NCBI GenBank assembly: GCA_977016875.1
Contig: CDRNST010000060.1
Span: 6,262,001 to 6,326,000, forward strand
Length of the DNA: 64,000 nucleotides
Origin: Pavona decussata
Lineage: Eukaryota
Direction of reading: 5' to 3'
In this document: one piece after another, positions 1 to 64,000 of the stretch
How the letters are laid out: each line of letters starts with the position of its first letter
Position numbering within the stretch: position 1 is the stretch's first letter
Notes under the pieces: model-generated
The model's input: only the letters and a program-made list of their open reading frames with translations
Told to the model about the DNA's origin: nothing
Databases searched by the model: none
Translations under genes and position numbers: made by a program

Positions 1-253
1 TTCCCTTAGGCAAGGCACTTGATCACGCCATAGTCATCTCTCGATATTCATATCAATAATTGGGTAAAATAAATTATCAGGGAAACTGACATACTACTGA
101 GGTTTAGGGAAGAACTAACTACAGTCGGGTTGAAACAAGAGAAAATAATTTTCTCTCGGCTGAAAGCAATGCTTTCTGTTTACCTTATATGATATGGAAA
201 TCAGAAGTAAGCGTGCATATTGCGTCGTAAAAATTGACTTGTTTTGTTTTCAG

Positions 254-3200
254 GTCGTGGCTAATGTGTACCTGTCCGAAAACACCGAAGAAGGCTACGT
301 GTATGAAATCTCTATTCAGACTGGAATGTGGAAAGGTTACGGAACAACAGCTAACATCGGATTGATTATCTACGGCGAGCAAGGCGTGACTCCGACCCTA
401 CCCCTGTCAGATCCGGAACTAAATAAGATATTCTTTGCTCGTGGGAGTATCAACAACTTCACACTGTCTGTGCCTGAATCGCTGGGCGACTTGGTTAAAA
501 TAAAAATTTGGCACGATAACAGTGGGAAGAGTCCAGCTTGGTTCTTTTCACAGGTGCAGATTGTAGATGTGCAAAGTGGAGAGAAATGGCATTTTCTTGG
601 TAACCGATGGCTTGCTGTTGAAAAAGAAAATGGACAGATAGAAGTAGAAATAAAGGCTGCTGCTAAAAAAGAACTCGCGGGATTTAAAAACCTGTTTTAC
701 TCCAGGACCGCGCGGAGTCTGGGTGATGGTCATTTGTGGCTATCAGTGTTCACCAGGCCCCCGCATAACACATTCACTCGCTGTCAGCGTTTAACGTGTT
801 GTTTGTCAATTCTGTTCGCCACTCTGATAACGAACGCTATGTTTTATCAATTTAACAAAGCACCAGAAGACACTTTCCAGATAGGACCGATCAAATTAAG
901 CTGGAGACAAATTAAAATCGGAATCCAAAGCAGCATCATCGCTATTCCGGTAAATGTCTTGGTGGTGACAATCTTTAAGAACATTAAGCACCCGCTTCCC
1001 GAAGAAGCGCGATTAGCCAACCAGAAAGTACCCGGATGCCTCCCACATTTTTTTGTGTACGTAGGCTGGATACTGTGTATCCTCACTTCATTGGCAGCCG
1101 CCACTTTCACTGTCTTTTACAGCATGATGTGGGGCGCGGAGACATCAAACCAGTGGCTCACTTCAATCATGGTGTCATTCTTTCAAGACGTCATCGTCAC
1201 ACAACCCATCAAAGTTGTTGTGATTGCTTCAATGCTGTCACTTCTGATCAAAAAGCCCCCAGAGCAGGAGTCAGTGGTCGGATCGTCTGTGTCGAGAAGT
1301 GGCGGGAAAGACAGTGATGTGGCGCCACCTGCGGGAGAGGCGCTGAGAAAAGCGCGCGAATTCCAGACGAAGGTGCTAGAGATGTTCAGGACTATCATGG
1401 AGATGGCTTTTTTCTTTATTTTTATCGCTTTACTTATGGTGGTGTGCTATGGAAATAGAAAGTCTACCAGGTTTACGCTGACTGCAGAGCTAGAAAATCT
1501 GTTTGGCGGATTTGATAAGGTAATACATTCGCTGTCTGGTAAATTTGGTTTGTTTTTGTCTCACATTACGAAGAACATGTCGCTGTTTTCGTTATTTTAT
1601 AAACCCCAGTGACATTTACCGCTTAGAAACTTACAAATGTAAAACTTTCAAATAATAAGCAAGTAAAATATTTCGTAAAGATCGCTTCTAATCACTTTCA
1701 ACTCTTCTTGTCACCGCTAAACCCATAAGTGCGTCCAACTTGCAGAACAGTTGTTTGTCATTGTTGTTGCCATCCAGCAACTCAGGACATTCGCTTCAAC
1801 CCGTCCGGCCTTATAAGGGCGTTAGTTTCTAAAGAACTGTAGTGCTTTGTCGGTGAGGGAGTGAAAACTAATATGGTTTTATCAAACGGGTTAATAAGGT
1901 AATTTGACCACTGCAAAGAGATTTGAGCGCTGACGTTAGGCCTTCGTGCAGAAGACAAACAAATATTTCGGTGCGTCTTAGTACAGTCCATTCGCGCTAA
2001 AACTCAAGGACTTCAAATTCGAATTTGCTCAACTACTTCCAGCAGATCAACCGCAAATATTAGAACAGTTAATGGGTCCTCAAGTTACAAGCGTTTCGTT
2101 ACTTCAGAGTCACAACGCTGTAGTTACCACTTTCTGTTTTCATCATTTAACGTGTTGCTTGTCAATTCTAGTCGCCATTCCGATAACACCATGACAAAGC
2201 ACAAGAAGACATTTTCACCTTTTTTTTGGCAATTAGCAATTATATTAAATTTTGTTCCTATGGCTAAGCAAACCGATGAGTTTTTGGTCAAACACGACGT
2301 GGAAAAATTCCTTCGCTGCATTCAACTTAAAGCTTTTGTCCATGACCAAGGAGACGCCTCTAATGAACCAGAAAAATATGTTTTATAAGCACTCAAAATC
2401 CACATGAACTTCCCTAGAAGGGAAATTTACGTCTTAAGAACTCTTATTAAAAAATGTCCCTATGATGTTCAATGCTCAAGCCAGTTTATGCACAGTAATC
2501 TTCAGGTTAAGGACTGTCCTCGATCGGGTTAATCTCAAATAAATCAAATTACTGACCATTGTAATTCTTTTCCCCGCAAGGTGAATAGTCCACCTACTTT
2601 CTGGAAATGGACGAGAAAAGTCCTAGTCCCAGGCCTGTACGATGTCCAGTGGTACAACGGCGATCGATTTGAGTACAAGGAAGGTTTCATTAGCAACAGA
2701 GAAGCTTTTTTGGTGGGAATGCCTCGGCTACGACAAGCTCGCATCAGACCAGGTAACGAGGCCTCTGATATATAAAAAAGAGTTACCTAAAAATGAATGA
2801 TGTGCCTGATGTTTAAATTAATCGAGGTGCAACGTGCGCCCACGTGGGAATCAAAGTACACGTTTGCAGATAGCAGACATATGCATATGCATATGATTGC
2901 ATATCTAGGCGTCGTCGCAAATTTTAAAGTGAGTTAATCGAAATGCATAATTTCAGCAAAAACCACTGAGTTTCCTCGTATGATTTTTAATATCATGTTT
3001 ACAGAGAAAAGGTGTGTGATGGAAACCCGACATCCAGATCTGGCGCACCAGTTCCACCGTTGTCTTTCACCTTACGTTGATAAGATTGCTGACTCAACTC
3101 CTTACAACCAGCCACGTTGGATCCCTGTAGATAACACCAGTCAGCTTCTCTCTGTGTTTGAGCTGCAAGACCTGTGTCCCAAACCATGGCGTTATCGGAC

Positions 3201-5046
3201 CGCAGATAATTTAAGCACACTTTCCGTGCAGGGTTTACAAAGTGCATATGGAGGTGGCGGATTCGTCGCCGATCTCGGCTACAACGCACGGTCCGCTCTC
3301 AAGGTGTTGGACAACCTAGAGAAAAACACCTGGATAAATGACCTCACTGCGGCAGTCTTCATTGAATTTACAATCCACCAACCTGCGAGCGCCTTGTTTA
3401 GCGTTGCGAAGTACTTATTTGAGCGTTTGCCGACGGGCGGTTACAACACGGTGGCTAAAATCACGACCTTGACGCTATACGCGTCGCCTGATCCTGCTTT
3501 CAAATCATTCTACCAGCTCTGTCAACTACTTCTTATGTTGGTGATTTTGTTTTTCTTTTTCGCTGAAATTGGAAAGATGTACCGTCAAAGGTGTCTCTAT
3601 TTTACTCAGTTTTGGAACTGGATGGAGCTGCTACAGATATTCGGTGCCATCGCAGCGATTGTAATGTTCTTCTTCAAGGAAATGTACACCAGCGAGTTTG
3701 TCAAACGGGTACAGGCAAACCCGTTTGAAACGTCAAGCACTGATTATATTGCTTTGTGGTCCGACCTTGAGATTTACTTGTTGGCTTTTGTGATTTTCAT
3801 CGTGACAACGAAATTCCTCAGACTGATTAGGTTCAACCGACACATCTGCCAAATGATTGCTACCATACAAAAATCCGTCGGTCATCTCTTGTCGTTCTTT
3901 TTTGTCTTTGTGGGAATTATTCTAGCTTACACTCAGCTTGGTGTTCTTGTGTTCGGAGGAAGCGTGCCAGCTTACTCTTCGTTCTTCCAAGCCATGCGTT
4001 CGGTCTGCCAGATGATTTTAGGAGGCGAAACTCACTTTTATGAGCTCAAAGCGACCAGCAGAATTGTCGGGCCCCTCTTTGTGTTCTGCTATATGCTGAG
4101 TATGTCCATGATTATGTTGAACATGTTCCTTGCAATACTCAACGACTCCTATGAAGAAGTCAAAGACGTTCAGGGGGATGCCTTTGCTGACGCGGAACTT
4201 GGCGAATTTATGAAAACCTACTTTACCAGACGGGTCGGTTATCTTCGCGATGAGATGATTGGGTTCTTTAAGAAAATGCTAAGAATGACACAAATCAGAA
4301 GGAAGCCGAAAATGGACGAAACTGAGTCATATGTAAAAGCACCCATTAATACATCCCACACATTTGTTGATGGAAAACTCGACGATTGCATCGAGTTTTG
4401 TGATGAAGAACAACCATTAGCTATAATAGCTTCAATGGAAGACTTGACTGAGAGCGAAGATGAATTGACACTCAGCTTGGACGACGTGAGACATAGCTTG
4501 TCTGATATTGGAGCAGAGCTGCGTAGCTCAATTTCCTTTCTCAACGAGCGCCCGCCTTCTGTGAGCGATGCAAATTTCAATGATCTCAACAGAGACGTGA
4601 AATGCTCGTGTGATGAACCAGCTTTAGATCCTAACAGTTACGGCTATAATCGCTATTCCTACCTCAGAAACATTTGGGAAAGACAAGAAGATCCAAATTA
4701 TCGCTTTCGTAGGAGAAATAGAGGTGAAAATGCTGAACCGCTATTAAGCGATCCTTCGGCAGATCGTTTTGAAGAAGTGGATATCGATACGAGTGCAGAA
4801 TATAATCCTTCTTTCCCGAAAATCTGGGAACGAGAAGGAGATCCACATGATCGATTTTGTGGGCGAAAGGCTTCAAAGATGGAACCTCTTGTAAATGATC
4901 AACTTGAAGAGGTCGATCTGGGAGTAGGGGGTGAGGAAGGGACATTTGAAAGAGTGCGACTTGAAGAACATTCCACTCCTGAGCTGATGTCTACAAGCAC
5001 AACCAACAGCAGTTTGGTGGATGATCTTCCGGAAACAGCCGTGTGA
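254..5046 (+). CDS. Polycystin-1-like (PKD1L2/REJ-like) protein, gene A, 3' part only (PLAT, TM2-5, TOP, channel domain, C-tail); 5' exons lie upstream of the window
   Basis: Exons 254-1519, 2581-2752, 3005-5046 (AG/GT, phases 0,0,1; 1159 aa). PLAT motif IKIWHDNSGKSPAWF; PKD1-family motif HLWLSVFTRPPHNTFTRCQRLTCC; TOP motifs LVGMPRLRQARI and YGGGGFVADLG; S6 motif LNMFLAILNDSY. Confidence 0.93.
1816..1952 (-). mobile_element. Penelope-like terminal-repeat fragment, same family, in gene A intron
   Basis: GTTAGTTTCTAAAG...GTCGGTGAGGGAGT...GCTGACGTTAGGCCTTCGTGCAG matches the other copies. Confidence 0.6.
2245..2400 (+). mobile_element. Probable Penelope-like ORF fragment (region upstream of RT)
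   Basis: LNFVPMAKQTDEFLVKHDVEKFLRCIQLKAF resembles the GLNF.P...D...F.RR.RLK.FF motif of PLE ORFs. Confidence 0.5.
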
Positions 5047-5846
5047 AGGCTGTGGCTGAGTGGCTAGACGATGAGCTTGGGGCGGATGGGATGACAGCAA
5101 GTTCAATGTTAAGATGAAGGACCGTGAGCTTAGAGAAAAGGAGGAGGCTGTAGTTTGAACGCGAAAACCCAAAATGACAAAAGTATGTTGCAACCCACAA
5201 GTTAGAGACGAGGGACCAGACTCACGAAGCCCTTCTAAGTTAAGATGTCTCCTAAGTATTGTTTGTGAACAATAGTCTGTTGTTATTCCAATAATGGGCT
5301 TTTGTTAAGAAACAATACTTTGATAAATCCTAATTTAGAAAGGCTTAATGAGTCTGTCTCCAGCATCAAAGGAAAATCAGCTGGCGAACTACTATAAATA
5401 AATGCTGCTATATATGCTTCCATCAACAATACCTATATGGATAGGGCCACCAATAAAGAAGCTCACAGAAATGCAATTTTTACTGACACCATCAAGGGCG
5501 AAATAAGAACGAGTGATTTGTGAAAAATGTTCAATGTTTGCTCATCGTGTGCGGTGGAGAATGCAACGCTTATAACCTGAAGTGAGAACTAATGATGGAA
5601 GCCATCGACAAAAGCGCTTTACATATAGGAACAAAATAACTTTATGGCAGTCAATCAACATCGAGCTAGTAAAGAAATAACGCTGCTTAGCAATCGATCT
5701 CATCTTCAATACAACGCTCGGTTGAGAATGTAATAAATTATAATCTGAAGTTGAGGTATGAAATGTATTACGGCATACTACAAATTTTCACTTACACTGT
5801 CGATGGATAATCAAAGTGAGATATTCCAAATCTTCAGAACCTAATA

Positions 5847-6023
5847 TAAATTAAATATAGTGAGCAGTGTGTAATCTCAGTTATTTACCAGGCGTACTCA
5901 CTCCAGATTTAAGTTATAGGAAGAAAAGTGCAAACATTATAAAAAAAAGTCCAATAAATTAAGTACAGTAAGCAGTGTGCAATCTCAGCCGTTTACCAGG
6001 CGTACTCACTCCTGATTTAAGTT
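5847..6023 (+). repeat. Short direct repeat (about 69 bp, period 108)
   Basis: TAAATTAA...AGCAGTGTG.AATCTCAG...TTTACCAGGCGTACTCACTCC.GATTTAAGTTA at about 5847-5915 and 5955-6023. Confidence 0.9.
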
Positions 6024-6749
6024 AGATGCCTTGGTTGACGAAAGGTGCCAAAATTATCAAAAGATCTCCAGACAAAAAAAAAAAAAAAAAAAAAGAAGAA
6101 GTCCAGACGTTTGGGGCTTTGCCTTTCAGTGGATTTCTGTTTTTGGGAACGTCATTTGAAAACTTTGTCACTTTGCTTTCGTCTAACTTTAATCATGATG
6201 TGTTTTACTGATTGCTACGATGCTACCGAACTTTTCAGTTCTCAGTAATAGTCGTCATCCCTCCTTTCAAATTTGAACGTGGTCTTTTTTGAATTTCCTT
6301 AAGGTCTGCTCAAAATTGTTTTACAACCTACCATGGGGGTGGGGCGAGGCTAGATGTAAATTGACATTGGGTGACAGCGGAAGGCAGACATGTAAAGGAA
6401 ACCTTTAAAAGGTAAATAAACCGTTAAAAATCAAAATTAACTTAATATCCTATAAACAGTTTAATGGCAGAATATTGATTCTTATTAAATTTGTTTAAAA
6501 GGTCCTTTTTTCTTCATCGAGCGTGTTACAAGAAAAGAAATACTTTTTTTTTTATTTTGGTGCTCTTTACAAGAGTTTTATCATCCACAATTCGCGGAAT
6601 AAGATGTATTTACTTATGATACTGGTGAGAAAGAAAATAAACAGATTTTTATAATCTCTGGGCTTATCTTTTCCGATTGGGTGCATGCAATAACTAAATA
6701 AAAACTTCAGACGTCTATCAAAGACTCTCTGTGTCTGTTACGAGCTCAC

Positions 6750-7685
6750 AGGAAATCCCCTGTGGGGCAGATCTAACGTTATTAAACTCGACAAATTGTG
6801 TCCTCTCAGAAAAAATAACTTTTGACCCATTCTAGTGCCAGACCACGGATCCCATAATGCTTGAGTTTTTCAAAAAGAATGTCGTGAATTACCGTGTCGA
6901 ACGCTTTCGAAAGATCTAGGGATACTCCAATGGCACGTTCTTTTCTATCAAATGCAGAAGAAATTTTGTCACTCAAATCGTTAAGCGCAAAGCTAGGAGA
7001 GCGATTTTTTTCTAAAGCCATATTGATTATCACATAATTTATAATACCGTTGTAAATTATTCGTTCCAAAAACTTTGAAAAGCACGGTAGAACAGAAATA
7101 GGTCTGTAGTTGCTGAAGAGAGCTTTGTCACCTGACTTAAAAATAGGTACGACACGAGCAATTTCAATTCATCCAGAACGATACCATGAGGAATGGAGAG
7201 ATTCACAATGTGTTAATGGAGAAGAAACGCTGCATATAGATCGCTTTATGATAGACATAGGAATGTTGTCATACCCTGCCAATTTTCCAGCCGGAAACTT
7301 AGATGCAATATCTATAATCTCCTCCTGAGTTGCTAAATTTAGGAACATTGACTGAGGGAAATGACCAGAAAGAAAATTCTTATACGAGGTCGTAGATTGA
7401 ATTCGTTTAGCGAGGTTTGGTCCATTATTACTGAAGTAATAACAAAATCGATTAGCAATCTCCATTGGGTCAGAAATATCCTGGTAATCAACCTTGAAGA
7501 CAGAGTTGGGTTTAGGTCTCAATTTCTTGCTGTTAAGAACCTCATTAAGCAGACGCCAAGTGGCTTTTGACTCGTTTAGCTTCTTATCATAATATAAACA
7601 TTTCGCGATTCGTAGGGAGTGATTCAGTTTGTTCTAATATACTTTATATTTCGCTTCGTTCCAGAGAGAGGGGTTTGAAAGATAC
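6750..7685 (-). mobile_element. Degenerate non-LTR retrotransposon (CR1/L2-type LINE) ORF2 reverse transcriptase fragment
   Basis: Minus strand gives NYRPISVLPCFSKFLERIIYN, LDLSKAFDTVIHDILFEKLKHYGIRGLALEWVKSYF and AGYDNIPM; frameshifted and truncated. Confidence 0.9.
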
Positions 7686-8619
7686 TGAAACTAGAAGATA
7701 CTAAAGATAATAAGTGATGAATAATTGGCGTAAAATATATATATATATATATGAACTGAGAATGTAAGATTTAATAGACACGGTTATGCGCGCAACTAAA
7801 GCAGTTGCGTAGAGAAGTGACCCCGTTACGGTTGGTTTATGATAATCGAGAGGAAAACGTACAAAACGTGCAAGCCGAGGAGAAGACTGGGCAGAGGAAT
7901 CGTAAAAGGTGCGTTTATCTTCCCGCTTCTCCCCAGTGCTCCCCTTACTCAGCTAGTCTTGATACTCCTGAGGTTGACTAGGGGCTTGGTTTCTTGACTA
8001 TTAAAAACGGAACTAAATGTTGGGTGCTGCCCGAGCAAATTCACATGTCCATAAAGTTGACAACTTAACACGATTAGATTCCATTCAGTTTTTAGACGAC
8101 CTGCCCTTCTTTGATCAAACTGAAAATTCGCACGCAAGTCCGGGAGTTTTATCTTTCCTATAGCCACCGAGAGCAATTTCATCAAAGTTGGCCTTTAATT
8201 GGAATATGGCAAAGAAACGAATTTTTATTAATTTTTTACTCAAATTAATTCGCATTCTGTGGATGTCGGGCGTGACTAATGAGAGGTTCATCTTGTGGTT
8301 AGCATGTTATGTCTACAAGGCGCTTGGGTAATCATGTGTATAAGTGACAATAGTGACATCTAAGCACTTTTTTGATATATTAAATACTGTGCGTGTACCA
8401 GGCCGCAGAAAATTTGATCGGTTATACCGTTGTCAATAATTGGATAATAATTATTTCCCTTCTAAAAATTATCTAATTCTGTAGGGAGAGGGTTAAAGCG
8501 TGTGGAGAGAAACCCCTTGTATTGAAAAGTTTAGCCAGCCAGTGTCTAACAGCAAGCCAGAGAAAACCCTTGAGTACCCAATATACTATGTTCTTATTTG
8601 AAATAACTTTTCACTATCT

Positions 8620-9198
8620 TGACGTCATCAGTAGTCGCTACCGCACGTTGTTGTCGCCAACATGGTTGAAGATAAGATTTTCATTACTTGACAAGCAAGT
8701 TTCCGACAAAAGCCTAAGCGTTATCATTTCAGAGATTTTAAGGTATTTTCGGTTGCTGTTGGCGGCTTGAGAGCATTTGGAAATGAAAATGGAAATTGAA
8801 TGGAAATCTATGTAAATTTGTACGAGGAAAAAAGGCACAAATGCCAATGCGTCGATTTGAGGTATGCCACAGAGGGCGGATAAGTTGGCTTATATCACCA
8901 TCAATATGACGTCATCAGTAGTCGCTGCCGCGCGTTGTTGTCGCCAACATGGTTGAAGATAAGATTTTCATTACTTGACAAGCAAGTTTCCGACGAAAAC
9001 TTGAGCTAAATCCTTTCACAAATTTTTAATGTTTTTTTCGGTTGCTGTTGGCGGCTTGAGAGCATTCGGAAATGAAAATGGGAATTGAATGGAAACCTAT
9101 GTAAATTAGTACGAGGAAATAAGGCACAAATGCCAATACGTCGATTTGAGGTATGCCACAGAGGGCGGACACGGAGTGGATAACTTGGCTTATATCAC
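8620..9198 (+). repeat. Tandem duplication, two units of about 287 bp
   Basis: TGACGTCATCAGTAGTCGCT...TTGGCTTATATCAC at 8620-8898 and 8907-9198. Confidence 0.95.
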
Positions 9199-9220
9199 GC
9201 ACGACAGTACATTAAAAGAA

Positions 9221-10627
9221 AAAAATATTTGAAGGATAATAAACACAATAGTCTCCACTTGACTTTAAAAATATGCTCAGATGTTTGTCCGGGGACATTA
9301 TCTGTTCCGAGAAGCGAACAGGTTTCCGAGAGAGAAACTCGAGGAAAACTGTGAGCTTCCAGGAGCAGATAATGTCTAAGGACAAATATCTGAGCATATT
9401 TTTAAAGTCAAGTGGAGGCTATTGTGTTTATTATCCTTCAAATATTTTTCGTAACATGCGGGAATCGGCAGGATCTGCCATTCTGTCATATGTTAATCAC
9501 GTCAAAGTTTGTGAGTTGGCTTCCAAAATCTCCAGGTCTCCACGTCAGATTTCGCTTCAGTCGAAAGCGTTTGAAAGAAAGCGAAAAACTGTAAAGTATC
9601 GCATTCCGTAAAAAGTGTAAACAGCCGGTGCTTTGCCGTTTTGTTCCTTTTATCTCGTGTTCAATTGGAGCTGTAGTTTATATTGAAAATACATTTGTGG
9701 AATTTACCAGCCGAAAACGACCTGTGAAGAAATCGAGGCTGAACCTGCAGTCGAATACGACGCCACCGGTTGTTTTTGCTGGATTTCTATCAAAGCGTTT
9801 TCTTTGCTGACTTGACATTGAATGGAGCCAGGAACGAAGTCGCTCACAATCGCTGAGGACTGAACTTTCTGCTCGAGAGTAGGACAAGCTGCTTCTCTTC
9901 GTAGAGAATTTGAACATCTCGGGGTATCATTGCTGGTTTATGTTTCGTGGACGAGATTTTGCCTTCGCGAGCGATCTCGACCAGGTGAGCATTGATAGCA
10001 TTATTTACCGGCTTGAACTCTGTCAGTAATGGTACTGAAATTTATGTTTTCTTTATTTAAATTCCTATCCAGGCCAACACGAATTGCTCTCATTGAATTA
10101 CAACTGTAATATTTGCGGCCGTGTGAGCGAGCTTTGTGCTTATTAAACTCGTTTAATAGCTTGTTGATGGCTTTCTCCTTTCGCCAGACTAAAAGAAAAT
10201 CATAAATACTCTCAAATCAGATGGGCTAAAACTTTTCGTCTTTCATATTTTTCAGTTTTGCCACATTTTTAATTCAAGGACTGTTGAACAGAGTTCAAAC
10301 CAAGCGAAGATGTCGCAATGAGCTTGAGTACTTTTAACGTTTCTTTTACGAACAGCTTACCGTCAAAAACGTTTAGAGCGTATGTTGTTTTCTGGTACTG
10401 CTTTATCGACCAGCAGGTTTATCTCTTCTTTTGTCACAAAAGCGAATCGTTCCCCCATATTGACATTAATTTTAATTGCAATCTTGACGCGCCTTGAACT
10501 TTTTGGAATTGGGGAATATCACTTGGGGAATATCACCTGGATATTCCCCAGTATTAGCCGGGGTATATTCGGTCACGCGAGGTGTTTAGACCAATCGCGC
10601 GCGAGCTAAAATATTGATGGATTATAA
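9221..10627 (-). mobile_element. Internally deleted Crypton-like (DUF3504/tyrosine-recombinase family) element with terminal palindrome
   Basis: Minus-strand relic MGERFAFVTKEEINLLVDKAVPEN (ATG 10458), GT-AG intron 10360-10189, then YYSCNSMRAIRVGLDRNL and EFKPVNNAINAHLVEIAREGKISSTKHKPA; imperfect direct repeats at the ends (AAAATATTTGAAGGATAATAA and AAAATATTGATGGATTATAA); palindrome 9221-9449. Confidence 0.7.
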
Positions 10628-11689
10628 GTTGGCTTATATAATGTACACACAATTAAATCATACAAAAGAGCTGAGAAAATTAATGCTGATTACACTGAGC
10701 AAGTTCGACCACCTGAGGTTTCAATACTGGAATAAAAGGTTTGTATCTGTTAAAAAAATATTCAGTTGACTGTAAACAGTTAAAAGCTATCTTTCGTACC
10801 TGAACTAAAGTAAGCTCATTTCAATTAAAACGGAAACAATCAAAGTGAAGGTATCAGGCCTTCGATCTGTTTGATTCCTTCGTTCAACTTGAAAAAGGCT
10901 TTTGTTCAGGTTGAATGGGCGTTGTTTACTATATTTAATTTGACAAAAAAATCACAGTATGGCATGTTTGCTCATGGTGTGAATCAAACATTAATGGGTT
11001 TCTAGCCAGGTACAAATGTGATGCTTACGGTGGACACATCTTTGATCTTCTAAAGGAACTTGACGTTGGACATTTTATTCAAACACTGCTGTTATGGCCT
11101 TTCTTATCTCTTTTTTTTGTGAGGAATATAGACCACGGCAAACTTTCCTGGCAGATCAGTGTTAATTCGGTCACCCTCTTTCAATGTAACTTAGCTTTCC
11201 TCTTTAAAGCAGTATTGCGTTTTTAGCATCACTTAGTCAAGTTTTCTACAGAATTAGTTGTGTAAAAATGTCCTCAAGTACCGCAAGGTAAAATTTTAAT
11301 TTCAAAATGAGAGTGAGAAATAAAATACAATTTCCTTTATAATTAAAGCAAGTTCACGAAAAAGTCTTTTTTAGGAGGTGAAAAGGAATACTTTATTCCA
11401 CTGTTAATCTGTTTCATCAGTGAAGCGACCCTTGTAGAGTAAATGTATTTTTCTTTGTTGTTGTTACACATGAAATCTGCTTTGAATTGAATAAGATTCA
11501 CTTTAAGACGCGTTGTTGATGCCATTTTGAATTAACGTGTCTTACAAAAGTCTTTTGTGGTTTTACAAGGAATTCACATCGGTATAACTTTCATTTTACG
11601 GCTTTATACGACCGTATTGCAATTGAACTTACAAAGCTAGTGTCTTTATTTACATGAAATTATAGTTTTGTAAGTTTGTTTTCCCACAG

Positions 11690-11826
11690 CGCCGTTGTGC
11701 CTTCTCTAGCGCCTTTTCCATTGGATGTCAACTCCGTGAAATTGCTCACGCTGGAAAACCAACCTGTTCAGGTCTATTTCGCCACCGACTCTCCGTTGAC
11801 TGAGAAACCGGTAAGTGAGATTTTAA
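11690..11826 (+). promoter_or_regulatory. Candidate non-coding first exon and donor of gene B
   Basis: Locally GC-richer segment ending CCG|GTAAGTGAGATTTTTA at 11810; a similar donor lies upstream of gene C. Confidence 0.35.
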
Positions 11827-13922
11827 TCCTTAAGATATGCTTAAATTAGTCATGATCTAATGCTTTATTTCCTTCGTCGTGAGGAAATATCGAGCTTATT
11901 ATCTTGCGCAAATCTGGTTTCCATTATCTGCATCCTTTCAACCTTGTAAACCGCAGCAAATAACACATTGCGTTTATTTCGGCAATAATAATCATAAAAA
12001 TGCAATTTGTAATAGATGATTTACTTACGTACAGTTGTAATAATTGCCACGATGCTTGGATTCTGAGAGTTGTTAAAATTAGTCCGTTGTCTTTGAAATG
12101 AAATTTCACCTCCTATCGTCCCTCGAAATTTGACTTGATTAAACAAGTTGTTCATTTATGCATGGTGTAATGCAGCCTTTGAAATTAAATTATCAGAGTG
12201 TTTTAATTGAACTGGTTTTGTACTTAAAATAAAACTTTCTTTTATCCCATCGCTAGGTCTATCGGTAAAGCATTCAATGTCTGAACTCTTAAATCTCAGC
12301 TTACAGTTAAAATCATCATGGAGTAGCTCGGCACATCAAATTAAATTTATCAGAACTACAATCTCTTTTGATTGTGAATAGCAAAAACAAAATGCCAACG
12401 CCACTTTTTTTTAATTTTGTAAAATAATTGCCCAATAAATTGAAACATGACCGGCAAAATTTTTGTCATTGTACTGACACCCCGGGAATAAACTTGGATG
12501 ACTTTGCAGTGAAAACCATCAGTTACTTCATGTTACTTTGTCATTCCAGATTAATTTTCTCATATTACAGTTACTAGTCTTTTCGATGCGGTGTGAAATA
12601 TGGATTGCTTGACTGAAAAATCAGTAATTTTGATGTTAAAATGTTATAACTTTTTAGTCCGGAAGAAAGTAGTCTCCTTTTCCATTTCTACTGATTTAGC
12701 TCCTGATTTCAATCATGAGTGCCTTGCGTCAGTCATGTCTGATCATTTCAAAATATTATTGATTTTGGATCCCTGGTCGTAAATTGTCGTAAAAAGTGAT
12801 TCTTTGAAAAATGAGTCCTTTTGGGGTTTACATGTTATGATGTTACAAAAGTCCAGCGAACTGAAGGAAGCTTTCCATTCTCATTTCTCACATTTAGCTC
12901 ATGATCTTTAGGACCTTTAGTATTCATCGTTTTTTTTTAAATTTTCTCCGGGTAATCTGGTTTTCCATCTCCTCAAAACCCAACATTCCCAAATTCCAAC
13001 TCCATGCAGAATTTGAGGTCTACAGTTCTGCTAGTCTAAAAACTATATATGAAGTGCCACCTTCGTTCAAACGAAGGCGATTTTTTTTTACCCCTAACTC
13101 GGCTCGGAGTTCTTATCCCTTTAGCGACTAATGATGGGCTACTTTCTAACTTTTCTAACCCTTACCTTAGACTGTGATTCTTTTATTCTTGACAATTTCA
13201 CTCAAGGCAGTAGGAGAGTGCAAACTGAGGTTAAAAGAACAAAATTAAAAAGAGAAGTTTGTGCCTAAACTCCATATTGTTTTAAAAATATCGTCTTTCT
13301 GCGATAACAGTTATGCGATATATTCCATATCTTAGTTTTAGTTCCTTTTAATCTGCTCCTATTTTAACTGGCTTGTGTTGATTATATTAATTTTCCTTTT
13401 ATATTCCGATACTTTTAATGGTGTACATATATTTTTCCTTTTACCGTGATCAACTGAAACTCAAGTTAGTCTAGGTTACTCTTTTTTGCGCAGTTTATTG
13501 GTCGTTCGTTGTTGTTTTATTTGCTAATGGAAAGCTGGATAAAAAAGTGTTTGGCCAACAACATTTTACATTTAAAAACACTCAAAAAAATGACAAAATT
13601 TGTCATTTAAAAACACTCTTAAAGGTATCACCTGCCCTGAAAGACAAAAAACGGTATTACCATTTTCTCATGTATATGCATTAATAATGTACAGGATTTT
13701 ATGAGCAAATTTATGTTTTGCACAAAATAATACGACAAAGGAAAGTGCTAGAAGTATTTACAATGTGATATCGTCAAAGCCAGGACATGATTTCAGTAAC
13801 AGAAGCAAAAGTAACTTCTTGAGGTTGACATTCTATCAGGAATGTACAGTATGTGTAATTCAGCTTTTAGCTTTTTTTGATCCGAAGCATGAGTCATTTT
13901 GCTAAAGTACTTGTAAATTATA

Positions 13923-14055
13923 AGGGGTTAGTTTCTAAGGAAACTGAGATACTGCGTCGGTGGGGAATAGAAATGAATGTTTGGTTTTGTAAACAGAGTT
14001 AATAACTTAAGGTAAATTGGCCACCGTAAAGAAATTCAAGTGATGATGTTTCGGA
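13923..14055 (-). mobile_element. Penelope-like terminal-repeat fragment, same family
   Basis: Reverse complement of the 39790-39935 unit. Confidence 0.65.
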
Positions 14056-14810
14056 GTGAATCCAAATAAGTCAGATCTGAAAGTCAAGTTGTTAGTTCAG
14101 GCTGTCTGTTTACCATTGGAATTAAGATGTCGTAGGATTCGGTCCTATTATTAATAACAATTCCGGCTTCGCATCAACAAACAGGCAGGTATGCGTACGG
14201 CATACATCAGTAGCTGGTAAGAGCTGAATTTGTGTTCCCCAACGTATCGGGCAAAAATTTGTTCGTACAATTGGGGAGCAATTGTAATATCACTGCGTTG
14301 TGGCAATTTATTCATTGCTGTTTCTCTAGTGTAAAACCAAATCATCCGCCGTTCTTCAGCCAAGGCTTAGATTTGAAGTCCATCAGGTTAGCAAGCGGTA
14401 ATGGCTTTTTGTTTCGCATTTTTTCAAGTTGTTAATAAATTCTAGAAAAAGCTTTTAAGAAGTGAAACCGGAACATTGTAAATCTAGAAGATGACCAACG
14501 TCACTCTATTATTTGATTTCCTATTGCCGATGACAGAACTATTAATGATTGCTAGGATTATTCACTGTAAACAAAATTGCTTGTGCCCCTCTTTCGAAAT
14601 ATTCCTTTATAATTTTGTCAAAACGTTAATCGTTGAATATAATAAAGCATATTTGTCCTAATTTAAGTTTAAAATCGTTCAAATAGATCATTTTACATGA
14701 TTGTTGTAGATGGATGGGTATTTTCTATATTCCAGCGTTAAAGAATTCATCGGCCACATGGCAACTTTCGACTCATTCATAATTTGAAATAGCGGAATTC
14801 AAACAAATTC

Positions 14811-14811
<1 letters not shown>

Positions 14812-14860
<49 letters not shown>

Positions 14861-14886
14861 TATAATAATAATAATAATAATAATAA
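14812..14886. repeat. (TAA)n microsatellite
   Basis: About 25 units with one interruption; absent from the duplicate copy. Confidence 0.97.
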
Positions 14887-15160
14887 CCAGTTATCTCGGT
14901 AACTTATACAATGATCCAAGTTGTCCCTTGCAATAAAAATTTGAGTTATTACCCTGACACAATGTGGATGAAATTGCGTGTATACACACTTGCTACTATT
15001 TTCTCTGGAGATCAAATATTATTTGTTTATTTAGGTCTTCTCTGCCTTTTGTCGAATTCGAACAAAAGAACCGCTTGAGTTATCAATGTCACTCAATATT
15101 ATCCCAGCCTGCAACTTAGGTAGTCATGTGGTTTAACCTTTTTCAAAATTTTAATTTTAG

Positions 15161-15384
15161 TAGGATATCATCGACCGACACTCCGCTGCTTCAAGGTTAT
15201 CAAAACTTGACGGGTATTGACCCCCCCCACTGAGCAGATACCGAAATTTTGTCGTTAACGCTCTGGACGAATGTTCATATCAGACGACACACCAATGGAA
15301 AAAGAACGCGACATTGTGCGGCTTTAAAGTGGCTCCTCTCTGTGCTATTGATAACTGTTCCTTATGGAGGATGCTTTTGTCCAG
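15161..15384 (+). pseudogene. Duplicate of gene B signal-peptide exon with ATG shifted out of frame
   Basis: Near-identical to 16684-16921 with intact TAGTAG acceptor and CAG|GTTAGT donor, but ACCAATGGAAAAAG replaces ACCATGGCGAAAAG; no in-frame ATG after the in-frame TGA at 15231. Confidence 0.7.
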
Positions 15385-16830
15385 GTTAGTAATTACAACA
15401 GTTATATAAATAGAAGTAAGATTCGTTTCTTGCGCGGTCCTCTCTTTTCCTTTCTCGAAAACAACGCTTGTTACGGCTGGTCACGTGGCACCCAAAATCT
15501 TGATGCTTGACAAAATTTGTCCTTAGGGAGGGGTAGTAAAGAATGCAAATGTCGCTTTCTCAGAACGGCTCGAGAAGCCGGGGACTGCAAGTGGTTTTAT
15601 AACCAATCATTTCACAACTTGAATGCAGATTACAGATCATGTGACGATACTCAAGGAAGTAGTCTCTTAATTGGTCATATTCACGCTGGCATGCATTTTT
15701 TACTTCCAAAAAGACAAAGGGTCGATTTTCCTGAGAATATCACGTACTCTGTAATGGGCAATTTGCATATAGAGCGAATTAGGTCTATTCCGTCACATCA
15801 ACAGACAGCAAGCACATACGGCATACCTAACTGGTAAGTGCTGAATTTGAGTTAGAATATACATCAACATATCGGCAAAAATTTGTTTATACAGTCGGGG
15901 AAACAATTATAATATCACTGCGTTGTGGCAATTTATTGATTGCTGTTTCAATAGTGTAAAACCAAAGCATCCACTGTTCTACGATCAAGGCTTAGATTTG
16001 GAATCCCATCATATTAAAATTTTCAAGCGCGACCTCAGAAAATGTTAGCAAGGTAGCAAGCGGTAATGGCTTTTTGTCTCGCATTTCTTCCACGTGGTAA
16101 TTTTACAAAAATTCTAGAAAAAGCTTTTATGAAGGAAAATAGAAACATTGCAATTCATAAGATGGCCAACGTCTATGACAGGAAGTATAAAAGATTGCGA
16201 CGATCATTCGTTTACCTCACTCGAAATTTTCCTTTAAAATTTTGTTAAAACATTAATCGTTGAATGTAATAAAATATATTTGTACTGTTTTGATGATGAG
16301 CATGGATGAGTATTTTCTATATTCCAGTGTTTAAACAATTCGGGTAACATAGCAACTTTTAATTCATTCACAATTTGAGATAGCGGAATTCAAACAAATT
16401 CGTAACAATTTAACCAGTCACCTCGGTAACTTATTCAAAGATTCAAGCTGTCCCGTGCAATAAAAATTTGAGTTATTACTCTAACAAAAATCAGATGGAT
16501 GAACTTGCGTAGATACGCGCTTGCTAGTCTTTTTCTGGCGATCAAATATTCTAATTTTTTGGGTTTTCTATGCCTTTTGTTGAATTCGAACAAAAGAACC
16601 GCTTGACTTATCAATGCCATATTATCCCAGCCTACAACTTAGCTAGTCATGTGGCTTAACCTTATTTAAAATTTTAATTTTAGTAGCATATCATCGACTA
16701 ACACTCCGCTGTTTCAGGGTTATCAAAACTTGACACCCAAGGAGATATCGCGGGTATTGACCCCCCACTGAGCAGATACCGAATTTTGTATTTAACATTC
16801 TGGGCGAATGTTCATATCAGACGACACACC

Positions 16831-16921
16831 ATGGCGAAAAGAACGCGAAACTGTGCGGCTTTGAAGTGGCTCCTCTCTGTGCTATTGATAACTGTTCCTT
16901 ATGGAGGATGCTTTTGTCCAG
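16831..16921 (+). CDS. Gene B first coding exon (signal peptide MAKRTRNCAALKWLLSVLLITVPYGGCFCP)
   Basis: ACCATGG start context, basic n-region plus hydrophobic core, phase-1 donor CAG|GTTAGT matching the phase-1 acceptor at 20679; 91 coding nt, same as the gene C first exon. Not in the ORF track. Confidence 0.75.
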
Positions 16922-19900
16922 GTTAGTATCACAACAGTTATATAAATAGAAGTAGGATTCGTATCTTGCGCGGTGTTTGTAAATCACTTAAGACATAAAC
17001 ATGGTACATGTATACAGACTAGTCACAATTGTCCCCTTGTTTTAAAAGCAGCAATGGCCCAACAGAAAATGATTGATCCTTCCTTCCTGGAGTACTTTTC
17101 GTTATTGTCGTTGAACAGTGTACCTCAAGTAGACTGCTGATGCACGGCTTTAGTGTATCGAGAAGGCATTTCTTTGAATTATCAATAAATCATATTCGAT
17201 AGTTCACTCACAATTTTGTCACTAGGACTTGTTTCAAATATCAAGAATGTACTTAGCGCCATATAATTGATTTGGTAAATATCCAGACAGTAGATAACAA
17301 ACGAATACAATTCATTAAAATCTGCAGCTGAACGGACATACGTTCGTCCCGCTGATCTCGTGATTTTAGCACTTAAGTTGGGTGGCATTCATTTCTTGTT
17401 CAGCCGCCCTCTTTGACGTTAACCTAGAAAAACCTTAATGTCATCTGATCGTTTCCTAATTGGTGACCATTCAAATAAAAGTCTTGGAGCTGCTGTTCTG
17501 TTGGGCTTGTCGAGTATTCGATAATCTTTTTTTCTTATTATCCTTTCGAAATTAAATTGAAATTTTTTTTACTTTCGCCACGCAATGTCATGATGATACT
17601 CATTATGGCAAATTTATGCTCAAGGCAAGATAGAACTGCAAAACACGCAATTCTTCGGTGTAAGATTGAAGAAACTAATAATATTTTGGTTAAATTTGCC
17701 ATGTCTAAGAATGCAAGGCTACCAATGCTCATGGCTTTTTTCAGGAAGATGCTCATCCAATGTACAGCAAACAAACAAATAAATAAATAAATAATAATAT
17801 CTTATGCTCTGATCACTCTTACCGTTATCATAGATTAGGAGATTTCTAATTTGAGACAGTAAAAGAAAAAGCTTAAATGTCCTCCATCCTCTATCTAATT
17901 TCCATTAATAATAAGAACTTATGATGGTTATTTCAATTTGGGGAAAATTGGGAACTGTATTTCATAGCTTCAGCGGGAGGTTCGAAGTGTGATGAATATC
18001 ATTTATAAAAATTCGTGTTAAAACATTTGACTGTTAAGCAGCAATACGAACCTTAACTGAAATAGAAGTATAAAATCAGCGGAAGATATTTTATCGTATT
18101 TGTTTCTCTTATCATATTTCGTCCGTATCGTGCAGGTTTCTTGGACGCAAATTTAGTTTTGACTGCGTAGTTTTAACATCATGCAATTACCGTAGATTAT
18201 TGCGAGCATTCTTCTAAAATTAATCTGTCTTTACTTCACGAGTAGTGCGGAGTATAGTACAGATAAAAGAAACATTCGATTCTTTTGGCTTGACGGGTGC
18301 AGAAGAATCGAGGTTTTGAATTTAGGCGTTTTTTAAAGGATCGTCTTCTCTAATACAATTTTGAATGAGCCACATTATTTTGAACGAATTGCTAATTTAT
18401 TTTTAAAAGAAATGAATTTGCATACTTATTATTTGTGTCATTGACAAACGTCACATGCTTTACCAAAACACAATTTTTCAATAAGAGGAATGATTTTTAA
18501 CATTAAAAACAAACTTATTCTGGTTGTGTTATCAGCCTGGATTCTTTTTAAAGACGCAACTGGTGTTTTTCCATGCAATTGCGATCATTCGTACACTTTT
18601 CGTTACAAGTTGCTTTCGCAATAAAAATGTCTTACTTTTAACATGCGTTGGGTAAAACGAGGGGAAACTATTTTTTTTCTCTAATTTGTCTTATTGATTG
18701 CTCCGGCGGCCAGAGAGAGACTGTTCAATCTTTTCTCAAGTACATCTTCAAACAATATGCAAGAATATTCTCAAAATTAAATTAGGTAAACTTACTAAAA
18801 AACAAACAGTCTATATGAAAGCGAAGTCGAAGAGGACGGTATACAATATTATTAATTTGAACTGTCGTACTGTAGGATTTCATCCACACAGGCATGATTG
18901 AAATCAGCATGACTGCGCAACTTTCCAGGAAAGCACTGTCGCTTTGGTTAAACAGCATTAAAAGAAGTGCTGACTCATCGGCCGCTTTCAGGTTTAACAA
19001 TTTAGAATTTATCCACAACCCGATTTAAATACAGACAGTTAGAACCACCTCGTGCTGCATAATAACCTGCGCTACAGGGATTACTGATTACTGCTCAATA
19101 TTTCAACTTCAAAAATTATTCGAACGTTTTCCTTTTGGACAGAAGAAACTTAGAGAAAAAATTTCGGTTCTTCTTCGACAACATTTGGGACATTTTATAC
19201 CTGTCAAATTTCGAGTGTTTTTTGGTCAGTCACTCTTATTCTCAAAATGTTTCTTCAATATGCTTCCCAACACAACTAAAAATGTATTATTTATTGGTTC
19301 TAACGATGTTTTTTCTCCAAGATCTCTCTGGAGGATCTTAACACTAAAATAACAAGTAACATTGGTTCGGTCAAGGTTACAATCTATTATTCCTGTCTTT
19401 TCCAAGCCCTCTTGAATGGTTTTTCTTGATCAGAGTCGTTAGCTCATCTGGATGTATTGGTCGACGTTCATAAATGTCAGTGACATTTCAGACCCGGAAT
19501 TTAGACTGAAACACTTTGTGCCGTGTAATAATGAATCGGCAATATAGGATACGTTCTGTTTATTCAAGTGGTCTTATTATCAGATTTATTGGCACAGATT
19601 CAAAAGTAAGGAGCATCTTGTGCCGCCGCCCAATAAACGACATTACAGGAAAGTACTGGAAATATCTGAATAGTCACAGCTTTGTACTCCATAAAAACAG
19701 TATTAGCGTGAAAATGTTTTGTCGAGCAGCTTTCATTTACTCATGACAGGCTCAAGTAGGTTTGGTCCACATTAAACAGCGTGAGGTTTTATTGTCGACT
19801 CACACACATATGTAACTCTTAAAGATTTTTAGAGGCATGATTTTTTTAGGGGGAGCCGTGCATTGAAATTCCTCCCTAAAATAAACCAAAAAAAACTTTA

Positions 19901-22900
19901 TTGCATGGTTATTCTGCTATAATATTTTACGAAAAATTTCACAAAAATCCAACTAAAATGAACGAGGTAATAAATGTAAAGAAAACAAGAAAAGAATGAA
20001 AGACGTGTATCAATATACGTAAAATGTCAACCTGAGAAAACCACAACACTAAGAATTATTTCTGAAATGTACGTGGTTCTGTGACCAATCAGAAAGAAAG
20101 TCGTATCACAAGCCGAAAAAACTACAAAAATAATTACCGTTAGAGTTGTGTTTTTTTGCCTCTTGTATCTGATTGGTTTTCCTTCTTAACACAATAAACA
20201 TCCAAAAATATTTCTAATGTTCTAGTTCTAGTGTTCTAAATTTAAGCACCGGCTTTATCAATTTACAAAGTAATGATGTTCTTGAAAACTCCTTATAGAC
20301 ATTAATGTGCAAGAAGGGACAAAGAAACATAATGCTCCTCTCTCCGGTTAATGAAAAATCGGTTAAAGCTAACCTAGGATTGAAAGTCAAGCAAAGTATC
20401 TGTTTCTCTCGTTGAAGAGTGGTGTTTCCACCACTAATTTTAAGCTACACGTCGACAGCAGCTACTCTTTAAATGTAGCCAAAACGAGTTCACAGGAATC
20501 CACATCATTGCAGGTAGTCTAAGCCAAAATTCAAAACTTATACTAATTCTTGGTTAGCTGAAACTGGGCTTTGTTTTTTATTTACCTGTATGCAATAGTA
20601 AGGTATTTACCATTCTAGTAATAAAAATAGTTTGGAATTGGGCGAATAAAGCTAAAAACTGAACTTTCTTCACCGCAGATAAATGCAGCAAAAGTCTGGG
20701 TATTTCGGATAACAGAATTCGAGATAATCAAATGTCCGCGGAGAGTGCTTACGACAACGACTTCGGAACATTTGGAGCTCACCGTGCGAGACTGAACCTA
20801 ACAAGCTGGCCACCGGGTTATAGAGCTAATTATGAACCTCAGGGAACTTTTCTTTGGGTTAAGGTTAATCTGGACGAGAGAACGGTGATAACAGGTATTG
20901 CTACGCAAGGTTATGGTAATTCGACCGCGGCAGAGTGGGTATCTGTGTACATGGTGTTTTACCAGAAAGGAAACGAACTTGCTCTTCTCACCGAAGCAGA
21001 TGGTGAAACGGCAATGGTTAGTGCTAAGTTAATAATTTTGTTGACTGCCATTGATTTTTTTAACAGAACAATTTGCTTAATTGAAAAGCTTTTATATTCT
21101 GGTCTACTTTTATTTACTATTTTTATTGCCTTGATTTTAAAATTAACTAGTGATTAGACCAGACCAGGTCTTGGCACACTTTTTCGATCATATATGATAA
21201 GAGATATTAACATGACTTAAGGTGGCTGAACACAGTTTGCGCGCGCTTTACAGATTCTGTTAGTGATGCTATTAAGCGCGCGCTAGGGTTGTGGTACGTA
21301 AATACGGCGGTCGATAAAGTGATCCCTCAATTTCACATGAAATGGATAATAAAGGTAAGTTTTGATCCTAAATAACTAAGTTTCCTGTTTCTGGACTCTT
21401 TTTCTTTTCTTTCCGAGCAAAAAAGTAATTCACCGAGACCTTTTGCATGCTTTTCAACTTTGCCATGAAACCCAATTAAAGCCACGCATGCGCATTTGAC
21501 CAAAAAATTGCGACTGGTTGTTTTCGTGCAAATGAACTGTTTTCTAAGGAACTGCTCATTAGAATTTCGTAAAATTTGGCATGAAAATAGTTCCCTAAAA
21601 GCGTAACTCGCCTACAAAGAGAAACCTAAATCTAACAGAGGATATCTTCACAAAACATTAAAATGCAAAATCAATATTTACAGGAGATCTGTTTGTTAAA
21701 ATTACATGAAAATAGTGCAACTGTGTCAGTGTTTTGTGTGTTTATCTGGATACAAAAAATGGAAAAAATCTAATGAGTACATTTTCTAAAAATAAAGGAA
21801 ACCTACAATATATGGACGTTTAATAGTTCGCTGCGTTGCCATGGAAATGGTACTTAGCTCGACAAGACGTACAAAAATCCATTCTTTCTTAGTTAGTCTT
21901 ACACCATACCAAATTTGGGCGCCCAGAAGTACATAGTTTCCAAATAACGTCTTCTAACACCTGTACACTAAAAAACTGTATTCGGCCACCTTAAAGTGCC
22001 TATGAAGCGAAAATTGTCTTTAGGTGGTTATAAAATTTACCCTTTCAAACACGGGATTTCAAAGTTTGAGATTGCTGGGGTAAAAATTGCCGATTTTGTG
22101 AGCGCTCAAAGTTGGGCTATTTTGCCTTCAAAAATGGCATTTGAATCGCGCCGCCACAATGCCAGGTGACAAGAATTGCAATTCATCATGGCGGAAGAGA
22201 AGAAAAATAAGCGACAGCGAGGGCTATATTGCGTTGCTGGCGTCCGTAACAAAGAGAGTTGCCAGAATTGATCGTTCACCGAATCGCTAGACATGCTTTT
22301 CTCTTTCTACAATCCTTTTCGGCGGCCAGAACGGAATGAAAGTAAACACCCTTTTGGCACCAACGCGACGTCACAACTTGGAATACAGCATAAAACTCGA
22401 CCCAGTCCTCTGACCATTTTTGAAAGCAAAATAGCTCAACTTTGAGCGTTTGTAAAATCTACAAGTTTTACCCCAGTACTCTTAAACTTCGGAATCGTAT
22501 ATGTTAATTTTATAACTACACAAAAACAATTTTCGCTTCATAGGCACTTTAACATAGCTGAGTATTTTTTCTCTCACAGTCGACATGGCAATTCAGATTG
22601 TCAGTAAGGAGAAACTAGACGATGATGTCCTTTGCTGACCATTACTAGTTCTTCTTCCTGCACTCATTGTCATTCTTTCTCTCCTTTTGCAGACGTTTAT
22701 TGGCAATTTTGACACAAGTTCTATTCAATACCGTGAATTACCTTTTCCTGTGGTGACCAGGGAAGTGATGGTTTATCCAACAGCTTGGAATAACAACTGT
22801 GCTTTGCGAATGGAACTTTATGGATGCAAGCCAGGTTGGTATTAATCATTGTTAATTTAAAAATGGCCTTCAGCTGTTTTTCTTGTAGTTCTCAAAAGTC

Positions 22901-25900
22901 CCTAACATGCATTAAAAAAACTCACCTAGTATGCTTGCCTCATAGTTATTTCCCGTACTCCTACCTTTTAATATGAAAAAAGTCGCTAGCCTTTTTGCCT
23001 CGTTTCCAATAATTCTGACATTGTAAGAAACCCATGTTATGGTCAGTTTGGTGAACATGGCATGCTATTTTATGAATAAAGGGGTTAGTTCAGTTCTAGA
23101 GAAACTGCTTCGTCGATGTGGGAGTAGAAACATATATTTGGTTTCATGAACTGAATTGATAAACCAATCTGTCCATCGTTAAGAGATTAGAGTGCTGACC
23201 GGTTTCGTACGTTAGGTCCTTGCTAGGACGAATCGATCGAAACGTCAGCACTGGAATCTCTTTACGGTGGCCAAATTATCTTATCAACTTAGTTGATAAA
23301 ACCAAATATTAACTGATTGAAAAAATATGCAGCCCAGTTTGCAGTGTCATCTTCTTACCAACTTGTCAAGTTTATAAGTTGATAAATATCTGTTGTAATT
23401 ATTAAGAGGCCTGATTTTTTGCAAGAAACCAATGCAAAAACGACAAGAACAACAACAAATAATCAACAAACAAACCAAAAAGAATTCAAATCAACTAATA
23501 ACATTGTTTTTTCCACAGAGTTCCATTTTGTGGCTTGGATTACCATATCGAACTCTCGTTTCACATTGGCGTATGCTGACAACAGGAGTGAAGCTTATTT
23601 GGCTTTGGAAAAAGAAATTATTGTTGAGGTACAAATGTAACGATACATCCCCAGACCATGCTTGATAACCCGCAAAAGAGACGGCTTTAAATCACATCTC
23701 CTTACTCCTTTTCTTGTTCTTAAGCTCAAAAAATAAAACAAAATTAACCTTGAACGAGGCAAGAAAGGCTAATTTAAATGCAAACAAAATAATGTCAAAT
23801 ATTCTTCATTTTGGAATAAGATTTATATAACTTCAGTTCATCACTTTTCAAATTTCAGCTCTCTATTTACAAAGCGTCAGCTACGGTGTTTCTATTTTAC
23901 CAATCCCGACAGCTGGACCAATCCTGACAGCACTCTAAGTACCAGGTGTCTCGTCTCCTTTTGATTTTCTCTTATTCCATAACACCCAGTGACGTCATAC
24001 GGCTTGCACAGAGTTCCCGCTGGTTTAAAAATTAATTTATACTGTATTTGCTGTCAGCGAGACTTGTTCGTTAACGTTGTTTGTCTAGGGCTAGACAAGA
24101 AGAAATCAAGAGGGTTTTTACAATAACTGTCAAAATTCCCTATAAGAGTGCAGACGTCATATTTCCCGCGCGGGGTTTCTCAACGGAAAAGAAAGCTAAT
24201 TCAGCTCGTACTTTATCCATGTTATTGTAAAGAACAAATCGACGGCAATTTCTATGCTCTATGCTCTTTTATACCATAAAATGACGATTTAAAATGTACA
24301 AAACTTGGTAGTGAAACCACTTGAGCTTTGAACATATGGTGTTTAGCATACCTCAGTGACCGACTATCGCGTAACGCGCAATCTGATTGGCTACACAGGT
24401 GCCGTCTGTCGATCGATAGACGGCAGTTTGTCAGCGCACGCGCGATTTAGCATGCATCATTGCACAAATATATCAAAATTTATGAAATAAAAATATTCTT
24501 TTGCTTCATAGATCGATCACTGAGGTATGTTAAAACAATTAGACGGCTCGCTCTCGGTTTCTATCGCCTTTGATAGTTGGCTCGGGGCTTCGCCCCTCGC
24601 CAACTATCAGCCGATAGCAACCTCAAGCTCGCCGTCTAATTGTTAAATAGACCATAGAAAACTGCCGTTGATTTGTTAATATTATATGGAATGTTTGATT
24701 CATTCGTTTAATGATACATTTGAGACGTTTTATCTTTTCTTATCCAGGTGACGGACTTAATGGGTCTAGTTCCTGGATTTCTTTATGCTGACTTGCGCAC
24801 ATTTAGGTAAATTAAGAATTTGAAAATGATTTGACGCAGTTTATCATCAACAGGATGAAAGACACATGAAAACACCAGTCAATTTGTTAGATGTAAAAGT
24901 AAGACTTGATGGTCGAAGAAGTGAGAGTCATCGGTGTACCGACGTGTAACCCTACGATAATAAAGCACTGATCACAGAATGGGTACGACGAAGTTCATTT
25001 TGATTGCCAAGGACAAGTTACAGCGAGGAATAATACAGAAGAAGTACGAAGATCATAAAATTAAATAGGCAACGAAGGCTAAAGAAACTAGAAAAGAGTA
25101 TTTATTTAGGTTTCCTCGTCATTCATCACATGTTCTCAAGTTAAAGCATGGATTTAGTGGACGAGTTTATTCATTCAGCTCTTTGAATGTTGAGATACTG
25201 CTTGAAAGATCGCTTGAAAGTGGCAATATTAGGCGAACTGATAAGGTCATAGGTAACGAATTCCAGGTCTTGGGACCCTGGTGGAGAATTGTTAATTGTT
25301 TTATTTTGGTTCTACAGTGGGTAGCAATATTTTTCCTAGTTCGAATCCACTAAAAAAACAAACAAACAAACAAACAAACAAACAAAAAAAAAACAGATTG
25401 CTGCAGATTCACTGATCACCAGCTACAGATTAGATTCGCACATCTGTCTATAGCCGACAGGTCATTTTGTTTATGTGTTTAGTCCACAGATGTTTGCGTC
25501 CAAGCTGATTATGGCCGCAGAGATCAAGATTTATTGCATACAGTCAAAGAAGAATGATGTAGCCGAACAACTTAAAAAAAGCATTCAGAATGGAGATTCC
25601 ACTGTTTTGGACGAATATCTCAATACAGAGGACCGCTGTAAGTAAAGAATATCGTGGGCTCATAGCACGTCGTTTACCGCGTGAGAACTGTAACCCTATA
25701 GGCTCGTTTTAACTATTAAAGCCTAACGCCACAAGTTTTATAGTTCCTCTTTGGGCGGCCATTTTTCTATCTAGCATATGTTTTATATTAATATAACTGA
25801 ATTTATTGACTATTGGAGTGAGGCTTATGAGAATTGTACGATGGCCTTTTAACCAAGAGAACCCATGGCTAACCAGCTTTGCTATCTCATTCAGTTTCAA

Positions 25901-28900
25901 GCTGAAGACATGGACTAGAATATTTCTAAGATAATTTAAGGGGTGAAAATTTACAAGGATGTTTCAGCTAAACGCAACCTTTTATCCCTTTTAGTTGATT
26001 GTATGTGCGACGTCCCCACAGTCGCGACGGAACTGAAAAAATCCTTGGATGAGGCTGCTGTTGTTTACACCAATAAACTGTTTTTTCTTCGAGCAACATT
26101 GCGAGACAACTGCAACACTCCTAGTGATTACAAACTTTACTGGGAGGTATGCAGATGTGACGAAGGCACTGGGATGTGTGACCCTGTAATTAAATATGGA
26201 GGTGCTTGGAAGCCAACCAAACCAAAACTGCTTTTTCCGAGACTGTTCCGTGGGACTGGCTACCTTTACATTCGATGTCTTTTCAAAACCAGTGCACAAG
26301 ACAAATTGGAAGTAAAGTCATACGGTTATGGATACCTCCGTCTTGTTTTACCACCGCTTGTACCAAGAATCATCGGCCCTTCTAGCGTGGTTAGAGGAAA
26401 TTACACCTTTGTTACGCTGGACGCTTCTGAAAGTTACGATCCCGATAGAAAGCCAATGAAAACAAAGGGAATGTCCATAAATTGGTTTTGCAAAGAAGAA
26501 AGCGATGACCACGAGGAACTGCCAAGGGCAGTGGAAGAACGTCCGGGATCGCTAGAACTTCTTCTTAATTTACAGAACTTAAAAGGAAACAGGAGTTACG
26601 TCTTCCAGCTTGTTATTCAGAAGGGAGATAGAACCGCACAAACGACTCACAAGCTTAGAGTTAACGAACCTTTTGTTTTCACTATTGGGTGAGTGGGGAA
26701 GAAATCATTGTTTTGTTTCTCAATTTTTGTTAATTCTAAATTCTCCCTATTCCATTCTCCTTAATACTTATGACGTAGACATGGCGTGCACTTGGTTTCT
26801 CTCTAGAGTTTGTCCATGCCACCCCTCTTAATTTTGTTTGTTTGTTTCTTGGTGCTGTTTTTGCTGTTTTACCGTAGTTGATGTATTTTTCAGTTTTTCA
26901 AGAAGTTGCGCCTCGCATGGGTCTTGCGTCCCGTTCGCAATGACCCAGTTGGTCTCGTTCACGTATTTTTGTATCTCTTGTTATTTTTTATTTTATCTAT
27001 GAATCTGTCAATCAATTTATTGATCTATGTTTTCATTTGTTTATTTTTCTGCTATGAACGTGTCCAATAAAGGTATTAAATACAGTACGATGGAAATTGC
27101 AAAATTGTGAAACTTTGCTCGGCGTCATTATACTTTCTTTTACTTGTTCGGCTTGTTATTCCTGCGATACACCTGAATGTTTGAATTGTTACGTAGGGTT
27201 AACCTCTTAATTCTCGTGCCCTCTTTGTACGTGTCCTGTAATATCTGCATCTTGAATAAAGTATGTATGTATGATAGTCTAATAGAGGAATGCTTGTAAC
27301 CTTTCTGCGTTTGTAGACCATTTTCAAGTTCCAATGTGGATATGCTTGTCATGGATCTTATATGGAATAACATCATTTAAAAATCGTCCCTCTGTGCGAT
27401 CTTCCATTGCAAGCTAGTATTTGCCTTTTAGTGTTGGTTCTAGCATTTCAAAATTATATATTCATTTCGCAGGTGCACCTCAAACTGTGGTTCCAAAGTA
27501 AGCGCTAACCAGCGGTTCACCTTAAAAACCTCGTGTTCAGGCCTGTTCTGCCACAAAATCTACAAATACAACTGGGTACTATTTCATCAAAAAACCTCTG
27601 GAGACAGGGACTGGGCAGAGGTACCAAACTTTGAGGAGAACATACTGACGGATATTGACAGTCCAAATTTGGTTATACCGAGCGACAAACAGATTTTGCA
27701 GGAAAGGAGTGAATATAAGATTCGAGCGGTTGTGACACTTGATAATGGATTTACGATCGCGGAGGAAATGGCGTTCGTAACCAACTCTCCTCCTCATGTT
27801 TCAGATGGGCGAAGTGGGTGCTCTGTGACTCCAAGTGAAGGGATTGTTCTTACTACGGAATTTAATATCAGTTGCTCAGGGTGGACGGACGATGATCTCC
27901 CATTAAATTATGAATTCAGGTCAGTTATACTGATGCTATTTATGGTGAACCTGTTCCAACATTGTCTCAAACAAATACACTATCACTCACTCAGTCGCTT
28001 CCTGACTCCACTTTGTCGTAACATGTGACACAAATGGTCAAATGTCTCCCCCTTCCGCCACTGTATGTTACCTATCGGTTTCTGGCGACGTGGCATTCTG
28101 GTTCGCACCAAGGACAGCTTTCGGAACGAGGCTTGACTAGAAGAATTGATACTCCACCCGGATGGTTGGAGAGAGGATTCTAGTCTACCATCCCCTATAT
28201 AACTTTCCATAAAAGCGCTTAAAACAATGTCCTCCCAATTTGAGTCATTTAATTCGAGGCTTACGACTAGCCTCAGATCCCCCAAAACCAATCGATATCG
28301 AGCCACTGTCGGTAGTAAAATTATTTTGTTGTTGTTCAGATATCAGACTGGTTCAGGAATTTTGGTGATTAACAATGGACCTCCTTCAAGTGCCATCGCC
28401 CGACTGCCTCTTGGGAACATAACAGTTGAGGTTCGAATATCGGACTCACTGGGTGCCTCTATTGTACAGCAATTTCTAGTGCAGGTAATTATATCTCAAT
28501 AAGTCTTATGTTAGCTGGGCAGAGGTTTGCTAGTTCTCTGTGTTTTGCCTGATTGAGGTCCTGTCCGTTCTTTTTCCTATTTTCTAAGCCCTCCTGAATC
28601 ACTGTGAAAAATCAGTGACANNNNNNNNNNNNNNNNNNNNNNNNNNNNNNNNNNNNNNNNNNNNNNNNNNNNNNNNNNNNNNNNNNNNNNNNNNNNNNNN
28701 NNNNNNNNNNNNNNNNNNNNNNNNNNNNNNNNNNNNNNNNNNNNNNNNNNNNNNNNNNNNNNNNNNNNNNNNNNNNNNNNNNNNTAGGTGAAGCAGATAC
28801 CTGCACACGACATTTCTCAAGTTATAAAATCGTCTGCATCAGAAGGGGACAGCCAGCTTAGCCAACTTGTCAACGGAGGAAAAGTCGACCAAGCGGCGCA

Positions 28901-31900
28901 AATGGCGTATTCTATCCTAACCGCTGTAGAGGAAGCTGATGTAGACACTAACAACAAGCGAGAGGTGTGTTTATTGTTATCTTATTTTAAGTTTTATTTT
29001 GTCAGAGTCCCTTGGGTTGCTATGTCACCACATGCAAACCAAGCAGTTTCCCTTGAGCAGCTATAACCCGAGACGCTTTGCCGGTACACCCGGAAGTAGA
29101 GCGAAGCAATGTAGAGCATGTCCAACTTAAGTGTGGTGTCAGTGTGATCAGCACTGTCTTGAATTCATCCAGGCTTGTTGTCCTTCAGAAAAGAAATTTG
29201 AGTTGCCAGGAATAAAGTGCAAAACCTCGACTGGATTTGAACCCATGACCTCTTGGCCGATTATCACTAATGCTGATTTAAGTGTAAAAACAACCCCTAA
29301 GTTTGAAAGAGTTAATTATGTTTCGAAAAATTGCCACTAGGCTCTGGATATCATTCTAGTGTTGAAAACAAAAATTAAATTTAGGTAGATGGTAAAAATA
29401 AGGATCACCCCAAATCCTCGTTCACACTGTTGAAAACACTACAATGTAGGGCAAAGTTTATTCTCTAGGGATTGACAAAAGAGGTTTCGAACCTGCTACT
29501 GTATCCATTTTATCGTGAACACTGATAAATAACTCAGGATAAGCAAAGTACTGGTAAATATTAAATTCACTGACTTATTTCATGCTTTGTTCAGTTGAAG
29601 AAAACCATACTGGAGCAGATAGCCACTGTGGAGGTCCAAAGCTTACAACAGGTCACTCAGTTGTCAGCGGTTGTTGTCATGGCAACCAAAGGAAATGAAG
29701 ACATCGCAGTGTCATCCCAGGTGTGACATATCTTCTACAACAATCATGTTTTTTCGTCTTCAGAGCAGTATTGGAAAGTTACATTGTTAAATAAGGATTT
29801 ATGCGATCGGTTTGTTCATTTCTCCTTCTAATTCGAAGTAAAACCAAATCGAACGTACCCTATTTAGTATTTTGAAGTCAGGGCTACTAACTACACTAAA
29901 GCTTAAATATCATGGTGTTTTTAATTTCCTGTTAATTTTAGAAAGATGTAGTCGGTCTTTTAGACAACATGACTGACTTCATAAGCTCTCAAGTCAGAAG
30001 CGAGGGAATGGATGTTGAGTTGGTTCAGGACGTCGGAGGGAGCCTCCTTCAAGGAATGTCTAATACGCTCAGCACTTCCGCTCCTCGAGCAGGAAAAGAT
30101 GCAGAAACAACCGATAGAAAGGACGAGGCACTGGATGGAGACGTCGAGGTAGAGAGAAAGCAGGTAAGACCACATTTGAACGAAGTCTTGGGCTGATAGC
30201 GAGTGAGGATTAACAGCTTTATTGACAACATCTAGCAAGGTCACTTCCAGAAGTTCTCAAATGTTTTAACTTGTTTCTCGCACAGAACAAACAAATCGCC
30301 AAGAAGACGCTTCATCTTATTAACCAACTAGGAACCAGTCTCCTGGCAACCAAGGTACTTGGTGAGAAACCAAGCGTATTTGCTACAGATAAGTTGTCAG
30401 TGACGATTGATCGACAGACGCCAGTCAAAATGTCCGGAAAGACGTTAGGAGGAAGAAAAGAAAGAGTCACATTACCATCTGCAGAGACCCTCTTCGGACC
30501 TGACTCTACAAAGCTGTCATCTGTGGACGCTCAGGTACGAACTCAAGCTGATATTTAAAACCATGTTTGTGGATTTCTTAGTTGCTTTCGATTTGAAGGC
30601 AGTACTTTGAGCTAAAAAAAAAAAAAAAACATGCAAAAACGTTTTAGTGCTCATTGTAAGGGTAATGTGTCTAACTTTCGCCATAAAGCCAATCTGAACG
30701 TTCAGTGGCCTTATTCCTGAAGGGCTTATAATCAGAAAAAAGTTTAATTCTGAGATTAAGGACTTAAGAATTTAGCAGCTCTGTTTTTTGGATTTTGTGA
30801 GACATATTGTAATGTTGTTCAATTGGTATTTCACTTTTATCCAAATCTTTTACGGTTGTATTTGGCATCCCTAACCTGTGTCAATCAGAAAAGCAAGAAT
30901 GCCCCGTAACGGTAATTTTCTTTGCGATTTGGTTACCCATCCGGTAGATTGCGGCATAAGTAATGTAAACTGACAGGTAACAACTGCAGATAAAAATTGA
31001 CAATGGCGTCATCATGACACCGAAACATGTTTTTTTATCGTTAGTTTTCAGTTGTATTTGCATTAGTAAATCGTCATGGATAAGTTATGTGTGAAACTGG
31101 TACCAAAGTCTGTGCGCCTAACTGTGCTCAGATACTAGGAATCGGAAAAAAAATAAAAAAAAAAATCACTTTATTTAAGTGTCAATGTATTTAGCACAGA
31201 GCACTAATTGGGGAAACTTTTCAATTGAATTGGAATTTAGAAGTGTTGGTTTTTGAGGAGAGGGGAAAACCGGAGTACCCGGGGAAAAACCTCTCGGAGT
31301 AAGGACGAGAACCAACAACAAACTCAACCCACATATGACGCCGAGTCCGGGAATCGAACCCGGGCCACATTGGTGGGAGGCGAGTGCTCTCACCACTGCG
31401 CCATCCCTGCTCCCCACAAGAAGACATAATGAAGACATAATGAATGCCACTCTTGAATTTTTAATGACAGATGACGTCTTTTAAGGAGAACCCGTACACT
31501 TGGGATGAGAGTGCCAAAGGTATCCAGTCGTCAGTGGTGGATTTTAGTTTAAAGAAAGAGGATGGAACTGCTCTTGAAGTCTCCAACCTCAAGGATCCTG
31601 TGGAATTATTCATACCTGTGACTCGACAACGCGAAAAGGGCGGAAACGCATCCGAGGAAAATTATTTTGCAAAACCAAGTAACGGCTCTAACAACCTACG
31701 ATATCACCGAATCAATATTCCGTCGGCGAATACCATCATCTTCTTTGAGATTAAGCCTGAACAGGGTGAGCTCTTGGAAATTTTTGTCAGAGCGCAAAAG
31801 AAGCCAACATCAAGTGAATACCAGTATAGAACAAGAGTTCCGGATTACTCGTCTTGTTCCGCGCACTCCAACAGCACTGGGTACCACAACTGCAGTAATA

Positions 31901-34900
31901 ACCCTTACGAGGTCACGATGTCCAGTGACATCACCGGCAAAACAGGACTTCACTATATTGGGATTATGTTTGCAGCAGACAAGAGCCCACAAACAAGTAG
32001 GCGGGTTGCTCGATCGTGTGGAGGGCACGGAGGCAGACAAAAGAGGTCTTGCATTGGCGTAAAAGATCCCCCAACCACCCCTCCCCCCACACCGATAATC
32101 GTTATTCCGCAGTATGACGAAAGTACTGACGTGAACTACACCATGTCTGTAACGGTGACGAGCTGTCTGTATTGGTCTGAGAAGAAGCAGTCATGGACTA
32201 ATGAAGGTTGCTCGGTAAGTTTTCTAAATTGCTCTTTACTATCCTGGGTCACTTGATTATCACCGGTATATCGATGGACAGGGTCAACTAGCGCTCAGAT
32301 GGCAAATTAGTCTCTTGATATTATTGAGGCGCGTCACTTCGGTCTGCTGTAACGTTTCTCTTGCGTGGCACAACAAACATAATCCAGAAGACTGTGGCCT
32401 TGAAAGTAAAAGGCCAGCGTACTTTATAAAGGCGAAATCGAAGGATATGGGAGGTCTGTATTGGGAAAAACTGTACCTGAGGTCTTGAGTACGGCCCTCG
32501 GTCGGCGGCCTCTGCCGTACTCAATACAGAGGACATAAATCACACAGCAAATCCGCCCGGGTTCGTGGACAAGATCGAAAAATTTCGCCCGCTGACGGAA
32601 CCAATCAGATTGCATGATTTACATAGTTCTGCCCGCTTGCGCACTAAGAAAAAATACAGAACGGTAACTTGGATATTACAAAGTAAGACTTACAAAGTAG
32701 AAGAGCGAAGGGCATTTCGTAAAATCAAATTGTGCCCCTATAGAGCAGCTCAAAACTTCTTATCGCTACAAGTTGCTATTGAATTTACCTGAAACAAGTT
32801 TAAACTTTTCTCTCTATACTAATGAGAAATTCAAGTAGTTCTAGCTGAGACAGAGCTGCATATGAAAGTGAAATGTTTCTACTTACTATTTTGTGATTTT
32901 AGATCGGACCTAAAACGAGATCTGGAAGTCTGCACTGTCTCTGTACACACCTCTCTGCATTTGGTGGGGATTTCTTTGTAGCGCCAAATCCAATCGATTT
33001 TGACAAAGTCTGGGAACAGTTTGGCAAACTGGGGGAAACTGGAAACTTCGTCGTGCTAGCGACCGTATGCTCTATATTTGGTGTATACGTCTTGGGACTG
33101 GTTCTCGCACGAAGAGTGGACAAGCTTGATGAACTGAAGGTGAAAAATTGGTTTTAATATTGCTACCTTATTAAGCAAGAGAGCATGTAATTAGTGTTTA
33201 CCAATAGGTAACAAAGCAGCTTTAATGTTGAGAGAATTTTTCATGACTGTACTAGTAATCTTGCCTAGGTTTATTGTAGTTTGAAGTCTGTCAGAAGTCG
33301 AGGAAGGAAGAAGTTGAATGACCTTGGCTACATATACCAGAAACCAGATGTCCAGAGCACATAGCTGCCTTGATAACCTGGTTTCATCATACGGGATGAC
33401 ATGGCCGGTCTAACGAAGCTGCGCTTGGTGTATCATTACTTCCATGCTTGTAGAACTGGCTCTGTAAAGGAGCATGTGTGAAGGGTTAGTGTGGCTACGG
33501 TACAGGGACCCGGTTCGCAGCCATAACAGCCTATGCTGCAAGATCTTGTACAGACAAGGGATTCATCGCTGGACTGAGATGGTGCTGCCATGTTTTTTGA
33601 AAGTATCAACGTTGTCCAGCTGTGTGCCATCGATTATTATCATGCAATCTATGGCGATGCTAGGTTAAGTTACCACATTGAACTAAAGTCATTAAAACAG
33701 CTTCAGATAAAATCGTTTGGGTTTTCAACCCTGTTCTGGGGATAATCTCACCCTGGATGTGAAGAGTCACATCCTGGGAATTGGGGCTAATTTTAAATAG
33801 GACAGTTGCCTAAACTCCATGAGGAAATCTGCCTTGTAACCCGACGTTTAGTTATAATACAGTTTACGACAGCAGTGTTCATGCTTTTCCCCCAGGACTT
33901 TGCACTGATGAAACCAGTTAATATTGTAAGAACAGAGTTATCAAAGAGGCTCGATTGATTCAGGTGTTTGCTTAATTCTCACCAGGTGGTAGGAAATGTG
34001 TACTTAAGTGATAATGATCACTCGACTGGGTGCGTCTACAAATTGCACGTGCAGAGTGGAATGTGGAAAAATCAAGGAACAACAGCGCATGTGGGAATTA
34101 CGTTATACGGTGAGGATGCCTGCAGTGGTCCAATCTCACTGTCAGATTCAAGCTCCCGAAGGATATTATTCGCTCGTGGTAGCGTGAATAGCTTTATCCT
34201 TTCATTACCCTACTCACTTGGCCGGCTGTTCAAGATACGTATCTGGCATGACAACAGTGGCGAAAGTCCAGCTTGGTTCTTACAACAAGTTGAGACAGAA
34301 GATTGTAGCACCGGAAACATTGGACACTTCATTGCCAACCGGTGGCTTGCACTTGAGAAAGGCTCTGGGAAAATCGAGTTTGAAATCAATGCTGCGGGAA
34401 AGAAGGAGCTTGCGAAGTTTAAGAATTTGTTTGTGTTTAGAACCGCGAGAAGCCTGGGTGATGGGCATTTGTGGCTTTCTGTGTTTACCAGGCCACCTCA
34501 TGTGTCATTCACTCGGTGCCAGCGGTTATCGTGTTGTCTATCAGTCTTGTTCACTGCCATGGTAACCAACTGCATGTTTTACAACTTCGGTGCAGCACCA
34601 CAAGACTCATTTCAAGTCGGGCCTTTGAAACTGAGCTGGACTCAAATTAAAATCGGTATCCAGAGCAGCCTGATCGCAATTCCGATTAACGTGTTGGTGG
34701 TGATGATCTTCAGAAACGCCAAGCAAAAATCACAGGAGAACGTGTACAAAGTAAGTGTAGAAGAAACTGAAGAGAAAGCACCGGGGTGCCTGCCGCACTT
34801 CTTTATTTACATCGGCTGGGCATTGTGTATTTTGACATCGCTAACTGCTGCAGCCTTCACAGTATTCTACAGCATGATGTGGGGTAAGGAAACATCGAAC

Positions 34901-37900
34901 CAATGGCTTACGTCAATTACGGTGTCATTTATCCAGGATGTCTTTGTCTCTCAGCCAATCAAAGTCATTTTCCTAGCTTCTTTGCTGTCACTCATTATCA
35001 AGAAGCCACCAGAACGTGAAAAAGTTTACGGTATGTCTTTTAAAAAGGAGGATCAGTCTAGTCAGACAGTCACTGGACCACCAGAGGGCGACGAACTTGA
35101 GAAAGCAAGGGACTTCAGGGCTAAAGTTCAAGACATGTACAAGGTTTTTGCTGAAGTCACAATTTTCTTGATTTTCGTGTTACTGTTGATGATCGTTTGT
35201 TATGCAAATCGAGGATCTACGCGTTATATGCTGACAAACTCGATGGAAGACGCCTTTAAAGACTTTAAGGTGAGCTTAAGATTAAGAGTTTCTTGTTATA
35301 TCAGCTGATGATAATTGCTTTTAATAAGTACGTAAATTATGATAATCCGGGTGAGTGTAGTCGTAAGCAGGACTATTTGAGGTGACATTGACTGACGTTT
35401 CATCTTTAGAGTCAAGTAAATTGTGGAACGTCAGTAGATGGTATAATTGTCTCTTGTTGTTCACTTGATTGGTCAAAAAGGCGAGATGTTATTGGTCTTT
35501 TGTCAGGTTCAAATCATTCATATCATTATTGCTATTGTTTTGCATTTATAAGATCGCAAAAATATTCATGAAAAAACTTCATGAAACTTGATCTGACAAA
35601 GTTGGGAAAACATACTGTTGTTCTTTTAACTCAATATTGGAAGGTGTGGAGATGTGAAATTTGTTTAAGCTAACTCAAGTTTACTATGCAAAGGAATTGA
35701 AGTTGAAGACGAATATTAAATCGTGGTTGCTGAAGTAATCTGTTTAAAAAGTTTAAGTCGTTTAAAAAAAATCGGCTGCGCCTCGTTTTTTCAACCTACT
35801 TCTCAGTGTTTGGATATCTGATGAAACACTCTTCCTCGTGTCTGATATATGACATGAAGTTATCAAACTTAATAATTAAAATGTTTATGTTAATTAGTTT
35901 CTCTTTTGTCAATAACATTCATGTTGTTGAATATTAGCCTGCGAAAAGCAGACGCTCTCCCATGACTTACACAGCTGAAAAACTCCATATGGCTGGCATG
36001 CATATTTGATTGAATTGCGCCTCTTATTGGTCGTAAACTGCTTTTCATTTGCTATAAACAGTCGTGGGTTATAACTGCAGAATAGGGGTTGCACCACCTC
36101 ATTGCTATATCCACGCTTCATTGGGGTGATGTACTGGCCTTATAAACTTAGATCCTGACTGGTGTTTTCTTTATTCAAGCAAAGAAACATTTCCTCCTCA
36201 TTTTGGAAATGGACGAGGGGTCGCCTTTTGCCAGCCCTGTATGATACCAGGTGGTACAATGGCTGGATTTTTGACTACGAAGAAGGATTCGTGGGCAACA
36301 GAGAACTGTTTATGGTTGGCATGCCTCGCCTCCGACAAATTAGAGTGAAATCAGGTAAGCTTCAAAAGATGTTACACCAAAGTACCATTACATTTATATA
36401 GCGCGACGAAAAAGAAAACATCATCGCGGTTTTTTTTTCATATTTCACTGAGAAAATGTCGTGATTTAATGTGTTTGTCCATCAGAGACCATGAGATTGA
36501 TCCCTTCGGGAACGTTCCCTTTTTATAGGAAGGTGAGAAGGGATAGGTGATGGTGGTGGTAGAATTTGTCTATACAGTGAAATGTACTCGGTGTTCTCAG
36601 AATGTCATTTTTCTCTAATGTCAACCCCATCTCCAACTCTCAGAGAATAAAGGAAAAGAAATGTTGGATTACACTTCACATCTAATTAAGAGAGTTTTTT
36701 CGTTCACGTCGTGGTGATTGTTAGAAAACCCGTCGGACCATCAGGCTCCTCTTTTTTCTTTTTCTTTTCCTCAATTTATTTTCTTCGCATACCCTCCTCC
36801 TCCTCCTCAAATTTCACCACCCCACCCCTCTTCGTAAGTCATCTGCAAATTTCCGAGTATGCCTGTGTCATTTTCTGATTAATACATCATTCTCATTTAT
36901 TCACCAGGCTTAACATATTCTATCACATTATTTCCATTGCGCATATGCTCAGTGGTAGAGCATCCGAACTAGTAATCGGAAGGTCTTAGGTTCGATTCCT
37001 GATAGGAGCACTTGGATTTTTTTTCAGAATATGCCCGTGTCATTTACCGATTAATACATCATTCTCAAATATAATATACTTTGAAAAAATATTGGTGGAT
37101 ACTGGTACCTTGGTCTATTGTGATCATTGCAAAGAATACGTACAAACAGTATGACTGTCACAAGTGCTGGGTGTAAGATATCGCTTGCCATGTTTTGTTT
37201 CAATCACAAAAGTGGGCAATAAATAATCACTTTTTCTTTTTTTTTGCAGTTAACAACTGTCAAGTATTCGAGAAAGTATCTCAACTGGGAGAAAAGTTCA
37301 GCAGGTGTGTTCCTCTCTATTCTTCAAAACACGAATACAAAACTTCCTTTAATTTGCCAAAGTGGATTCCAGTCACAAATATGAGCGTGTTTCAATCAGT
37401 CTTTGAACTGGAGAAGATGTGTCCCAAACCCTGGAGATATCGTTCGTCTTCGGAGCTACAGACATTATCGTTTCAAGGCGTTTATAGCACGTACGATGGA
37501 GGAGGGTTTGTGGCTGATTTGGGATACAATGTAAAGTCTGCCTTAAACGTATTGAACAAGCTAGAGGCAAACAACTGGATCGATGAGTTCTCGGTGGCTG
37601 TTTTTATAGAATATACGGTGTTTAATCCTTCAAGCTCGTTATTCAGTGTAGCAAAATGCCTTTATGAGCGATTCCCGACCGGTGGGGTGGCCTTTTCAAG
37701 AAGCGTTAAAACACTGACTTTGTACAAGTCATCGAGCAACAACTTTCAAAAGTTTTACGAGGTCTGTCAACTGCTATTTATGGTTATCATTTTAATTCTC
37801 GTTGTGAATGAGGTTTCCAAGATTTATCGCCAACGAAAGAAGTACTTTACTGGTTTTTGGAATTGGATGGAGCTCGTTCAAATCGTTACAGCTGTGTGTG

Positions 37901-38907
37901 CCGTTGTCATGTTTTTCTTGAAAGCTAAATACACGAGTTTATTCGTGAAGAGGGTTAGGAACAACCCCTTTGAGACGTCAAGTGCTGATTACATTGTCCT
38001 CTGGTCAAGCGTTGAGATTTATGTGTTATCATTTCTCATATTCATAGTAACCATGAAGTTCCTTCGCCTCATACGGTTCAACCGCCATGTTTGTCAGATG
38101 ATGGGAACACTCGCAAGAGCGGCCAATCCGCTCATTTCATTTTTCTTCGTTTTTGTAGCAGCAGTCTTAGCCTACACTCAGATGGCGTTTCTCCTGTTTG
38201 GTTCGACTTTGGATCCATATTCCTCTTTTTTCGACTCGTTGCGTGCATTGTTACAGATGCTCTTAGGAGGAAACATGTTTTTCTATAAGTTAAAATCAAC
38301 GGACGGGTTATTGGGTCCTTTGTTTGTGTTTTCTTACATGTTTACAATGATGATGATCTTGATAAATACGTTTATTGCCATTTTGAACGAGTCTTACACA
38401 GAGGTTGTAGAATTGCCAGAGAACGACTTCACCAACGCTGATTTGGGATCATTTATAGCAGTTTACCTGAGCAGGAATCTGAAGATTTTGGGAAAACGGT
38501 TTGCGTCATTACTGAAAAGGCCATTTAAAGATATAAACTCTAAAATGAAACGGAAAAACAAAAGGTGGAATAAAAAGGAATGCAAAGAAGCAACGGAAAT
38601 CGATAGATTATTTTCTAATGAAGTCGAGAAGGGGAGAGGCATTACGACAGTTTGTCCAATTGCATCACTGGAGTCTCTTGAAGAAATTGATGAAATGCCC
38701 GACGAGAACGATGATGAAAATAATTTAGTCACATTTGCAGACTCTGGCAATGTCTCCCTGTCTGTGCTCTCTATAGACGAGCTGTACGAGGCAAAGGAAG
38801 ATGATGAAGTCACAGGGTTGCTACAGGAAGTCAAAGAGGTTGCTGGCTCTATGGAATTCATTCTAGGCGTCACCCCGTTGCGGCCAATAAAGGAATCTAT
38901 TGTTTAA
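16831..38907 (+). CDS. Polycystin-1-like (PKD1L2/REJ-like) protein, gene B, complete, about 2350 aa: SP, F5/8C, SEA-like, REJ, GAIN/GPS, TM1, PLAT, TM2-5, TOP, channel domain
   Basis: Coding exons 16831-16921, 20679-21016, 22693-22834, 23519-23628, 24748-24806, 25483-25637, 25995-26688, 27473-27919, 28340-28484, 28788-28964, 29595-29720, 29942-30163, 30286-30534, 31471-32214, 32903-33139, 33986-35269, 36180-36354, 37250-38907. All GT-AG with compatible phases; total 7053 nt; colinear with gene C. Confidence 0.9.
20679..22834 (+). CDS. Gene B F5/8 type C (discoidin) domain, two exons (20679-21016, 22693-22834)
   Basis: CSKSLGISDNRIRDNQMSAES...VITGIATQGYG...FIGNFD...ALRMELYGC, hallmark FA58C motifs. 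Confidence 0.88.
21221..21990. mobile_element. Non-autonomous TIR DNA transposon with TTAA target sites (Kolobok-like)
   Basis: TTAA|GGTGGCTGAACACAGTTT ... AAACTGTATTCGGCCACC|TTAA; purine-purine termini. Confidence 0.8.
21995..22548 (+). mobile_element. Kolobok-like non-autonomous element with long imperfect TIRs and a THAP-domain relic
   Basis: TTAA|AGTGCCTATGAAGCGAAAATTG ... CAATTTTCGCTTCATAGGCACT|TTAA; inverted similarity extends about 140 bp; internal MAEEKKNKRQRGLYCVAGVRNKESCQN* from 22188 resembles a THAP N-terminus. Confidence 0.8.
23080..23310. mobile_element. Penelope-like terminal-repeat fragment, inverted pair, same family
   Basis: GGGGTTAGTT...GTGCTGACCGGTTTCG followed by CGAAACGTCAGCACTGGAATCTCTTTACGGTGGCCAAATTA. 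Confidence 0.65.
23519..25637 (+). CDS. Gene B SEA-like domain, three exons (23519-23628, 24748-24806, 25483-25637)
   Basis: FVAWITISNSRFTLAYADNRSEAYLALEKEI...PGFLYADLRTFS resembles SEA domains (MUC1 GGFLGLSNIKFR|PGSVVV), with a phase-2 intron at the matching position. Confidence 0.65.
24344..24648. mobile_element. Small non-autonomous element with a subterminal inverted repeat and terminal palindrome, apparently nested in another repeat
   Basis: TAGCATACCTCAGTGA (24344) is inverted at TCACTGAGGTATGTTA (24517); palindrome AACAATTAGACGGC...GCCGTCTAATTGTT at 24534-24644. Confidence 0.65.
25180..25345 (-). mobile_element. LINE (CR1/L2-type) ORF2 C-terminal fragment
   Basis: Minus strand reads CRTKIKQLTILHQGPKTWNSLP, a typical ORF2 C-terminal motif. 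Confidence 0.7.
25995..28484 (+). CDS. Gene B REJ module (exons 25995-26688, 27473-27919, 28340-28484)
   Basis: VTLDASESYDPD, CTSNC, GCSVTPSEGIVLTTEFNISCSGWTDDDLPLNYEF and LPLG motifs typical of REJ domains. Confidence 0.85.
28621..28784. other. Assembly gap (164 N) inside a gene B intron
   Basis: Run of N ending 3 nt before the exon at 28788. Confidence 0.99.
31147..31415 (-). mobile_element. tRNA-derived SINE, apparently full length
   Basis: Minus strand has A box TGGCGCAGTGG and B box GGTTCGATTCC at the 5' end, a GGGTACTCCGGTTTTCCCC core and a T-rich tail. Confidence 0.88.
31471..33139 (+). CDS. Gene B GAIN-B/GPS and TM1 (exons 31471-32214, 32903-33139)
   Basis: CLYWSEKKQSWTNEGC...HCLCTHL|SAFGG GPS consensus followed by a hydrophobic TM1. 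Confidence 0.9.
32445..32655. repeat. Degenerate palindrome-bearing interspersed repeat
   Basis: TTGAGTACGGC...GCCGTACTCAA hairpin plus CCAATCAGATTGCA motif. Confidence 0.5.
33986..35269 (+). CDS. Gene B PLAT plus TM2-TM6 exon
   Basis: ORF 33968-35308; IRIWHDNSGESPAWF; homologous to 254-1519. Confidence 0.93.
35340..35500 (-). mobile_element. Second Penelope-like terminal fragment with a deleted hammerhead core
   Basis: Minus strand GACTCTAAAGATGAAACGTCAGTC...GACTACACTCACCCGGA. Confidence 0.45.
36850..37066 (+). mobile_element. Same tRNA-Thr-derived repeat family, permuted copy
   Basis: GCTCAGTGGTAGAGCATCCGAACTAGTAATCGGAAGGTCTTAGGTTCGATTCCTGATAGGAG, with the ...TATGCC.GTGTCATTT...TTAATACATCATTCTC segment on both sides. 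Confidence 0.8.
37250..38907 (+). CDS. Gene B terminal exon: TOP domain, polycystin channel TMs, acidic C-tail
   Basis: ORF 37195-38907; YDGGGFVADLG, KFLRLIRFN, INTFIAILNESY. Confidence 0.93.
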
Positions 38908-39263
38908 GAGAGACTAATACAGTATATTCAACCTTGAGCTTGCTAGCCTAAGAAATGTATTGATAGACCAGCAGTAAGCAGTAAACATCAGATTCTCTTG
39001 TAGGGCCTGCAGTTTTTGAATCGATGAAATCGGATGTAACACTAAACGCTAAAAACACTTGGTGTACTCAGATATCCACGGTCTCCCACTGGTGAAAATT
39101 AACATTTTTGTTAAAGCTAAATGGCTTTTTGTATTCAGTAATCAGCATGCCTGTGCGAAAAGTAAAAGACGTGAAGAATGCCTATAAAACTGCCAAATCG
39201 CTTCAACTTGTATAACTAACATCAGTGGACCAAACCATTGAATTAATTGCAATGTAATATTTA

Positions 39264-39269
39264 AATAAA
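39264..39269 (+). terminator. Candidate polyadenylation signal of gene B
   Basis: AATAAA about 360 nt after the stop codon, with a GT/T-rich tract downstream. Confidence 0.35.
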
Positions 39270-39689
39270 ACTGACATCAAAGAAAGTATTTGATGAAGTA
39301 ATATAAAATGTAGTGTCTTTACTTTGCGTTTTTATGCGAGTTAGAAAGTCTTATAACTAAAAAGGATATACAGTATACATATATAACAAAATACAAAAAC
39401 AAGAATTTCAATTGATGTTAAATCGTAAATTGATTACATACCTCAGTTAAATATATCTTATGCTAATGCATATGTAATGGAGTTCTTGTAATCTATAGAT
39501 TCATACGCACTCTTCCCGCGTCCCCGATGGGGCTTTCCAAGAGTAACAATCAAGTTATTGAGAAACTCCTAACGTTGAAATATACAATAGTTAATGTGCA
39601 TGAAGTTTTGAAGGAACATAGATTCATGTAAGAGCCCGTCGCTGTAAACAAACCTGAGAGACTGGACTTCGGACTATGATTAACCCTTA

Positions 39690-39935
39690 TGTTTGGTTTT
39701 ATAAAGGTAATCTGACCATCCTTTAGAGATTCGGGTGCTGAAGTTTCGACCGTTAGCCCTTCGTCACGACGAATCCTGACGAAGGGTGCAGTAACTCTAG
39801 AAACCACAGTCAGCACTCGAATCTCTTCACGATGGCCAAATTACCTTTAGATATCAACTCTGTTGTTAAAGCCAAACATTCATTTCCACTCCCCACCGAC
39901 GAAGCACCGCAGTTTCTTTAGAAACTAACCCCTAC
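39690..39935. mobile_element. Penelope-like terminal-repeat fragment in inverted arrangement, with degenerate hammerhead cores
   Basis: Minus strand GTGACGAAGGGCTAACGGTCGAAACTTC abuts plus strand CTGACGAAGGG...GAAAC; ends in CCCCACCGACGAAGCACCGCAGTTTCTTTAGAAACTAACCCC. Confidence 0.7.
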
Positions 39936-41419
39936 CCTATGGTTGAATCTTACTCTACCCTAGAAAGTTAAGTTTGTAAGTTACATGTCTTTGTTCGCCC
40001 TTTCAAAACTTGTAAGCCGAACTGTTTTGCATTCTCGCAAATACATCAATCAGAGTTGTATTGCGATGTAAGCGGTGATTAAAAGTGTGTTCAGAGAAAA
40101 GCTGTGTTTGTTCGCGTTTCATAACATCAACTGTATTTTTGTCTATATAGAGATCTGACCAGCCTGTGTTTCTGATCTGGCACATTTTTCGTAGTAATAA
40201 CAGGTTACATCAATCTGCGCACATAATTCTCACGGGTATTAAAATTTTTTCAGAACATGCGAGATGAAAAAAAAATTACAAATAATTATCGTGTGGATAA
40301 TTGATAGCTTCATTCGAATACGTCATAACATTTAATGGTACAATTATAGAATCCCACGCCAATTTTTGCTTATTTGTACAGCTGATAACTGGAAACCGAC
40401 TTTTGTTTTCGACAAGTACCATTGCTAAAAATTTGGGCTATTAAAATTTGTCGTAATTAGTTAATGGTCTTTTGTACGAAAGTTTTATTCAAAATACACA
40501 CAGTTTTAATAGGCCAGACTGTTTCGAGTCCACTTCTAAGTGCAAACGTATCGGCTTCATTGACTCGAGTAACACTGAAAGTGCCTTAACACTTCTTTTG
40601 TACTTAAAGAAGTTGGCAACCGATTCTACCCAAAGATTCATCTCGACTGCCATGATGGAAAATAGTTTAAATGATTTTTTCTCTTTATTAGTGAAATTAA
40701 CTTCCGCCTGACAATAAAAATGCCACTAACTATCCTTTGAGAATCTCTGCCTGACAAGTTTTATGATTCAGACACGCTTTCTTGTGCCTAACTTATATCG
40801 AAGACATATACGTATGGAGGATATCTGCAGTGCCAACGAGTATTACGGGATCTGAAAGCAACACGGCTGTTTCCTTTGAACATGCAGTTACTGACAAATA
40901 ATTGGTTACTGAGGCTGCGTGAATATTGCTCATGATTAAATGGGGTGGCTTAACCTCCATTTAGTAGAATGTGGTGCTCTAAAATGACCAGAGATGAAGG
41001 ATTTCAGTCGATTACAAATTATTATCACAGCGTTGAAGATTCGCATTTCATCGTCACGTATTACCATGAAATTTAAGTTTATCAATTAAAAAAAAAAAAA
41101 ACAACAACGTTCGTTTCTTCTTGTAAATAAATGTGTTTAGATTTCCAATATATTTTTTCTATTATAAAATAATCCCTCTGTAAATAAATCATTATTCTGG
41201 TCCGTGCTCTTTCTGTGGATATTAGTGGAGTCATTTTGTTACCTCGTTACTCTGTTCGTCTTCATTCAGATTTGACCTCGTTTGCTTCCACGTTTATATC
41301 TCGGATCTGTTAATAACTATAGTGAAAAAAATCTACGAGAAATTACCAAATTTCATTTGTAAAAATATTAAAGAAAACAGGACCATCTCAAAAGTACTGC
41401 TGTAAAGGGCGGTTGATTC

Positions 41420-41572
41420 ATTTATAGAAAGGTATACTGTGCTATACTCGCTGTGCATGTTTCGAGACTTTCTTTTTACAAGAAAGGCGCCTTCCACTTC
41501 CGAGGACTTACTTGAACGGAGCGTGGCACTATTTTTTTTATGTCTGTGAAGACTTGGTAAGTGAAATTTTTA
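41420..41572 (+). promoter_or_regulatory. Candidate promoter and non-coding first exon of gene C
   Basis: TATA-like TTTATAGAAA at 41421 and donor TTG|GTAAGTGAAATTTTTA at 41556. Confidence 0.35.
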
Positions 41573-44265
41573 TAAGCTGCTCTTTCTTTTGCAATTCTCT
41601 TTAAAAGTATAACATTGTTTTTTTTTCAGTTTAGCTCTGGATTTTAACAATGGCTCGGCTCCGGGGAGTTTATGAGTAAAGTAAAATTATATTGAAACCA
41701 TTACTGAATTATAATATATATTTATATTGCTTTCATTACCTGTGAAAAAATAGAGCACTTTAAACTACAAACACACAACCAAGGTGCTGCAGAAATAAGA
41801 AAGGATTTTCACGATGAAATTTAACTCAAATGGAATTTTATTTCATGTTATCACTGAATAAATTGCGAAACGATTTTGCCAGCCTTAACTGATTTCTCTT
41901 CGACATATTACTGTTGCGAACTGAATGTTTATTATTTTTTCCTCACAGAAAAACTGCGGTAACAGACGACGTCATTAGAAATTAATTTATGATCACTGAA
42001 GAATGGACTTTCGTGGTTTTCAAACCTTTCTATTGCTGGTACCAACAGTATTTGGAAAACAAAGTTATGATTTTCAAGGTATAACAAGTTTCCAGTTACA
42101 TTCTTGATTTTACCGTTTCGACTTAGAAACACTGTAGCTTAACAACGTTCTTTTCATCCCTGACGTGAATACCTCTCTTTTTTTTCAAAGTTAAAAATAT
42201 CAAGCCAATGTTTACATGCGATAAATTCATTTGAAGAGTCTTGATCAGGGTTACAAATCAACACTGCGTGGAAAAAAGAAAACCAGCTCCATTAAAGTCG
42301 TCATATCCAAAAACCAACTCGGTGCATGCAAGCAAACAAACAAAAAGCAACAAAAACAACAACAAAACGAGAACCCTAGCCTTTGATGACGTGTTTCTAG
42401 AATGGCCAACAGAACTTTTAGTGTTTCTCCTCTAATCGCCCCTAAAAAAGTCTTCAGTGGGGGATAAACGTGGGGGATAAAAGGATATTAGAAAAAGAGA
42501 AGAAACTAAAGATGTAAAGGTGTTAAAATTAATAGATTTACAACAAAACAGTTTGTCATCAACGTCAAATGCTCCTGGTTTGTATTTTTATATTTTTTGT
42601 ATTTATTATATTTTTATATTTTCGGTATTTTTTTTAGTAGATACAATATGTTTATCTGAGTACCGCAGCCTTGTTACACAATTTATTTCAACAAAAGATG
42701 CAATAAGCTAGCCAAGGATTAAGTGAGAAAAATATATACACGTACAAGTGTATGTAGCTGGATCTCAGGAAAGGACTGTCAGACTGCTGATCTGTCGGGG
42801 CCGGCTGATCATCCTCTCAATTCTCATTATTTCATCGGTCTATTGTAATAACAAGCCATGTACAGGACTTTGCCGGCAACAAAACGTTTTCTCGCAGAAG
42901 GTTTAAAAAGCCCTATAAATTAAGAAAATTCTCATTCATTCATTTTGTTCTCCATTATTTGTTATAGCTTGGAAACTGAAGCGATATAACCCTTTCACCT
43001 GTTCACATTTTTCACTGTTTGTTTGAAATAAATAATAAAAAGTCTTTTCAAAACTGCAAGTATTTCGAAAATTAATAAAAAAGTTGGAGGCTTCTGGTTA
43101 CGTGCGGTGTAGCGAGTTCTTTGCTTTTCGTTCCTTTTTGCATTGTACAATTGGTTTATTAATTTTTTCTGTATGGGAAAAGTTCGCTATTAATAATTGA
43201 ACTGTGTCTCGTCTTTGTAAACAAAATGACAATAACTGTCATATAACCGATTTTTACTAGTTGAGGTGAGTAATAAAATGGACTATAACTAGAAAAATGG
43301 GTATTAAGCGGCTTTTGATTATATACGGTGCTATATTCTGTGTTAGTCTCCTGACGAAACAAGATTATTGCTTCACACTATCAGCGACATTAAAACCTTT
43401 GTAAGGCCTCCTCTAGGGCTGTAACACACCTGTCCAGTGGGATATTTACCGTTAAAAATAATTATTTCAAAAGCAAACCTCAAGCTTATGCAGAGGTGAA
43501 AAGAATAATTTTTCATAACCAAATCTCGAGGCGCTCAATACATCTAGTAGCGCCTAATATCCGCCCTTTTCGTTCTGATGTTGACATTGTGAGATAAAAA
43601 ATTCTCCAAGCTAAGATCTCTAATGATCAGGTGAAAATGCTTTCCTTGTTCGTCTCGCCGTCGTTTAAATTATTGAAAGATATTGAAATAGGAAACTTAT
43701 AATAAGGTTGTTGCCTTTGTCCTTGGTCTTTTGTATTATTGGCTTAAAAGCCTTCCTTGAACGCGATTTTCAGGTGAAGTTATATCTACGTTTGATGTCA
43801 CTAGCGTTCTTTCAGCCTACTTTTAACTCGTGTAGCCTTTTGATTATGCAATGTCGAGGATTGCAAACAGTTGCCGGCATTCAAAACTGTTGTATTCCAA
43901 TAAGATTAATATCTAAAGTTGTTTTCGACAGCAGGAGTTTAAAAAGGCCTTTAAATAATGATAACTGAAGGCAGGTCTTAGTGGCGTGCCTTGGTAGCTT
44001 AAGCTTAGCATGAAATTTGAAAAAAAATAATGTTTATTCTTTTACCCAGGAAGTAGTACGTGTTTAATTTTATCCCTGAACTTCCAAGCTTCTGTTCTGA
44101 CGGCAGGATACTAATGACATTGAACCGGAAGCGGTTTTCCACCAATTGTCTTTCTTCTTGACATAACAAGGTTTATTCCTGCTATGAAACTAGCAAGAAG
44201 TCTACGTTATTAACACATCTTTACCGTCGTTGAGGCTTCGAACAAATTTTGGCCCATTAACAAAG

Positions 44266-47200
44266 ATGAAAGTGGCTCAGTTCCTTTGCATTTTAATCGC
44301 GTCCTTGCTGTTTAGAAAAGTTAAGCAAGACACATTCAGAATTCAAGAGATTATATGTAAGATGGGCATTTTATTTAATGTCAAAGTTTTTGGAAAAGAA
44401 AGGCCCCGCCAAGAAATTTCAAATTAGGAATGTTTCGGCAAACAGATTGAGTGGATGCATTTTAACACTATTGACCTTTCTCTTTTACTCGTCAGCCAAT
44501 TGTAGATCGCCCTTAGGCATGGAATCTGGTGCTATACCAGACAGCGCGTTGATGGCTTCTTCTACGTTGGAGAGAGATTTTGAAAAATATGGGCCAAAAA
44601 GAGCCAGACTCCATTTGAGAAAACCATCTCCTGGTTATCGCGCTGGTAACGTCAAAGCCAATCAGTCCTGGATCATGGTGGAGTTAGGGAAGGAAACTGT
44701 AGTAACTGGGATTGCTACCCAAGGTTATGGCGATACAGCAATGAAAGAGTGGGTAACCAAGTATACGCTGATGTTTTCGACTGGAAGTGTATTTTTGCAC
44801 TTCAAGGAAACCAGTGGAGAAATTAAGGTACGTGAATAGTTATTAAGAATATCTGAAGATATTAGTAGTGTCTCTTTGTATAAGCGTTCGCGAAATGGTT
44901 ACAATAGTGGTTGGGAAGTATCTTAGTTTCTGATTTTGCTAAGACTCACTTCTGATTTCAACTCTTATTTGTTCCTCTCTGCCCTAGTTTTCTACAGATC
45001 ATATATTAAAAAAAGACCAATATATGTTGCCTTATAAATGTTTAATCATCGACCATTATTCATAAGTCTAACTTTCTCTCGGAGAGATATGTCCTGAGCA
45101 TCCTTTATCGTTATTTTGAAAGGAAGCACTTATCTCAGCAATCGGAAACGACTTCCTTTAAACAAATCTGTACTATCTGCTGTCAGTACCCAGGGCTTGT
45201 TTGTAAAGCCTTCGTTTTTAATTTTCAGGCAATCCAACAATGGAATTAAACTATGCACGTCAGTGTGTTTTACCAATCACGTGCTCATCTGCTTATTAAT
45301 GACATAATTTTCAAAGTTCTCCGAAAGCATCATAATTAAGGCTTATGAAGTCACTAAGACCAATGGAGAAATTTTGTCTGTCTTCTCTTATTATGGCGAT
45401 AGCGTCAATTAGTTCCTTTAAAGAGTCCAAGACGATTCATGAACAACTTCATATGTGACAGATGTTCATTACTCATTATTCCTCACTTCTCCTTTAAGTC
45501 CAAACTTTAGGAGTTGTATTTTAATAAGTATAAATGCGCTTTTTCAGTTTCAAACATGTTTTTTTTTAATATCCTGCTGCGTACTAAAACAAATGTGAAA
45601 GAAAAATGAGAGTTGATTCTACTGTTGATATAACATTGGCGCCATAACTTAAATGCCAAATTTCACTTTAATTAAGGCTCAATGATTCCCGCAGGGTCCG
45701 CCAAAGTATAGGTTATATGAAAGTCGAAAGCAGCTTTATGCGTCAACTGGATGAGACATTAATCCGTTAAGGTATCCGGTAAAGGTGAAAATTTGGCCTA
45801 GTTCGGTGATTGTTAAAGCGAAGTTGTTACCATTAACATTCCATTTTTGGCACCGCGAAACGTGAAAGCTTTATTTCACTTGAGAATGTCTGAATTAAAA
45901 AAAGAACCAATTAGACCACTGATCTGTTATTCTGCTCTAATATTCTTTCACGAATTCGCCCCCTCCAGCTTTTGTAGTTACTAATCACCTAGAGTAGAAA
46001 TGACCTTCAAAGAAACTCTCACTTTACAAAAAATATCGCAGAGTCGATAGCCAAACTATTTATATTGTCTCTGGACCTTTCATAATTATTTGACAGAATA
46101 GCAAGCAAAATGAAAGGAATCATCAATATGCTAATTTCGGGAGCTTTTGAGAAACACACAGGTGAAAAACGTCAGGACACTCGAGCGTATTCTTAGCACC
46201 TTTAATTTTTAAAAGTTTTAAATTTTTTTAAAAAAATTTTTAAGTGAGTGAAATTAGAAACTGGAAAAGTCTAATGTAAGGCTTGTAGATGGCTGAGAGG
46301 GTTGAATGTTAGTGACATTTTGCGGCTCTAATAACACTCTTTAAACTAATTAGAAGTTGTTTAAAGCGTTGAATTTATAACTACATTTTGATCGAAATCA
46401 TAATGGACACTTTGTTGTATTTCCACTGCAAACTGAAAAGGTAGTTTATTAATTTTTATGAACAAATCCCAGGTGCCACAAGGGCCCGGGAACCTATGAA
46501 TAAAATACCCAGTATTGAGAATGATGTATTATTCCAGAAAGTGACACAGGCATACTCGGAAAAAAGAAATCCGAGTGCTCCTATCAGGAGTAGAACCTAA
46601 GACCTTCCGATTACTAGTTCGGATGCTCTACCACTGAGCTACAGGAGACTCGCAGGAGCTAAGGCCATTAAACTAGGTTCATGAAACAAACATACTGCAT
46701 ACTGCTAGGATTTGATTCATTCATTCACCAGGCTTGAAATACACCATCACATTTATTTCATATATCACACGTTCGAACGTGATGGTATATTTCAAGCCTG
46801 GTGAATGAATAAATCAGATCCTAGCAGTATGCAGGATGTTTGTCCCATGAACCTAGTTGAATGGCCTTAGAGCATCCGAACTAGTAATCGGAAGGTCTTA
46901 GGTTCGACTCCTGATAAGAGCACTCGGATTTCTTTTTTCCGAGTATGCCTGTGTCACTTTCTGGGATAATATATCATTCTCATTCATTCACCAGGCTGGA
47001 AATATGCAATCACATTTATTTCAATACCAAGTATTGTTTAACATTTTATCTAGTTACACCAGAATGAGTAAGGGTGGGATCCCGAGGTAAGAGGCCGAAT
47101 ATTAATTAGGGTTACCCTACGTGGATTTTCTATTGCTTCCCCGACACTATGTAACACTCTACCTAACCGTCAGAAATTCAGATTCAGTCCCAGTCATCTT

Positions 47201-50200
47201 TTTAAATCGCCAAGTTTAGGCCGTTTACCGTTTCTTTTTTTAATTGCAGACATTGTCGATATAAGAATGTGAGGTCAATTTTACGTTTGTAGTAATTTTT
47301 TAGACTTGTTTCCATAGTTTAGTTCTAGCTTATGATGTTTTTCATTTCCATTCAAATATTGTTGACGCATCGAGGGTCGGTAAATGCGCACTAAGAAGCT
47401 TTATTATTTGTATGAAAATGTTACCAAATAGATTCAAGGGCATAGGAAACACTATTGAAAATGTCTTAATAAATTTATCCTTGCTCACTTTTACGGTGTA
47501 TTAACTCACGTCCGTTTTTTTTTTCAAAGAATTTTACTGGCAATAACGACAGCAATGGGGTGCAACACCATGATGTTCCACTTCCTGTTTTGACGTCAGC
47601 TGTTATGTTGAGACCGCTGGAATGGAACAACAATGTGGGCCTGCGAATGGAGCTGTATGGATGTGACTCTGGTATGTGAACTGTGGTGTGATGGATAAAT
47701 AAATTAAGACATTTATTAACTGCACTCATAGAACGAAATGTTCAATGACGTTAATAAAGGCAACCCAAGTCCTATAAGTCCTAATAAATTTTTGAAGGTG
47801 TTATTAAGTATTTAAGAAAAACTCCGCTCACTGCATTGATGTATTCGAGTACATTTTTATTCTATAGATGATATGCTTGGTGATGTCTACTTAATTTTTC
47901 GAACGTGACATTCATAGTCTCCTGTCTCGATGTCTGATAAAAAAAAAATGCAACAATGTATTTGAATTTTTTTTTAAAGTTCGGTACCTCAAGGAAAATA
48001 CTATTTAAAGAAGGAGATTGGGTAAGATCACAAGGAGGACAAATCGGTGGCGCAGTATTGCCTGCAACTTTTTTAGATTGCGCTTTGCGTCGGCTCGAGT
48101 TTAAAAACTGTTGTCTGCAACGTTACGAAGTTGAACAACACAATACTCGTGCGTTGAGAAGTTGACGCATGCTATAGTTTTTGCACATGAGCCTTTAGAA
48201 TTTTTACATATCCTTCGAGATGGCTGTTGGTTGAAATGATTCATGTATTTATTGTTCATTATTCAATGCTTAGCTGTTCCTATCCACAGGTTACTTTTTC
48301 TTGGCCAAATTCATAATTTCTCAGGAGCATGCGCTGTTCACCTTGTCATTTCTGGATAAAGAAAACAAAGAATCTCGAGCTTGGGCAGTTGACACTATAA
48401 GTGAGGTGAGAAAAAGGTTCAAATCCCATTGAAAAGGCTTGATTTCTATAGCAAAAAGTAGTTATTAGTTAAGAAGACCCCTTTCTGTCTCTCGTGAGGT
48501 ATGTATTTAATTTTACAAACAACTGACGCTCGGGATGTTTAGGATAATAGCTTCACCTGTTGATATAGGGGCACTCACAAACAAGCGGTCCTTATTGTAA
48601 AACGTTTACTGAGGGGTGCTTATGAGGGGAAGAACCCAAGGAAAGAGAGGTTCTTATAAGACTGGGTCCACTATTTGGAGGAGGTCGCTAGCTGCAATTC
48701 TGCCAAACAATTTTAGATTGTTAAAAGAGCGGGTAACTTTATCCAGTGGATAAATCGGTCGGTGTCCAGCGAGTAAAATGTACTCCAGCAAATACACTGA
48801 CACTTTATTTACTGGATCAAATTACCCAGTCTTTGAACAACTGGAGCTAGGGATCTTTTTAACTTTGTTACATTCTGAACACCGATATCCCTTTCTTTTG
48901 CAGATTAAGCATATCGTCCAATATATCCCAGGCTTTCTTAAGGTCAAATTTCGACGTTTCCGGTACGTAAAACAGCAAAATTTTCCCTATTAAATTTAAC
49001 ATTCTTGCTAACGAATGGTACAGTGCACTAACACGGAGTGAAGATATATGACTAGTTCACTTGCCGATTGAGTTCCGATGGCTTCATAGTGCTTTTCAAT
49101 TTGTCTTAGGGAATGATCTATCTTTTGTAAGTGTTCCTCAAGATATAACATTAATAAGTTGACAAGGTTACCTAAAATGCTATGATCGACGCATAATTCA
49201 AACAACGTGAAAATACTTAGGAACTGCGAGCTCCGCACTTCCCGGTGGTATGCACGATATTAAAAATGTATCTTTCAATATCTTTTAAAGAATGCACTAA
49301 CATACTGTTTTTCGTATTTTGTGTTAGACTGAGTACTGATTTGGGGCCACCATTGGTATCTGCTGAAGTTGAGATGCATTGCATCAGGGAAGCTGCCCAC
49401 TTCATTGCGGACTTTTTGGCTAAATCTATTGGGCCTGAGAAAAGCATGTTTGCGTCAAAGATTGCTTACGTTCTTCCTGGTAAGTGAGATAAAACTAATG
49501 TTTCAGTGTCCAGTTATTTGGATTTGGACACTCAAAAGGGGAAAAGTAAGAGATAACACGGAAATAGCTTTGGTAAGGTGTTTTTCTCATTACGTCAGTT
49601 CCTGAATGCCTTCTGGGTTCTCAGCATCCTCTTTGAGGGAAATGGAAATACTTTTAATTAGACGTTTTAAGAATACTTAGGAAAAGAGAGAGAATCGAGT
49701 GGTTCTAGACGTTTAAAATAAAAAAGGAAACAAACAAAGAACAAAACAGGAAAAAAAATCAACAATCTAACCAAAAACAAACGAAAAAATTATTTGCCTT
49801 CTGTTTGCAGTGAACTCCAGTTGTCCTTTTCCAGAAGTTGCCATCAACCTTAACGAAACCATAACTACAGCTACCGAGGTGTTAACGACATCAACATTGA
49901 CCCTCCGTGCAAGCATAACTTTCTGCAAGTCACCTATCAAGATGATAAAATCTTCGTTATGGGAGTTCATGATTATCGACAAATCCTCTGTGATGCCTGC
50001 ATTTCTAATAATCCGTAATCGCACTGAACATGTGCTGGACCCTCGGTTTTGCACGGATTGTTACCCTGTTTACATGCTGGTACGGTTTACAGTCAGATTA
50101 AAGCATCTCGAAGGAAACACTCTAGAGAGCGTCGGAATTCTGAAAATCAGCCAACCAGCTCTAGTGGCGAAGATAAGAGGCCCAAGGGAGCAAACCAAAG

Positions 50201-53200
50201 GCATCGGTGCCGAAATCGTATTAGATGCTAGTGATTCGCACGATCCCGATAACCGCAGCGAGGGGACTTTGCATTTTACCTGGTTATGCAAGCAGAAGGA
50301 CGCTGAAACAGTTTTTAAGGGAAAATGTCTTTACGGAAGGACAGAGGAGAACGGGAAGCTGTTAATTGTAAATGTAAACAGGCTGAAGTCCAGACACTAC
50401 TATGATTTCAAGCTGATTGTGTCAAAACGAAAACGGACAACTTCTGTGATTCATGAATTAAAAGTTCATCCTTCAGTTCATTTCACTTTCAGGTAAACAA
50501 GAAATAACTTCTCTTTTTGAAGCGACAGTTGAGAAAGGGACGATAAATTCAATTCAGAGCGGAGTTTTAGACACTATTAGTCAACTCATTTAAGGAACTG
50601 ACTGGGATGAGATTGAAAGCCTTAAAATATTTTTAGGTGGTTCTACAGTTTAAAATGAGGTTTTGCGGTTAAAGAGTTGTTTTATATGTGCCCTTCTTCC
50701 TGAGTTATATTAAGTTGGAAAGGGTTAAAAAAGAGATGGGACCTATAGGTGTTTTATTTTCGTTTCTGTTTATGAACGTTTATTCTCCAGTGGGGTAGTG
50801 ACAGGGCTTATTTTAATGCTAGGGAAATAAGTTATGGAGGTAATTGAGTTTAAAATTGGCAGGAGGGAGACTAAACAGAATATTTCTGGGATATTTTTAC
50901 CTGCAGGTGTAATGGAAATTGCGGGGAAAAAGTTGTTCAGTCCAAACGCATGAGACTTATCCCCGAATGTGACGGAAAACTTTGCAGTGACGTCAAGACG
51001 ACTACATGGAGTATTCACGCGCACGAGGGATCTGGTGAAATAAAAATTGCACACAAGAAACTTCCCGGGCTGAGTTCACCACCAAGCCGTTTTGTTATAC
51101 ATAGTCTCAACTCGCACAGTACTAGTACCAAGACAAGAGATCCCATGTATACACTAAAAGCATTAATTGAAATTCAAGTGCAAAAGGATGTCATTGAGGA
51201 AGACTATAGCCAGGAAATTCGCCTTAACTCTGTGCCTTTCACGACAGGTGACAACAGCAACTGTTTTGTTCAACCATATGAAGGTTATGCCGTTGAAACT
51301 ACTTTTAACATCACTTGTGTGGGCTGGCAAGACGAAGACAAACCATTAAAATATGAATTTCGTTATAACACCATCGCAGGCTTAGTGATAAACAATCCAA
51401 AGAAGGGAGCTGGATTTAACACCTTGTTGACAAAACTTCCAATTGGGGATAGATTTCAAAATTTCCAATTTCCAGTCGATATATACATCAAGGATGCGCT
51501 TGGAGATTTTGCTTTCAAAAGGATTAACGTTAAGGTAGGAATAGTTGATTACATTTTACATTCTCTCACCATTGATATTAGCTTTTCTGGATAAATTGGT
51601 GTCAAATTAAAATTGAAGGCGACGTGGCGTGACTGTAGTAGGTGGTTGACTCGTCAGACCTTCAGTGAGATCACTATTCGTTGTAAGCCACTCTCCGCTT
51701 AGAGTTGTTGAACTGCACAGCAGTTAACAAAATTTGCTTCAACGCTAGCTGACTTGTTAATAAAAACTTGACAAAGTAATGAATGTAACCACTTGGAGTA
51801 ATAAGAAACCCTCTAGACTTAATATTATTAAAGAAGCTGTGCTATACGTTTTCTGCAGTACGGTCTCACAGAGATGGGGCCATAATGAAGGCAGGCGTCA
51901 ATCTTATATATTGTTTCGTATTTATTTCACGCTTCTCTCGTGTTTTTAGGTGAAGGACAAGTACTCTGCAGATATCAACAAAACAGTGTACAGGATTGCC
52001 AACAACCAGCGAAACAAAATCAACGTTTTTGTAGAGGAGAAAAAATACGCCGAGGCGTGTGACTTGGCTATCTCTGTTCTTTCCCTTGTGGAGCAAAGAA
52101 AACGACCAGGCCAGACAGAGGTTAGTATTTACAAGATCATCTCCAAAATTCAATCTAGTATAGTTGATGTGTTTACCGAACATAATACGTGTAAGAAGGA
52201 TTCGGGCTTATATTGCGTGCTACACTTTTGCCATTTGACAAAGTTGAAGTTTTCTTTGAGGTTCTGGAAATCCTCCTGAGAACTTCCTGGATGGCTTCCG
52301 TTTTGAGTTACCAATGAATGGCAAGAACGACTAAAAAGGCCTTGTTATTTATAACGTCCGTGCTTTCGACTCAAGTCCAAATAATTTTACACTTTAACAA
52401 TCCAAGAAGCACTTAAAAATAATTAAAGAATTGTCATGCACAGACGTCGGTCACGTGAAAAATACGTATAAGTTTTTCTCGATTTTTTTCGATTCTCTTC
52501 CTTCCTTTGTACCTTTCCTTTCTACCTGAGAGCCTAATTACCTACCTTCCTCCTTTGGTTCATTCCTCTCTCAATCCTTCCCACCCTTTCTTCCTTCATT
52601 GTTCTTTCCTATTTAATCAGAGAACAAACAGCAACAAAGAGCCTCATTCGAACCTGTATGTGCATTAGATTTAAACCTTATTGCCTAGATAACTGTTTCT
52701 TGTTTTCTTGCTTTCAGGAAGGAAATGGAAAGGAGAAACTTAAAATTTCAAAGGATGAAGCTAGAAGGGTCAGGATATTTGAAATTGGTATTTCATGCTG
52801 ATGAATTTTCTTTTTCACGAATCTTACCTTATTTCCTTTTACATAATGAGCTTGTTTGATATTCCCAGATAAAAAACAACATCATCAAACAAATGGTAAC
52901 TGTGAAAATTAACAGTAAGGAGCTTATATCAAAAGTGAGCACGGTTATAGCCATGGCAACCACAGAGAAGGACGAAATATCTCAGGAATCGCAGGTAAAC
53001 GTTTTTAATGCTTTAAGAAAATCGTGGTACTAGTTAAGAATGATAGCTGCTTTCTCAGTTTGTTTTTTGCAGTAATCAGCCAGTTATCACACCATTCATT
53101 GCAAGACTTTCCAAATCATTGCTACTTTCTACCAGCCTCAAAATGTGACAAGTAACAGCTGTGTTTAGCCTCCCGTCTAATAAAGACTTGCCTTTAGAGG

Positions 53201-56200
53201 GCACATACTTTAATGAGCCAAACAAACTTCCTTCAAATTTTTAAGATTCTGGTGAGCGCTGAAGTACACAATAACAATAAAAAAAAGTGGGAAGCCTCTG
53301 TTTAAAGGAGGCCAAATAAGGCCGTTTCTTTTGTGTCCTAAGAATGAAATATAATGATTCCTTTCATCTGATAATAAATCATATAAGAAGAAATATCAAC
53401 GCCTTATTTTTCACATACACTGCGTGTGACGAGCTGCGGCCTGAAATCTAACTGTATACCTTACCTTACCTTACAGTAGCTAATTTCCACACATTCTAGG
53501 TATCGATATCGTTTGCCAGGATAATGCTAATTGTTTTTCAACATCTTATGACAACCAAGAAAACGAATTGAATGTTCACATTTAATGTTCACATCTTCGC
53601 CCGACATCCCCCTAATTTAATATAATGTCATTTTGAATGTAGGAGAAAGCTTTGCGGCTACTGGATGAAGCAACAGAGTTTCTCTCCAAACTTATAGCTA
53701 ACAGCACTGAAGACACGGACACCCTGACAAAAGATGTCAGTAAGAATATACTGCTTGGCCTGGGAAATATTCTTAGGATCTCTTCGGAGGACGCTAGCAT
53801 TCTTTTGGGGCAGACAAACAATTTTAAGAAAAAGGTACTACAAATACTAAAGGCTACTTAATACTCCTGATGTGCATGCTGTTACTTTTTTGGAGGAATT
53901 CGTGCAGCGATTTCAAACTTATTACTAGAATCATATACATAATTTACTACCACATCAACGCTTGACAGAAAATTTCATTTTTGATTCTTTAATTTCCAAC
54001 AAGTCAGACGGCTTAGTATTGGCGTTAACGAAATCCTGAATTTATTTTGGTTTAAACTACTTCGCAGTAAGATCCCATATTTCTGTGCAAATATTGAAAA
54101 AAAGAAATATCACCCATAATTTTATTTATTTATTGCAGGGCCCCACTGAAAACCACTCTCAGTGGCGTGGGCTTCCTGTTGAATATCTTCATTTTAGAAC
54201 GTCCTGTTAAAGTGCTTCCATTACAACGGTCAAACTTAAAAATTCATCCACAAATTAAAAGCATGCATGTACTGCGCATAGTACACAGGACCTCAGTGAA
54301 GAAATACTTATAAGCTTTAATTTCAATGACACGCTAGATCCATCTCATGCAGTAGAATAGACAGTAATATTCGACTCTGAGAAAGAAAGGATTAATAACG
54401 TGTACGTTTTTAAAAGGAATTTGAAAAAAAACAACAACAACAACAACAAAAAAAAAAAACCAAACAAAACAAAACAAAAGCAAAAACAAAAACTTGCACT
54501 CCACTCGATTTCATTGTATTAATTCATTTTCCATTGTTATATGTATGTATATAGTGGTTTCTGCAAGACGATATTATGCAACATCTCCAGTCCTTCGAAT
54601 TGTTATCTTCTTTTAATTCTGTAAGTCAAACTGTAATGTTGTTCCCCAAAACACTGTGGACATAAAATTCAAGATACCCGTGCAAATAGAGAACGACGTT
54701 TTTCGTTTATAAAACATGTCTCGACATTTTCAAATACCATCGTTAGTTCCGAGGAGTACAGTAAAACTCTGCTTATATATCTGAGAGAGTGAACTAACAT
54801 TAAATACTTATGTGAGAATACAATGTGTAACTTAATAACTGATAGATTTGCCGCCTCGATGGTGTCTCCCTCTCATGCAGGCCTTGACTGGCTCATGTTG
54901 AGATGGCGGTGAATAAAGAAAATTCACATACACCCTTCTATATGAATTATTAAATTTCAGGAAAGGCTGCGGACGAATCTTGTGATCAAATTTCTTTTCA
55001 CCAATGCCTGTTCATTAACTTATCGAGACGTTGAAATCATGGAATAAATATATTATACAGTATATTAGCCGTCGAATTACGCCAGTTCTGATATTGGCTA
55101 TAAAAGTTATTGTCGTTATAATTATAACCCTTTTCTATCCTTCCAGAGCAAAGAAATTGCCCAAACAGCGCTCAAAACGATATGGAAACTTCGAGACTCT
55201 ATCGTTGTCAACAAGGCTGACGATGAGCCCGTGGTCATCACCAGTGATTTTTTATCCATGGTTCTGTTCAGGCAGACTAATATCAAAACGATTAAAGTTG
55301 ACAAAACCTCCTTCACCTTACCGTCATATGGAAGCCTGTTCAGTGAACTTGGAATAAACGAAACTGATACCACTACCAAGGTCGTTTTATTCAAGAACAA
55401 TCCTTACACGTGGCACAAGAGTGCATCAAGAGGTAAAAGTTTTAACTGCTGATGCCTAAAGAGGTGCAGAGTCAACTTTTGTTCTTTCCTTTCAAAGTGG
55501 TGAAGAAATATGTTAAAAATATCCCTTAACTGTTTTGCAATAGTCCCTGTTTTCCAAGTTTTGATTGCGCAAGGGTTTGCATAAGTAATCAAGTAATCAA
55601 GGCCCGGTCTCGACGACAAACCTCTTATGCAGCTTACCTCATGAATTTTAATGACATTATTTTATAATTAAAATAATGATAATAATGTTGTTTAATATCT
55701 CTGGTACACAAATTAACATGTGTAAATATTATCAAATGTGCTGTACAATGATGATGGTGATTAAAATAAGTAACGTCACTGAGATTAATGTGATAACAGC
55801 TGGCAATGGCATTCTCGGATGAGCAACGTATGACAGTTGTCTTTACTTATTATAATCAAATTCTGTCTTTACTTCTTAGTTAGGTCATGGGTAATCGACG
55901 TGGTGCTACAAAAAGAAGACAAAACAAACTTGAACATCTCTGGACTAAAAGAACCAGTTCAACTGTATATTCCCCAGCATCCTGGTGATCGTGCTTCACC
56001 TGGTGCTGTCAGGAGGAACACCGATCAATACTTTGTCAAACCAAGCTATGACCTAAACGACACCTCTCTCATACAGTATCATAAAATAAACCTTACTCAC
56101 GATCGAGATGTAGTGTTTGTCCAACTAGTCCCCGAAATATCGACGTTTACACCACTACGCGTTTATGTGAGCTATTCAGATCTCCCTACGCCCATTTTTT

Positions 56201-59200
56201 ACCATTTTTCCACCATGATACCAAGGTGCGAAAACCTTGAAAATAAGATGGTAGAGGTGAATTGTACCAAAGATTCTAAAAAGTACGTGTTTTCATTCAC
56301 TGCTTCTAATACCGGACACGTTGGACCACATTACATTGGCATACATTATTACGTTCAGAGAGCCTATGACGTTGGCAATGATGATGTCACCGCCAAGGCG
56401 CGGATAAAGAGATCCTGTGGGGATGGTAGTAGAAGGAAGAAACGTTCTTGCGTTGGCGTAAAATCTCCTCCCCTTCCGCCTACGTCGACCTCTATTGCAG
56501 TGCAGGCACCATACAATGCTAGCACTGATTTGAAATACAATCTGTCTATGAACATCGGAAGCTGCTTATACTGGTCTGAAGACAGAGAAGAATGGACGAA
56601 TGAGGGATGCAATGTAAGACTCACTTTTACTCGCCACTTCTATTGTTATGTTTGTCTTTGTGTCCGTGATGTGAGGTTAGGTTTAATACTCAGTTCAGTA
56701 TATATTATGTTATCCAGTGCGTGTGTCCAAATTTATTTCCGCTGTGGCGAGAACGTCCGCTAAAGTTCATTAGAATTGTGGACCTTGCAATTTGATCCGG
56801 GATCTGAGAGGCACAGATTTGTCAGTCATAACAGCCAAAGTTGAATTTTTAAAACTGTTAGACGTGATTTTGGCTAGCATGAACGCCTACCTTCACGTTC
56901 TACGAAACCGGCTCCTAAAGGTATGCCATGGAACAAGTTTTGAAAAGAGTGTAATATCGTAACGATTTCTGTGTTGGGACGTCATAATGAACAGAAAATA
57001 TTCTACAACGCCAAAAAAATTGGACGGAGGTTGAACAGAGCTTTTGAAACTCATCAAAGTCCTCCGCAAAAGCCGCTTGGATGAGTTCTGAAAGCTCTGT
57101 ATAACTTTCTTTCAAATGTTTTGGGGTTGAAGAGTATTTTCTGTTGAACTTTTCGAGCTTTTGCCGGTGTTCATTTGTGCTCTTCAAAGTGAGAGAAAAA
57201 TGGTTAACGTGCCTCTTTTTCTTGCAGGTTACCTCAGACGTTGTTTCTGGGAACATCCATTGCCTTTGCAACCATTTATCTGCATTTGGTGGAGATTTCT
57301 TCGTGGCACCAAACGAAATAAACTTCAGAAAGGTTTTCAGTAATTTTCCCGACATCGGAAAAACTAAAAACATTGTTGTCTTGACAACAGTGTGCACCAT
57401 GCTTCTGCTGTACTTCATCGGCCTTATATTTACTAGACGAGCGGACAAACGAGATAAACAGAAGGTCAGTGAGCATCGGTAACCTCTTCGTATTAAGTGT
57501 TTTGGTTTGTTATTTTTCACCAGCCCGAAAACGCTTTTGCGGGTACAGCAGACAGTGTAAGACAATAGCCAAGTTGCTCCGGACGGTAGCGCTTTGAGGG
57601 TCACACTTGCGAAACAATTGTTGTGTGACGTACAACGTGCGTGAGGGTTGTACAAAGGATGTTATTGTTTTAAGTGTATTTTTGGCTGGTGATAGAAGCC
57701 TTCTATCTGACCAACTTGTACTGAAAAATCTCTCCCATTAGGATTTTGCTGAATATTTTGGTTCGATTAAATCTTTCATGTTTCTTTTCAGCTGTTTGGG
57801 TTCGATTCACCTCTGCAAATAACCTTTGACATACATTATTATATTTAATGTTTCAGACAATACCAAATGTCTACCTTCCCGATGGCGAGGAACATGGAGC
57901 TCACCACTATCACATTTCCGTTGCCACGGGCATGTGGATGGGAAGTGGGACAACAGCAAATGTTGGGATTGTAATCTACGGCGAAGATTGCTACAGCGAC
58001 CGAATTATCCTTAGCGACTTGGCAGCAAATAAAGCGTTTTTTGCACGGGCAAGTGTCAACACCTTTACCGTATCCTTGCCTAGGAACCTGGGGCCATTGT
58101 ACAAGATTCGAATGTGGCATGACAACAAGGGTGATAGTCCTGGATGGTTTCTTCTGGATGTCGTGATAACAGAATTAGAATCACAACAAAAATGGTATTT
58201 TATTGCAAACAGGTGGCTTGCAGTCGAAAAAGGGAGTGGAGAAGTTGATATCCAGCTAAATGCTTCGAATAAACAGGAAGCATCGAAGTTTAAAAATCTC
58301 TTCTTTTCCAGGGCTTCAAAACAATTGGCTGATGGACATTTGTGGATTTCTGTCCTTGCCAGACCGCCCCAAAGCTCGTTTACAAGAACACAGCGACTTT
58401 CTTGCTGTATGTCGGTGTTTTTTTCTGCTATGATTACAAACGCTATGTTCTACGACTTTGGCGAGGAAGTTAAAGATACTTTTCAAGTTGGCCCACTGAC
58501 GGTGAGTTGGACGCAAGTGAAAATAGGTATTCAAAGTGCCTTGATAGCTTTGCCCGTGAATGCAGTCATAGTTGCTCTTTTTCGAAATGTGAAATTAAAG
58601 AGACAGCAATGCAAAGGAAGTAATGAACCTGAGGGAGTAAATTTACCAAATGGTCTCCCTCATTATGTTATCTGCATAGCTTGGTTTCTTTGTATTCTGA
58701 CAATTCTGTCTTCAGCATTTTTTACCGTGTTCTATAGCATATTCTGGGGAGCAGAAAAATCCAACGAATGGCTCACTTCCATCCTCGTTTCACTCATCCA
58801 AGATATTATCATCGCACAACCCATTCAAGTTTTGCTTATAGCTTCTTTGCTGTCAATCTTGGTAAGAAAACCAATCAAGCACGACCTTGTGCACGGGCTG
58901 CCGCACCAAAAGAACCACTGCGAGAACGATTCCAAAGTAGAGCCACCAGAGGAGGAGGAGTTGAAAAAATCTAGAACATTCTGGGTCAAGTTTCGAAAGA
59001 TGTTCCGATCGGTCGTGGAAATAATTTTCTTTGTGATATTTGTTATCCTGCTGTTTGTGGTTTGCTATGGAAACAGGGGTACATCAAGATATGACCTGAC
59101 TAAATCACTGAAGGATATTTTTGTTACGTTTGACAAGGTAAGTATGATGCAATCTGGGATAAAATCAAAACGCACACAAAACGATCTGTCGAATAAGTCT

Positions 59201-61846
59201 ATTCAGTTATATGTAGGGTCCCTTTATTTTGGACTTAGCATTGATGAATGAAACCCATTCTTCTGGTAGTCATGTTCTGCAAAGTTGGATCTATTTGCAA
59301 TGCTTGCCAGGAATTCGTTAGTTAAACAATGTTTGATGAGCTTCCCTAACAAATCAAACGTTTGGGTAAACTCTAAGAAAAAATTAACTTTGAAGAACTT
59401 TCAGAGATTTTTGATGGAAATGAAACTTTTTTCAACATTATCATATCACATCACATCACATCACATCACATCACATCATATCACTTAAGGGATTTTTTGC
59501 AATCCTTAATTACACGTCGATAGGGTTTCATCATATCTTACAGCGAGTGAACAGTACCGTAACGTTTTGGAACTGGACACGAGAGAGGTTGGTCCCAGGC
59601 GTTTTCTTGTCAGAGTGGTACAACGAACAACAAGTCACGTTTGAGGAAGGCTTCATTAGCAGTGGATATCCATTCCTAGTGGGCATGCCTAGACTTCGGC
59701 AGATCAGAATACAAACAGGTAAGACTATCGTATTCGTTGGTTCCATTAAAGTGCGTACGAAAATCAAAACGTACATTACGGCTATTACGGTTAAGAATAT
59801 TTTTATAATTCTCCCTATAGAATAAAACTTACTGTAAGAGCATAGAGTATTGGAAGCTAACAAGCGTGTGGAGTAAAGTTTGAAAGCTTTTTTGCCACTA
59901 GACATTATCTTCTTTCTCGGAACTCACAGTTTCCTTCAAGTGTTTTTTTCCAGGACTACGGTCGGAATCGATTATGTTTGCGGACAAATATTTAATACTT
60001 TTCTCCCCAGATGGTGTTACTGTGATCGATTTATCATGATGCGAGTACTAAAAATGTTTCTTAAATTAGTTGTTAAAATATAATGGAAGAAATGCGACCT
60101 TTTACCTGTAATTGTTTAATTGACCTCATGATTTGGATTGTAGATTCCTGTAAAGTTGAAAACCTCATTGGAGTGAGACGATGTTTGCCTTTTTACAGTT
60201 CCAAGATGGAGGATAAAACTCAATACAACCTACGTGACTGGACACCTGTAAATAATATCAGCGTATTCCAGGCTTCATTTAAGCTGGATGATTTGTGTCC
60301 TAAGCCTTGGAGATACCAGACAGCAGAAGCCTTGGACACTCTCTCCTTTGGCGGGTTTTACGCCATTTATGACGGTGGTGGTTACGTTGCTGATCTTGGT
60401 TATAATGCTAACACAGCTCTTGGCGTCATAGATAACTTGGAAAAAAGCGGCTGGATAGATGATAGAACTGTTGCAGTTTTTGTGGAGTTTACGGTCTATG
60501 AACCTTCAAGCACACTCTTCAGTGCTTTAAAGTACCTCTATGAGAAGTACCCAACTGGAGGAACGAGGGCAACGAGTAGAATTGACACCTTAATGATATA
60601 TTACCCAGTAGATCCAAACTTCAGGACATTTTATCTAATATGCCAGCTTCTTTTGGTGTTTCTAATATTCGGATTGTTTATGGTGGAGATAGTAAAACTA
60701 TATTTGCAAGGATGCAACTATTTTACTCACATTTGGAACTTGGTAGAAATTTTTCATGTCACCAGTGCGATAGCAGCCGTGAGCCAGTACTTCTTCAAGG
60801 CAAAGTACACAAGCGATTATGTGCGGCGAGTTAAACGAAATCCCTTTGAGACTTCAAGCTCAGATTACATCGTTCTGTGGTGTAATCTCGAAATATGGCT
60901 TTTGTCCTTCGTCGTCTTTCTCGTGACTATAAAAATGTTGAGGCTAATAAAGTTTAATCATCATATCTGCCATTTGACACACACGGTGAAATCAGCAGCG
61001 AGACATTTGATTTCTTACTCGGCTGTGTTCACTGCCACACTCCTCGCCTACACTCATTTGGGAACTATGCTTTTCGGAAGCAAGGCATATTCCTATTCAA
61101 ACATGGCCAGGTCTATTAGAATGCTCCTTGAGAGACTTCTGGGAAATAACATGTACACCAAGGAACTCCAAGCAGCAAATGACATTATGGGTCTGTTATT
61201 TACGTTTGCTTACTCATTTTCCTTTGCCATGATCTTGATCAACATGTTTTTGAGCATTCTGCACGCATCCTATATCGAAGTCAGACTCCTAAAGAAGGGT
61301 CACTATCCTGACGCCGAATTGGCTCAGTTTGCTTGGCGCTACTTCCTCCAAAAGAGTGAAACATTTTGGTATAATGCAAAAAGTTTATTTAGAATTAGAA
61401 ACTCAAATGAGCCCAAATTAAGGCGTAAGAGAGGCAGAGCAAAGTACTTTAGTACTCGTAAGGCAAATGTCTTAGATGATTCTGACACCTTCTTTTGCAC
61501 GAAGTACGATGAATATCGGAGTGTATTCTATCTTCATTCAGAAATCACACCGGCCGCAGACTTCCGATGCCTCTCAACTGGAGAAATACGATTTGAGAAA
61601 CCAATTATCGACGATTTTGACGGCACCGATATTAATTTGGTGGACGAGTATTCTTCGCTAAGAGATATAAAGAAAATTTTGCTACAAATGGGAACATCTG
61701 TCTTCATTAACAACTATCAGCGGAGCTCAAGTCTGAGCGATGAAGATGACGACGATAAAGATGACGCTGGGTTGTTGAAAAGTGAATGGAGCGACGGCTC
61801 CGAAAGCGATCAAAGTTTCTTTGATGTTAGCATGGCGTATATTTAA
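44266..61846 (+). CDS. Polycystin-1-like (PKD1L2/REJ-like) protein, gene C, complete, about 2385 aa, same architecture as gene B
   Basis: Coding exons 44266-44356, 44496-44827, 47530-47671, 48290-48405, 48904-48962, 49328-49479, 49811-50492, 50907-51534, 51950-52120, 52718-52768, 52869-52994, 53643-53834, 55147-55432, 55880-56613, 57228-57464, 57857-59137, 59544-59718, 60144-61846. Total 7158 nt; several exon lengths match gene B exactly (91, 142, 59, 126, 237, 175 nt). Confidence 0.9.
44496..47671 (+). CDS. Gene C F5/8 type C domain (exons 44496-44827, 47530-47671)
   Basis: CRSPLGMESGAIPDSALMASS...VVTGIATQGYG...FTGNNDSN...GLRMELYGC. Confidence 0.9.
46518..47022. mobile_element. Inverted pair of a tRNA-Thr(AGT)-derived repeat in gene C intron 2
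   Basis: 46518-46750 is the reverse complement of about 46778-46982; cloverleaf-like module at 46577-46648 (minus) with anticodon loop CTAGTAA and a mutated B box. Confidence 0.85.
49811..51534 (+). CDS. Gene C REJ module (exons 49811-50492, 50907-51534)
   Basis: IVLDASDSHDPD, CNGNC, CFVQPYEGYAVETTFNITCVGWQDEDKPLKYEF, LPIG. Confidence 0.85.
55880..57464 (+). CDS. Gene C GAIN-B/GPS and TM1 (exons 55880-56613, 57228-57464)
   Basis: CLYWSEDREEWTNEGC...HCLCNHL|SAFGG followed by TM1. Confidence 0.9.
57857..59137 (+). CDS. Gene C PLAT plus TM2-TM6 exon
   Basis: ORF 57848-59251; IRMWHDNKGDSPGWF; FTRTQRLSCC. Confidence 0.93.
59441..59484. repeat. (ATCAC)n pentanucleotide microsatellite
   Basis: About 9 units, directly visible. 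Confidence 0.9.
60144..61846 (+). CDS. Gene C terminal exon: TOP domain, polycystin channel TMs, acidic C-tail
   Basis: ORF 60083-61846; YDGGGYVADLG, KMLRLIKFN, INMFLSILHASY. Confidence 0.93.
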
Positions 61847-63589
61847 TGACCTTGCGCAAAGGGCTGTGTCTTGCTTTGGGACACTTTGTCAATCTCCTTC
61901 TATTGATAACAAAGTTCTTAAACTTTGCACAAGAAATAAGAATGCGTGCATCAACTGTTAACACACTGAGCAGCGAATCTGTATTCACCCTAGTCCTTAT
62001 GTTATTCAAATTTAAAAACCCCCATTGAACACAATTGGAATTAACCAAGGTTAACCTCAGATATGAAGCATTTAAAAATATCATATACAAGTAGAAAGTA
62101 GAAGTAGGAAATGACACGCATTCTTTTATAACCTGATGCAAAGACAAGAATTCAAAGAAGTCTGGAACAATTTAAAAGTTGATTGTAAACATTATATGTT
62201 ACTGGCAGGATTTAAGCCCTTTCGAATTAACTCTTGCTCATGGTTTCCATCGGGAAATGTTAGAATTTGTAATTTTGCACTTTTCGTTGCGAAATAAAGC
62301 CTGTGATATGATACGAAATCTGTGAAATGCAAATATGGAGGACAAGAGAATGACATGCCTTACTATTAGATTTTTTCTTTCAGTTCGCTGGCAATGCCAT
62401 TGTCGGTAGTATAGTAATGACCCTTTAGGCCTTTTTTTTTTGCGGTGAAAGCTCATTACATCATTTTGGCCAGAGCACGCAGCCATGGATTTTTCTCGAT
62501 CTTCTTGTACTCCAGCTAATTACCCTCGCGCTCACGGTAATTGCGGATGTATTGTTATTGTTTGGCTTCGTCGTCCCCCATACAACCAAGCCAACCGCTG
62601 GTTTCTAGTTTAATGTTTAGCAATATGAGCTTATTTAAGGCAGCTTTGACAATTATGATTGAGGACGTTAACAACATTCCCACCATTTTAACTGAAAATC
62701 TAGTGCCTGAAGGCACTGTACCAACCAGCTCAGCTTTTGTAAGTACCAGAAATACAAGTCCGCTAATAATCCGCCAGTTCCATGTTGTCGTCCGTCAAGT
62801 GCTCGCACCCGTAGGGGAACGTTTGGCAGGTGCTTTATTCCATTACCCATTTACTATACACCAGTGGTACATTTTGTAATCGGGATTGATTGACAGCGTT
62901 TAATGTTTAGAATCCCTGGTAGCCTGGAAGGACTTGACAATGTTTGTCTGGCCAGGAGTGGAGACAGGCGGTCGAATCTCATGGGGAACGTTTTGGCGGA
63001 AACTTTACACTTTGCACTCTGCATTCTTGTTTGCCGCGCTTGGTGTGGTATCCGTAGTTTTTAGGCCCTCCGACACAAACTCCAAGATGTAATCACCTCC
63101 TCTATCTCGTTCGTAAAGTCGTCCAGTTAATCCTCGAGGACAGGATCGGGCAGTGAAGACGATGGACGAAGATCACTGAGTCGGTTTAGTAGTCCCCGTA
63201 CAAACGCAAACGGGCACACACAGCATTGTAGTGAAATACGCCAAAAAGATGTTGAGGTTGGGCGAGATGTGATCGTCCACCACCCAATGTTTGTAATAGA
63301 TTTCGATGTGGCTATCATGCAAAGAGCTGATATAACGTCACGACAAGTCCAACAACTAGTAACAGTAAAGGAGACAGGGTTTTCATTTGAGACCGGAGGC
63401 CGGACGTTTCGTCCGGTCGTTTGCCATTCCACGTCCGGTACTTTGAGACCAATATTGGCGATATTTTTACTACTGTATTATATATTTTTCTTACTAAGGC
63501 ATCTCATGGACATACTGACTAGAGGATAACAGAATAATGATAAGCCAATGAAAATTCTGTTGTTGCCATTCTCCCTCCCCCTCCCCCTA

Positions 63590-63861
63590 CCAACTGACCA
63601 TTTTCATTCAGTAATTTACTTTTTACAGAGAATTTTAGTGAGCGCTAGCATTGCCTAGGAAACTGTTTCCTTGGTTCCAGAAACGCTGGAAATGGCGTTT
63701 CTGAGTAATTCTATTTTAAAAATTTCCTGGGGGAGCATGCCCCCAGACCCCCCTAGGTGCTTGCGCCTTCCACACTCGCGAGGTGCCTTACGGCGCCTAG
63801 AAAACATTCACGTCCGATGCTTTCAAATGTCCGCTACTTTACAAAACAGTTGAAAACCCTG
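63590..63861. mobile_element. Partial MITE/hAT-like element
   Basis: GGGGGAGCATGCCCCCAGACCCCCCTAG motif and a terminus ...GAAAACCCTG (CAGGG on the minus strand); the other end is not evident. Confidence 0.45.
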
Positions 63862-64000
63862 AGGAGATCGTCAAGTCTTAATGGGTGACTTACCGAACTT
63901 GTCCAAGATTCAATTGAGCATCATCTTGGCCAGCGCTCGCAGACCCGAGGAGTCCTTAATGCTACCATACTGCAAACGGATCTCCTTCTTCAAGAAGACT

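Follow-up and report, generated by a model that had tools for sequence, protein, structure and literature searches.

Genes B and C, which lie on the same strand of a 64,000-nucleotide stretch of Pavona decussata DNA (the window, analysed as a whole), are very probably tandem paralogues from an old subfamily of polycystin-1-like (PKD1L/PKDREJ-type) receptor-channels found in stony corals and sea anemones. In both genes, the ectodomain runs from a signal peptide through one F5/8 type C (FA58C, discoidin) domain and one SEA domain to REJ and GAIN/GPS (HL|S), followed by PLAT and PKD_channel.

The initial annotation had read one discoidin domain, a three-exon SEA domain and REJ-GAIN/GPS-PLAT-channel as parts of one gene, and this is borne out for B and C. 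Its outer limits (20679 and 25637 in B, 44496 and 49479 in C) coincide exactly with the acceptor at which FA58C exon 1 begins and the donor that closes the third small exon. The novelty of the discoidin-SEA tip is smaller than was thought at that stage: the layout, of which we found no description in the literature searched, is present in automatic gene models.

Layout and domains of genes B and C

The two genes have the same splice phases: phase 1 into FA58C exon 1, then 0, FA58C exon 2, 1, first small exon, 0, second small exon, 2, third small exon and 1 into REJ (Table 1). The FA58C and SEA modules are therefore each 1-1 symmetric, as expected from the earlier remark that every module is flanked by phase-1 introns. 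The small exons together measure 324 nt in B and 327 nt in C. Most of them had been described as missing from the ORF track, which is true for the second one (28-codon open frame, 30-aa floor). Upstream, the phase-1 donor at 16922 of the candidate signal exon of gene B, which exists in two duplicated copies, fits the phase-1 acceptor at 20679, and one RNA contig (X6 record 16) includes 60 nt upstream of 20679.

Table 1. Exons and features of genes B and C (window coordinates)
Gene	Feature	Coordinates	Strand	Support
B	Probable first coding exon (signal peptide)	16831..16921	+	ATG, hydrophobic stretch, phase-1 GT donor at 16922
B	FA58C exon 1	20679..21016	+	PF00754 positions 4-73, E 4.4e-6; phase-1 acceptor, phase-0 donor; 21016 is an exact end or joint of RNA contigs
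B	FA58C exon 2	22693..22834	+	PF00754 positions 86-127, E 4.5e-5; phase-1 donor
B	SEA exon 1 (beta1, alpha1)	23519..23628	+	Acceptor ttccacag| common to C; Pfam SEA positions 2-33, E 0.09
B	SEA exon 2 (end of alpha1, beta2)	24748..24806	+	PGFL block kept vs C, E 1e-5; phase 0 in, phase 2 out; kept in assemblies L013 and L014
B	SEA exon 3 (beta3, alpha2, beta4)	25483..25637	+	Phase 2 in, phase 1 out; 55% identity to L014
B	First REJ exon	25995..26688	+	Pfam REJ positions 59-198, E 8e-19
B	Second REJ exon	27471..27950	+	Pfam REJ positions 209-351, E 1.6e-26
B	GAIN/GPS exons and first TM	31468-32217, 32903-33142	+	tblastn to Oculina P0139; GPS C-L-C-T-H-L|S-A-F-G-G, then TM-like segment
B	PLAT and five TM-like segments	33983..35266	+	Pfam PLAT E 2.6e-16; hydropathy scan
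B	Polycystin domain and last five channel-like TM segments	37258..38904	+	Polycystin_dom E 5e-22, PKD_channel E 1e-39; hydropathy
C	FA58C exon 1	44496..44827	+	PF00754 E 1.6e-10; splice phases as in B
C	FA58C exon 2	47530..47671	+	PF00754 positions 86-127, E 6.5e-4; 51% identity to B
C	SEA exon 1	48290..48405	+	Colinear with B exon; same acceptor motif; row of alignment A1
C	SEA exon 2	48904..48962	+	42% identity to B over 24 residues, E 1e-5; phases 0, 2
C	SEA exon 3	49328..49479	+	Colinear block with B, E 4e-4; phase-1 donor at 49479
C	First REJ exon	49811..50492	+	Pfam REJ E 8e-16; phase-1 acceptor
C	GPS (C-L-C-N-H-L|S), PLAT-TM and channel exons	57225..61645	+	tblastn to B and P0139

Pfam searches of B and C were run exon by exon, with the exons unjoined. 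The FA58C exon pairs of both genes cover PF00754 positions 4-73 and 86-127. Each half of the B domain alone falls below the PF00754 cut-off of 28.2 bits, exon 1 of C reaches 41.6 bits, and the unsplit orthologues P0128 (48 bits) and P0105 (55.8 bits) pass it. A cysteine is found near each end of the domain (disulfide pair) in both B (K-C-S-K-S-L-G ... L-Y-G-C-K-P) and C (N-C-R-S-P-L-G ... L-Y-G-C-D-S).

Orthologue P0128 is similar in sequence to chains of factor VIII, factor V and neuropilin, with E values as low as 2e-35. Residues 30-193 of its model adopt a discoidin fold (factor V C2 Z 15.8, neuropilin b1b2 Z 15.7, DDR1 Z 15.5, with DDR2 also matched; Z 15-16 overall) at moderate confidence (local pLDDT 40-80). 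The tip domain finds its best matches, in sequence as in structure, among discoidin proteins (DDR1/2, neuropilin b1/b2, factor V/VIII C domains, lactadherin), with which it shares the conserved cysteine pair. In these proteins the domain is coupled to kinase or soluble functions, whereas in corals it sits on a polycystin; such matches do not show to which class the ligand of the coral domain belongs.

For REJ (PF02010), the two exons of B give E values of 1e-18 and 2e-26, and the first REJ exon of C gives 8e-16. Although it had been called short, it is not notably so against the Pfam model, of whose 452 positions the Desmophyllum orthologue P0105 covers 68-448. The GPS, a predicted cleavage site (HL|S), is intact in B (C-T-H-L-S-A-F-G-G) and in C (C-N-H-L-S-A-F-G-G), with a TM-like segment after each. 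In gene B, PLAT (PF01477) comes after the first TM-like segment, at the start of its exon (first cytoplasmic loop), and the protein closes with a TRP-like channel domain; the TM-like segments add up to 1+5+5 = 11 by a simple hydropathy scan.

No Pfam match to PKD repeats, WSC, LRR or C-type lectin was found in the B and C exons or in orthologues P0105 and P0128. PKD (Ig-like) repeats, WSC, LRR or C-type lectin are typical of PKD1 itself and not of all family members. The nearest non-cnidarian matches are PKDREJ-like and PKD1L2 proteins. Human PKD1L2 and PKDREJ and the sea urchin SpREJ family (PMC1934368) share with B and C the REJ, the GPS (HL|S/T), PLAT after TM1 and polycystin plus PKD_channel, and the hydropathy scan of B predicts as many TM segments (11) as they have. 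The described tips of PKD1-like/REJ proteins contain LRR, C-type lectin, SUEL, WSC, EGF or PKD repeats, all of which are lacking in B and C, where the stretch from signal peptide to REJ holds one discoidin and one SEA domain.

The SEA domain at the tip is a true SEA domain of non-cleaving aspect. The G|SVVV autoproteolysis motif of the beta2-beta3 loop is absent from B, C and every orthologue examined: the loop reads T-F-S-P-Q-M-F in B, R-F-R-L-S-T-D in C and F-S-P-Q/E in the orthologues. Genuine coral SEA domains of the P. decussata genome do carry G-S-V. This motif defines cleaving SEA domains only.

It is unlikely that the domain serves as a second breakable joint, at which a protease cut in the beta2-beta3 loop would let force detach the discoidin head, on the model of Notch2 and human GPR126. 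That loop is cleaved in these two proteins (PMC6954182), and the exon 2/3 junction of gene C encodes R-R-F-R, a minimal R-x-x-R, at the same place. Nevertheless, R-x-x-R is absent from B, from a further gene of the window (gene A) and from the orthologues, and a GSVVV-type motif occurs in no member.

B and C are colinear paralogues, and no DNA-level similarity was found between their introns. The small exons are kept in the assemblies of two other species (L013 and L014). All tip exons are under purifying selection, with dN/dS against the orthologue of 0.12-0.26 (small exons ~0.1-0.3). We consider it very unlikely that B, C or both are decaying copies of an expanded family that encode no working receptor. 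In a sister array, on contig C35, the FA58C, SEA and REJ exons are interrupted by in-frame stops, gene B expression is low, and B and C are very divergent (27-52% identity); however, every exon mapped in B and C is open, their splice sites, GPS motif and channel domain are intact, gene B is spliced in RNA contigs, and dN/dS is well below 1.

Identity of the middle module

The middle module (~108 residues from three small exons in B and C, ~105 residues in orthologues) is, by profile homology and predicted fold, a SEA domain, a ferredoxin-like sandwich. Pfam SEA matches four of the 12 first-exon translations, in register at profile positions 1-35, and is the only recurrent family. The best match is the first exon of the L014 orthologue (E 1.1e-4, 22.8 bits); that of gene B scores 13.3 bits. 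None reaches the curated PF01390 cut-off of 26.4 bits, these being single exons that each hold a third to half of the domain. Whole orthologous proteins searched against Pfam gave no SEA match, and the C-terminal half of the module alone has no significant sequence signal.

Profile comparison by hhalign of seven contiguous orthologues with 18 genuine single-exon coral SEA domains gave Prob 96.5, P 9.3e-10 and a score of 55.3 (module columns 3-100, SEA columns 6-101), compared to a maximum of 16.8 in 100 column shuffles. The first-exon alignment A1, which includes B and C, matched the coral SEA domains with Prob 91.4 and P 9e-7. For the Stylophora and Nematostella members, which are highly divergent in the module, the ESM Atlas clusters that lie nearest, three in number, all belong to SEA.

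The SEA fold, on which the initial annotation had made its reading depend, is seen in an AlphaFold model of the Stylophora orthologue P0128 (695 residues, 47-row alignment), which stands here for B and C. Residues 194-300 have pLDDT mostly of 84-95 (66 over the last ten residues) and follow the order beta-alpha-beta-beta-alpha-beta (E195-202, H217-234, E240-253, E256-267, H269-284, E291-296). Structural matches to residues 182-302 are all SEA domains (MUC16, TMPRSS) and cover the whole domain at Z 11-12, for example 1ivz (Z 11.9), 2e7v (Z 11.3, rmsd 3.2 over 98 residues) and 7sa9 (Z 11.3, rmsd 2.5 over 108 residues).

Ferredoxin-like sandwiches are widespread, and a Z of ~11 from a model of 695 residues does not by itself prove SEA. 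Together with Pfam SEA scores that are always below cut-off and a second half devoid of sequence signal, this could point to the first sub-domain of REJ or to another ferredoxin-like fold resembling SEA. We find this reading highly improbable, given the profile homology to genuine coral SEA domains (P 9e-10, clean controls), the exclusive and full-domain match of residues 182-302 to SEA structures, and a Pfam REJ model that begins only ~95 residues into the next exon.

Evidence that the parts of B form one gene

Compatible phases, RNA, gene models of seven species and the same exon order elsewhere lead us to conclude that the FA58C, SEA and REJ/GPS/PLAT/channel parts of B are one gene. The RNA evidence consists of contigs of depth 2-6 (three of the runs being only guessed to be RNA) and covers gene B, not gene C. 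Junction support, which had been named as a check, was obtained in part. The 21016->22693 joint is present in runs X5 and X9 (two runs, two studies); it lies within FA58C and is the only splice in the joint table, while the other four of the five tip joints were deduced from contig ends and binned depth.

Both X5 record 13 and X9 record 30 span exactly 25483-25637, with unlike sequence on both sides. X5 record 13 (440 nt, depth 5.43) has 255 nt before this segment and 25 nt beyond it. Its binned depths (0.87, 2.28, 0.05, 3.32, 1.03 and 0.14) fit the pieces 22749-22834, 23519-23628, 24748-24806, 25483-25637 and 25995-25999, and are consistent with a splice from 25637 to 25995 into the first REJ exon. 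As a whole, the 440 nt agree with a chain that starts in FA58C exon 2, passes through the three small exons and enters the REJ exon.

It is extremely improbable that the FA58C exons, alone or together with the small ones, are a separate small secreted discoidin gene upstream of the polycystin gene on the same strand. The genome has more than 100 FA58C exons, mostly of unrelated secreted or receptor genes, and only the intra-FA58C splice is tabulated, but downstream of the phase-1 donor at 22834 there is no exon with an in-frame stop, X5 record 13 reaches 255 nt upstream of 25483 where the two upstream small exons provide 169 nt, the depth of the 22800-22999 bin fits its extension to FA58C exon 2, the parts are fused in the models of seven species, and the pairing recurs in constant order and spacing at no fewer than 12 loci.

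Family distribution and proposed mechanism

Independent gene models from seven other species, of Stylophora, Pocillopora, Desmophyllum, Oculina, Porites, Actinia and Nematostella, predict this architecture and join FA58C to REJ/GPS/PLAT/channel (P0105, P0125-P0128, P0138-P0142). Among these are Stylophora 'PKD1L2' (P0125) and LOC111339299 (P0128), Pocillopora pdam_00003501 (P0126), Desmophyllum KAJ7384753.1 (P0105), Oculina patagonica 'polycystin-1-like protein 2' (P0139), Actinia LOC116305596 (P0140), and Nematostella LOC5520842 (P0138) and LOC5520843 (P0127). Of the combined architecture, for which a search had earlier been suggested, RefSeq and GenBank automatic models already carry FA58C+REJ+GPS+PLAT+PKD_channel. 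Like B and C, they have the ~105-residue module between FA58C and REJ; they are unnamed or named by similarity only, and their precomputed Pfam lists lack SEA. No paper on P0105, P0125-P0128 or P0138-P0140 was found in the literature searched.

Gene A is 88% identical to Oculina P0139, the same tip exon order is found in two other assemblies, and the P. decussata genome has at least 12 such loci. FA58C-tipped genes group together with moderate single-clade support (80/86) in a tree that leaves out classical WSC-PKD-type cnidarian polycystins. Since the layout is common to stony corals and sea anemones, a shuffling event, if any, predates the coral/anemone split. The phase-1 boundaries are compatible with the proposed origin of a distinct receptor class by exon shuffling, but the layout is that of an old subfamily and is not peculiar to this locus.

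In the annelid Owenia fusiformis, a PKD/REJ-like protein (CAH1779438.1, P0077) also has an N-terminal F5/8 type C domain; unlike B and C, it has PKD repeats and no SEA between discoidin and REJ, in a model that lacks the membrane part. Adhesion GPCRs such as ADGRG6/GPR126 (CUB-PTX-SEA-HormR-GAIN-7TM) and ADGRF1/ADGRF5 (SEA and GAIN) resemble B and C in passing from a head through SEA to a self-cleaving GAIN before the membrane (PMC6954182). The SEA domain of GPR126 is invisible to sequence annotation and was revealed only by structure (PMC6954182), as the coral module is invisible in annotation of whole proteins. The adhesion GPCRs differ in their 7-TM membrane part, compared to the 11-TM polycystin of corals, and in a cleaved SEA (furin or GSVVV; PMC6954182), both motifs being absent from the module in most coral members.

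By analogy with polycystin-1, adhesion GPCRs and discoidin proteins, we infer how such a receptor may work. The discoidin barrel would be the distal ligand-binding head, with a glycan, lipid or collagen-like partner, and the uncleaved SEA domain a compact spacer or hinge between this head and the REJ stalk. The protein would be cut at the GPS, and ligand binding or pull on the head would then shift the 11-TM part to another state; this part would probably be in a complex with a polycystin-2-like subunit. Discoidin ligand binding may in this way be coupled to channel function. Evolution is faster in the ectodomain than in the membrane part, and the family is found in tandem arrays, which suggests that recognition at the tip has diversified across the family.

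Gene layout and exon structure of the tip

Gene A, present by its 3′ part, shares 88% identity with an Oculina patagonica protein. Its tandem polycystin-1-like neighbours B and C are colinear in protein and not in DNA: a DNA comparison returned only a few exon pieces and one intron repeat, and with DNA similarity almost nil, comparisons were made on proteins. Identities between B and C are 38% and 51% in the two discoidin (FA58C) exons, 27% in the first REJ exon, 52% in the PLAT-TM exon and 43% in the channel exon, which makes them old paralogues with the greatest divergence in their outer parts. A repeat of about 100-200 bp in a B intron (36850-37068) occurs in several copies in a C intron (46515-47025), in both orientations and at 86-94% identity.

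Pfam scans on the window were run one exon at a time, while tests on contiguous sequence used natural orthologous proteins. Both halves of FA58C were recovered in C as well as in B. The interval that separates FA58C from REJ contains three short blocks, kept between B and C in unchanged order; with their splice sites they define three small exons, M1, M2 and M3, which we call the middle module. Intron phases are identical in the two genes (1, FA58C exon 1, 0, FA58C exon 2, 1, M1, 0, M2, 2, M3, 1, REJ). Splice-site mapping thus agrees with the initial annotation on the outer coordinates of both tips and on the phase-1 introns around each module. Alternative M1 acceptors at 23426 and 23483 in B and 48274 in C were rejected; with the common ttccacag↓ site the exon starts at 23519 and 48290, in phase 1.

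The probable signal-peptide exon of B lies in the second of two copies (15249-15389 and 16786-16926). Both keep a gttagt donor, and only the second has an in-frame ATG (16831). Further downstream, a run of N (28621-28784) stands directly 5′ of a REJ-region exon of B (28788-28967). Coding loss there seems to be little or none, because the alignment with the Stylophora orthologue LOC111339299 (P0128) continues unbroken across it (residues 542-594 and 594-653).

The tip FA58C has both conserved cysteines. Sequence comparison pairs the P0128 tip with chains of factor VIII, factor V, neuropilin, lactadherin and retinoschisin (E down to 2e-35), and structural comparison pairs it with factor V C2, neuropilin b1 and DDR1/2 (Z 15-16); neither set of matches points to a ligand class. 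Both B and C retain the GPS motif H-L↓S, followed by PLAT, polycystin and channel domains; in a simple hydropathy scan the TM-like segments number 1+5+5. The REJ module had been described as short, which holds only against human PKD1: in the Desmophyllum protein KAJ7384753.1 (P0105) it is nearly full length, covering positions 68-448 of 452 in the Pfam model.

Features of the three genes in the window and of a paralogue on another contig of this genome
Feature	Position	Strand	Basis or remark
Gene A, 3′ part	about 248-5043	+	polycystin-1-like
Gene B	about 16.8-38.9 kb	+	polycystin-1-like
Gene C	about 44.5-61.6 kb	+	polycystin-1-like
B, signal-peptide exon (probable)	16831-16921	+	phase-1 donor
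B, F5_F8_type_C, profile 4-73	20666-21007	+	Pfam
B, F5_F8_type_C, profile 86-127	22690-22836	+	Pfam
B, M1, M2, M3	23519-23628, 24748-24806, 25483-25637	+	conserved blocks and splice sites; 324 nt
B, REJ	25982-26683 and 27471-27950	+	Pfam
B, GPS trace	near 32200	+	Pfam
B, PLAT	33983-35278	+	Pfam
B, Polycystin_dom and PKD_channel	37303-38742	+	Pfam
C, M1, M2, M3	48290-48405, 48904-48962, 49328-49479	+	conserved blocks and splice sites; 327 nt
C6 paralogue (L027)	G000:C6:1019000-1028999	-	EGF_CA, VWA, EGF, EGF_CA and VWA exons upstream of REJ, same strand
C6 paralogue, PLAT-TM exon	L049:7680-8909

Identity of the middle module

The middle module, initially called SEA-like, is a SEA domain by homology and by the modelled fold of an orthologue. 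At the level of single exons, Pfam SEA (PF01390) is the only family that matches more than one of 12 M1 translations. It matches four, in register with profile positions 1-35 (E values 1.1e-4 at locus L014 of another species' assembly, 0.009 at L025, 0.056 at L017 and 0.092 in window gene B). All four are below the cut-off, as expected from one third of a domain. Pfam gave no match on M3, and searches against PDB sequences returned nothing useful with an M1 profile and discoidin chains only with the whole of P0128. In an ESM Atlas language-model search, the same three SEA clusters are nearest to residues 192-304 of P0128 and residues 182-297 of Nematostella LOC5520843 (P0127), which we treat as a lead only because the scores (0.88 and 0.86) fall under the 0.9 threshold.

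The Pfam SEA model finds 18 genuine single-exon SEA domains in this coral genome. When the module of seven contiguous public orthologues was aligned with these 18 by hhalign, columns 3-100 of the module paired with columns 6-101 of SEA at a score of 55.3 (probability 96.5%, P 9.3e-10), compared to at most 16.8 in 100 column shuffles and 12.3 for the reversed profile. An M1 alignment that includes B and C also matches coral SEA (91.4%, P 9e-7); the M3 alignment alone gave no significant match to it.

For the fold, an AlphaFold2 model was built of P0128, with the window exons as separate alignment rows. Residues 194-300 have pLDDT mostly of 84-95 (66 over the last ten residues), and the elements follow the order beta1, alpha1, beta2, beta3, alpha2, beta4. 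In a structure search of 48,161 PDB representatives, all matches to the module range are SEA domains: murine MUC16-like 1ivz (Z 11.9), mouse transmembrane protease 2e7v (Z 11.3, rmsd 3.2 over 98 residues), human MUC16 SEA5 7sa9 (Z 11.3, rmsd 2.5 over 108 residues), 8gkl (Z 11.0) and TMPRSS6 9nrc (Z 10.9).

SEA domains of the MUC1 type self-cleave at G↓SVVV in the beta2-beta3 loop. In most of the polycystins the residues of this loop are F-S-P-Q/E; B has T-F-S-P-Q there, and C has R-F-R-L-S. Because G↓SVVV is absent from these sequences, autoproteolysis is not expected. At the junction of SEA exons 2 and 3 of C (48904-49479), the loop holds K-F-R-R-F-R, a minimal R-x-x-R furin-type motif that is not found in B, A or the orthologues. 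Its position corresponds to the loop cut by furin in Notch2 and human GPR126.

Continuity, age and spread of the architecture

That the tip belongs to one gene with REJ is supported by independent gene models, in which FA58C is fused to REJ, together with GPS, PLAT and channel where the model is complete. These models come from Desmophyllum pertusum (KAJ7384753.1), Stylophora pistillata ('PKD1L2' and LOC111339299), Pocillopora damicornis (pdam_00003501), Oculina patagonica ('polycystin-1-like protein 2'), Porites evermanni, Actinia tenebrosa (LOC116305596) and Nematostella (LOC5520842 and LOC5520843). The six exons are all present, with their order kept, in the assemblies of two other species (loci L013 and L014). 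At 12 or more loci of this genome, a REJ exon is preceded on its own strand by an FA58C exon 3-7 kb away, and at most of them the three small exons intervene.

Contigs from four runs of four studies, one recorded as RNA and three only guessed to be RNA, were aligned to 20400-26399. Among the tip joints of B, the splice from 21016 to 22693 is seen in two runs (X5 and X9), and the remaining joints come from contig ends and depth arithmetic. A contig of a third run, X6, begins 60 nt upstream of 20679. Contigs of X5 and X9 span exactly 25483-25637 and then run into sequence unlike the adjoining introns. Before this exon the X5 contig (440 nt, depth 5.43) extends for 255 nt, and after it for 25 nt. 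In bins that are otherwise empty, the X5 depth is 5.43 times the number of bases expected for 22749-22834, 23519-23628, 24748-24806, 25483-25637 and 25995-25999, allowing for a few bases that fit either side of a joint. This calculated chain, as distinct from mapped joints, is good but indirect evidence for a single gene, with the contig running from FA58C exon 2 through M1, M2 and M3 to REJ. Expression of B is low-level and spliced. Within its introns, three stretches (21200-22600, 23200-23400 and 24200-24800) have contig depths of hundreds to tens of thousands and many loose ends; they are expressed or abundant repeats, probably transposable elements.

In a tree of the PLAT-TM exon, the cnidarian rows all fall into a single clade (97/96). 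Inside it, the nine FA58C-tipped rows make up a group of moderate support (80/86). Paralogues on contigs C6 and C214 of this genome fall outside this group. The exons upstream of REJ in the C6 paralogue suggest a putative VWA-EGF tip, and the C214 tip has no Pfam match. Gene A is sister to Oculina (100/99) and then to two anemone proteins (about 90). Because of this grouping, the subfamily and at least one internal split are older than the coral/anemone divergence, within the limits of a tree without classical WSC-PKD polycystins. The models LOC5520842 (P0138) and LOC5520843 of Nematostella have consecutive gene numbers in the same record, and these names suggest that tandem FA58C-SEA polycystins are common to anemones and corals. 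Between B and its L014 orthologue, DNA aligns in exons only; dN/dS over the FA58C, SEA and REJ exons is 0.12-0.26, rough values at a dS above 1, and indicates purifying selection on these exons.

A second tandem FA58C-SEA-REJ array, close in sequence to gene A, is found at G000:C35:2.96-3.16 Mb (L005-L010, L021-L023 and L026). It has in-frame stops in FA58C, SEA and REJ exons and probably consists of decaying pseudogenes. At L013:12886-18692, a Pao-type retrotransposon (protease, RVT_1, integrase) sits within the orthologous polycystin gene, just 3′ of the second REJ exon.

A full HMMER search seeded with the first REJ exon yielded chiefly ORF fragments of exon size, drawn from assemblies without annotation, and full-length relatives were reached via the Desmophyllum cluster member only. 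No relative was found in a metagenome scan with P0128, and a word search limited to the SEA module recovered the query alone.

Exon shuffling, the origin first proposed for the tip, is compatible with the 1-1 phase class of both modules; phase-1 introns also form the outer boundaries of FA58C in a gene of this genome that is not a polycystin. The genuine SEA domains found in this genome are single-exon, though, and so indicate no donor for the three-exon polycystin cassette.

Relation to known receptors and possible function

Polycystin-1 relatives described so far have LRR, C-type lectin, SUEL, WSC, EGF and PKD repeats (PMC1934368), and both the characterised coral skeletal REJ protein (PMC4890752) and Nematostella polycystin 1 (PMC8846589) are of the WSC-PKD type. 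Literature searches gave no paper on this protein family for polycystin, REJ and discoidin together, none for 'SEA domain' with 'REJ domain', and fibrocystin only for polycystin with 'SEA domain'. The architecture is already in RefSeq and UniProt automatic models, without SEA annotation, and FA58C, PKD repeats and REJ occur together in an annelid protein. With the FA58C-SEA tip, a known receptor family has a variant ectodomain, absent from the searched literature. Of the distinct receptor class that had been proposed, the architecture is real; it is already predicted in databases and is not a new kind of system. Functionally, the nearest analogue is the adhesion GPCR GPR126, with a CUB-PTX-SEA-HormR-GAIN ectodomain whose SEA domain was hidden until the structure was solved (PMC6954182); SEA escaped annotation in both.

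We are highly confident of the anatomy of these proteins. The chances that the discoidin domain is the ligand-binding element are about even, and those of any particular ligand are much smaller. From what is established about polycystin-1, adhesion GPCRs and discoidin proteins, we propose that the discoidin barrel would be a distal binding head and the uncleaved SEA a compact spacer between this head and the REJ beta-sandwich stalk. After the GPS cut the protein pieces would stay together, and binding to or pulling on the head would alter the 11-TM part, probably in concert with a polycystin-2-like partner.

The discoidin heads are fast-evolving and multiplied in tandem arrays with pseudogene turnover. 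It is conceivable, if improbable, that FA58C-SEA polycystins form a family of recognition receptors found only in stony corals and sea anemones, whose varied heads would bind differing cues from outside, for example glycans or lipids of gametes, prey, symbionts or microbes, and gate the polycystin channel directly in a sensory or secretory cell type. If so, they would be to cnidarians what the sperm REJ system is to sea urchins, made from different parts.

Nothing is overturned by these results, which describe a moderate variation on the modular theme of polycystin ectodomains and add an unannotated SEA domain to at least 10 public protein models. Sensing by large polycystin-1-type ectodomains is still unsettled, and the natural variety of tips is one of the few handles on it. 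In stony corals and sea anemones a whole subfamily has been retained whose tip is cut down to two compact, well-understood modules: discoidin relatives bind lipids, glycans, collagen or peptides, and SEA relatives are force-sensitive joints in mucins, Notch and adhesion GPCRs. The resulting head parallels the CUB-PTX-SEA-GAIN layout of GPR126 and is small, expressible and suited to ligand screens.

Follow-up and report, generated by a model that had tools for sequence, protein, structure and literature searches.

Polycystin-1-like genes and the basic cassette of the window

The DNA analysed (hereafter the window) is a stretch of 64,000 nucleotides from the genome of the coral Pavona decussata. 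It hosts three tandem PKD1-like genes, denominated A, B and C, which feature REJ, GAIN/GPS, PLAT and polycystin channel domains. Matches to the Pfam families PF01477 (PLAT), PF20519 and PF08016 were found in all three. REJ, PLAT, Polycystin_dom and PKD_channel were all matched in gene B, and the E-values obtained with the REJ profile PF02010 were 1e-18 and 2e-26 in gene B, 1e-15 and 4e-17 in gene C. The GPS motif C-x-x-W...G-C...C-x-C-x-H-L-S/T is present in genes B and C. With REJ, GAIN/GPS and PLAT found together with Polycystin domain and PKD channel, the genes belong to the polycystin-1 (PKD1-like) family. Searches were run exon by exon or with database proteins, and the gene extents reported in Table 1 are approximate.

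Table 1. Features of genes B and C in the window (positions refer to the whole stretch; an arrow marks a scissile bond)
Feature	Position	Strand	Remarks
Gene B, PKD1-like (PKD1L2/REJ-like) receptor-channel	25940..38904	+	approximate, from recognisable exons; Pfam run on stop-free segments
Assembly gap, N run	28621-28784		
Gene B exon, most of GAIN subdomain B including the cassette	31468..32214	+	RNA-type contigs start at 31468/31470
Gene B upstream Cys "Ca" (D-Y-S-S-C)	31855..31857	+	in 147/162 aligned sequences
Gene B upstream Cys "Cb" (H-N-C-S)	31891..31893	+	in 146/162 aligned sequences
Gene B site 1, R-R-V-A-R	31999..32013	+	minimal R-x-x-R; most paralogues R-x-[KR]-R
Gene B 11-residue tract S-C1-G-G-H-G-G-R-Q-K-R	32014..32046	+	site 2 R-Q-K-R = 32035-32046
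Gene B S-C2-I-G-V-K-D-P-P and Pro/Thr-rich linker	32047..32094	+	
Gene B C-L-Y-W...W...G-C, first GPS half	32164..32211	+	aligns to C-x-F-W...G-C of adhesion-GPCR GAIN
Gene B intron, cassette exon to GPS exon	32215..32902	+	GT..AG ends; skipped by one contig, run X1
Gene B GPS autoproteolysis motif C-L-C-T-H-L↓S	32936..32956	+	next exon
Gene C, second PKD1-like gene	49771..61843	+	approximate; Pfam REJ, PLAT, Polycystin_dom, PKD_channel
Gene C site 1, A-R-I-K-R	56398..56412	+	
Gene C 11-residue tract S-C1-G-D-G-S-R-R-K-K-R	56413..56445	+	site 2 = R-K-K-R
Gene C S-C2-V-G-V-K-S-P-P and Pro-rich linker	56446..56493	+	
Gene C GPS motif C-L-C-N-H-L↓S	57261..57281	+	

The exon carrying most of GAIN subdomain B in gene B encodes a short basic cassette. 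The translation of interval 31702-32214 (plus strand) includes S-R-R-V-A-R-S-C-G-G-H-G-G-R-Q-K-R-S-C-I-G-V-K-D-P-P-T-T-P-P-P-T-P, that of interval 56101-56616 of gene C (plus strand) A-R-I-K-R-S-C-G-D-G-S-R-R-K-K-R-S-C-V-G-V-K-S-P-P-L-P-P-T-S-T-S. Common to the two is R-x-x-R↓S-C-x5-R-x-K-R↓S-C, with K-D/S-P-P and a Pro/Thr linker downstream; the cysteines next to the first and the second site are called C1 and C2. Translation confirms what an earlier, sequence-only reading had described in genes B and C, i.e. twin R-x-x-R sites 11 residues apart, each followed by S-C. The span it gave for gene C, 56401-56484, was slightly short at both ends (56398-56493 here). Its placing of the gene B sites just upstream of the GPS can be quantified: from the second scissile bond it is 39 residues to the first GPS cysteine (C-L-Y-W) and 73 to the H-L↓S bond in the next exon. 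Splicing of the cassette exon to the GPS exon was observed in one RNA-type contig (run X1), which joins 32214 to 32903. Metatranscriptome runs X9 and X10 were discarded as evidence of expression, because their contigs retain the intron and are about 5% different, and may correspond to DNA, pre-mRNA or a related coral.

Spread of the cassette in paralogues and in other animals

About 30 exons paralogous to the gene B cassette exon are found in this genome. The cassette is present in approximately 28 of the 30 that were fetched, at exon identities down to 31-35%, and the flanks proved far more divergent than the twin sites, as already noticed for genes B and C. Two paralogues (L028 and L030) have lost both sites, yet their reading frame is still open, which indicates that the sites can be dispensed with. 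Among 23 paralogues, the conserved Arg positions are encoded by all six Arg codons; selection thus acts on the amino acid.

The cassette was similarly found in every named anthozoan homologue retrieved with a detected GPS, from Stylophora, Montipora, Oculina, Acropora, Desmophyllum, Nematostella, Actinia and Dendronephthya, which include stony corals, sea anemones and an octocoral. The GPS motif C-x-C-x-H-L↓S is conserved in all of these. The Actinostola homologue also has the cassette, and carriers include the long PKD-repeat clade. A comparison of cnidarian PKD1-like proteins had been suggested by the sequence-only reading, and its outcome is conservation across anthozoan homologues of about ten genera. 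In an alignment of 81 GAIN sequences only 18 columns are at least 90% invariant, and R399, R402, C404, R410, R413 and C415, which comprise the P4-Arg, the P1-Arg and the Cys of both sites, are six of them. The cassette is as strongly conserved as the GPS cysteines and, even if uncut, would still be an unexplained element.

Two fish PKD1L2 and one amphioxus PKD1L3 sequences lack the cassette, and feature a short hairpin instead; the absence outside Anthozoa refers to these three and to about ten distant representatives. A third homologue search (query P0212), in which bilaterian PKD1 was sought, returned cnidarians only. Distant relatives devoid of C1 or of the twin arrangement keep an R-x-[KR]-R beside C2 and the P-P anchor. 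Single-Cys variants have weak matches in flatworms, rotifers and molluscs in a protein atlas, to be taken as leads only.

As the genes are tandem duplicates, the likeness to furin sites could have arisen by chance from a basic low-complexity linker that the copies share through recent duplication. This has next to no probability. The divergence of the paralogous exons, the conservation in sea anemones and in an octocoral, and the use of all six Arg codons all speak against it, and strict R-x-[KR]-R motifs are rare in full-length proteins (about 3.1 per homologue of about 2300 residues, or 1.35 per 1000 residues). In homologues with two strict sites, most of these occurrences would be accounted for by the twin pair. 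On the anthozoan spread, the Arg codons and the residue preferences described below, a chance origin is effectively refuted.

Residue preferences, cysteines and predicted fold

The consensus R-x-[K/R]-R with Arg at P1 and P4 is followed family-wide (128-148 sequences), gene B site 1 matching only its minimal form. At site 1, Arg is found in 100 of 128 sequences at P4 and in as many at P1, where Lys occurs in 4. At site 2, examined in 148 sequences, P4 is Arg in 118 and Lys in 9, P3 is free, P2 is Lys (102) or Arg (26), P1 is Arg in 119 and never Lys, and P1' is Ser in 101. The second site is followed by a strongly conserved anchor, C2-[VI]-x-[VFY]-K-[DE]-P-P, in which [VI] is found in 140, Lys in 138 and P-P in 121-139 of the 148 sequences. 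Judged from these counts, the position-specific preferences fit a convertase, unlike a generic basic patch. The P-domain of convertases (PF01483) has 22 matches over the cut-off in the genome of this same coral. That both R-x-x-R motifs are proprotein-convertase sites, as originally surmised, finds strong support in silico in residue preferences, conservation, predicted coil and convertase genes.

The cassette may alternatively remain uncut and work as a disulfide-stapled basic loop, which either binds an anionic partner, for instance sulfated glycans in the skeletal matrix, in mucus or in egg jelly, or simply fastens the Pro/Thr linker to the domain. We regard this as possible, if unlikely. 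REJ-family proteins are known glycan receptors. The two cysteines have a nearly fixed spacing of 9-11 residues, and the anchor downstream is strongly conserved. Moreover, both sites have a Cys at P2', which is unusual for furin substrates, and docking could be impeded if this Cys is disulfide-bonded. Little room would be left in a C1-C2 ring of 9-11 residues that has the scissile bond two residues before C2; such a ring, together with the P2' Cys, may disfavour proteases. A charge patch, however, should accept Lys/Arg swaps everywhere, whereas at site 2 the Arg:Lys ratio is 119:0 at P1 and 118:9 at P4, and only P2 alternates between the two residues, P3 being free. The sites persist in addition in lineages that have no C1, which makes the ring dispensable, and the site not.

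The two further cysteines noticed upstream in the same exon, Ca and Cb, are real, each being conserved in at least 90% of 162 aligned sequences. In the order Ca, Cb, C1, C2, the patterns found in this set are CCCC (121 sequences), CC-C (17), CC-- (4), C--C (3) and --CC (1). The patterns seem to lean slightly, and not decisively, towards Ca-Cb and C1-C2 pairing; C1 is lost and C2 kept in 17 of the 162 sequences, and a simple C1-C2 tether predicts otherwise. The gap between C1 and C2 measures 9-11 residues in 119 of 125 sequences, resulting in a tract of 10-12 residues between the sites. A ShK-like toxin domain, suggested by R-S-C-I..., was ruled out, as no Cys follows C2.

A role of the tract itself, along the lines of the sequence-only reading, was also considered. 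In this version, regulated cuts at both sites would excise a functional 10-12-residue peptide, an ENaC-like inhibitor or a tethered or released ligand, and its removal, or the reduction of the disulfide, would switch the receptor-channel on. The twin arrangement is found at constant spacing in 86 of the 125 sequences having both Cys, and the tract is Gly-rich and flexible. A precedent is provided by ENaC, from which an inhibitory tract can be freed by two convertase cuts (PMC13488063). In the interior of the cassette tract, nevertheless, little is conserved beyond Gly and the residues of site 2, unlike in a specific ligand or inhibitor. Many lineages keep one site only, and the Cys within the tract suggests that this stays attached rather than being released. 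We consider a functional tract distinctly improbable.

The fold was predicted on a homologue, the Stylophora protein P0177; the gene models of P0069 (Actinostola) and P0176 skip the GPS exon, and were unusable for modelling. The AlphaFold2 model (pLDDT 86.8, pTM 0.81) is a confident GAIN fold, and matches the structures 6v55, 4dlq and 8oek with Foldseek probability 1.0 and VIA Z of 19.7-21.7. In a profile search of PDB sequences, the GPS motif alone was aligned, to the C-x-F-W...G-C of adhesion-GPCR GAIN domains. In anthozoan receptors of the polycystin-1 family, the cassette represents a family-wide insertion that adds about 45-60 residues to one beta-hairpin loop of GAIN subdomain B. In the P0177 model the loop directly precedes the strand running into the GPS C-x-x-W, and the cassette is a coil devoid of secondary structure, with pLDDT of about 54-56. 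The motif is thus predicted to be a flexible coil, and its putative exposure is read from the low pLDDT, taken as a proxy. Being located between REJ and GPS, the sites are extracellular by topology.

Proposed cleavage and related systems

On the motif, its conservation, the protease-like residue pattern, the predicted loop and the convertase genes, it is probable that the GAIN domain is nicked by a furin-type convertase at one or more of the cassette sites. Cleavage, together with the succession of cuts, the disulfide tether and the effects on function outlined here, is what we infer. Cleavage would take place during the passage of the receptor through the late secretory pathway, most probably at the stronger second site, R-x-K-R↓S-C2, and the nicked assembly would be held together by the beta-sheet and possibly by a C1-C2 disulfide. 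Convertase cuts and GPS autoproteolysis could yield up to four pieces: a large N-terminal fragment with the REJ region, the tract of 10-12 residues, a "GPS cap" of 73 residues made of the linker and the strands bearing the GPS-motif cysteines, and the stalk with the membrane-spanning channel part. The nick may make the ectodomain ready to be shed, or slacken the lid that covers the stalk, as in Notch S1 or the SEA domain of GPR126. The literature searches retrieved no paper describing a twin furin-site cassette in PKD1-family GAIN domains, in agreement with the earlier statement that no such switch was known for them.

A near relative of such a cut is the autoproteolysis at the GPS of polycystin-1 and adhesion GPCRs. 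The GAIN domain is the same, C-x-C-x-H-L↓S/T is kept in the coral genes, and there too the cut of a beta-sandwich leaves the fragments associated. In contrast, the GPS reaction is self-catalysed at H-L↓S/T, whereas the cassette would need an external convertase acting 73 residues upstream, and the cassette loop is missing from the three chordate sequences retrieved. In human GPR126/ADGRG6 and at Notch S1, furin cuts an exposed loop of a folded domain, and the halves are joined until force or ligand intervenes (PMC6954182). GPR126/ADGRG6 is in addition a GAIN-bearing receptor with a second, furin-mediated ectodomain cut, which for the cassette is only predicted. The GPR126 and Notch sites are single, lie in SEA or SEA-like domains and are not bracketed by Cys; those of the cassette are doubled, and lie inside the GAIN domain.

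Flaps of the GAIN domain of adhesion GPCRs influence autoproteolysis and stalk exposure, and flap 1 of ADGRB2 (residues 848-856) is located 56-64 residues before the GPS+1 residue S912 (PMC13062082). The cassette has approximately the position of flap 1, both being loops before the strand into C-x-[FY]-W, an equivalence derived from numbering arithmetic; the alignment of the P0177 model to 8oek extends as far as chain residue 913. The flaps of adhesion GPCRs are short and poorly conserved, whereas the coral loop is long and highly conserved.

Further parallels are found in other proteins. In ENaC alpha and gamma, not related to coral polycystins, two convertase sites likewise flank a short tract. 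ENaC tracts are longer than that of the cassette, and have no Cys. In MET, integrin alpha chains and several AB toxins, a convertase site lies between two Cys, and the chains are linked after the cut. Cassette site 2 would resemble these disulfide-bracketed loops if C1 and C2 pair, although the known ones are larger (at least 14 residues). A disulfide tether has been reported also for fibrocystin (PKHD1). The latter, a ciliary receptor involved in cystic disease, has its ectodomain cut by a convertase (PMC6992733), but it lacks a GAIN domain and belongs to another protein family.

A more far-reaching version can be put forward tentatively, and is rather unlikely to hold in full. In this convertase-gated GAIN, dual furin-type cuts in the flap-1-equivalent loop would unlatch the lid covering the stalk, which is the tethered agonist, or free the large REJ ectodomain. 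It would represent an anthozoan, possibly spiralian, protease-dependent route parallel to GPS autoproteolysis, lost in chordates.

Researchers on adhesion GPCRs and on polycystic kidney disease still ask how the GAIN domain exposes the tethered agonist and how the polycystin-1 ectodomain is shed. The residue pattern and the model suggest that coral and sea-anemone relatives of polycystin-1 may undergo a second, enzyme-driven cut. If cut, the cassette would provide a case in nature of a GAIN domain opened under enzymatic control, beside the GPS. The ectodomain of a coral REJ-domain protein is present in the skeleton proteome (PMC4890752), which indicates that shedding occurs in vivo, and convertase cutting would help to explain the presence of REJ/PKD1-type ectodomains in the skeletal matrix. 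The cassette also offers an inexpensive way of recognising, by sequence, a large and expanded family of coral receptors.

Tandem genes and cassette exons

Three tandem + strand genes are found in the window (64 kb, G+C 38.6%), and their stop-free segments match the Pfam families REJ, PLAT, Polycystin_dom and PKD_channel. The public runs that contain this DNA carry single-organism or coral metatranscriptome labels, which marks the genome as that of a coral. A stop-free segment located 5' of the gene B REJ exons (20663-21154, + strand) gives a sub-threshold match to the F5/8 type C (discoidin) domain. It is probably an N-terminal exon of gene B, because PF00754 is found at the N-terminus of many homologues.

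Translation of 31702-32214 and 56101-56616 reproduces exactly the gene B and gene C peptides on which the sequence-only reading had based its proposal of twin furin sites, excising an 11-residue peptide upstream of the GPS. RNA-type contigs start at 31468 or 31470 and span the gene B motif. Splicing from 32214 to 32903, over a GT..AG intron and into the GPS exon, is seen in a single contig of depth ~5, a thin support. The predicted second scissile bond lies 73 residues ahead of the GPS bond. A ~5% diverged copy, found in coral metatranscriptome contigs (runs X9 and X10), differs at 32008-32009 and 32027-32028, and has Ile for Ala at P2 of site 1 and Arg for His in the tract separating the two predicted cuts. 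Within the cassette only variable positions are changed, and every site Arg and Cys is identical to gene B.

The intron 5' of the gene B cassette exon hosts a tRNA-like element (31339-31410, - strand, within 31300-31433), which scores 26.3 bits versus an Rfam threshold of 29. Contig depth in RNA runs is ~5e5 at the element versus ~20 on the cassette exon, and the contigs have many loose ends leading into unrelated sequence. The element is probably a tRNA-derived SINE, abundant in the coral.

Features of the window, and GAIN-B exon copies in the same genome
Feature	Position	Strand	Remark
Gene A	164-5043	+	partial copy
Gene B	~25940-38904	+	Pfam matches on stop-free segments
N run	28621-28784		assembly gap or masked stretch
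Gene B cassette exon	31468-32214	+	RNA-type contigs, source organism
Gene B site 1, R-R-V-A-R	31999-32013	+	translation
Gene B 11-residue tract, S-C-G-G-H-G-G-R-Q-K-R	32014-32046	+	translation
Gene B S-C-I-G-V-K-D-P-P and Pro/Thr linker	32047-32094	+	translation
Gene B GPS, C-L-C-T-H-L/S (cut at the slash)	32936-32956	+	in exon starting at 32903
Gene C	~49771-61843	+	Pfam matches on stop-free segments
Gene C cassette	56398-56493	+	translation; layout identical to gene B
Exon-copy arrays and loci (genome contigs)	C60 6.18-6.47 Mb; C6 0.63-1.01 Mb; C214 4.07-4.22 Mb; C198; C126; C8; C65

Paralogues and homologues

A six-frame search of the coral genome with the gene B exon gave 37 matches, 30 of which were fetched as loci. 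At least 37 GAIN-B exon copies, mostly in tandem arrays, are spread over several contigs; PKD1L2/REJ-like receptor genes are greatly expanded in this genome. The counterpart exon of gene A is located directly upstream of the window (locus L002). Identity to gene B goes down to 31-35%, and about 28 of the 30 aligned exons feature R-x-[KR]-R-x-C, 4-6 residues, and R-x-[KR]-R-x-C-[VI]-x-x-K-[DE]-P-P. Among 162 well-populated columns, 29 are at least 80% identical, and these include the P4/P1 Arg pairs of both sites, both Cys (C1 after site 1, C2 after site 2), the P2 Lys of site 2 and K-x-P-P. The conserved Arg are encoded by all six codons, of the CGN and AGR families; what is constrained is therefore the amino acid, and the pattern is not a leftover of recent duplication or gene conversion. 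Strict R-x-[KR]-R motifs number 3.1 per protein in 37 named full-length proteins, few enough for the twin pair to make up most of them. A chance origin of the furin-like sites is excluded. Two loci, L028 (C60:6372310-6372840) and L030 (C198:743710-744228), have lost both sites and C1, and retain C2, the K-x-P-P anchor and an open reading frame. They would be either natural uncleavable variants or young pseudogenes.

With HMMER, 1.84 billion representatives were scanned in full; the 245 matches are mostly single-exon ORFs from assemblies, and many have the strict twin motif. Named full-length homologues were obtained by word-indexed searches. Every retrieved anthozoan sequence with a detected GPS keeps both basic sites as well as the Cys pair (Stylophora, Montipora, Oculina, Acropora, Desmophyllum, Nematostella, Actinia and the octocoral Dendronephthya). 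The motif is present also in Actinostola. The gene models P0069 and P0176 from Actinostola sp. jump to PLAT from the cassette region, or just past C-L-Y-W...G-C, skipping the GPS exon, which is probably an annotation error. A clade of ~3000-residue proteins with PKD repeats has a cassette variant, in which site 1 is a few residues farther from C1 and the anchor is C-V-[IL]-I-P-P-P-P-P-K-P.

The insertion is absent in two fish PKD1L2, one amphioxus PKD1L3 and about ten distant representatives; in insertion-free relatives a short loop links the Y-Y-I-G-I strand to the N-Y-T-x-x-V strand. Given this distribution, the cassette is, by sequence comparison, an insertion dating back at least to the origin of Anthozoa. 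Intermediate sequences without C1 still have C2, the P-P-P anchor and a single R-x-[KR]-R site. A protein atlas look-up, to be taken as a lead only, hints that some are spiralian.

The loop in the GAIN domain

Residues 190-706 of P0177, a Stylophora database homologue and not a window gene, were modelled with AlphaFold2 from an 81-row alignment (mean pLDDT 86.8, pTM 0.81). The model matches GAIN crystal structures with Foldseek probability 1.0 and VIA Z scores of 21.7 to Gpr126 (6v55), 20.8 to latrophilin-1 (4dlq) and 19.7 to ADGRB2 (8oek), the VIA alignments stopping at the GPS residues. The cassette (residues ~386-441, C1 404, C2 415) forms a loop between strands 376-385 and 442-452, the latter leading directly into C-L-Y-W. 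The motif is predicted as a coil devoid of secondary structure (pLDDT ~54-56). Confidence rises again in the Pro/Thr linker, from about residue 425. Flap 1 of ADGRB2 covers residues 848-856, and cleavage is at S912 (PMC13062082). When residues are counted backwards from the GPS on this published numbering, and not by residue-level superposition, the coral loop falls at the flap-1 position.

PKD1-type GAIN-B has about six strands more than adhesion GPCRs. Taken alone, the PKD1-specific part with the loop (residues 278-452) resembles the beta-sandwiches of GOLD domains and of the SIDT1/2 ectodomains, with a Z of ~8 that is borderline. The stalk following the GPS cut (residues 489-499 of model m5377009251ed, P0177 678-688) has pLDDT <50, and the usual last GAIN beta-strand is not predicted; either sparse alignment coverage at that point or a stalk that is loosely held may account for this. 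Most paralogues, like gene B at 32164-32175, and homologues have Tyr as the aromatic residue of C-x-[FY]-W (C-L-Y-W). In latrophilin-1 the catalytic His is reportedly oriented by the Phe at this position, and F803Y is one of the slow-cleaving variants (PMC13062082); slow GPS autoproteolysis may therefore be a feature of the coral polycystin family.

Predicted convertase cleavage

Residue usage is asymmetric at both sites. At site 2 (148 sequences with C2), P4 is Arg in 118 and Lys in 9, P3 is free (Q, E, K, R, S, V, M), P2 is Lys in 102 and Arg in 26, P1 is Arg in 119 and Lys in none, and P1' is Ser in 101. At site 1 (128 sequences with C1), P4 is Arg in 100 and Lys in 2, P2 Arg in 67 and Lys in 28, P1 Arg in 100 and Lys in 4, while P1' is Ser, Asp, Ala or Gly. 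Arg at P4 and P1, a basic P2 and a free P3 are the specificity of furin-type convertases. The cassette could be a basic loop never cleaved, but this is unlikely, as a charge patch would not yield such asymmetry. Cys at P2' is unusual among furin substrates. The convertase P-domain is matched above threshold 22 times in the genome. On these grounds, cleavage of one or both sites by a furin-type convertase in the secretory pathway is fairly probable, and would produce a nicked but assembled GAIN domain; a caveat is that the putative C1-C2 ring would be tight. An ENaC-like switch, having the tract itself as putative effector, is quite improbable, its interior being poorly conserved.

Ahead of the GPS motif are four Cys, in the order Ca, Cb, C1 and C2. 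The Ca-Cb-C1-C2 patterns in 162 sequences are CCCC (121), CC-C (17), CC-- (4), C--C (3) and --CC (1). Joint presence and absence slightly favours Ca-Cb and C1-C2 pairing; the frequent loss of C1 with C2 kept is at odds with a simple C1-C2 tether. Were C1 and C2 paired, cutting site 2 alone would leave the chains tethered, and cutting site 1 would sever them, the tract hanging on C2.

Full-text search found no paper tying furin or convertases to a polycystin-family GAIN domain, in line with the earlier view that no such switch was known for PKD1-family GAIN domains, and a review of polycystin-1 processing mentions neither. Convertase-cut receptor loops are common, and the cassette is therefore not new in principle. 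It merits attention for its location inside the GAIN domain, its doubled sites, and a conservation equal to that of the GPS cysteines. The predicted convertase nick might prime shedding, or change lid dynamics over the stalk. It would have its analogues in Notch S1 and in the furin site of the GPR126 SEA domain (PMC6954182). A coral REJ-domain ectodomain has been found in the skeleton proteome, and such receptors are therefore shed in vivo; shedding is attributed to the GPS in that paper (PMC4890752).
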